Below are positions 1 to 38,854 of a stretch of DNA of 38,854 bases, one piece after another (position 1 is the stretch's first letter; each line of letters starts with the position of its first letter). The notes below the pieces were generated by a model that was not told the DNA's origin, did no database searches, and saw only the letters and a program-made list of their open reading frames with translations. Made by a program: the position numbers and the translations under genes. Source of the stretch: Albugo candida (taxonomy: Eukaryota); contig JBDOQK010000094.1 of NCBI GenBank assembly GCA_040437565.1, forward strand, positions 1 to 38,854, read 5' to 3'.

Positions 1-97
1 CACGAAACGTTTTTTATATGTATATATGTTATTTAAGATAGCCTAGGCAACTAGAGAAGTCAGTTTGTCTAATTCTAGTAATATAGACACCTTCAAC
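1..97 (+). mobile_element. 3' part of a short interspersed element (same family as 13202-13409), truncating the Copia RNase H
   Basis: 1-97 (cacgaaacg...gatagcctaggcaactagagaagtcagtttgtctaattctagtaatatagacaccttcaac) is a near-identical reverse complement of 13202-13298. The Copia RNase H frame (...QKRIALSS) is lost at about 98. Confidence 0.8.
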
Positions 98-347
98 TGA
101 GCTAAGCGCAATGCGTTTTTGCAGTCGGTATTTGTATACAACTGAGTTCCATTTATCATGACCATAATGCCTGTTGTTGAACGTCGATCATCGCGACTGC
201 CTCCCCAATCTGAATCAATGTAGGCTTTGACCATCAATTCTTCATTTTCACCGGTAAATATCAAACCAAGTTTCGGAGTTGCCTTCAAATATCTGAGGAC
301 TCGAATCCCTACATTCCAGCGGGCCATACACGGCTTCTCCAAGAATC

Positions 348-1312
348 AATTTTTCTCTTTTAATTTTTTTTATTAAAATTACTTTTAAAAGTACCTCCAT
401 AAAAACTTTTTGATTTGAATAATATATTTAATAATTTATTAAGGGAGCTGCCAACCGGCCCGCAGTTTTCTCTAACCAGCCCTCACCCTTAGATTTAGCA
501 CTCTAAGATATGATTACGAGTTATGATTGACTAAAAATAGTACCCTTATTTGAATATATGCTCTAAGAAGCGGTTTTACAATATTAAGATTGGCTAGGTC
601 TATATCTAAATCTGCTGCTGAATCCACTGAGAGTCGATCACCTGCAATAAATGAATTGTCAGATAAATGTAACTTTTGCCAGCACAATTAGCATACAATA
701 CAAATTACCTGTTGACACAGAGATCCATTTTTTGAGAGCAGCATGGACGCTCTCCACCCAAAATGTTAGTACATGCCCATATGGCGCCTATTGNNNNNNN
801 NNNNNNNNNNNNNNNNNNNNNNNNNNNNNNNNNNNNNNNNNNNNNNNNNNNNNNNNNNNNNNNNNNNNNNNNNNNNNNNNNNNNNNNNNNNNNATACAAA
901 TTACCTGTTGACACAGAGATCCATTTTTTGAGAGCAGCATGGACGCTCTCCACCCAAAATGTTAGTACATGCCCATATGGCGCCTATTGTGTAGGATAGC
1001 AAAAAAACGCTCCTTGTAAACCAGCCTTGTTGTCTCAAGGTAGCTCATCGAAGCAGCGAAGTTGGCATGCATTGCTGATAGTTGGGTCTGATGAGTTGGA
1101 GTGTGATTTTGTTATATTTAATTCCGTTGCATCTATTCAGACCAATCAGAGGCCCCGATTTCCATAAATTTATGAAGGGTGGAGCTAGATAACGATTCTC
1201 CTAATTTTATTTTATTTGCTCTGTTATATTTGTTTAAATCAATCAGAGGCCACCCATCTATTAATTTATGGAGGCTTAGGGCTGGTTAGCGGCTCCCTTT
1301 ATTAAATATATT
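348..1312. mobile_element. ~1 kb non-coding insertion with imperfect inverted repeats, inserted in the Copia RT
   Basis: Removing it restores the RT motif CELSR-FLEKP, with ATC duplicated at 345-347 and 1313-1315. Inverted repeat: 419-483 (ataatatatttaataa..aagggagc..ctaaccagccct) versus 1278-1314 (agggctggttagcggctccctttattaaatatattat). The internal direct motif aatcagaggcc occurs at 1144 and 1241. Confidence 0.7.
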
Positions 1313-1984
1313 ATCGACTTAATTCACATACTGCAAATGCTACGTCTGGTCTGGTGCTCATTGCGATATAAAGTAGGGACAATCAATGAACGATATGGTC
1401 TGTTCTACAGGCGTTCATCTTCACTTTATGTCTTTTTCAGTTTTTGACTTGTGCAAGTTGGATTGTAAACAGAAGCTGACTTTTCTTGGCCGAATTTTCC
1501 AACCATTCGTTTTATACCAGCCTTCTGTGACAAGTGCATCACTTTCATTTTGTTGTCGTACGATAATTCCATAATTAAAATGTACTTTGCCGCACCCAAT
1601 CTCTTCATTGTGAATATTCGGGCAAGTAGTTTGCTGATGCCTTCTATCACATCAATTGATTTTGCTGAAATCAACATGTCATCCACNNNNNNNNNNNNNN
1701 NNNNNNNNNNNNNNNNNNNNNNNNNNNNNNNNNNNNNNNNNNNNNNNNNNNNNNNNNNNNNNNNNNNNNNNNNNNNNNNNNNNNNNGATGAAAAAGCCTT
1801 TAAGTTGTTCTCTCTCCAGACTTCCACCGCTTTATCGTCCTCGCTCTTGACGTTTACAGGTCCGTCGATATGGTCCAGTAGCCCTTTCTTCGCCAGTCTC
1901 ATGCTCGCGTTGAACTCCCAATAAATGTATCTGTCGTCCCTGAGCACGTCATTGTTCGAATCTGCTGTGTTTGGGCTCATGACC

Positions 1985-2128
1985 TGTAGATAATCTGTAA
2001 CTAGCGACACCCAGGGAGCTTAAATCCTGAAGTACTTATATTAGGCCATTAGTTCACCTCACAGTTAATCGAAGCCTTTACAAACTACCGAATCTTATCT
2101 GCACATCCGTTTTGTTGAATATCCAACA
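1985..2128 (-). repeat. 5' LTR of Copia #1 (144 bp), followed by a PBS-like GGTCATGAGCCC
   Basis: On the minus strand it reads TGTTGGATAT...TCTACA (TG..CA), then GGTCATGAGCCC containing the gag ATG. This resembles the GGTTATG(A/G)GCCC Met-tRNA-fragment PBS of Copia elements. Confidence 0.7.
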
Positions 2129-2980
2129 AATTGTTATTGTTTGGTTTCTGTAATCCTAAGATACCTTCTCACTTTTTGGCAACTTCTTTTGCTCGCAACC
2201 ACCTAGCAGTCGAGATTCGAGGTGAATCCAGACAAGACTGATGGTAAGATTCTTTATCTACGTAGTACCGTAGGTTTTTTAGATGTCCGCAAATATTGAT
2301 CGCTCGCTCTAAAACAACATTCTTCATACTGAAAGGAGAAGAAGTACGAATGACAAAACAAAACTCTGAATTCTTTCAGCTTCGGGACGACAAATTGTTT
2401 ATGAGCCTGGTGGTAGATGAATAGTTTGTAACTAAATGTATTTGAGCTTGTGTTCCTGGTTATCTTCTGTGTCCATGAACATCAATCTCTTCTGCGTAAG
2501 TTCCGATAAATCACCTAAATCACCGCCAAAAATTTCTAAAGAATAATGCAAGAAAATAACAAAAAAGAAAAGAAAAAAAGAAAAGTGCCAATGAACGCGG
2601 CTTTCCAGATCAACAGTCGCGCTCGCGCTCTTTCTGCGCAAGTCCAACCTAAATCTCTCATTTACCGTGTATATGGTATCGCTTCTAGGACAGGCAATGA
2701 GGAACTTACTCGGAATCGAGTGGCGTCAAAACAATTGGATTTTCGGCAAAGCTTGAATAGGTCAATATACACATGGTCTTTTGTGAGATATGAATCCTTC
2801 GCAATCAAACTATGGTGAGTAAGTTTTACTAGGTCTATATGAGGTATCAAAGGATACCTATGACTGGTACATTATTGTCGGCGACGGACATCAACAAAGC
2901 GGCAGACGTAGGGTCTATAATACACTCCTGAGAATCCCTCATGCGAGTTTACACTCTAATGATTGTATTTGAAATGCACT

Positions 2981-3258
2981 TGTTACAATAAAGGTAGAAG
3001 TAAAAGTAAAATATTTATATCATTAACCGTGTTTGTCAACAATACAAAATGTATGTGCATCGGGCATTAGCAACTTGACTATGTCACATTTTCACATGAA
3101 GACCGTCTGGTCCCGAGTGATGACCGTCTCTACTCGTCCCTTCTGTCATGTTGTCACCAAAAAGCCGTTCAGGTGAGGCTGGACCTTACATGTGATGGGC
3201 CTCGCAGTTGAAACGCAAGCCATTGACGTCTTTTCAGAAAAGGGTTCCGTCTGAAGCA
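2981..3258 (-). repeat. 3' LTR of Copia #2
   Basis: Begins with TG at 3258 directly after the purine tract gaggagaag (PPT). It is a diverged direct repeat of ~6655-6913 (shared blocks gaccgtctggtccc, tgaccgtctct.ctcgtcccttctgtc). The left boundary is approximate. Confidence 0.7.
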
Positions 3259-6200
3259 CTTCTCCTCGACTTCATCCTGGATGTCCTTCAGCATATACAT
3301 CCGGCGCAGGCCCGACATACTTGGATCTGGTAGTTCCTTCGTCAACAGATCCGTCATCAGATCATCAGATTGACAAATCTTGACTGCACGACCTTAGCTT
3401 CAGCGTAGTGACAGATAAACATGAAACGATTGTCGACATGTTTCGCGCTTGAGGTAATCTTCTCCTTTTTCAACTGCTTGATCACCGCTTGATTTTCTTC
3501 ACATGGACATCGGCTCAACAACTTTCATGTACAGTACAGTTCACCAAAAATTCCCTCGGCTGAGAAGCTCACAGCCAGGATGCGACGCAGCGCTGAACTC
3601 TGATCCCATGGTACTAAGCGAGACAACACTCGACTTCTTGCATGTCCACGATACCACTCTACCATCCATAAGCAGCACGCATCCTGAAAATGACTTTCTA
3701 TCCGACTTGTCCGCAGCAAAGTCCACGTCGCTTCAGATTTCTATCTTCATGGTCCCCCTTTGGTATCTTCTACTACGCGTAACTTCATCGACTTCGTCTA
3801 ATTTCGATATGGCGCAAACGACTTGGCCATTTTCCAGTCCTTCAACGTCGGTTTGTGAGTCTTCCTGGTTGCATATTGCAGTGCAAAATAGATAAATGGG
3901 CGAGTGCATCGTGCAATTCATAGTAGGCTCCCAACGAGGGACTGAAAGGACTTGATGCTTTCTAGTCCGCCTTCGGATAACCACCGGCCTTTCGTTAAGG
4001 GCTTGCCAGGGTTGCCATCAAGCTCCCCCTGACCTTCATTACCATAGCAAATCTTACACCACTTCACTGTTTTGACTATCCGTCAGCGTTTCAACATTCC
4101 GAACGTGCTGGGTTACCACTACTAAACGCTCCTTCGGTATCTAGGCCCGATATCCCTTTATCTCATCGTCCTTTCTCATTTTGATTTTTTCTTTCCCGCG
4201 CACTTCCAAAAGATGTGTTGTTAGTGTTTAGGTGCACCGTTCATGGGGAGCCATAGACCACAATGTAATTCAATCCCGGTCTTTTCTTGGTCAACGTCTC
4301 ATTAGGCGAGATGCCACCTTCATTTGCCTTGTTGGGATTTCGGTTAAGGATATAGGCTGCATATTCAGAAGCGTTGCCCCAAAACGTCAAGGGTAGCCGA
4401 CTTGTAAAAACCATTTCTTGCACCATGTTCATGATGTTGATATGCATCCGCTCAGCTTTTGCCATTACTTCCCTGGTGATTCTTTCAATTTGCTGTAGTA
4501 TAGCACCAGTTTTCTTGCAAAACACGTCAGACGTTTGTATTCGCCTCTACCGTCTGTAAGTAGAACATAGATACAATAATTGAACCGCCTTTCATAAGAC
4601 ACCAAGAAATGCATAAACTTCATCACAGCAAAATACTTGGTCTTCGCGAGGAATACTCGGCAATAGTTTTACCGATGATCGATAAAGTTGATCAAATACA
4701 TACTGCCTAGTCGATCGCTAGGAGTCATAGGGCTTTTTAGGTCGCAACAGATGACGTGACCGAGCACATCAATCGACGAATTTAAGCAGCTGTCCTTGCG
4801 TGACTGTACATTTTTCGTCTCCTTGCCTTGTGGGCATGCCAAGCAGTTGATACGCCTAGTATCAGTAAGTTTGATCCCAGAGGCAGGATCGCGGTCTATC
4901 TTGATGATTGTGTCATAACACAGATCACCCAAACGATGATAAAGCTGTAACAAGCTTCCATGCTGAACATCCTTGTTATGTTCATGTCCATCACCATTCA
5001 CGATTGTCATAACGACCTCTTTAAAATGACCAAATCCACGAGAATCGTCAATCAAAATACCATCGTAAACTTCGACTATTAACACATCGTGGCTACTATC
5101 AACGTTCATGATGATGCACCAGCTGGCATCTTGTCACGGTATTCAGGAACGCATCCCTTCTCTTCCAAATTATCAAGGCAATGATCTTACGCCCCAAATG
5201 CGATGCTTATTGAACATTGTCGAGTCGAATGGTCTTTACAATATCAAATGCCTTGACCTGGACCACCACACTTACTTGTTTCATGTTCCGTGGGGGTCCT
5301 TCATCATACATAGTACGCGGTCATTCGTTCGTTTTGACAGTCGACCGCATCGTCGAGCAGGCTTAAGTCATTGACCAAATGTCATCCTGGGCCGCTTTCC
5401 AAAACCCAAATGCTGGTTAAGATGGACCAACCATCGCTAACGGGTAGAATAGAACCTTTATCTTGTAGTTTCTTGCCTTCATTCGGGCAAACTGCCATGA
5501 GGTGACGAGTATTGCCACATTCATAGCACATTTTTAGAGCTCGATCTTCGGACCATCCTTGACCGTTTTCAAAATTTCCTACTTAATTTGTTGAATCGAC
5601 AACGTTTACTTCTTACTCTATCGAATTGTTTGACTCGAGCAGCGAGCTCCATCGATAGTGCAAACTGGGCGAGCTCTTCAGCCTGTCGTAAGTAGTCAGC
5701 CATATTCACATCCACACATTACAACATCATCGTGCGCATCGTTGGATCAGTGTAAGGGGTAATGTTGCTTCAGACGATGTTGTCTGCGCCTCCGTGTGTG
5801 TCCCTCACAGCTGTCGAATCCTTGAAGTATTCCGTACAGCTAAGCTGGGATGAGTTGGGCACAAGAAATAACCTCATGCTCTGGGCAGGTTCTATCATGA
5901 TAATGGAAGTAGGAAGCAACCTTTTCCTAACATGCTCCGAGTTTTGACTATTAGACCACCAAGTTTCTACCTGCCGACGATAATACTTATTGCAATGCCT
6001 GCAATATGCTGACCGAGAACATCAACCTTGATGTCTTCAGACCACACAAAACTACAGGCACGCTCGTAGAAGCCAACTTGTTGCACAAAATCTTCCTCTA
6101 TTCAATAAAACCTTTCCGTCGAAATGATGCATCGCCAATTTTTGTTGGCTTCCATCCGGTACGTCCTCGGATAACTGCCCAGGCTGGTAATTACCACGAC

Positions 6201-6654
6201 CTGGTATACGCATACCTGGGAATACTCCTGCAGGTGCACCCTGCCAATGGATACCAGACTCAGGTCTCTGACCCATTCCATAGTTGAGATCTTCCTGAGT
6301 CGATGGGTCAATCGTATCCTCAGCATAAACATCGGGCACCAAATCAGGTGGTCGGCGAAACATTTGGAGAACGTTTGGTAGAAGGGGTATGCTTCAAAGT
6401 CTGAAGGTGATACCTTCCCCTGATCACAAAGCTGAACCCAGCGTTCTTGACTCCGTGGAATCCTTGCGATGTCGGTTGACTTTCGAGGATTCCATCCAGC
6501 GCAGATACTCCGATAAGTCACCAAGCATGGCCAGCATCTTTTCCAGTGCCACCGCGGGCACTCTCGACTTTTCTTCCAATTTTTGATCATTGGTTATGTC
6601 CTGAGCATCGACCACCACAGCGGGTTTAGCTTGTTGAGCTTTTTCGTCAACACG

Positions 6655-6913
6655 TGTTTTGGGTAAGATACATTTAGCATTAAACGTGTTTGGCAGCACT
6701 ACAACATGAATGTGTAACGGCATTACAGACTTTGTTATGCCATGTTCCACATGACGACCGTCTGGTCCCACATGGTGACCGTCTCTCCTCGTCCCTTCTG
6801 TCCTGCTGGCACCAGAAAGCTGTTCAGTTAAGGTCGGACTTTACCTGTAATGGGTTTTGCAGTTAAAAATCAGGCCCTTGACGACCTTTCATAAAACGGT
6901 ATCGTCTAATACA
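6655..6913 (-). repeat. 5' LTR-like copy of Copia #2 (diverged; partly repeated again at 7399-7549 by an assembly duplication)
   Basis: Alignable by eye with 3010-3258 and starts with TG at 6913 on the minus strand. Confidence 0.65.
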
Positions 6914-7934
6914 CTCAATCACGGATTATGCTCATGTTATCTAGATCACCATATGGGTAGTCGATAGGCCTTCCTTCGTGATCGGCGTTGGTAAAATATG
7001 TGCTTCAAATCTCGTCTGCATTGTTTACGGGAGTAATAAGCTAAAGTATGTTCAGTGCATTGATGCTACCTTTGCCTCTCAAATTATTTGAAATATGTGT
7101 GCAATTTAGGTTCAGCATGCACTTCGTTATATACTGTACTCATCCAGAATTCTAGTAATCATTTTGCAATTCTCATTAGAAAAGCATCAATTTGTCGGAT
7201 CTATCGCATTTTTCATTGGAAGATGTTTTCAGTTTGTAACATCTTCAAAATCGCTAGCGATGATCAAGATGTCGCTTTGATTCAAAAATTGTAAGCTTNN
7301 NNNNNNNNNNNNNNNNNNNNNNNNNNNNNNNNNNNNNNNNNNNNNNNNNNNNNNNNNNNNNNNNNNNNNNNNNNNNNNNNNNNNNNNNNNNNNNNNNNTG
7401 GTCCCACATGGTGACCGTCTCTCCTCGTCCCTTCTGTCCTGCTGGCACCAGAAAGCTGTTCAGTTAAGGTCGGACTTTACCTGTAATGGGTTTTGCAGTT
7501 AAAAATCAGGCCCTTGACGACCTTTCATAAAACGGTATCGTCTAATACACTCAATCACGGATTATGCTCATGTTATCTAGATCACCATATGGGTAGTCGA
7601 TAGGCCTTCCTTCGTGATCGGCGTTGGTAAAATATGTGCTTCAAATCTCGTCTGCATTGTTTACGGGAGTAATAAGCTAAAGTATGTTCAGTGCATTGAT
7701 GCTACCTTTGCCTCTCAAATTATTTGAAATATGTGTGCAATTTAGGTTCAGCATGCACTTCGTTATATACTGTACTCATCCAGAATTCTAGTAATCATTT
7801 TGCAATTCTCATTAGAAAAGCATCAATTTGTCGGATCTATCGCATTTTTCATTGGAAGATGTTTTCAGTTTGTAACATCTTCAAAATCGCTAGCGATGAT
7901 CAAGATGTCGCTTTGATTCAAAAATTGTAAGCTT
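6763..7934. other. Assembly duplication around an N gap (6763-7298 repeated at 7399-7934)
   Basis: Apparently identical sequence on either side of a 100-N gap. The same pattern occurs at gaps 794-893, 12078-12177, 19312-19411 and 21364-21463. Confidence 0.9.
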
Positions 7935-8547
7935 CCACCCAAAAAAAGCTTATAAAAAATAATAATTCACAAAAAATAAAAAACGAACGTGAAAATAAAA
8001 TGATAATAAAAAAAGGTCTCCAGTCTCCAAACTGAGCAGATAAAAAGAAGTAAATTCAAAATCATCTAGCTTCATGCATCTATTGTTATAGCCATGAAGG
8101 GACTAGATGATTAAATCATACATGAAATCCTGACACGTGGCCTTTTATATCAACCACAGTTGAAAAAACTGCGATAAGGTGCGTTTTATAGAAATTTTGA
8201 TCAAAATTATTCTGTGAATGATATCTATCTGCGATATTAAAATTATATGATGAATCCATCGTGTCGTGACGGTAACGTGCTCGAAGGGATTGAAATGTAA
8301 ATATAGTCGGTTTATCATAATCGAATACACACTCGTCCATGCCGACTCACATGATTTGATTCCTTCGAGAAGCACCTCGTTTATGGTGATGGCGTAGTAA
8401 AGTGCTGCTTTGGTAATTGTGCGTGAACCAGTACACCTTAGACAATCGTATACTGTTGGATGCGCTTGACTGTATTGTAATTCAGGGGAAAAACTAAATT
8501 TTTTCAATCTTGACGACTGTTCCAAACCTTTCTACCCTGTCTGATCT

Positions 8548-10316
8548 GTGGCGTTTCATTTAGAGTACCTTGACCCCTTGAAGCTTTCACTTTTTTCTTC
8601 TCCGCGTCCAAATTTTACCCGAAACAATCTTGATGCTCTTTACATGCATAATACACATTCGAAGAGGCCTTCAGTAGGAGATGTCTATATCACTGAGATG
8701 AGACTAATTGACTGGTCCTTAAATGCCTATTCTATATTTAGTGAATATGATACATGCAGAGAGTGTTTCATGATTAGACCTGTGAGAGTTGATTGTATGG
8801 GGCGATCTTTTATTGCGCTTGCCTCAAGCCACCACAGTACGAGACTGTTTACAGATTGTGCAGTACCCTCCGGAAAGCTTGTCCGCTTTTCTTAGTTTTT
8901 CGACTCATAACCGCAAGCTTGCGCTTGAACTACCGCGCCCCAAATAACTTTACAATATGGCTGAGATTGCACAAAAACATACTTTGACATCCGAGGAACG
9001 TTTGCGCATTGTTGAAATGAGACAGGCTGATATCAAAATTGCAGAAATTGCCTGCAAGTCAGCGACAGATGCGACGCATCATGGAGTGGTGACATAAAGA
9101 AAACACAGTTATGCCAAAGAAAAGCCCTGGAAGGCCGAAAAACCTTTCAGGAAGGGACGTCAGAGCTCTATTCCGGAGCATCAAGGGTGCAAGACGTTCA
9201 ACTCTGGCCGAAATTACCATCAATATGCCAACTAAAGCTGGTCAGACTGCACTCAAAGAGACTTGACATTCTGCTGGTCTATTTGCTCGAGTTGGAATTA
9301 AAAAGCCTTTTTGTACAAGCCACATAGTGTTCTGGAAATCAATACGCTGGACTGATGAGGTCAGCTTTGAAATTAGGAAGAATTTTCGACGACCTCTGGT
9401 CAGAACATCTACCAATGAGAGGTACCAATCAGACTCTCTGGTACCTTCTTACAAGTCAGGTCGCTCTTCAATGATGGTCTGAGGTGCCTTTCAGGATAGC
9501 AAGAAAAGCCAGCTTGTGCGAATGGCACCAAATCGTCAAATAGCAGCTGATTTTGACGCACAAGTGTACGATGGTGAGTTGGATGGCTTCTGGGAAGGCC
9601 TTACCAATCCTGGAAGTGCCATACTCATGGAAGATGGTGCTCCTATCCCTCGCGCAAAAGCGCCCGATTAATGGCGTAACGAGCGCATCGTTGGCAAGCT
9701 AGAATGGCCTGCAAACTCTCCTGATCTCCATCCCATTGAGAATGTAAAGGCAAAGATGAAAGCATCCATTCAAAAGCTCCCCAAATTTTGAAGCAGCGAA
9801 GAACGATGGCTCCAACCTAAAAAGACATGGTCTTCTATTGATCCAGAGTGGCTACAGCATCTTGTTAACTCCATGCCAGAGAGGATCAAAGCAGTAATTG
9901 AAGCAAAAGGGGATTCTACTCGCTGGTAGATTGTATTTTTTCTATGTAGATTATTTTCATCATAAAATCATCATTGAGAAAAACTTTCTGCAGGAATGCA
10001 GCTTTGTATACTGTAAAGCTTTTGTACCAGATTTCATGGGCGTATTACTCATCAGGTGTGTGTACCATGCTTAGGAAGTCAAAGCCTTTGTTTCATTAAG
10101 TGGTAAAAATTGGGGGGCCGACAATCTTTTCCGGAGGGTAGTGTACAGATTCAATGCTGTTCAAGAATGACTACTGGATCCACTACATTACTGGTACGCC
10201 GTTCATTTGAATTCCTGAGCATCATTAAAGATTGCTTCACACAAATCAACTTGCTTTGGATCTTGCGCTTTCCATTAAAAAAAATCTGGCTCAGCGAATG
10301 GTTTGACGCTCAATGA
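8548..10316 (+). pseudogene. Cys-containing ORF remnant split by the Tc1 element (possible secreted-protein pseudogene)
   Basis: Joining 8860 to 10144 gives one frame ...EYDTCRECFMIRP...RLFTDC-VQIQCCSRMTT... of about 161 codons. No ATG start or signal peptide is seen. Confidence 0.3.
8861..10143 (+). mobile_element. Tc1/mariner (DD34E, Tc1-type) DNA transposon, 1283 bp, with inactivated transposase
   Basis: TIRs cagtaccctccggaaagcttgtccgc (8861-8886) and gccgacaatcttttccggagggtagtg (10117-10143), followed by TA on the right. Transposase relics at 8957-9929: MAEIAQKHTLT..., PGRPK, IRWTDE, MEDGAP...WPANSPDLHPIENV (34 codons between D and E, one a stop), SMPERIKAVIEAKG. Confidence 0.93.
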
Positions 10317-10699
10317 GATAGCCCACTACTTGTCTACTTGGAAGTTCTCCAATAACCGACGCTCTACCTTCTTGAAAATGCATCTTTTTTGCAACTGACA
10401 GAGGTGGAGGGGGAACAACGGCTAGTCGCCGGGGCTTCTCGGCTTATTATTAAGAAAGGCTCGTCGGAGAACATATTGTGGAGCAACAAGACCATTCCTT
10501 CCCTTAATACAAACGGAATCAAGAAGAATGGTCACCTTTTTATGACGCACATACTATCGAAGTACGTTATCTGTTGCGTACAAGATTATCATTTCGCGAT
10601 CGTCAACACCTGAAGACGTTTCAACTTCAGTTTCAGTTTCATTCCACATTCAAACATCAACTTTTTTTGTCGGCGATTCGAATAGTCTGAAATCTCATC

Positions 10700-13600
10700 T
10701 CGTTCTGGGAAGAGTAAACATTTTTATGACAACTATTTTCAACTATCTTCACGGATCTGAATGTGCCCAAGCTATTGCCGGTGTCTCCGTACAAGACCTA
10801 TGTTTGGGTGTAAGTTTGAAAATATTGAAGCTCTTGTCTATCTACACAGCGCTTATGCTGCGGTGGTTCCAGGGGAGTGGAAACCTTTTTCGAGCAACTT
10901 CCAACGGGAAATTTTAAACAAAACACAATGCACATCTTTTGTGGTGATCTGAAGACATCCTTGTGTCCGAGTTCAAATTGCTCCTGTGGTGTATACAGAC
11001 ACGCGTCAAGTCGACTATCATTCTGAGAATGGCTTTCCAACCTGCGTGTTTTGGATGCTTGTCGTCAACATCATCCTGAAGCACGTGTCTTTAGGGGCTC
11101 TCAAGCACGAAAGCTCCGACTGGACTATATCCTTTTGTCGCAACCTCTTTTCCAGCCAATTTACAAGTATTCCAATTATGTCTATCTCCTCACCCGGGTA
11201 ATTATCCGGCGCATATTGCGAAATCCGCAAATCCAACTCAACTCTAAGGTCATGGTTACTGGAAATGTCCCAAATCATTATTCTACTTTCTAGTACTCAA
11301 ATAAGCGATTGAGGAAGAGGCGGATCGTATCTTGGAAATTACTGGGGACTTGAAAGAAACGGTTAAGGCGTTTATTACAGCAAGTGCAAAAATCATTTTT
11401 CGCCAGGAAGAAATGTAGTTCAGTCATGCTCAAGCTAAATTCGAGGAAGCTGTGGCAGCTTTTTCGCCAATTGAATTAAGATGAAGCAAAACAAACGTGA
11501 GAAGAAACTCTTCGCTCTTATCATCAAAGATTGAGGAGGTTCATGCAGGTATAGTCTAGACTCCATGTTCGACTATCAGATAAATAATAGGGAGCAACCA
11601 TCTCGCCACTTCTTTTGACTAGTGGACTCAATATGTCTCAGAGTACCTTTGAAATGACTCCTACTTGATCATGGCCAAGTGTAGAACAATCCTATTGATT
11701 TCACTCTTCGGATCTGCGTCCATGTGCGACAGAGAAAGAAACATCAATCAATCCATAAAGAGAAAATGATCCAAATCCTTTTTTTCTGCTCCAATAACAA
11801 AACTGGAGATAAAAGAAGCAATTACCCATATGTGGGGGCATTCAGCACCCGGAATGAACGGATTTCCGGCTGCGTTCTACCAAGTTGCTCCAGGCGTTTT
11901 TGGTGAATGCCTTCAAATTGGTTTTTACCATCAGCTTCGCCGAGGCTCGTTGCTGCGTTCTCAACGGATCTCAGCAATCACGTTGCTTCATAAAAAAGGA
12001 TCCCTTGATGATCCTGGCAACTATCGTCCTATCGCATTAATATGCGTGGATGTCAAAGTGCTTTCGAAGGTACTTGANNNNNNNNNNNNNNNNNNNNNNN
12101 NNNNNNNNNNNNNNNNNNNNNNNNNNNNNNNNNNNNNNNNNNNNNNNNNNNNNNNNNNNNNNNNNNNNNNNNNNNNNGAATGAACGGATTTCCGGCTGCG
12201 TTCTACCAAGTTGCTCCAGGCGTTTTTGGTGAATGCCTTCAAATTGGTTTTTACCATCAGCTTCGCCGAGGCTCGTTGCTGCGTTCTCAACGGATCTCAG
12301 CAATCACGTTGCTTCATAAAAAAGGATCCCTTGATGATCCTGGCAACTATCGTCCTATCGCATTAATATGCGTGGATGTCAAAGTGCTTTCGAAGGTACT
12401 TGAATACCGGCTTCAGAAAGTGCTTTCGAAATTGATCAACGAGGACCAAAAAACAAGTATGCGACGACGTTCCATACATCATCACATTCGATACATGAGT
12501 GATCTCCAGGATCTGGTCCCTCAAGATGATGAAGGAGCCTACGCAACATTTCTCGATTTTGAAAAAGCGTACGGTCGAGTGGATTGGTTGCACATGCTTG
12601 TGGTTTTGTCCAAAAAGAATTGTGGAAATTCGTTCATAAAGTGGACAAAGTGGTGTACACCCACACGAATTTTTCGTTATTGCTAAATGGAGCGCGTCAC
12701 AAAAACTCAATCCGTCGAGGAGAGTGAAACAAGGTGACCCACTCTCCGCACTGCTCTTTCTCCTGACAATTAAGCCCTTGGAAATTTATGGCGGAGGAAT
12801 GAAGGAATGTGCATCACGCTAATACATACAGGAACGAGTTTTTTGCGGACGATTCGACATTACTATCGTCCTCGCCAGTGGCGTGGAGGCGCAGTTGAGA
12901 TCGTCCAGGAATATTGCGATGGTTTCGTTACCAAGCTCAACTTGTCCAAGTCAGCTTTGCTTCCACTTGATCAAAATCAAGTACGTCAACCATTTGCAAA
13001 GTAGAAGTACTCACAGCAAACGAGTCGTTTGAATACTTAAGAATTCCATTCAGTCAATTACCCGTTGTTGATTTGATGATTAATTTTAGAAGATAATTTT
13101 ATGGGGGATCCTGCGGTGGTTCCGTCGAGCCAGAACAGTTCACGGAGGATTACTGGTGGCACAAACTGGGAGTTATCACGTTTATTGCATTTTACACCTC
13201 AGTTGAAGGTGTCTGTATTACTAGAATTAGACTAACTGACTTCTCTAGTTGCCTAGGCTATCTTGAATAACATCCATACATATAAAAATCGTTTCGTGAA
13301 ATACCTGTGAGAGATGATAATATGTCTCCTCGTTGATAATCTCGTATCGTAGTAGCCTCAGCACCCTTAATACGAGACTGTGTCCAGCTTGTAAATGCTG
13401 TAAAGTTGTCATTTTACACCTCAATTCAACATTTTCTTCGACGCCGACAGTGGATGCTCAATAGATTTGCTTTGAGTCGGCAGTATGAGCGAGATTCAAC
13501 ACACATTCAACTGATCAAGTCGTTATTCTTGTACCTACCTCATTCAGACGGTGGATATCAGGTTCCTTATATCAAAACAAAACTGAAGAAACAACGCTTC

Positions 13601-14850
13601 AAGTTTTTGCAACAGTTAATACTGGATACAGTGATTCTTTACCCAGCAACTGGACATTTCCTGGAATAGCGATAACACGATGCATTCTGCCCTAATTTGG
13701 GCCTTATAGATCACTCGATATCCTCACGAGATCACCACGTCGGCATGAGTGCATTGGGTTGTTGTTCTGTTCCAACAGGAAACAGGGCTGCCTATCCGGT
13801 TCAATTTGGCATTCCACTCTCGGAAAAGAAGTTTTTCTTTCCGGTGATTCCTCGTTATAAACTTTATGGATTTGTTAGGAGGGCACTGCCACCTGATAAA
13901 GCGCATTCAATGTTGCTTCAAAGCATTGTAATTATGCCGCAATGCATCCATAGCAAACCCAAGACTGCATAGCAATCAAGCCTATCAACATCGCAATGAG
14001 TTGTGCAACTTATTTCTCAGTTTCTTCTCAGCATATGATTCATTCAAGTCATTTAAACGTGTTCGCAGAAGCTTGCTATCAATCTCTTTGGATATCTAGC
14101 TCCGACTCTCATTTTGTATCTTACTAGCTCGATAACGGTTTTGCTTTCTACAGCACTCACATCCAGAAATCATTCTGTGAACTCAGAAGCATTGTGGGGA
14201 TGTAGAAAGTTACCAGCATTTGTTTATAGACTGCAACAGGAAAAGGCAATTTGGGAAGTATTCTTTCCATCTTGGATAAGCTTCTTTACTGTCCAACCAC
14301 GATGGTCACACATCGCGTGCGCATGGATTCCTGCACTTAGTTATGTGTGGAAACCCTTTCAGCTAGTGCAAGAGGATCTTTGGAAAACATTAGTTGCGGT
14401 TGCAATTCATTTTATTTGGACGGATCTGAACGCACACTTTTCAACCAAGGCACTTTAACACCTACTTCTACTACTGTTTTGGTGATTTATAGCACCCTGA
14501 CTGCCCCTTTCCGATATTTAAAATCGACAGTGCTGTGGTATAGTGCATCTCGAGCAATTGAGATAATATTAAAGTCCTATCAACATACTGGTTTAGCACG
14601 GAGCTATTTCTCTGCTCGGCCCAGTCTACTTCAGGTGACACGACGTCAAAGATTCTTAGTCGGTGATGATTAGCGTTTCTACTTATTATTACTGGTGAAG
14701 TGGGGATGAGGTCAAGTCTTCATATTCCCGCACGCTGAACTTCGATGTAGACTTTTCTAGCCCAACCTCGCTTGTATTTTTGTATGTATTTTAGTTTAGG
14801 CATCAGAGAACTCATACACGTCTAATTCTAGCAATATAGACACCTTGAAC
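10700..14850 (+). mobile_element. Decayed non-LTR retrotransposon (L1/Tx1-like LINE: APE endonuclease and RT)
   Basis: Endonuclease relics (RLDYILLS). RT motifs SAPGMNGFPAAFY, LLHKKG..DPGNYRPIAL..VDVKVLSK, LDFEKAY.RVDW, KQGDPLSALLF, FADDST. C-terminal LYLPHSDGG. Many frameshifts; boundaries are approximate. Confidence 0.92.
13202..13409 (-). mobile_element. 208-bp SINE-like or 5'-truncated retroposon insertion with a 14-bp TSD
   Basis: Flanked by the exact direct repeat CATTTTACACCTCA (13188-13201 and 13410-13423). Related copies lie at 1-97, ~14775-14850 and ~14860-14947. Confidence 0.85.
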
Positions 14851-14947
14851 TAAATCCACGGCACTACAAGTACAAGGCTATCGACGAGAAGACATAGTAT
14901 CATCTCTCACAGGTGTTTCCACAAAAGGTTTTTTGTATGTGTATTAC
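14775..14947 (+). repeat. Two tandem diverged partial copies of the short-element family at the LINE 3' end
   Basis: gtctaattctagcaatatagacaccttgaac (14820-14850) matches the element 3' end. tatcgacgagaagacatagtatcatctctcacaggtgtttc (14879-14919) matches its middle. Confidence 0.7.
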
Positions 14948-15465
14948 NNNNNNNNNNNNNNNNNNNNNNNNNNNNNNNNNNNNNNNNNNNNNNNNNNNNN
15001 NNNNNNNNNNNNNNNNNNNNNNNNNNNNNNNNNNNNNNNNNNNNNNNCCCATTCAATGCACTCATATGTATTAAGCACATGCAAACTGGTTTTTCTTTAT
15101 ACCACTTTATTCTCTCAACCACAAGTGCAAGGAGACGAAATTCACAAGATATGAAGACAGTGAGCGGAAAGCAGCATATTACAATTATATAAGCTTCCTT
15201 GGAGCAATCGATCATGTTGGATTCGGAGCTTTTGACAAAGAAACGTTTTACCAACTTCATCTACAATGCTTTCACTTCCATCCTTGGTGCGCTGAACGCA
15301 CTCTAAAGGAAATGAGCTTACGAGCAACGAGACACAGCGCATTCCTATCGTGCTCGTTAATAGTTNNNNNNNNNNNNNNNNNNNNNNNNNNNNNNNNNNN
15401 NNNNNNNNNNNNNNNNNNNNNNNNNNNNNNNNNNNNNNNNNNNNNNNNNNNNNNNNNNNNNNNNN

Positions 15466-16188
15466 GTCATTATGTCGTATTCGTTTATGATGACTTGAGC
15501 GATTTCAGCATACTGAAAGATTTCATTCATCGAGTCGATCTCAGTCTTCAGCAAGTACATGCTTCCAACAGATTGGCGGACTGCAAGCTGTCAGGTCAAA
15601 ATCGCTTAGACGACAGCTTCCATGTGGCAAAGCTGCTTTTTATCGCCAATAGATTGGACGCGCACTCAATTCCCAGTAATCTGCACCAATTTGACCAATT
15701 ACGATGTATTGCTGTACACGGCAATTCTCTCAGCGAAAATGATCAGCACCCATCTACTCCTCAATCAAGTGTACTTTTCCTTCCAGAACTGCAGAGTTCT
15801 AGCAATTCAGAAGTTGGTCGCTTTCGTTTGGATCCTTTGTGCGAATTTGAACGTGAGAACATACGCCTTTGATCCTTCCCTATAATATGTGATTGATATC
15901 GTTGATGTAGGAAAGGCTGCTCATCTACGTCAATTTGTACAATCTCTGCCTATCAATTCAGTTGTCAACCAATCCAACTCTATATCAGACACAAAGACTG
16001 AAGATAGTAGTACAGATATAAAGCATCAAGGCCGTCGACGTGTTGTCAAGCAGACAGATAATGAGTTTATGGCACAGACAATGTCTCTGAAGGAATGGCT
16101 CAAAGTCGCTTGTCGCGTGTATGAGTGTGTTCGATCGTCCAAAGATTGGCGGCCGTCAGAGAAAAAACCCAAAAAAGTCAATGGATAA
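15466..16188 (+). CDS. Hypothetical protein (5' part lost in or around gaps)
   Basis: An open frame from the gap to 15852 joins 15911-16188 in frame across a 58-nt GT-AG intron (15853-15910). No recognisable domain. Confidence 0.5.
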
Positions 16189-16293
16189 TCGATAGAAAAT
16201 AACAAGTGCATTGAATGCGTACGAAAGGCTACAATAAACTGTGTTTCCAATGGAAGTATATAACTATCTATAACCATAGTTATACACTACTGT

Positions 16294-18417
16294 CTAATCC
16301 ACTTCTTCCATTGTGCTCTCCTCAACACCTTCTCCTTCAAGAGGGGGAAGATCCTCCATCCCAGCGTCAGCGACATCATCGTCGTCGTCAATGCTCAAAC
16401 CGAGTTTGATGAGTCGGTGAATACGGTTAGCAAAGGTAGTTGGCTCATCGAGACTGAATCCGGATGTAAGAAGAGCTGTTTCGTACATAAGCCAAATCAA
16501 ATCCTTGACAGTTTTGTCGCTTCTGTCTGCTTCGGCCTTTACTCGGAGAGCCATCACAATCTTGTTCATCGGATTGATTTCCATAGTCTTCTTAGATCCC
16601 ATGTAAGCTGCAGTGCTGCTGTCACGAAGAGCTTGTGCTTTCATGATACGTTCCATGTTTGCTGACCAGCCATACTCACCGGTGACCAGAACGCAAGGAG
16701 ATTCGACAATTCGGTTCGAGATTTCTACTTTCTCCACTTTGTCGTCCAAAACCTCCTTGATCAATGTGCATAAACCAGTAGTGGCGGCCTTGGCTTCCTC
16801 GAATGCCTTCTTTTCATCTTCAGTTTCTTCCATTTTCAATCCCTCTTTAGTCGCTGAAATTAACTTTTTACCTTCATATTCTTTCAGTTGTTGAACGGCA
16901 TACTCATCGATTGCCTCAACCATGTAGATGACTTCATATCCTTTTTTCTTCAGTTTTTCCAAAAATGGAGAGTTTTCTACTGCTTTCTTACTTTCTCCAG
17001 TCACGTAGTAGATTCCAGGTTGGTTTTCTTGCATGCGGCTGATATAGTCGTCAAGAGAGGTCATTTCTTCGCCAGACTTGGTAGAATGGTATCGGAGCAA
17101 TTTCGCAATCTTGCTACGGTTGGTCGAGTCTTCATGGATTCCCAGCTTGAGGTTCTTGCTGAAAGCTTCGTAGAACTTGTTGTACTTTTCAGAATCTTCA
17201 GCGAGCTCTGCAAACATTTCCAGACATTTCTTGATGAGGTTCTTCTTGATCACACGGAGGATCTTGTTCTGTTGCAATGTTTCACGGGAAATGTTTAACG
17301 GAAGATCTTCCGAGTCGACGATACCTTTGACAAACGACAAATATTCAGGCATCAACTCTTCGCAGTTGTCCATGATGAACACACGACGAACATACAGTTT
17401 GATGTTGTTCATCTTCTTCTTTGCACCACCTTCAAACATATCGAATGGTGCTCGCTTGGGGGTGAACAAACAAGCTTTGAACTCTAGTTGGCCTTCAACG
17501 GAAAAGTGTTTGACCGCAGCATGTTCTTCCCAGTCATTGGTCAACGATTTGTAAAAAGACGCATACTCTTCGTGAGTGACATCTTCTGATTTACGCATCC
17601 AAATAGGTTTCTGGCTGTTCAGATGACTCCAATCATGAGTAACTTCCTTGATTTTCTTGGTCTTCTTCTTCTTCTCCCCTTCTTCTTCTTCAGTCACTTC
17701 CTCCACAGTTGGTTTGTCATCGTCACCCTCCTTCTCATCTTCATCTTCTTCATCATCGGTGACTTCTTTCTCTTCCGTCTTCTCAACGTACAACTTGATA
17801 GGGAAACCAATAAATTCAGAATGTTTCTTCACAAGGTCCTTCAATTTTCTCTCTTCTAGGTATTCCAACATGTCGTCTTTCAGTTTGAGTACGATTCTGG
17901 TACCTCTAAGAAGTGGTTCGGAAGACGTATCTTGCGTCACAGTGAAAGAACCACCAGCAGCAGATTCCCACACATATTGTTCATCATCGTTGTGTTTCGA
18001 GTAAACCACGACTTTCTCCGCCACAAGGTAGGCAGAGTAAAAACCAACACCGAATTGACCAATCATACTGATGTCAGCACCCGCTTGTAATGCTTCCATA
18101 AACGCCTTTGTTCCCGATTTCGCGATCGTACCAAGGTTGTTGATCAAGTCTGCTTTGGTCATACCGATACCCGAGTCTTCGATCGTGAGCGTTTTGTTAT
18201 TCTTGTCTGGAACGATACGAATTTCCAAATTTTTGTCAGAGTCCAAGACAGACGCATCGGTCAATGACTGATAACGAATCTTGTCGAGAGCATCAGACGC
18301 ATTGGAGATCAATTCACGAAGAAAGACGTCTTTGTTGGAGTAGAACGTGTTGATGATCAAACTCAGTAGCTGGTTGATGTCGGTAGAGAAGGCGAATGTT
18401 TCTTTCTCGGCACTCAT
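16294..18417 (-). CDS. HSP90: Cytosolic heat shock protein 90 (707 aa, intronless)
   Basis: [45 protein letters not shown], charged linker, [11 protein letters not shown]-terminal MEEVD. First ATG at 18417 (MSAEKETF). Confidence 0.99.
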
Positions 18418-18648
18418 TTTGAGACTTTTGTTGTTGATATGTTGATGTTGAAGCAAATCAAATACTGGTGAAAGTGAAATCCATTGGATGTCAGAGTCAC
18501 TCGATAAAGATACCAGATCTTAATTAACCATTTAGCTAACATGCTATTTCACGATAGTCTACGGAAGGAAAGGATGGGCGACATGCTATTTTGTACCAAT
18601 CTATAAGGGATTAGTCACTAATATCAAGGCACGTCAGTCTCTAAATCT

Positions 18649-18663
18649 AGAAAGTTCTAGAAC
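18649..18663. promoter_or_regulatory. Heat shock element upstream of HSP90
   Basis: aGAAa-gTTCt-aGAAc is three perfect alternating nGAAn units about 230 bp upstream of the ATG. An Inr-like TCACTTTC lies on the minus strand at 18470-18477. Confidence 0.8.
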
Positions 18664-20010
18664 TACAAATTACTTTAAGGAAATTTTTGTACACAACTTA
18701 CTCACTAGGTTCGCTTTCTAGACCCTTCAAGAAAATTGCAGAATTGATGGCAAAAGCATGACAGAATGACAGATCATGTTATGACTAATGTTATAGAACA
18801 GTGTTATCTCTGCATAATCAATCATTTGATCGCATCGACAAATAGCGAGGTGTGCCGTTGTCTCCATTTGAAGTCGAATTGCATGAGTTACAAAGCATGC
18901 AGAAAACGCTATACGTGTAGCAGTTGTAAGACCAAGTAATTCCATTTATAAATCTGGCGTTTGACTTTTTTTCGATTCCAACGCGACACATGCAACTTAT
19001 CTTTCACAATGTATTAATCCCTTACCCTCGCTTTATGCGCTCAGACGATAATACTTTGCAATTCCATTAGGCACAGTGATAGCATAGGAATCAAAGCACA
19101 GATACAAAGCACAGATTGCAATAATGTAAACGACACATCTCCTCAAAATGACGACATAGTGCCACAAGGTCCCAATGCTGACCAGCTCGAGTTTTGAATG
19201 ACCATTTCACCTTTTACAATTCTCAGCTCAGACGTTAAGGAATCAGGTGACTGGCAATACGTCCAACGAATTCGCATCAAAGGCGAAAGATGCGTTCCGA
19301 AAACGATCCATNNNNNNNNNNNNNNNNNNNNNNNNNNNNNNNNNNNNNNNNNNNNNNNNNNNNNNNNNNNNNNNNNNNNNNNNNNNNNNNNNNNNNNNNN
19401 NNNNNNNNNNNATCTCCTCAAAATGACGACATAGTGCCACAAGGTCCCAATGCTGACCAGCTCGAGTTTTGAATGACCATTTCACCTTTTACAATTCTCA
19501 GCTCAGACGTTAAGGAATCAGGTGACTGGCAATACGTCCAACGAATTCGCATCAAAGGCGAAAGATGCGTTCCGAAAACGATCCATCTTACAATCCACAA
19601 CAAAACGTGACGATGAGAGTGACATGCAAGTGTCTATAGATTTGCCTTATTTGAGCAAACCTTAATACTATCTGTAGCCATGAAAACCCATTGTATGGCT
19701 ATGCAGAAAAGCATTTTGTTTTACGAGACACACGCCCTTCATCTTTCATCTGCTTTAAAGTCCGTCGCACTCCTCTTCGCCTCGAGAAACGACTCTGTTG
19801 GGAGAAAGGAATGCTTCAGACTCCTCTTTTGGANNNNNNNNNNNNNNNNNNNNNNNNNNNNNNNNNNNNNNNNNNNNNNNNNNNNNNNNNNNNNNNNNNN
19901 NNNNNNNNNNNNNNNNNNNNNNNNNNNNNNNNNACATCACATATATGCCCACCTCCAGGTGCTGTTTTTGACCAAATCGAAATTGTCAATTAAAGGAAGA
20001 TCGTCTCAAA

Positions 20011-21254
20011 ATGTCATCCTCAGTGCAGGTCGCTCCCACCCGCATGTACGTGTGCTGTACGGAATCGATGAGCTGCAGACACAGCTAATACATATTTCTT
20101 CGCATTTGAACCCAACTCAGGTCACTCACAATATACAAAACCAAACGGGTCGGTGCTAAAAAAGGTATTCATTCATATCCGACACTTTTCGATACGAATT
20201 CAGCTCGTAGCTCGTACATCACTTTTTAGGCTTTGAGCTTTTGAAGAAAAAAGCGGATGCACTGAAAATGCGCTTTCAAGCAATGCTCCGTGAAATCCAA
20301 AAGGTGTACTTTCAAATGTAGAAAGATTGGGCTCAGAGAATTTGTTCATGTGTCAGACAAAAACAGCAATGTCCAATGAAGCAGCAGAAGCTTTTTTTTC
20401 ACTTACTCAGGCTCAATATGCAGCGGGAGATTTTCGTAATAAGGTGATCGAATCAGTTACGACGGCAGAAATTCGTATGCGGAATCGGATTGATAATGTC
20501 GCTGGAGTGAAACTCCCGGTGTTCACAGAGGTCGAAGTCAGCCGCGATAAGTCTGACAATATCGGTCTGTCGGGTGGTGGAGGAAAAATCCAGCTATGTC
20601 GAGAAAAGTTTCGAACTCTGCTCAGTGCTCTCATCAAATTGGCATCTTTACAGGTTGGAGCCTGAAAATGAGATACGTTTGCGTTTCTTACAGCTTTTTC
20701 ATGAGAAGACTTCTTTTCTTACATTGGATGAAGCTCTGAAAGTCACAAATCGCAGAGTCAACGCACTTGACAATGTATTATCCACATTTGTTCTCTTGTC
20801 ACATATTTTGAACAAACTTTCCTCGTGTAGGTAACAATCCCGCGCATCGAAACTACAATTTCTTACATCAGTAGAGAACTGGACGAATTGGAGCGGGAGG
20901 ATTTCGTGAGGTCAGAAATATGTGTGTGTTTCTATAGACTTGGTCATTTATCGACATATATTGAACAGGATCAAAAAAGTACAAGCGAATAAAATCCTCC
21001 AGCAAAAACAAGAGATTTTGAAGCAAATCACACCAAAGAACACTCCTGACGGTATGAACACTAGTGCTTCATGGCTATATTTCCTTCTGATTCGGGTGAA
21101 TTTAGACATTACGGAAGTATTAGTTCATTCTGGAGGATATGCCAACAATCCAAGCAATCCTTTCGATCAGGACGATCCATTTGGCAACGTCACTTCGGAT
21201 CGCGACATATTGGCGCCATACGAAATGGCATCTGATGTCGACATCATTTTTTAG
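20011..21254 (+). CDS. VMA8: V-type proton ATPase subunit D (8 exons)
   Basis: Spliced product MSSSVQVAPTRM-SLTIYKTKRVGAKKG-FELLKKKADALKMRF...DNVAGVKLPVF...LASLQ-TSFLTLDEALKVTNRRVNALDN-VTIPRIETTISYISRELDELEREDF. Introns at 20046-20120, 20165-20229, 20304-20356, 20654-20708, 20775-20830 and two more downstream. Confidence 0.96.
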
Positions 21255-21672
21255 TATTGCCTGTCTACATTTGTAATTCTGTAAATAAGTGGCTTGAACC
21301 ATTTCCTTTAAAATGAGTGATAATATTAGCGAAAAGCGCAACTCAAATAGTGATGACACCAGCNNNNNNNNNNNNNNNNNNNNNNNNNNNNNNNNNNNNN
21401 NNNNNNNNNNNNNNNNNNNNNNNNNNNNNNNNNNNNNNNNNNNNNNNNNNNNNNNNNNNNNNNAGACATTACGGAAGTATTAGTTCATTCTGGAGGATAT
21501 GCCAACAATCCAAGCAATCCTTTCGATCAGGACGATCCATTTGGCAACGTCACTTCGGACCGCGACATATTGGCGCCATACGAAATGGCATCTGATGTCG
21601 ACATCATTTTTTAGTATTGCCTGTCTACATTTGTAATTCTGTAAATAAGTGGCTTGAACCATTTCCTTTAAA

Positions 21673-22449
21673 ATGAGTGATAATATTAGCGAAAAGCGCA
21701 ACTCAAATAGTGATGACACCAGCGATCAGATTTCTCTAGACGAACGCATCAAACAATTAGAAGCTGAGTTGGATGTTTCCGAATCTAGTAGTGAAGAGAG
21801 CGATACTGAAAGCAGCGATTGCGGTGAGAGCGGCTCCGGGAAACAATGTAGTGATCATGAAATATTAAAGCGATCAGACAAGCCACAAGATGATGTTATA
21901 TGCTCGTCTATGTACGCAAATGATCGCGTCGAAGGACTGCATCCACAGCAACTACCTAAACCAACCTGCAATCTCGCAGGTAAGCGAAAACCGCCACTTC
22001 ATTCGCCCATTCAATTGCCAAAAAGAGTCCCGTTTGCATGTCGGCCATGCGGTTTTATTGGCGAAGATATACAAGAATTTGATCAGCATCAGAAATCATC
22101 AGCACATCTTAATCAATGCAAAGCAGTAGAGAATGAGTGGAGCTGTGGAATTTGCGTCAAACAGTTTACCAGTAAAAGCCAATTAGAAGAACATAAGAAG
22201 GGAAAGTGGCATCGACAACGCGCTAGTCAACGTCGAGAACGCCACTATGTCAAAGTGTGTTATGACTTTGTACGAGGAAATTGTTTTCGGGGGGAAGCTT
22301 GTGATTTTGAGCATAGGGAAACGAAAGCGATGAATTCGGAGCGTAGGCTCGGTGTAAAGAAGAAGCGAGTATGTAAGGAATTCACAGACGATCAAACGTG
22401 TCGCTTTGGTGATCGCTGTGTGTTTCTTCATCCACTAAATACAGCTTGA
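21673..22449 (+). CDS. Zinc-finger protein with two C2H2 (U1/matrin-like) and two CCCH fingers, likely RNA-binding
   Basis: CRPC...HQKSSAH, CGIC...HKKGKWH, CYDFVRGNCFRGEACDFEH, CKEFTDDQTCRFGDRCVFLH; acidic Ser-rich N-terminus. Confidence 0.9.
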   Translation: MSDNISEKRNSNSDDTSDQISLDERIKQLEAELDVSESSSEESDTESSDCGESGSGKQCSDHEILKRSDKPQDDVICSSMYANDRVEGLHPQQLPKPTCNLAGKRKPPLHSPIQLPKRVPFACRPCGFIGEDIQEFDQHQKSSAHLNQCKAVENEWSCGICVKQFTSKSQLEEHKKGKWHRQRASQRRERHYVKVCYDFVRGNCFRGEACDFEHRETKAMNSERRLGVKKKRVCKEFTDDQTCRFGDRCVFLHPLNTA

Positions 22450-22451
22450 AT

Positions 22452-23482
22452 CTAGACGTGATCTATAATGAATTTCTCAAGCTTTCGCTGCGTGAATTCG
22501 CCATTCAATTTCTCAAACATATTCACATAAGTTTCCACCAGCTCACTTTTATGGTACACTAGGAACACAGGCAAATCGGAGATTGAGAATGTTTTGTCTG
22601 CGTCGTGAGCCAACATCGCGAGTATCTACAAATAGTGCTCAGTGACAAATATGTGTATGTAGAGTGTACATGCCTGTATTTTTGGATGTAAATTGGCGAT
22701 TCGTTCGAGATGATTGTTTATCAGCTCGCAAGCGTAATTATCTGGATGATACAGATGCACGAGCGCGATTTCCCCTTCTTTCGCCGCATTGATACTATCT
22801 ACAAAATCGATCGGAGAAATGAATTTGAGACTTCCAAATTGTCTACGGATTGAATAAGATAAATGATTTCGTTCATTTTGCATGCTTCTGAGGTAGAGTG
22901 AACCTGCATTGAGCACGTTGTTGTAACTGGAATAACCGCTTTTCATTATAAACGCTCAAAACTTGAGGTAAGAGGGGATCAAATTCCTCGTCCGAGCTCT
23001 GCGAATCATTCAAATACTCCGGCTTAACAGCCCCTTTTGCAATTCGAAGTAAAATGTTCTCTCGTTCCATTTCTTTTGATTCTCGCTAGCAAATACGATT
23101 AGAGGTGGATCATGGACATTTCCCAATGTCAGTATCTTACTTCAAGTTGTCGATTTTTTGTGTACATTTTGTGATCGCGAATCACACCTTTAGGACCAGT
23201 GTTTCCAGATCGAAATTCTCGATAGAATTTTTTCCCCGATTGGCCCCAAGAAGTACTATCCGCAATATCTGCTTGCGCCCATGGACCCGCAGGATCGCGT
23301 ACGGAGCGGACTTTAATGTCTTGATCATCAGCGCTGTGTAAATGACTTGAGAGCTAAATAAAGATTCCAATACATGTGCGCTACCTCTCTATCGACTCTT
23401 CCGAATCGGATGCAATTGTACGATTGATCTGATCAGGATCAAGATCTTCCAATACATTGTGTACCGTAAAAAAGCGTTCCAT
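22452..23482 (-). CDS. Phosducin-like protein, PhLP1 subgroup (multi-exon)
   Basis: Spliced product MERFFTVHNV...SGNTGPKGVIRDHK (the TGPKGVIxD G-beta-gamma-binding motif), then thioredoxin-like domain QFGSLKFI...LVHLYHPDNYACELINNHL...DLPVFLVYHKSELV. Stop TAG at 22452-22454. Confidence 0.9.
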
Positions 23483-23717
23483 TTCGAAAAGCTTTCTTTG
23501 CGCCTCTCCGGATAAGTCTCAAACCTTGCAGATTTAATATCGCTGAAGAAAAGTGAACGGGCTAATACGTCTGTGACAGCTCTCCATGCGGGCAAACTGA
23601 TTGACTCGGCTACCTTCCCATGAAGCTCAGACTAGAGTGTACCACATCAGTGTAGCTGGTGTACCCTCCATCTATATTAGGCCAAATCCGAAATTGTACT
23701 GTCACCAACCAATTCGA

Positions 23718-25835
23718 ATGTTACAATCAAAAATGATCTCTTCAATGCGCAGAGCCGCAACACGGCAATCGCGTAGCATCATTTCGCGTGGTATCCCGAC
23801 AACGTTGCAACTTTCTCACAGTAGACAATATGATATCAAATCCGCTTCAATAACGCAAGAAAAGGCTTACTCTACCGGCACAACTCTGCAATCTCTAAGT
23901 AGCTCATTTGAAGCATTCGATTTTGAAAATGACGACTTAGAAGAACTTCCTAAGAAACGTTTATCCGCAGAATTCGATGGCAAAAAACCTATCACAGAGT
24001 TTGGGCTTTCTGAAACACTTCTCAGTAATCTCAAGAAAGCTGGAATTACAGATTTATTCCCTGTGCAAGTCCAGTCGTTCTCTACGATGATGGAAGGAGT
24101 CGATCTAGTTGGCCGATCCAAAACGGGATCCGGAAAGACTCTTGCATTTGGCTTACCTATTATCGAAAAACTACTCTCACGATCCGGCTCGAGAAGAAAC
24201 CCTGGAGCTTTGATCCTGCTACCAACTAGAGAATTAGCCACTCAAGTCTCGTCAGAGCTGAGTAGATTATCTCCTCAGCTCAAGACAGTAACCATTGTAG
24301 GAGGTGTTCCATACCATACCCAAGAGAGTCGAATCCGAGCTGGTGTCGACATTGTTGTTGGCACACCTGGGCGTATAATGGATCTGTTTGAGAAGAAAAC
24401 ACTATCGTTCGAAGATGTTCAATTCACTGTTTTAGATGAAGCCGATATGATGTTAAAATTTGGATTCCAAGAGGCCGTAGAGACAATTTTGTCTTGGGTA
24501 CCGGAAACACGTCAATGTGTCATGTGGTCAGCTACATTCCCAAAATGGGTCACTTCATTGACTAAAAAATATCTTAAAGATGCGGTGACGATCGATTTGG
24601 TTGGAAGCGAAGAAGCACACGTTCCAACTACGGTTAGTCACAAAGCTATCAATGTTCCTTTAAATCATCGAGTTGTGGCTTTACAACGAATATTGGAAAA
24701 ATTTGCATCTCAAGGGCAATCGCTTGTTTTCACAGAGACCAAACACGAAGCAAATGAGATAGCAAATGGATTGGATGGATGTAATGTGCAAGCACTCCAT
24801 GGAGACTTGTCTCAGGGTGTTCGCGCATCAACTATGCAAGATTTCCGAAAAGGAATTGTAAAAACATTGGCCTGTACCGATATTGCGGCACGTGGTCTTG
24901 ATATCGCAAATGTTGATCTGGTTGTGCATTATCGACTTCCAAATGATCGAGAGAATTTCGTGCATCGTGCAGGACGAACGGGCCGTGCAGGGAAATCAGG
25001 AACAAGTATCGTCTTCTTTGAGAATCAAGAGTATCGAGATATCAAAGATCTTGAAAATCGATTCAAAATTCAGTTTGCTCATGCGGCTGCGCCGGACGCT
25101 GATGATTTCCGTGACTCAAAAATAAAAGAAGTAACCAAACGACTACAGAAAGTATCCGACAAATCTTCTGATTTTCTGTCTGATGAAGCAACAAAATTGT
25201 ATGAAGCACATGGAATTCGAATTTTTAGTGCCGCTTTGAATTTACTTTGTGGGTTTGATAAAGGAAACACACTTTCCGTATCAATGCTTACTGGGAAATC
25301 CAACATGCTTACAATCCAGGTTGATGGTCTGACTTCAGTGAGTCAAGTGTCTGAGCTGTTACAAAGCGCTATTGGGGTCGCAGCTCAACGCGATATCGTA
25401 TCTGTCAACAAGAAATTCATAGTCGATATCCCATACTCGAGCTTTACTCAGCTACAGGAATCATTGCAAAACAATAACGTGGATGGAGTAACGGTGTCTC
25501 GAGTAACAGAACTTCCTCATATCACGTTACCACTAGGTGCAGAACGTCGATTTGGAAGTGGTCGTTATGGGGACAATAACTCTGGTTTTAGCGGTGGTCG
25601 TTATGGAGGAAACAGCTCTGGTTATGGTGGTGGTCGATACGGAGGGAGCAGATCTGGTTACGGTGGTGGCGATCGAGGCTTTAAGGACCGCAATCATCGT
25701 CGAAATGACTCTGGTGGCTCGAGAAACGGCAGATTTCGTTCAGGATCGTCTAATTCATGGGATAGCACGGACTCCCATCGAGACTCTTCACGTTCTGGAC
25801 GATCACACAAAAAACGAGATTCATTCGAGTGGTAG
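23718..25835 (+). CDS. DEAD-box RNA helicase, DDX21/RH3-like, with a G/R-rich tail and a probable mitochondrial presequence
   Basis: SKTGSGKT, PTRELA, TPGR, LDEAD, SAT, LHGDLSQ, ARGLDI, HRAGRTGRAG. GGRYGG repeats at the C-terminus. Arg/Ser-rich, acid-free N-terminus from the ATG at 23718. Confidence 0.95.
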   Translation: MLQSKMISSMRRAATRQSRSIISRGIPTTLQLSHSRQYDIKSASITQEKAYSTGTTLQSLSSSFEAFDFENDDLEELPKKRLSAEFDGKKPITEFGLSETLLSNLKKAGITDLFPVQVQSFSTMMEGVDLVGRSKTGSGKTLAFGLPIIEKLLSRSGSRRNPGALILLPTRELATQVSSELSRLSPQLKTVTIVGGVPYHTQESRIRAGVDIVVGTPGRIMDLFEKKTLSFEDVQFTVLDEADMMLKFGFQEAVETILSWVPETRQCVMWSATFPKWVTSLTKKYLKDAVTIDLVGSEEAHVPTTVSHKAINVPLNHRVVALQRILEKFASQGQSLVFTETKHEANEIANGLDGCNVQALHGDLSQGVRASTMQDFRKGIVKTLACTDIAARGLDIANVDLVVHYRLPNDRENFVHRAGRTGRAGKSGTSIVFFENQEYRDIKDLENRFKIQFAHAAAPDADDFRDSKIKEVTKRLQKVSDKSSDFLSDEATKLYEAHGIRIFSAALNLLCGFDKGNTLSVSMLTGKSNMLTIQVDGLTSVSQVSELLQSAIGVAAQRDIVSVNKKFIVDIPYSSFTQLQESLQNNNVDGVTVSRVTELPHITLPLGAERRFGSGRYGDNNSGFSGGRYGGNSSGYGGGRYGGSRSGYGGGDRGFKDRNHRRNDSGGSRNGRFRSGSSNSWDSTDSHRDSSRSGRSHKKRDSFEW

Positions 25836-25953
25836 CATTGTCAGCAAAAAGACTTTTTTACATCCACAGAGAATTGTTTTTCTTTGTATTGTAAACATTT
25901 GATATGAATAAAAGTATGCAACATACACTCAAAATAGTACTGCAATTATATGA

Positions 25954-26664
25954 CTACTGCTCCGGATCTGAGAATCCTCTGTGTCGAATTGCGATTGAAT
26001 TCTTTGATGGTGACGAGGAAGCGGATCGGATGGATTTTCGAAGTTGAATTCTATCCTGACGCGTCTTTCGACACGGAAGCAGCATATCGGAATCGTCCGC
26101 AAGAGCTCGTTGTAGCGAAGTGGATGGGAGTCGTAAGAATTGTGTCAAAATTCGCTCAGCTTGACCATTCGCTTTGCAATATTGTGTGTGATTGACCACG
26201 ATTTTCATTACATCGCGTAGAAAATGACTAAGGTCTAACGCTTGAGCCGCTCCATAACGTTGTGGATCGAGACCCAGCAGTGACTTTGTGGCAGGCGCTT
26301 TGAATTCTTTAAGTGTGTTGAGAAATGGAGCGCAGTTGTGACAATTGGAACACTCGGCTAAAAGTGTGTTTCTTAGACGTTTGAACTCCTCATACTCGCG
26401 AGATGCGTTGTATGCGGTTCCAGTGATTTGATTACAAGTTTCAACGTCAAAAATAAACTGACATTTGCTTCGTGATTTGACTGGTTTTTCTCGGATATAA
26501 AAGCGTAAAAGCTGGACAGAAAATGGACAGGTGTCTTGTTGATGTGACTGTAAAGGCACCGAATATTTGAGAAAAGATCGCTCTTGCTCACGTTCAAAGC
26601 GAGCCTTGCGTGTTTTTTCTAGCGCCGCGTTTGTTATCAGGTACGAAGCTGATTGATCCAACAT
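25954..26664 (-). CDS. Hypothetical protein with a PX-like domain and CxxCxxC
   Basis: Long ORF. REYEEFKRLRNTL resembles the PX RRY..F..L motif; CSNCHNC; LTQFL. Start assumed at the first ATG. Confidence 0.6.
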   Translation of the reverse strand: MLDQSASYLITNAALEKTRKARFEREQERSFLKYSVPLQSHQQDTCPFSVQLLRFYIREKPVKSRSKCQFIFDVETCNQITGTAYNASREYEEFKRLRNTLLAECSNCHNCAPFLNTLKEFKAPATKSLLGLDPQRYGAAQALDLSHFLRDVMKIVVNHTQYCKANGQAERILTQFLRLPSTSLQRALADDSDMLLPCRKTRQDRIQLRKSIRSASSSPSKNSIAIRHRGFSDPEQ

Positions 26665-27055
26665 GCTCGTAGTCGTAAATCTCAAAATGAGAGATTCCGT
26701 CAAACATACTTTTTATCCTAAGACGCGTCTTGTAAACAACATTGACCTATTCGTACTACCACTATTGTGTAGCTTATTCGTGACTTCCACCTCCCTGTCG
26801 AGAATCTAGAACCACGCGAAAGTAGTACGAAAGGAAAAACTGTGAGCCTCTGTGCTTCCATTCCTTAGGCCGTCCTCGGACGTATTTCACAAATATTCGA
26901 TTCTGTATACTGCGCACAACGTTGGGAATCCTTACGCATAGAATGACAACAAATGTCACAGGTGATGAGAGCACATAAAACGTGCTGTGGGGATGCGTTT
27001 GGTCAGTTGGTTAGCGAACGCACGTTCGATATTTTGGCTGAGCTTTTAGTAGTCT

Positions 27056-27850
27056 TTACCTAAGCAGATTCGCCTCACTTAGCGGAAAAGGAATTAAAGG
27101 TTCTTCTACGACTAATTCCATGTGTTCTTCAATTGTTTTGCGCTTATGAGCGAATACAAACTGATAAGCGGTCAACTGAGCAAAGAATGTGCCAGTGAAA
27201 TAATTCACAATGTGCGCGACTTCCGATATCGTGAAGGCAGTCTCCACATTGAATGCAGGGTCTCCATCTGAAGCTGCGTTTGCCATTTCATTCCCATCCT
27301 CGCCGCTTGATCCCACGCACGTCTGAAGCGCTTCCTTTTCGACCGCTTGTACCTCAGCGTTCTCGTGAATCAGCTGACGGAATAATCCGTACACAGCTTC
27401 TAGAGAAGGGAAAATCTCACTCAGAATGTCGACATGCTGACTGTTGTCTTTTGGGAAATGCGTGGGGGTCACTGCGTACTTGAAAAGTCGATTGATTAAT
27501 ATCATAAATCTGACGATTTTCCCTGTCGGTCGCAATCTGATTTCTTCGCACGCAAACTGTAATCCGTGAAACATAAGCTCCACGTACACGCTACTACGAG
27601 GATTATCAATGAAATGCTCAATCTCCAAAAGTTGCTGTAAGGCGCGAAATGTTTCTTGATCTTTTTCTGAACAAGTCGCCTCCACGAGCTGTTCCACAAA
27701 AGCGATCCATTTATCGAGTTGGAAAATCGGCGCAAACGCAAATATGTCGTTTGGAGACAGAAAGAGCGTCGAATGTGCTGTGGAGGTGTCGTTACGAGCT
27801 GCAGCTTGGGAAGTTTGACTTTTGTTGCGACAAGCGGATGATTTGCTCAT
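27056..27850 (-). CDS. CLAMP-domain (flagellar central-pair C1a-32/CFAP119-like) protein
   Basis: 264-aa ORF with VELMFHGLQFA and FTISEVAHIVNYFTGTFFAQLTAYQFVF, matching the CLAMP family pattern as I recall it. Confidence 0.7.
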   Translation of the reverse strand: MSKSSACRNKSQTSQAAARNDTSTAHSTLFLSPNDIFAFAPIFQLDKWIAFVEQLVEATCSEKDQETFRALQQLLEIEHFIDNPRSSVYVELMFHGLQFACEEIRLRPTGKIVRFMILINRLFKYAVTPTHFPKDNSQHVDILSEIFPSLEAVYGLFRQLIHENAEVQAVEKEALQTCVGSSGEDGNEMANAASDGDPAFNVETAFTISEVAHIVNYFTGTFFAQLTAYQFVFAHKRKTIEEHMELVVEEPLIPFPLSEANLLR

Positions 27851-27926
27851 ACGTTTTTATTATTTTGCTCTGTTTATAAAAATCTTTTACGATAAGGCAC
27901 AGCGACACTATCGGACAATTGATTTC

Positions 27927-29171
27927 TTAACTCGAATACAGATCAGAGACTTCAGAACTTATGGAGAGCTCTTTTGTGATACGATGAACAAATTGTTCAG
28001 GAAGTGGTCTTTCGATCATTTCATCGCTTCCGGGTCCAGATGGTAACGACACATTCATTTCCGAGCTTTTTGACGTGATGAAGTTCACTTCACGACCTTC
28101 CCAGGAAACATACACAATGCAACCATCCGTCTTATCGATCGCAACAGAGGGGACGATCCCTTTGCACTGTGCTTGAATGCTTTTCGAATTGATAATTTCC
28201 AAGCTTGACACTACGTTATCGAATAAGAGTTTGGTTGTCTTACAGGAATCCAAGGTGATAGTATTCACTTTGCCTTCTATGACGATACTCGCGTCTGTGC
28301 ATCCGAAAATGTATACTTTCTGTCGCAAATGTGTGTCGCTGACTGTTGTGACATTATCGTGTTGATACTCAATAAACCAATTGTCACTTCGTTTCTCGCA
28401 TGTTGCAGTCTTTGTAGTTGGGATTGCCTTCAGGTCGTTCGGTTTAATAGTACTTTTCTTCACTTCTGACGCATTTTCCACTTTGGTTGACACGTTCTTT
28501 GTGACTTGTGTTGATGCTGATTTTGTATAAGAGTTTACATCCTGACCGTGTACATTCCATTGCAAACCTTTGCCGTGATGATTTTTGACATATTCCATCA
28601 AAGCAACCAAAAGACTTTTAAATGTCGATACAAATTCAATTTGGCTCGGATCAGTAGCTTTATATTCGATACGAATTTTATTGCCCCAGAAATCGGAACC
28701 TCCAATATACGACTCGACAAATGCTTTAGGGGCTGCTTCCTCGCAAACCCATCCAAGTGTCTGTATTCCTTCATTCACCATCTTGACATGATTCGGATTT
28801 TCTCGAGCATTGTTTCGCAATGTTCCCATTTCTTTCAAACAAATTTGTATTCCGCTGAGAAGCTCAGAAGTGAGTTGAGAAGGCTTTCGACATTCACTCG
28901 CCATTACAATGAAATCGCGTTGCACTTTAAATGCCTTTTGAGTGATTTCTCCCAATTTCCGAATATCATCGCCCAAAGGATCGCAGCTTTTGATAAATGG
29001 TGGGAGATGTTGAGCGACTAAATCGTCGTACGCGCAAATGCTGGGGTCCACAGAGGTTTTGGAAGCGGGGGGTTGAACCACAGGCGTATTTAAGCCAACT
29101 TTATCTTCCACAAGCTTGAGTCGCTCAGTCAGAGTCTGCAGTAATTGCTGGAGGGGCTGGACTGCTTCCAT
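27927..29171 (-). CDS. SRV2: Adenylyl cyclase-associated protein (CAP/Srv2), 414 aa
   Basis: N-terminal coiled coil (LTERLKLVE). Helical folded domain (NHVKMVNEGIQTLGWV, FWGNKI, YVKNHHGKGLQWN). CARP domain (VYIFGC, GKVNTITLDSC, VPSVAIDKTDG, TSKSSEMNV, ERPLPEQF). Confidence 0.95.
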   Translation of the reverse strand: MEAVQPLQQLLQTLTERLKLVEDKVGLNTPVVQPPASKTSVDPSICAYDDLVAQHLPPFIKSCDPLGDDIRKLGEITQKAFKVQRDFIVMASECRKPSQLTSELLSGIQICLKEMGTLRNNARENPNHVKMVNEGIQTLGWVCEEAAPKAFVESYIGGSDFWGNKIRIEYKATDPSQIEFVSTFKSLLVALMEYVKNHHGKGLQWNVHGQDVNSYTKSASTQVTKNVSTKVENASEVKKSTIKPNDLKAIPTTKTATCEKRSDNWFIEYQHDNVTTVSDTHLRQKVYIFGCTDASIVIEGKVNTITLDSCKTTKLLFDNVVSSLEIINSKSIQAQCKGIVPSVAIDKTDGCIVYVSWEGREVNFITSKSSEMNVSLPSGPGSDEMIERPLPEQFVHRITKELSISSEVSDLYSS

Positions 29172-29357
29172 GAGTTTGGAAGCAAAAGGGAGATAAAATA
29201 CTAGTAGGATATTACAAAAGTAGTCGTAGAGAAAGCAGCTTCTTACAGATATAGTACTCATTGAGTAAAAGGTTGGTAGTGCAATTGGAAACATTATTTG
29301 CAGTAGACAAAATACAACAAGCAACTTGATACAATGCTCAAACTAAGACGATAGACA

Positions 29358-29927
29358 TTAAGGACGAATATCGGTACTGTATGCATGATTTTCAGCAACG
29401 TGGCCCTCATGATGAGTTGGATGCAGTTTGTCGCCATGCAACTTGGATGGATGCGTCTGTGGATGAGCCATTCCTCCTTCGTGGTGGGTTTTGCCAGTCA
29501 TTTTGTCTTTTGTGCGATGCACTTTGTTCTTCACTTTTTCCGCGAGACCCGGCTTCTTCACACGTCCACGTGTTGGTGAATGATAGTAATCGCCTTCAGA
29601 GCTTGAACTACTTGAGCTGCTTGACGATCTGTGCGCTCGTGAAGTATGTCCCATGGTGTTGTGTCCAGAAGTCATACCATGTCCAGTGTGTCCCGTGGTG
29701 TCATGACTAGAAGTCACACCGTGCCCTGTTGTGGTGTGCCCCGTTCCGTGTGTTGTAGTGTGCCCCGTTCCGTGTGTTGTAGTGTGCCCCGCTTCATGGT
29801 GCTTGCTCGGCATTATCTTTTCCTTCAGATCGTGAGCCTTGTCGTGGATCTTATCCATCATTCCTTCCTTCTTGTGCGGAGTAGTGCTTCCAGTAGTGTG
29901 TTGGTGTTCGTGGCCGGTTGTATTCAT
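29358..29927 (-). CDS. Dehydrin-like (LEA group 2-like) hydrophilic His/Thr/Gly-rich protein, 189 aa
   Basis: K-like segments KKEGMMDKIHDK...LKEKIMPS and KKPGLAEKVKNKV. S-segment [23 protein letters not shown] repeats. No Cys, Trp or Phe. A TATA-like element lies at ~30054-30063. Confidence 0.75.
   Translation of the reverse strand: MNTTGHEHQHTTGSTTPHKKEGMMDKIHDKAHDLKEKIMPSKHHEAGHTTTHGTGHTTTHGTGHTTTGHGVTSSHDTTGHTGHGMTSGHNTMGHTSRAHRSSSSSSSSSSEGDYYHSPTRGRVKKPGLAEKVKNKVHRTKDKMTGKTHHEGGMAHPQTHPSKLHGDKLHPTHHEGHVAENHAYSTDIRP
29734..29791. repeat. 24-bp coding tandem repeat (GHTTTHGT), about 2.5 copies
   Basis: gtgtgccccgttccgtgtgttgta twice, plus a partial copy. Confidence 0.9.
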
Positions 29928-30178
29928 GTTTTGTTATCGAAATCAATAATGAAGAGACTGATCCTTTCCTCTTTCAGAGACAATTCGAAAAACGATCTTT
30001 CTTCATGTCGCATCCTTCGTTCTCCCTACAAACTCTGGATGCGTTGTCTTTTTCTATATAAAAGGCGATCATTGGGGCAGATCAGCTTCTGTGACACGTT
30101 TTTTATTTTAACCGAATCGACAGACTATTTGGTGTCATACGGTGCTGCGTGAGCCACATCAAATTGACTGAATTCACT

Positions 30179-32179
30179 TCATTCGATTTCTTTTCCCATT
30201 GGAATTGCGATATGGTTCTTTCGCTGTGGCGTTTCGTGAGAATGCACCCAGCAGACAGGACAAAAATGAGAAGACTGTTCGCATTGCTCGCATCGCAAAA
30301 CCGCCGCTGCGTTCCCACATTCTTCACATTTTCCTTTCCGAATAAGTCGACCTCGAATCCGCGTGAAATACTTGTGCTCTATTTCTTTTGCTTTTTTTCG
30401 TGCTGCGTACCCTCGCGCAACTCTTTGAATAATATTGACAGCTATTTGCTCCCTTCCTTTCGCTTGTTTGCGCTCTTCTTGTCGAAATGCGATTCGCTCG
30501 ATCTCTTTGGTATTGTTGCGCACAGCACTTTCAATTTCATTGATCAAGTTGCATGTTTTCCTGCGGAGTGAATTTCTTTCATATGCAATGTGCGACTGGA
30601 TATCTTCCTCTCGTTTCAAAGCCATACATTTGGTGTACCATTCAAATATATTTGGATGAGCGACCGTCTCCGATGCGATGGTGAAATTCGATTTGTCGGA
30701 ATGCGGACCTTCAGAAGCAAGGACGCTAGGATGAAGGATCTGATTCGTGCAGAATGCTTTCCACAATTGGGAACTATGGATATCACGAACATCTTCTTCG
30801 GCTTGGTCAACCTCTGGATTCAAAAAGCGAGAAATAGCTGCAGGCTCATCATCACTAGCAGAATCATACGCATCATTAAAGCTTTTGTTTTGGATCACAA
30901 ATTTCATATCGGCTTCGTCTTGGTCTTCTTGGATGTCGTTCTGACGCCAAACATGTGATTTTACATCCTTTTCGGGTCGCAAGTAATGGTACAAGTTGTA
31001 TTGTTTGCCAGCGATAAAAGTCTCAAACCATTTTCGATCATCACGCTCGATGGAAATGCAGCGAACCGTATTCATGTGAGCTTTATACGCCGCATACTTT
31101 CGCTCAAGACTCCAGTCCTTCATGTCCTCGAACATGGATACATCATCAAATAGGCTTTCTATATCCTCCTGCGTCGGCTTATGATCGCTTTTTGACAGGC
31201 TTGTTAAGACGTTTAGTCGACTAGTACAACTTCGCTGGATCAGTTCCGCATGCACAGCTCGTTCTTCTTGGGATGTTCGATATTGCTTTTTATAATCAGC
31301 CAGCTTTTCAGCGACATTCTGTGTCAACGATTTTATCTCATCATGTAACTCTCGACGGCTGTATTTTTTTGCTACACTTGGAAATCGAGTCTCTGTCAAG
31401 CCTTTTATTCTGAAAAGCAACAATGAAGCCATTGAGTTTTTAACATTTCGAGAATCAATTCTTACCGCTTCTCAGCTTGTTTACGAAGCTCCGTATATTC
31501 TTCAGTGGGCGCTCGACTTTTTCGTACTGCATCAATTGCCTCGGACAGCATCGTTTCTCGTGATAAAAATCGATCTTGCTCCCTTATATACAAAGAATCA
31601 AGCACGTCATCATCTTCTGCAAGCACTTTTGCATCCAAAAGACTTTGTGCTTCATGGGTCAACAATCGAAATCCAAAAGGATCGAATTCTCTCGGTACAG
31701 GATTCACCGCTTTTCGCTTTGTTCGGAATCGATATCGATGCCACTGGTTCTGTATTTTCCGAGCGCATGTGATTTTTCGAGCAGTTTCAATATCGGTCAA
31801 GTTTTGTGCGCTAATTCCCCTTAGAAACTCGAGTTCTGTCTGTTTTCGAATGATACTTTTCTGACGCTGTTTTGATTGCTTTAGAAACACTGTGGTACAT
31901 CTCAGCTCAAAGCATCACTTACTGAAAAGCCGGAGTCTTACCAGCTTGCTCGCGTTGGAAATTTATCAGCGGTCGAAACTCGTGTCGAATTAAATGACCT
32001 CGACGCATTGCCTGAAGTCGTGTAATCGCATGCTAACAGAATAAAGGAAATGAGTTGGATAGCTGATACTGTTTAAAGGCTTTTACAAGATATCGTTCAT
32101 ATTTTCTTCGGGTCGAGTAGCCTCGATACAGTTTCTGAATGATAGCTGCAGCATCACCCGGTGCCCTTTGACATTCCAT
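30179..32179 (-). CDS. Multi-IQ-motif, coiled-coil protein with a C-terminal B-box zinc finger (multi-exon)
   Basis: IQ motifs AAIIQKLYRGYSTRRK, AITRLQAMRRGHLIR, ARKIQNQWHRYR, IIQRVARGYAARKK. B-box CEEC...LRCEQC...FCPVCWVHSH...RKNH. Confidence 0.8.
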
Positions 32180-32206
32180 TTATTTAAAAGCCAATAGCTG
32201 CCAGAG

Positions 32207-33306
32207 ATGAAGCATCTTCCATTTCAAAGCTTTCTGGTAAAGTTACAGCTCAATTTGTCATCGAGGACAAAAGAAGAAGTCGTAAAGGATACAATAAACG
32301 TATGTCAGGCTCATTTCGTAAACATTTACATTTTGTCATTTCATTGAGTCGATAGAAAGCAAGTGTGGCAGCCATTTTTCGATGGAAAGAACGAAAGCGG
32401 AAAACTCTGCAGATACTATTCATTCGACGGGCAGACAACAAGAGGGATGTATGGAGTGGTCAAGTCGCAATTCCTGGAGGAAGACGTCAGTTGAAATCAT
32501 TTTCAGAGACGGTAGGAGGCAATTCTTCAAAGAAATGGGAATCAAGTAGAGAGACAGCGATACGTGAAACATTTGAAGAAGTGGGATTGAGACTGGATAA
32601 GCCGTACGTAGAACAACATCCTGTTTGTAAAAGCGTCATCCGATCGTCTCAATTGATGTAGTTATGTCCGATGGATCGGTCAATTAGAACCGATCCAAAC
32701 ACACTTGCGCTCAATATACGTCACAACCGAAGGTACCTTTCTATAACAAAACACTTTGTACGCATATCTGATGACTCGGTAGTCTTTTTAGTTGACAGAT
32801 CAGAAGAGGAGCAGGCTGTTATTTTAAAGACACAGCCCAAAGAGGTAGCAAACGTTTTTTGGGTCAATGTGGAGGAACTATACAATTCCAACCGATATCA
32901 CAATCTTATTTGGCCGATGAAAACCTACTTTGAAAAACTGACCGGCTTCCGTGTGCTCGGGCAACTGCTACATCGCATCGTTGGAGATACGATATTTCCT
33001 TGTATTTATCTCCCACGACCTTGCCCAAAGGTCCAAAACGAAGATGATTCCTCGATTCCTCGACACCATTCCGAGTATATATTGTGGGGTCTTACATTAC
33101 AAATCGTATTGAAATTATGCGAAGGAGGAGGTTGCCCGCTTCCGTTCGCAAACTCTCCTTTCCGGTGTACAAATAGATGTGGAGCATCACTACTTTCTTT
33201 ATTTCGTCTACATTACCGTTCAGCAATGATTTTAGCAATCGGACTATCCATCGGCCTTTCTGGAGCTTACAAGCTTGTAAAAGCCGAGTTTACTCAAAGT
33301 AATTGA
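32207..33306 (+). CDS. Nudix hydrolase (NUDT7/8/PCD1 CoA-diphosphatase-like) with a C-terminal hydrophobic helix (multi-exon)
   Basis: ASVAAIF, ILFIRRA...WSGQVAIPGG, ETAIRETFEEVGL, QPKEVANVFWV, ILWGLT. First intron 32300-32355 is in frame from the ATG at 32207. Confidence 0.88.
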
Positions 33307-33534
33307 ATAATGAGTTTGATCAATCAAACAGTCACAAGGTGGCCTCGAACCATATGAACCAAGCAATACCTGGCCAACTTGCATGGTGCGTAGAAGCGTC
33401 GCAATTAGCAGCTGCTAGCGAATGTGTTAGAGAGTGTCAGAATCCCTGCCGCAATCGTATTTACTATGTTTGCACGATATTCTCAACTAGAATTCTAGTT
33501 ATAAATAAGCTCATTTGTTTGTGATCTGTCCACA

Positions 33535-34902
33535 ATGAGAGGAATGGAACCGCAGGAGATTCATAAAGAAAACTCATTTTGGGGCAGCACCAAGGATGGA
33601 TTTAGTAAAACATCCTTATCTCCATTCAGTCATCGTCGCCGAATACGAAATCGTCTCGGCAAAATGAGCTTTATGTCAGAATTAGAGCGTGCTTCTGCTT
33701 CATTGACTCATCGTTTGGGGCGGCGTAAGACGAGAAATACGGTTGATGAAGATGAACTGAGTGGGTACCATATCTTACGCATCTGTCTACATTCCGTTGA
33801 AGGATTGAAGGAACGACATAAAAGCGCCCGAAGAAACGCTTTCTTCTGTAAAGCGTACCTGAGTAAAAGTACTATGCATCGAGGAAGTCGAGCGAGTCTT
33901 CGTCGAATGTTAGCTTCCGATAATAATGATTATGCTGAAATGAACCATGCCAAGCGTGCATCAGAAGGTAGCTCTTCCATCATTCCGGTTCGTTTAGTAC
34001 GAACGCATTCTCAATCTCATTTAAACGGTAAAATTACTTGGAATGAGCACTTTCAAATTCCAGTATTGGATCCACAAGTTGACATATTATGCATACGTGT
34101 CAAATCCTCCAACGCCATTTCTTCGCCAACGATCGCAACATGCTCCATACCGATCAGTAATTTATCACTAAATCAGACCCTCGATCAATGGTTTAATTTG
34201 ATGGATGGAAAGAAAGATGCCGGCCGTATACGACTCAATATGCGATTCATTTTCCCTGGTAATTCATCGAACCATAGCACGCGATCTGAAGATTTTTCCT
34301 CTTCATTTGTGAAATACAACAGAGCGTTGGTCTATGAGCCAGCCGATCCATTGGAAGAAGAATTAAGGTCTATCAAGAAGCCTTTTTCACAAAATCCAAC
34401 TGATAACACATCGCTAAAGACAATGGTGAACGTATCTATTGGAACCAGAGAGCCCAGGCAAAGTGTATTTCACCAACAAAAGACCTTGCCACCACCACCG
34501 ACCACAACATGGAAGCATCGTATTGCATCAGATATTCCAAGACGCAGCACACAGAACGTGATGGAGTGTTTTAGTCCAAGTAATCACTCGCTTATTGATC
34601 AAGAAACGTATTCGGCAATTTTGAATCGTATCAGTCATAACGTTCTGTTGGAGGACGATGAACAAAGTGGAGATGACAGATCGGATCGCGACTCAGGTCA
34701 TCAAGACAACGTTTTAATGGAAGAAGACGATGATGAGGATAATGAGATTACATGGATATATGCAGCGCAATCCAGTGTTCCTAAAAAAAACGCAAAAACA
34801 GGTCGTAAAGGTAGCCAAATGGTTGTCAATGATCATACTCAACTTCCCATATTGGAAGATGTGCATTTCGACGTAGAAGAAGTCGATTTTTGTAATTACT
34901 GA
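33535..34902 (+). CDS. C2-domain protein, 455 aa
   Basis: ILRICLHSVEGL...FCKAYL, ITWNEHFQIPVLDPQVDILCIRVK, IPISNL...DQWFNL...AGRIRLNMRF; disordered acidic tail. Confidence 0.85.
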   Translation: MRGMEPQEIHKENSFWGSTKDGFSKTSLSPFSHRRRIRNRLGKMSFMSELERASASLTHRLGRRKTRNTVDEDELSGYHILRICLHSVEGLKERHKSARRNAFFCKAYLSKSTMHRGSRASLRRMLASDNNDYAEMNHAKRASEGSSSIIPVRLVRTHSQSHLNGKITWNEHFQIPVLDPQVDILCIRVKSSNAISSPTIATCSIPISNLSLNQTLDQWFNLMDGKKDAGRIRLNMRFIFPGNSSNHSTRSEDFSSSFVKYNRALVYEPADPLEEELRSIKKPFSQNPTDNTSLKTMVNVSIGTREPRQSVFHQQKTLPPPPTTTWKHRIASDIPRRSTQNVMECFSPSNHSLIDQETYSAILNRISHNVLLEDDEQSGDDRSDRDSGHQDNVLMEEDDDEDNEITWIYAAQSSVPKKNAKTGRKGSQMVVNDHTQLPILEDVHFDVEEVDFCNY

Positions 34903-34974
34903 GAGTAGTAGTATCAAAGTATAAAATATTGCGATATATAATTAGAGCTTCAGAGCTTTTTCAGCGCTTGAAAT

Positions 34975-35655
34975 ATGAATGCATTTAAGCGTCGATTTCA
35001 ATTAGAAAATCAACTTGTTTTTTATATGTCCTATCACCGCATCTGGCCTATTCTCATTACGGCTCAAGTCATTTTAGCAAGTATTTCACCAGGATGGATA
35101 AACTCAATGAATTACTCGGACTCATCGCAGCTAGAGCAATGTTTGCGTTTGAATTACGCGGCGCTAATGGCAGCTATCTACATTCCGTGGTACATTATGC
35201 TGGATCCAATGTACGCACAGCGCAATCTGTTTTGTCCATCTTACTGATCTTTTTTTCCAAAAACGGTAGTGCAGGCTCCTTAGGAGCGGTATTGGTACTA
35301 GCATCTACGTTATTTTCAAACTATGTGAGCTCAATTTCACCGATATACATTGGCTTGGAAGCGTGGAAGATTGCACTACCGCTTCATCTCATCGGATGGG
35401 TTGCGCAGGTACAAGAAACCTACAATTATTTCCAGCACTAATCAAGACTTGTTTGAGAAGTTTATCGGTCATGCAATTTATGAAAAGAAAAAGCCAGCAC
35501 TACTACACAGTTTGGACCAAGCACTGATAACAGCACCATTGTTTGTTCTGCTGGAAATATTATTTTACGCTGGATACAAGCCTAAATTACATCACCGAGT
35601 GCTTCGACAAGTTTTAGAAAATCAGGAGCCACAAACACATGCTAAATGTATATAG
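34975..35655 (+). CDS. Mpo1/DUF962 family ER membrane protein (3 exons)
   Basis: FQLENQLVFYMSYH, YIMLDP-IAGSLG, LHLIGWVAQ-FIGHAIYEKKKPALLHSLDQALITAPLFVLLE. Introns at 35211-35269 and 35409-35460. Confidence 0.85.
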
Positions 35656-36051
35656 TGATTCGGCTATAACGTTTACTTGTATGTGCTGATGACCAGTAAA
35701 AATAGACGCATGGCCAATGTATTTCTAATGCGTGGGAGGGTCGTACGTAAAAACTCGGGACGAAGTAGTAACGAAAATGGCTGTACGTTATAAACCTCAA
35801 TTCATTACGTGACACTTATTCTAGTCTCAGGACATACGATTGGTTTTTAAATCCCCATATGCTGATGCTGCGTTTATCGACCAACAAAGTAATCTGATGC
35901 AGCGGTAAAGAAGTGACAGGTGCGAAAGAGGCGTTCAATTAGACAAGAGACGAGGTATTGGTTGTCTAAATCGCATCGCGGCTTGACTGAGAATATTCGC
36001 ATTGATCAATTTACCTCAGAAACCCCAAACAGAAAAATCGAAACTTAGAAC

Positions 36052-38288
36052 ATGTGGAAACTCGAATCACTAGCCATTTTATCATCACTCTATATATCAT
36101 CCGGAAGGTCGTTTGATTTCGTCAAGAACATTTACGATTTCAATCCACAAGAAGTCACCCAACTTCCAGCATTTCCCACCAAAGTCGTACCGTGTGATGA
36201 TTCTCAGCTCCCACCTGTGCCAATACAGTCTTTTCCTACGTTCGGGAATGGGGGTTTGACGCAATTGAAAGACAAATATGCCCAACTACCAAATCTTCGA
36301 AATCCAGTTGATGAAACTCAGCTCCCATCTGTGCCAATAGTGCCTTTTCCTACGACCGACAACGGAGATTTGACGCAAGTGAAAGACAAATATGCCCAAC
36401 TACCAAATCTTCGAAATCCAGTTGATGAAACTCAGCTCCCATCTGTGCCAATAGTGCCTTTTCCTACGACCGACAACGGAGATTTGACGCAAGTGAAAGA
36501 CAAATATGCCCAACTACCAAATCTTCGAAATCCAGTTGATGAAACTCAGCTCCCATCTGTGCCAATAGTGCCTTTTCCTACGACCGACAACGGAGATTTG
36601 ACGCAAGTGAAAGACAAATATGCCCAACTACCAAATCTTCGAAATCCAGTTGATGAAACTCAGCTCCCATCTGTGCCAATAGTGCCTTTTCCTACGACCG
36701 ACAACGGAGATTTGACGCAAGTGAAAGACAAATATGCCCAACTACCAAATCTTCGAAATCCAGTTGATGAAACTCAGCTCCCATCTGTGCCAATAGTGCC
36801 TTTTCCTACGACCGACAACGGAGATTTGACGCAAGTGAAAGACAAATATGCCCAACTACCAAATCTTCGAAATCCAGTTGATGAAACTCAGCTCCCATCT
36901 GTGCCAATAGTGCCTTTTCCTACGACCGACAACGGAGATTTGACGCAAGTGAAAGACAAATATGCCCAACTACCAAATCTTCGAAATCCAGTTGANNNNN
37001 NNNNNNNNNNNNNNNNNNNNNNNNNNNNNNNNNNNNNNNNNNNNNNNNNNNNNNNNNNNNNNNNNNNNNNNNNNNNNNNNNNNNNNNNNNNNNNNTGAAA
37101 GACAAATATGCCCAACTACCAAATCTTCGAAATCCAGTTGATGAAACTCAGCTCCCATCTGTGCCAATAGTGCCTTTTCCTACGACCGACAACGGAGATT
37201 TGACGCAAGTGAAAGACAAATATGCCCAACTACCAAATCTTCGAAATCCAGTTGATGAAACTCAGCTCCCATCTGTGCCAATAGTGCCTTTTCCTACGAC
37301 CGACAACGGAGATTTGACGCAAGTGAAAGACAAATATGCCCAACTACCAAATCTTCGAAATCCAGTTGATGAAACTCAGCTCCCATCTGTGCCAATAGTG
37401 CCTTTTCCTACGACCGACAACGGAGATTTGACGCAAGTGAAAGACAAATATGCCCAACTACCAAATCTTCGAAATCCAGTTGATGAAACTCAGCTCCCAT
37501 CTGTGCCAATAGTGCCTTTTCCTACGACCGACAACGGAGATTTGACGCAAGTGAAAGACAAATATGCCCAACTACCAAATCTTCGAAATCCAGTTGATGA
37601 AACTCAGCTCCCATCTGTGCCAATAGTGCCTTTTCCTACGACCGACAACGGAGATTTGACGCAAGTGAAAGACAAATATGCCCAACTACCAAATCTTCGA
37701 AATCCAGTTGATGAAACTCAGCTCCCATCTGTGCCAATAGTGCCTTTTCCTACGACCGACAACGGAGATTTGACGCAAGTGAAAGACAAATATGCCCAAC
37801 TACCAAATCTTCGAAATCCAGTTGAATATTCTCAGCTCCCACCTGTGCCAATCATGCCTTCTCCCACGACAGACAATGGGGACCCGACGCATTCGAAAGA
37901 CCTGGAGGTAATTCTCAAGCTGATCAACGATGCCCGATCCGAAAATCACTGTGGAAAACTTAAGTCTAGCCCAGAATTAATTCAAGCAGCCTGTACCCAA
38001 TCTTCGTTCATGGGCTTATCAATGCATATCGGTCATATTGGAGCTCATGGTCTCCATATTGGTGCTCGTGTCCAACTCACAGGGCTGAAGTTTTCGGCTG
38101 TTGCTGAAAACGTTGCTAAGGGACAGCCAGACATGCTGTCTCTTCACGATAGTTTCATGAACTCAGATGGCCATCGTGCTAATATCATGAATTGCGCTTA
38201 TGACAGCTTTGGATTTTGTCCGTCTGTTGGCAAAGATCAAGAGATGTATTACACTCAAACATTTGCCAAAACATTAGGCGAACCTTAG
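36052..38288 (+). CDS. Secreted CAP/SCP (PR-1 superfamily, YkwD-type) protein with a long 38-aa tandem-repeat region
   Basis: Signal-peptide-like MWKLESLAILSSLYISSGRS. CAP domain LINDAR...AENVAKGQ...FMNSDGHRANIMN...YYTQTFA. The frame break at 36996-37095 is due to the 100-N placeholder. Confidence 0.88.
36196..37890 (+). repeat. 114-bp coding tandem array: at least 12 identical full units plus diverged terminal units
   Basis: The unit encodes DETQLPSVPIVPFPTTDNGDLTQVKDKYAQLPNLRNPV. Six copies at 36310-36993 and six at 37140-37823, with a gap between. Confidence 0.98.
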
Positions 38289-38854
38289 ACGGTCAAAGTC
38301 GCTAGCTTTTGTCTTTGAATTATGATCAGCGTAATAAATGAAATGCATATTTGTCTTTTTCAATGTTTTTTTTCGATTGTCCTTGTATAGACTCAGAACA
38401 CTCCGTACAGAACATTAGAATTATATAAGCACTTGACCCCTGCCACCTTGGCCGCTAATGTGTTGATTTACAACCTGACAGATGCGTCCAAGCATAGGAG
38501 CGAGACTTCTTTTCAATCTCTTAGAATTGCAATTCTCTATCATGACTATAATATAATGCCTTTAGGACGGACAATATAACAAATTGTTTTCGTCATCTTT
38601 TTGTATTATTTGATATGAATGCAATCCATTACAAATAGTTCAAGTGCGCAAATCGGTTTCTGTGTGCGATGTTTGAAATAAAAGCTGCCTTTTGTTCGCA
38701 ATCAGTGAAACAATGGAAACCAGGCGAGCATATATGTGATATAAACTACTTATGGTGGCTACTAACGCAAGAAACCTTTCTTGCAAATCCTACACTGTAA
38801 TGAAGAAATGTTAGACACAACTTTTATCGGAATGGAATAAAAACAACTACAAAT

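What the first reader, a model, noticed from the sequence alone, without database searches (positions are those of the whole stretch)
29358..29927. Plant-style dehydrin (K-S-K architecture) embedded among oomycete-type housekeeping genes
Seen: an intronless, very hydrophilic 189-aa ORF containing RAHR-S10-EGD-YYHSPT-RGRVKK-PGLAEKVKNKV, an N-terminal KKEGMMDKIHDK..LKEKIMPS, and Gly/His/Thr spacer repeats. Known: land-plant dehydrins have LHRSGS4-10(E/D)3, then a basic RRKK, then the K-segment EKKGIMDKIKEKLPG. That order is reproduced here. K/S-segment dehydrins are regarded as plant proteins; fungal 'dehydrin-like' proteins use DPR motifs instead. Inference: either plant-to-pathogen horizontal transfer (perhaps via mRNA, since the intron usual in the plant S-segment is absent) or striking convergence. 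It could support desiccation tolerance of dry-dispersed sporangia or oospores. It lies in a gap-free stretch 186 bp from CAP/Srv2, which argues against host contamination.
Basis: partly seen in the sequence, partly recalled or inferred. Interest (0 to 1): 0.85.

Follow-up and report, generated by a model that had tools for sequence, protein, structure and literature searches.

The report
Dehydrin-like stress protein in white rust
A white-rust oomycete (Albugo candida) carries a real gene for a small, disordered, histidine-rich protein whose motifs and their order closely resemble plant dehydrins, stress proteins so far known by sequence only from land plants; whether it was borrowed from a plant or arose independently remains open.

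Summary
Window 29358-29927 (- strand) is an intronless 189-aa ORF: very hydrophilic, with no Cys, Trp or Phe, and laid out K-like unit / Gly-Thr-His spacer / Ser10 segment / basic linker / K-like unit. Named cluster members place the window in Albugo candida, where the protein is filed as uncharacterised.

It is not host contamination. Three assemblies from three studies each carry CAP, this ORF and the IQ/B-box gene on one contig, and codon GC3 matches the neighbours.

The motifs are far beyond what the composition would give. Each K-like unit meets 9 of 12 constrained K-segment positions, which 10 of 200,000 shuffles reached.

Formal membership fails. Pfam Dehydrin scores 24.6 bits (27.7 for the S-K part) against a cut-off of 30.6. 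No plant or other oomycete relative appears at E<=0.001 among 1.84 billion representatives.

Best reading: a resident gene, probably transcribed, that works like a dehydrin. Descent from plant dehydrins by an old transfer (about 0.5) and convergence (about 0.35-0.4) could not be separated here.

No paper found links dehydrins to oomycetes. Decisive next steps are searches of other Albuginales genomes and profile comparison with group-specific dehydrin models.

The parts
29358..29927 (-). Coding sequence of the dehydrin-like protein (189 aa plus stop), with no intron
   Evidence: The exact protein is catalogued, and a 181-aa cluster mate is named 'unnamed protein product [Albugo candida]' / 'Uncharacterized protein'. 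The RNA-derived contig of run X1 crosses it without a splice.
29805..29873 (-). K-like unit 1 (residues 19-41)
   Evidence: Meets 9 of 12 constrained K-segment positions, or 10 of 12 if a 7-residue insertion is allowed after position 9 (post hoc). The N-terminal 60 aa match the last K-segment of the Pfam Dehydrin profile (positions 127-149) at only 10.7 bits, E 0.77. This is the highest helical hydrophobic-moment peak of the protein, 0.44. Invariant in the 4 full-length members of 6; the two 158-aa forms begin at Met24, inside this unit.
29643..29804 (-). Gly/Thr/His-rich spacer (residues 42-95; 13 His), containing a 24-bp tandem repeat at 29727-29791
   Evidence: Composition. Tandem repeat of period 24, 2.7 copies, 97% matches. 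One 24-nt copy is missing in runs X1, X5 and X13 and in 5 of 6 cluster members.
29589..29642 (-). S-segment (residues 96-113): AHR, ten Ser, then EGD
   Evidence: The ten Ser use five different codons (read), so this is not a simple microsatellite. Alone it scores 9.5 bits on Dehydrin profile positions 71-87. The run is 10 Ser long in all 6 cluster members, while R100 is Gly in 2 of 6 and G112 is Ala in 1 of 6.
29559..29588 (-). Linker (residues 114-123) ending in the basic stretch RGRV, directly before the KK of unit 2
   Evidence: Plant YSK dehydrins carry RRKK at this place (Malik 2017; Melgar & Zelada 2021). The linker is 10 residues long, against 3-6 in 56% of plant cases.
29487..29558 (-). 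K-like unit 2 (residues 124-147)
   Evidence: Meets 9 of 12 positions, or 11 of 12 with the same 7-residue insertion (post hoc). Adding it to the S-segment raises the Pfam score from 9.5 to 23.3-27.7 bits. Aligns without gaps to unit 1, with 12 invariant columns of 36. Invariant in all 6 cluster members.
29361..29486 (-). His-rich C-terminal tail (residues 148-189; 10 His)
   Evidence: It belongs to the internal duplication: N-half against C-half gives a local score of 95, against 50 +/- 7.8 in shuffles, reached by 0 of 3000.
29928..30178 (-). 251-bp upstream intergenic region (the promoter must lie here), shared with the 3' end of the IQ/B-box gene
   Evidence: Sequence read. No functional element was tested. 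One ACGTGTC lies at 30093-30099, at chance level.
29172..29357 (-). 186-bp spacer to the start codon of the CAP/Srv2 gene (27927-29171, - strand)
   Evidence: CAP_N and CAP_C match at E 8e-45 and 8e-49. The cluster mate is named for Albugo candida.

Best explanation
This is a genuine gene of the white-rust oomycete Albugo candida, most probably transcribed. It encodes a cytosolic, intrinsically disordered 'hydrophilin' built like a dehydrin and most likely acting like one.

Build (shown). Two Lys-rich K-like units could each form an amphipathic helix. They flank a Gly/Thr/His-rich flexible spacer and a Ser10 tract followed by acidic residues.

Proposed action (inferred from what is established for plant dehydrins):
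- On water loss or cold, the K-like units fold onto membranes or partly unfolded proteins and shield them.
- The 32 histidines bind metal ions and anionic lipid head groups.
- The Ser tract is a casein-kinase-2-type phosphorylation switch beside a basic patch.
- The likely use is survival of dry-dispersed sporangia and resting oospores.

Origin (inferred, about even odds). The likeness reflects common descent with land-plant dehydrins through an old plant-to-Albugo transfer. Afterwards a heptad was inserted into the K-segment and the K unit with its spacer was duplicated.
For: Resident gene:
- Runs X5, X13 and X1, from three studies, each hold the whole 3.8-kb stretch CAP / ORF / IQ-B-box on one contig of 8-15 kb at 99%+ identity.
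- 14 of 24 listed runs hold at least half of the sampled words; I laid 4 of the 24.
- GC3 is 0.474, inside the neighbours' range of 0.32-0.50.

Transcription (weak):
- The X1 contig lacks a 56-nt GT..AG intron of the neighbouring gene, so it derives from RNA, and it runs across the ORF.
- RNA library X15 gave two contigs, 29505-29695 and 29760-29912. Both lie inside the ORF, and nothing else of the 3.8 kb was covered.

Dehydrin likeness:
- PF00257 is the best Pfam hit, at E 3.9e-5 for the whole protein and 4.3e-6 (27.7 bits) for residues 95-160. These residues align to profile positions 74-122, that is S-segment followed by K-segment in the profile's own order.
- The S-segment alone gives 9.5 bits, and S plus K2 gives 23.3 bits.
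- None of 30 other window ORFs of at least 90 aa hits PF00257 at E<=10.
- Motif-rule shuffles give 5e-5 for whole-protein shuffles, 1.5e-4 to 2.6e-4 for local shuffles, and 1.35e-4 for the flanks of the Ser run.
- Both K-like units carry His where most dehydrins have Pro, as in KS-type dehydrins (Melgar & Zelada, passage).
- There is no Cys or Trp, as stated for dehydrins (review, passage).
- The model is disordered: mean pLDDT 48, no secondary structure, and slightly higher pLDDT over the K units.
- The three best ESM Atlas feature hits are dehydrin clusters at 0.81-0.83, which the tool rates as a lead only.

Selection on the protein:
- The Ser10 run is encoded by five different codons.
- The Ser10 run is invariant in all 6 cluster members. 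K unit 2 is too, and K unit 1 is invariant in the 4 full-length members; the two 158-aa forms begin at Met24, inside it.
Against: Against family membership and homology:
- The Pfam score is below the gathering cut-off of 30.6 bits in every version tested. By my own scaling of the E-value, this score range is noise in a database-wide search.
- phmmer against 1.84 billion representatives found only the protein's own cluster at E<=0.001.
- Three word-indexed searches found only the same cluster at the thresholds used: E<=0.01, E<=10.
- So no plant dehydrin, no other oomycete protein and no Albugo laibachii protein is detectably related, although the A. laibachii proteome is in that collection.
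- K unit 2 without the Ser run gives no Pfam hit.
- Neither K unit matches the core (D/E)KIK(D/E)K exactly: 5 of 6 and 4 of 6 positions. Pro-Gly at the end is missing from both.
- The features are a mosaic of different plant groups: His at the Pro position as in the KS type, (L)HR as in the FSK/YSK types, and a basic linker as in the YSK type.
- R100 of the 'HR' is Gly in 2 of 6 cluster members.
- Gly+Ala is 15.9%, against the '>25%' stated for dehydrins.

Against the proposed mechanism:
- The helical hydrophobic moment peaks at the K units, but the peak is not unusual for this composition (P = 0.195).

Limits of the statistics:
- Shuffles reject chance, not convergent selection for Lys-rich amphipathic helices and CK2-type Ser tracts.
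- The finding came from a very large scan, so a look-elsewhere effect applies.

Limits of the expression evidence:
- Contigs cannot show the strand, ends or level of an RNA.
Confidence: 0.5

Rival explanations
1. Convergence. This is an Albugo-specific disordered hydrophilin that arose within the lineage, by duplication of a Lys/His-rich unit. It reached K-like helices and a CK2-type Ser tract independently of plants. It would work like a dehydrin without being related to dehydrins.
For: - No relative outside its own 90% cluster was found in four searches.
- Pfam is below its cut-off.
- The two K units are copies of each other, with a shared 7-residue extension unknown to me in plants. One origin therefore explains both matches.
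- The features are a mosaic of different plant dehydrin groups.
- An amphipathic Lys-rich helix gives hydrophobic residues at positions 5, 9 and 13 for free (my inference).
- Ser tracts followed by acidic residues are common in disordered proteins; the same stretch also touches Pfam SR-25 at 12-15 bits.
Against: - The agreement extends to details that function does not obviously require: Gly at position 4, the order K-x-G-hydrophobic-hydrophobic-acid-K-I/V, His-Arg before the Ser run, and a basic patch right before the K unit.
- The Pfam profile aligns S then K in its own order at E 4e-6.
- Other hydrophilins solve the same task with different motifs, for example the fungal DPR type (review passage).
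Confidence: 0.37
2. Host-plant contamination or a chimeric assembly: the ORF is really a Brassicaceae dehydrin joined to Albugo DNA by mis-assembly.
For: - Albugo is an obligate biotroph, so its sequencing samples contain host DNA (general knowledge).
- The window has ten 100-N gaps.
Against: - Three assemblies from three studies carry the ORF and both oomycete neighbours on single contigs of 8,142, 11,672 and 14,703 nt, with no loose ends.
- The nearest gaps are about 7-8 kb away on either side.
- GC3 lies in the neighbours' range.
- No plant protein matches at E<=0.001, whereas a host gene would match near 100%.
Confidence: 0.01
3. A secreted effector that mimics host dehydrins inside the plant cell.
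For: - The organism is a biotrophic plant pathogen.
- The protein looks like a host protein family.
Against: - The N-terminus has no hydrophobic stretch that could serve as a signal peptide (sequence; GRAVY -1.38).
- No effector-type family was hit in Pfam.
Confidence: 0.03
4. A spurious ORF in non-coding, repeat-bearing DNA.
For: - Low-complexity composition.
- A 24-bp tandem repeat lies inside the ORF.
- A 168-aa ORF overlaps on the opposite strand.
Against: - The frame is open for 189 codons, with an internal protein-level duplication.
- The Ser run uses mixed codons.
- The repeat polymorphism is in frame, at 24 nt.
- Pieces of an RNA library fall only inside the ORF.
- The opposite-strand ORFs have no Pfam hit.
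Confidence: 0.03

Closest known systems
Land-plant dehydrins of the SKn / YnSKn type (LEA group 2, Pfam PF00257)
   Same: - The S-segment has His-Arg before a Ser run and acidic residues after it.
- A basic patch and a K-segment-like unit follow it.
- The spacers are rich in Gly and Thr.
- There is no Cys or Trp, and the protein is strongly hydrophilic and disordered.
- PF00257 is the best Pfam match, with S and K in the profile's order (motif descriptions).
   Different: - The organism is an oomycete; dehydrins were not found even in green algae (Malik 2017; Melgar & Zelada 2021).
- The score is below the Pfam cut-off.
- An extra K unit lies before the S-segment. K-S-K is not among the standard architectures, and 'KSK' does not occur in Riley et al. 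2019.
- There is no Pro-Gly end.
- The S-to-K linker is 10 residues.
- His content is 17%.
- Each K unit can be read as a K-segment with a 7-residue insertion.
KS-type (H-K-S) plant dehydrins such as Arabidopsis HIRD11
   Same: - His-rich, with a K-segment upstream of the S-segment.
- His instead of Pro near the end of the K-segment.
- The coding region has no intron.
- These dehydrins too are poorly detected by PF00257: 17 of 62.
   Different: - Judged by the paper's verbal description, which I did not test with a profile, no N-terminal H-segment is visible.
- KS dehydrins lack the Leu-His-Arg triad, whereas this protein has Ala-His-Arg.
- There is no Lys-rich B-segment.
- A second K unit follows the S-segment.
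Fungal 'dehydrin-like' proteins with DPR motifs (Alternaria, Aspergillus, Tuber)
   Same: - Stress-linked hydrophilic proteins of a non-plant microbe, called dehydrin-like (review passage).
   Different: - They are defined by repeats of a DPR motif. This protein has no DPR string and carries K-like and S-like segments instead.
Immunologically 'dehydrin-related' proteins of brown algae (Fucus) and cyanobacteria
   Same: - They are non-plant, and Fucus is also a stramenopile (review passage).
   Different: - They are known only from anti-K-segment antibody reactions and no sequences were characterised. Here there is a sequence.

Membership tests
Dehydrin (Pfam PF00257) | Score at or above Pfam's gathering cut-off (30.6 bits) | tested here: not met
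   24.6 bits for the whole protein; 25.2 for the 181-aa allele and 27.7 for residues 95-160; 23.3 for residues 96-140.
Dehydrin (literature definition) | At least one K-segment, consensus XKXGXX(D/E)KIK(D/E)KXPG with core (D/E)KIK(D/E)K | tested here: inconclusive
   Two units each meet 9 of 12 constrained positions; shuffles give P 5e-5. The core is matched at 5 of 6 and 4 of 6 positions, and Pro-Gly is absent. The authors' formal 'two-of-three' rule is in a supplementary figure that I could not open.
Dehydrin (literature definition) | S-segment: (L)HR-S/T, a run of 4-10 Ser, then acidic residues | tested here: met
   Ala-His-Arg, Ser10, Glu-Gly-Asp (description). Flank P = 1.35e-4. Leu is replaced by Ala, and Arg is Gly in 2 of 6 alleles.
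Dehydrin (literature definition) | S-segment N-terminal to a K-segment, joined by a short linker with a basic RRKK-like patch | tested here: met
   The order S, basic patch, K unit 2 is present, and the Pfam profile aligns it in register. The linker is 10 residues rather than 3-6.
Dehydrin (literature definition) | No Cys or Trp; highly hydrophilic; disordered | tested here: met
   No C, W or F; GRAVY -1.38. Mean pLDDT 48.2 with no secondary structure.
Dehydrin (literature definition) | More than 25% Ala or Gly (review statement) | tested here: not met
   Gly 23 plus Ala 7 of 189 residues is 15.9%.
Dehydrin | Detectable sequence relatives among plant dehydrins | tested here: not met
   Only the protein's own cluster is found at E<=0.001 among 1.84e9 representatives. 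Matches below about 41 bits would not show at that database size (my estimate from the database size).
Dehydrin | Heat solubility, cryoprotection of enzymes, helix gain on membranes | not testable with these tools
   Needs bench work.
KS-type (H-) dehydrin | N-terminal H-segment and Lys-rich B-segment; His at the Pro position of the K-segment | tested here: inconclusive
   His at that position is present in both units. By eye, against the verbal description, no H-segment or B-segment is seen. The authors' KS profile was not available.
Fungal DPR dehydrin-like proteins | Repeated DPR motif | tested here: not met
   The 189 residues contain no DPR string.

The most novel reading that the evidence does not exclude
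This would be the first dehydrin outside land plants to be defined by sequence, with both K-segments and an S-segment. An obligate plant parasite would have acquired it from a plant by an old horizontal transfer, remodelled it (a heptad-extended K-segment, duplication into K-S-K, and heavy His enrichment), and kept it to protect its dry-dispersed spores.
Probability: 0.4. Interest if true: 0.8.

Novelty: new variant of a known kind. Interest (0 to 1): 0.62.

Why it matters
Dehydrins are treated as an invention of land plants. Genome surveys found none in green algae, and outside plants only antibody cross-reactions or unrelated 'DPR' proteins are known.

A sequence-level K/S-segment protein in an oomycete would mean one of two things. 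It could be a rare plant-to-parasite gene transfer. Or it could be a clear case of convergent evolution of a disordered protein's short motifs, which would show which residues of the K- and S-segments function really requires.

It also gives a testable candidate for how white-rust spores survive drying. The protein is filed in public records as uncharacterised. In nine full-text searches I found no paper linking dehydrins to Albugo, or to any protein encoded by an oomycete or other stramenopile.

Tried and rejected
Searches that found nothing new:
- Four protein searches returned only the protein's own 90% cluster: whole protein; residues 15-150 at E<=10; a two-row profile of the K units against longer proteins; and exhaustive phmmer.
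- As a result I could not bring any plant dehydrin sequence into the session. I could not build my own dehydrin profile, run composition-matched decoys against it, or make a tree.
- PDB sequence search: 0 hits at E<=10.
- Metagenome scans with CAP and with the protein itself: no relative in either. Synteny in Albugo laibachii or other oomycetes therefore could not be checked.
- tblastn of the protein against the window: no second copy.

Leads too weak to use as evidence:
- ESM Atlas on CAP gave no lineage information.
- The Atlas structure hits for the protein all have TM below 0.3 and are meaningless for a disordered protein.
- The AlphaFold single-sequence model has no secondary structure, so no fold search was made.
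- The hydrophobic moment peaks at the K units but is not exceptional against shuffles (P = 0.195).
- A plant ABRE-like ACGTGTC in the promoter: 8 sites in the window against 5.75 expected, so chance level.
- Codon usage is too weak to argue for or against transfer.
- Runs X16-X20 have small word shares. I did not lay them, so they count for nothing.
- In run X15 the flanks of the ORF had no cover. That alone proves nothing about their expression.

Not available:
- Supplementary files of Malik et al. 2017, which hold the formal K-segment rule, were closed.
Full report
**What is there**

Window 29358-29927 (- strand) is a 189-aa ORF with an ATG start. The protein has pI 9.5 and GRAVY -1.38. It is 17% His, 16% Thr, 12% Gly, 10% Ser and 9% Lys, and has no Cys, Phe or Trp.

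Its layout is as follows:
- Residues 1-18: a short N-terminal tail.
- Residues 19-41: K-like unit 1.
- Residues 42-95: a Gly/Thr/His spacer with 13 His. It includes a 24-bp tandem repeat of 2.7 copies at 29727-29791.
- Residues 96-113: an S-segment of Ala-His-Arg, ten Ser, then Glu-Gly-Asp.
- Residues 114-123: a linker ending in a basic patch.
- Residues 124-147: K-like unit 2.
- Residues 148-189: a His-rich tail.

The ten Ser are encoded by five different codons (read). The tract is therefore held at the protein level rather than by slippage of one codon.

**Whose gene it is**

The exact protein is catalogued. A 181-aa cluster mate is named 'unnamed protein product [Albugo candida]' / 'Uncharacterized protein'. 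The neighbouring CAP protein has a named A. candida cluster mate as well, and the Hsp90 encoded at 16294-18417 clusters at 90% or more with Albugo laibachii Nc14.

The neighbours are ordinary eukaryotic genes: Hsp90, a DEAD-box helicase, a flagellar CLAMP-domain protein, CAP/Srv2 and an IQ/B-box protein.

The ORF sits in a gap-free stretch, 21464-36995, between 100-N blocks.

**Not contamination**

Of 24 listed public runs, 20 hold the 1.5-kb probe or part of it. Fourteen hold at least half of its words, across many studies. I laid 4 of the 24:
- X5, X13 and X1, from three studies, each carry the whole 3.8-kb stretch CAP / ORF / IQ-B-box on one contig (11,672, 14,703 and 8,142 nt). Each has 8-10 base differences and no loose ends.
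- All three lack one 24-nt repeat copy. This corresponds to the 181-aa form found in 5 of 6 cluster members.

GC3 of the ORF is 0.474, within the neighbours' range of 0.32-0.50. No plant protein matches at E<=0.001.

**Transcription: a hint, not proof**

The X1 contig skips 56 nt in the neighbouring gene. On the - strand these are a canonical GT..AG intron (31465-31410) that joins two ORFs in frame. X1 therefore derives from RNA, and its contig runs through the ORF.

In X15, a water metatranscriptome, the only two contigs on the 3.8 kb lie inside the ORF (29505-29695 and 29760-29912). They are 99-100% identical to the window and share one synonymous difference with X13.

Contigs cannot give the strand, ends or level of an RNA.

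**Is the dehydrin likeness more than chance?**

Motif rule. Malik et al. 2017 (section 11, read) give the K-segment conservation by position: Lys at 2, 8, 10 and 12; Gly at 4; hydrophobic at 5, 9 and 13; acidic at 7 and 11; Pro-Gly at 14-15.
- Residues 19-33 and residues 124-138 each meet 9 of these 12 positions.
- In 200,000 whole-protein shuffles, 10 reached 9 once and none reached it twice.
- Shuffling only within each Lys-rich region gives P = 2.6e-4 and 1.5e-4.
- With the Ser run kept intact, 'His-Arg before and at least 2 acidic residues in the next 3' has P = 1.35e-4.

Internal duplication. The two K units are copies of one another: they align without gaps with 12 of 36 columns invariant. 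The duplication extends into the His-rich parts, with a score of 95 against 50 +/- 7.8 that 0 of 3000 shuffles reached. The two K matches are therefore not independent.

A post hoc observation. If 0-8 residues may be inserted after position 9, both units are best with the same 7-residue insertion, reaching 10 and 11 of 12 positions. None of 20,000 shuffles reaches 10. Each unit thus reads as a K-segment lengthened by two helical turns.

**Pfam**

PF00257 Dehydrin is the best family for the whole protein (E 3.9e-5, 24.6 bits). That is below the gathering cut-off of 30.6 bits. Partitioning the score gives:

| Part | Result |
|---|---|
| Residues 95-160 | 27.7 bits, E 4.3e-6, on profile positions 74-122 |
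| S-segment alone | 9.5 bits |
| S-segment plus core of K2 | 23.3 bits |
| N-terminal 60 aa | 10.7 bits (E 0.77), on the profile's last K-segment |
| Residues 111-189, 114-160 and 1-100 | no hit |

None of the 30 other window ORFs of at least 90 aa hits PF00257 at E<=10.

So K2 adds most of the score, but only in register behind the Ser tract. The total stays in a range that is noise in a database-wide search (my scaling of the E-value).

PF00257 is known to be insensitive. It found 83% of dehydrins, and only 17 of 62 of the KS type (Melgar & Zelada 2021, passages).

**Relatives**

Exhaustive phmmer over 1.84 billion representatives found only the protein's own cluster. Three word-indexed searches found only the same cluster. 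PDB gave nothing, and two metagenome scans gave nothing.
- A recent transfer from a host plant is excluded.
- No other oomycete protein, including any from the A. laibachii proteome that is in the collection, is detectably related.
- At that database size, matches under roughly 41 bits are invisible (my estimate). Distant homology to plant dehydrins is therefore neither shown nor excluded.

The ESM Atlas feature search put three dehydrin clusters first (0.81-0.83). The tool states that scores under 0.9 are leads only.

**Comparison with plant groups**

These points come from passages of Melgar & Zelada and Malik et al..
- Both K units have His where most dehydrins have Pro. This is the KS-type habit.
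- The (L)HR triad before the Ser tract belongs to the FSK and YSK types and is absent from the KS type.
- An RRKK-like patch between S and K is the YSK habit.

The protein is thus a mosaic and does not point to one donor group. K-S-K is not a standard architecture, and 'KSK' does not occur in Riley et al. 2019.

Within the species the following vary: Arg100 is Gly in 2 of 6 members, Gly112 is Ala in 1 of 6, His149 is Tyr in 1 of 6, and the spacer repeat differs in copy number. The Ser10 tract and K unit 2 are invariant in all 6. K unit 1 is invariant in the 4 full-length members; the two 158-aa forms begin at Met24, inside it.

**How it most likely works**

Shown:
- The protein is disordered: mean pLDDT 48.2, pTM 0.11, no secondary structure, and slightly higher pLDDT over residues 21-40 and 121-150.
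- The two highest helical hydrophobic moments sit on the K units (0.44 and 0.41, against a mean of 0.17). That maximum is not unusual for the composition (P = 0.195).
- There is no signal-peptide-like N-terminus.

Inferred from what reviews state for dehydrins:
- The K units fold into amphipathic helices on membranes or client proteins during water loss or cold.
- His-rich stretches bind metals and lipid head groups.
- The Ser tract, followed by acidic residues, fits the casein kinase 2 pattern S-x-x-D/E (established knowledge, recalled).

That the protein serves the dry-dispersed sporangia or the oospores of white rust is my inference and is untested.

**Origin**

Dehydrins were not found in seven green algal genomes (Malik 2017) or in any algal genome surveyed (Melgar & Zelada 2021). 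Non-plant reports are immunological only (Fucus, cyanobacteria) or concern fungal DPR proteins (review).

If the likeness is homology, a plant-to-Albugo transfer is the economical reading. It would have to be old and followed by remodelling.

If it is not homology, this is a notable convergence of short linear motifs.

Shuffles cannot separate these two readings. The finding also came from a very large scan, so a look-elsewhere effect applies. I put homology at about 0.5 and convergence at about 0.37.

**Literature**

Nine full-text searches gave no paper linking dehydrins to Albugo or to any oomycete- or stramenopile-encoded protein, and none citing the protein's accession numbers.

What I read of each paper:
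- Malik 2017: passages plus sections 10 and 11.
- Melgar & Zelada 2021: passages.
- Riley 2019: passages.
- Szlachtowska & Rurek 2023: passages.

Supplements were closed, so the formal K-segment rule of Malik et al. could not be applied.

**Verdict**

The gene is resident in Albugo candida and dehydrin-like in architecture and probably in function. Family membership is not established, and the origin is unresolved.

Noticed in passing
window 31410-31465 (- strand): A 56-nt GT..AG intron joins the ORFs 31466-31890 and 30179-31409 in frame into one IQ/B-box gene. It is spliced out in the contig of run X1, while X5 and X13 keep it.
   Followed up: partly
window 29727-29791: The 24-bp tandem repeat encodes an 8-residue Gly/Thr/His unit and varies in copy number. 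The window has one copy more than runs X1, X5 and X13 and than 5 of 6 catalogued protein forms.
   Followed up: yes
window 29505-29912 (run X15): A water metatranscriptome holds two near-identical pieces of this ORF and nothing of its neighbours. That is an odd habitat for an obligate plant parasite. It could reflect a very abundant spore transcript, airborne spores, or carry-over between libraries.
   Followed up: no
proteins P0004 and P0006 (158 aa): Two catalogued forms start at Met24, inside K-like unit 1. I did not determine whether this reflects truncated contigs, a different gene call or an upstream change.
   Followed up: no
window 1426-1980 (-) and 12180-12683 (+): Reverse-transcriptase fragments (RVT_2, E 7e-8; RVT_1, E 1e-12), that is retrotransposon remains. 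Both lie next to 100-N gaps.
   Followed up: no
window 37854-38285 (+): An ORF with a cysteine-rich secretory protein (CAP/PR-1-like, PF00188) domain at 38.7 bits. It may be a secreted protein of the pathogen.
   Followed up: no
window 20348-20662 (+): An ORF matching part of V-type ATPase subunit D (PF01813, E 9e-18, profile 39-141 of 196). It is probably one exon of a split gene, or is cut by the gaps at 19834-19933 and 21364-21463.
   Followed up: no
window 30093-30099 (-): ACGTGTC, the core of the plant ABA-response element, lies about 170 nt upstream of the ORF's ATG. Window-wide there are 8 sites against 5.75 expected, so this is probably chance.
   Followed up: yes
window, ten places (794-893 ... 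36996-37095): There are ten gaps of exactly 100 N, so the window comes from a scaffolded draft assembly.
   Followed up: yes
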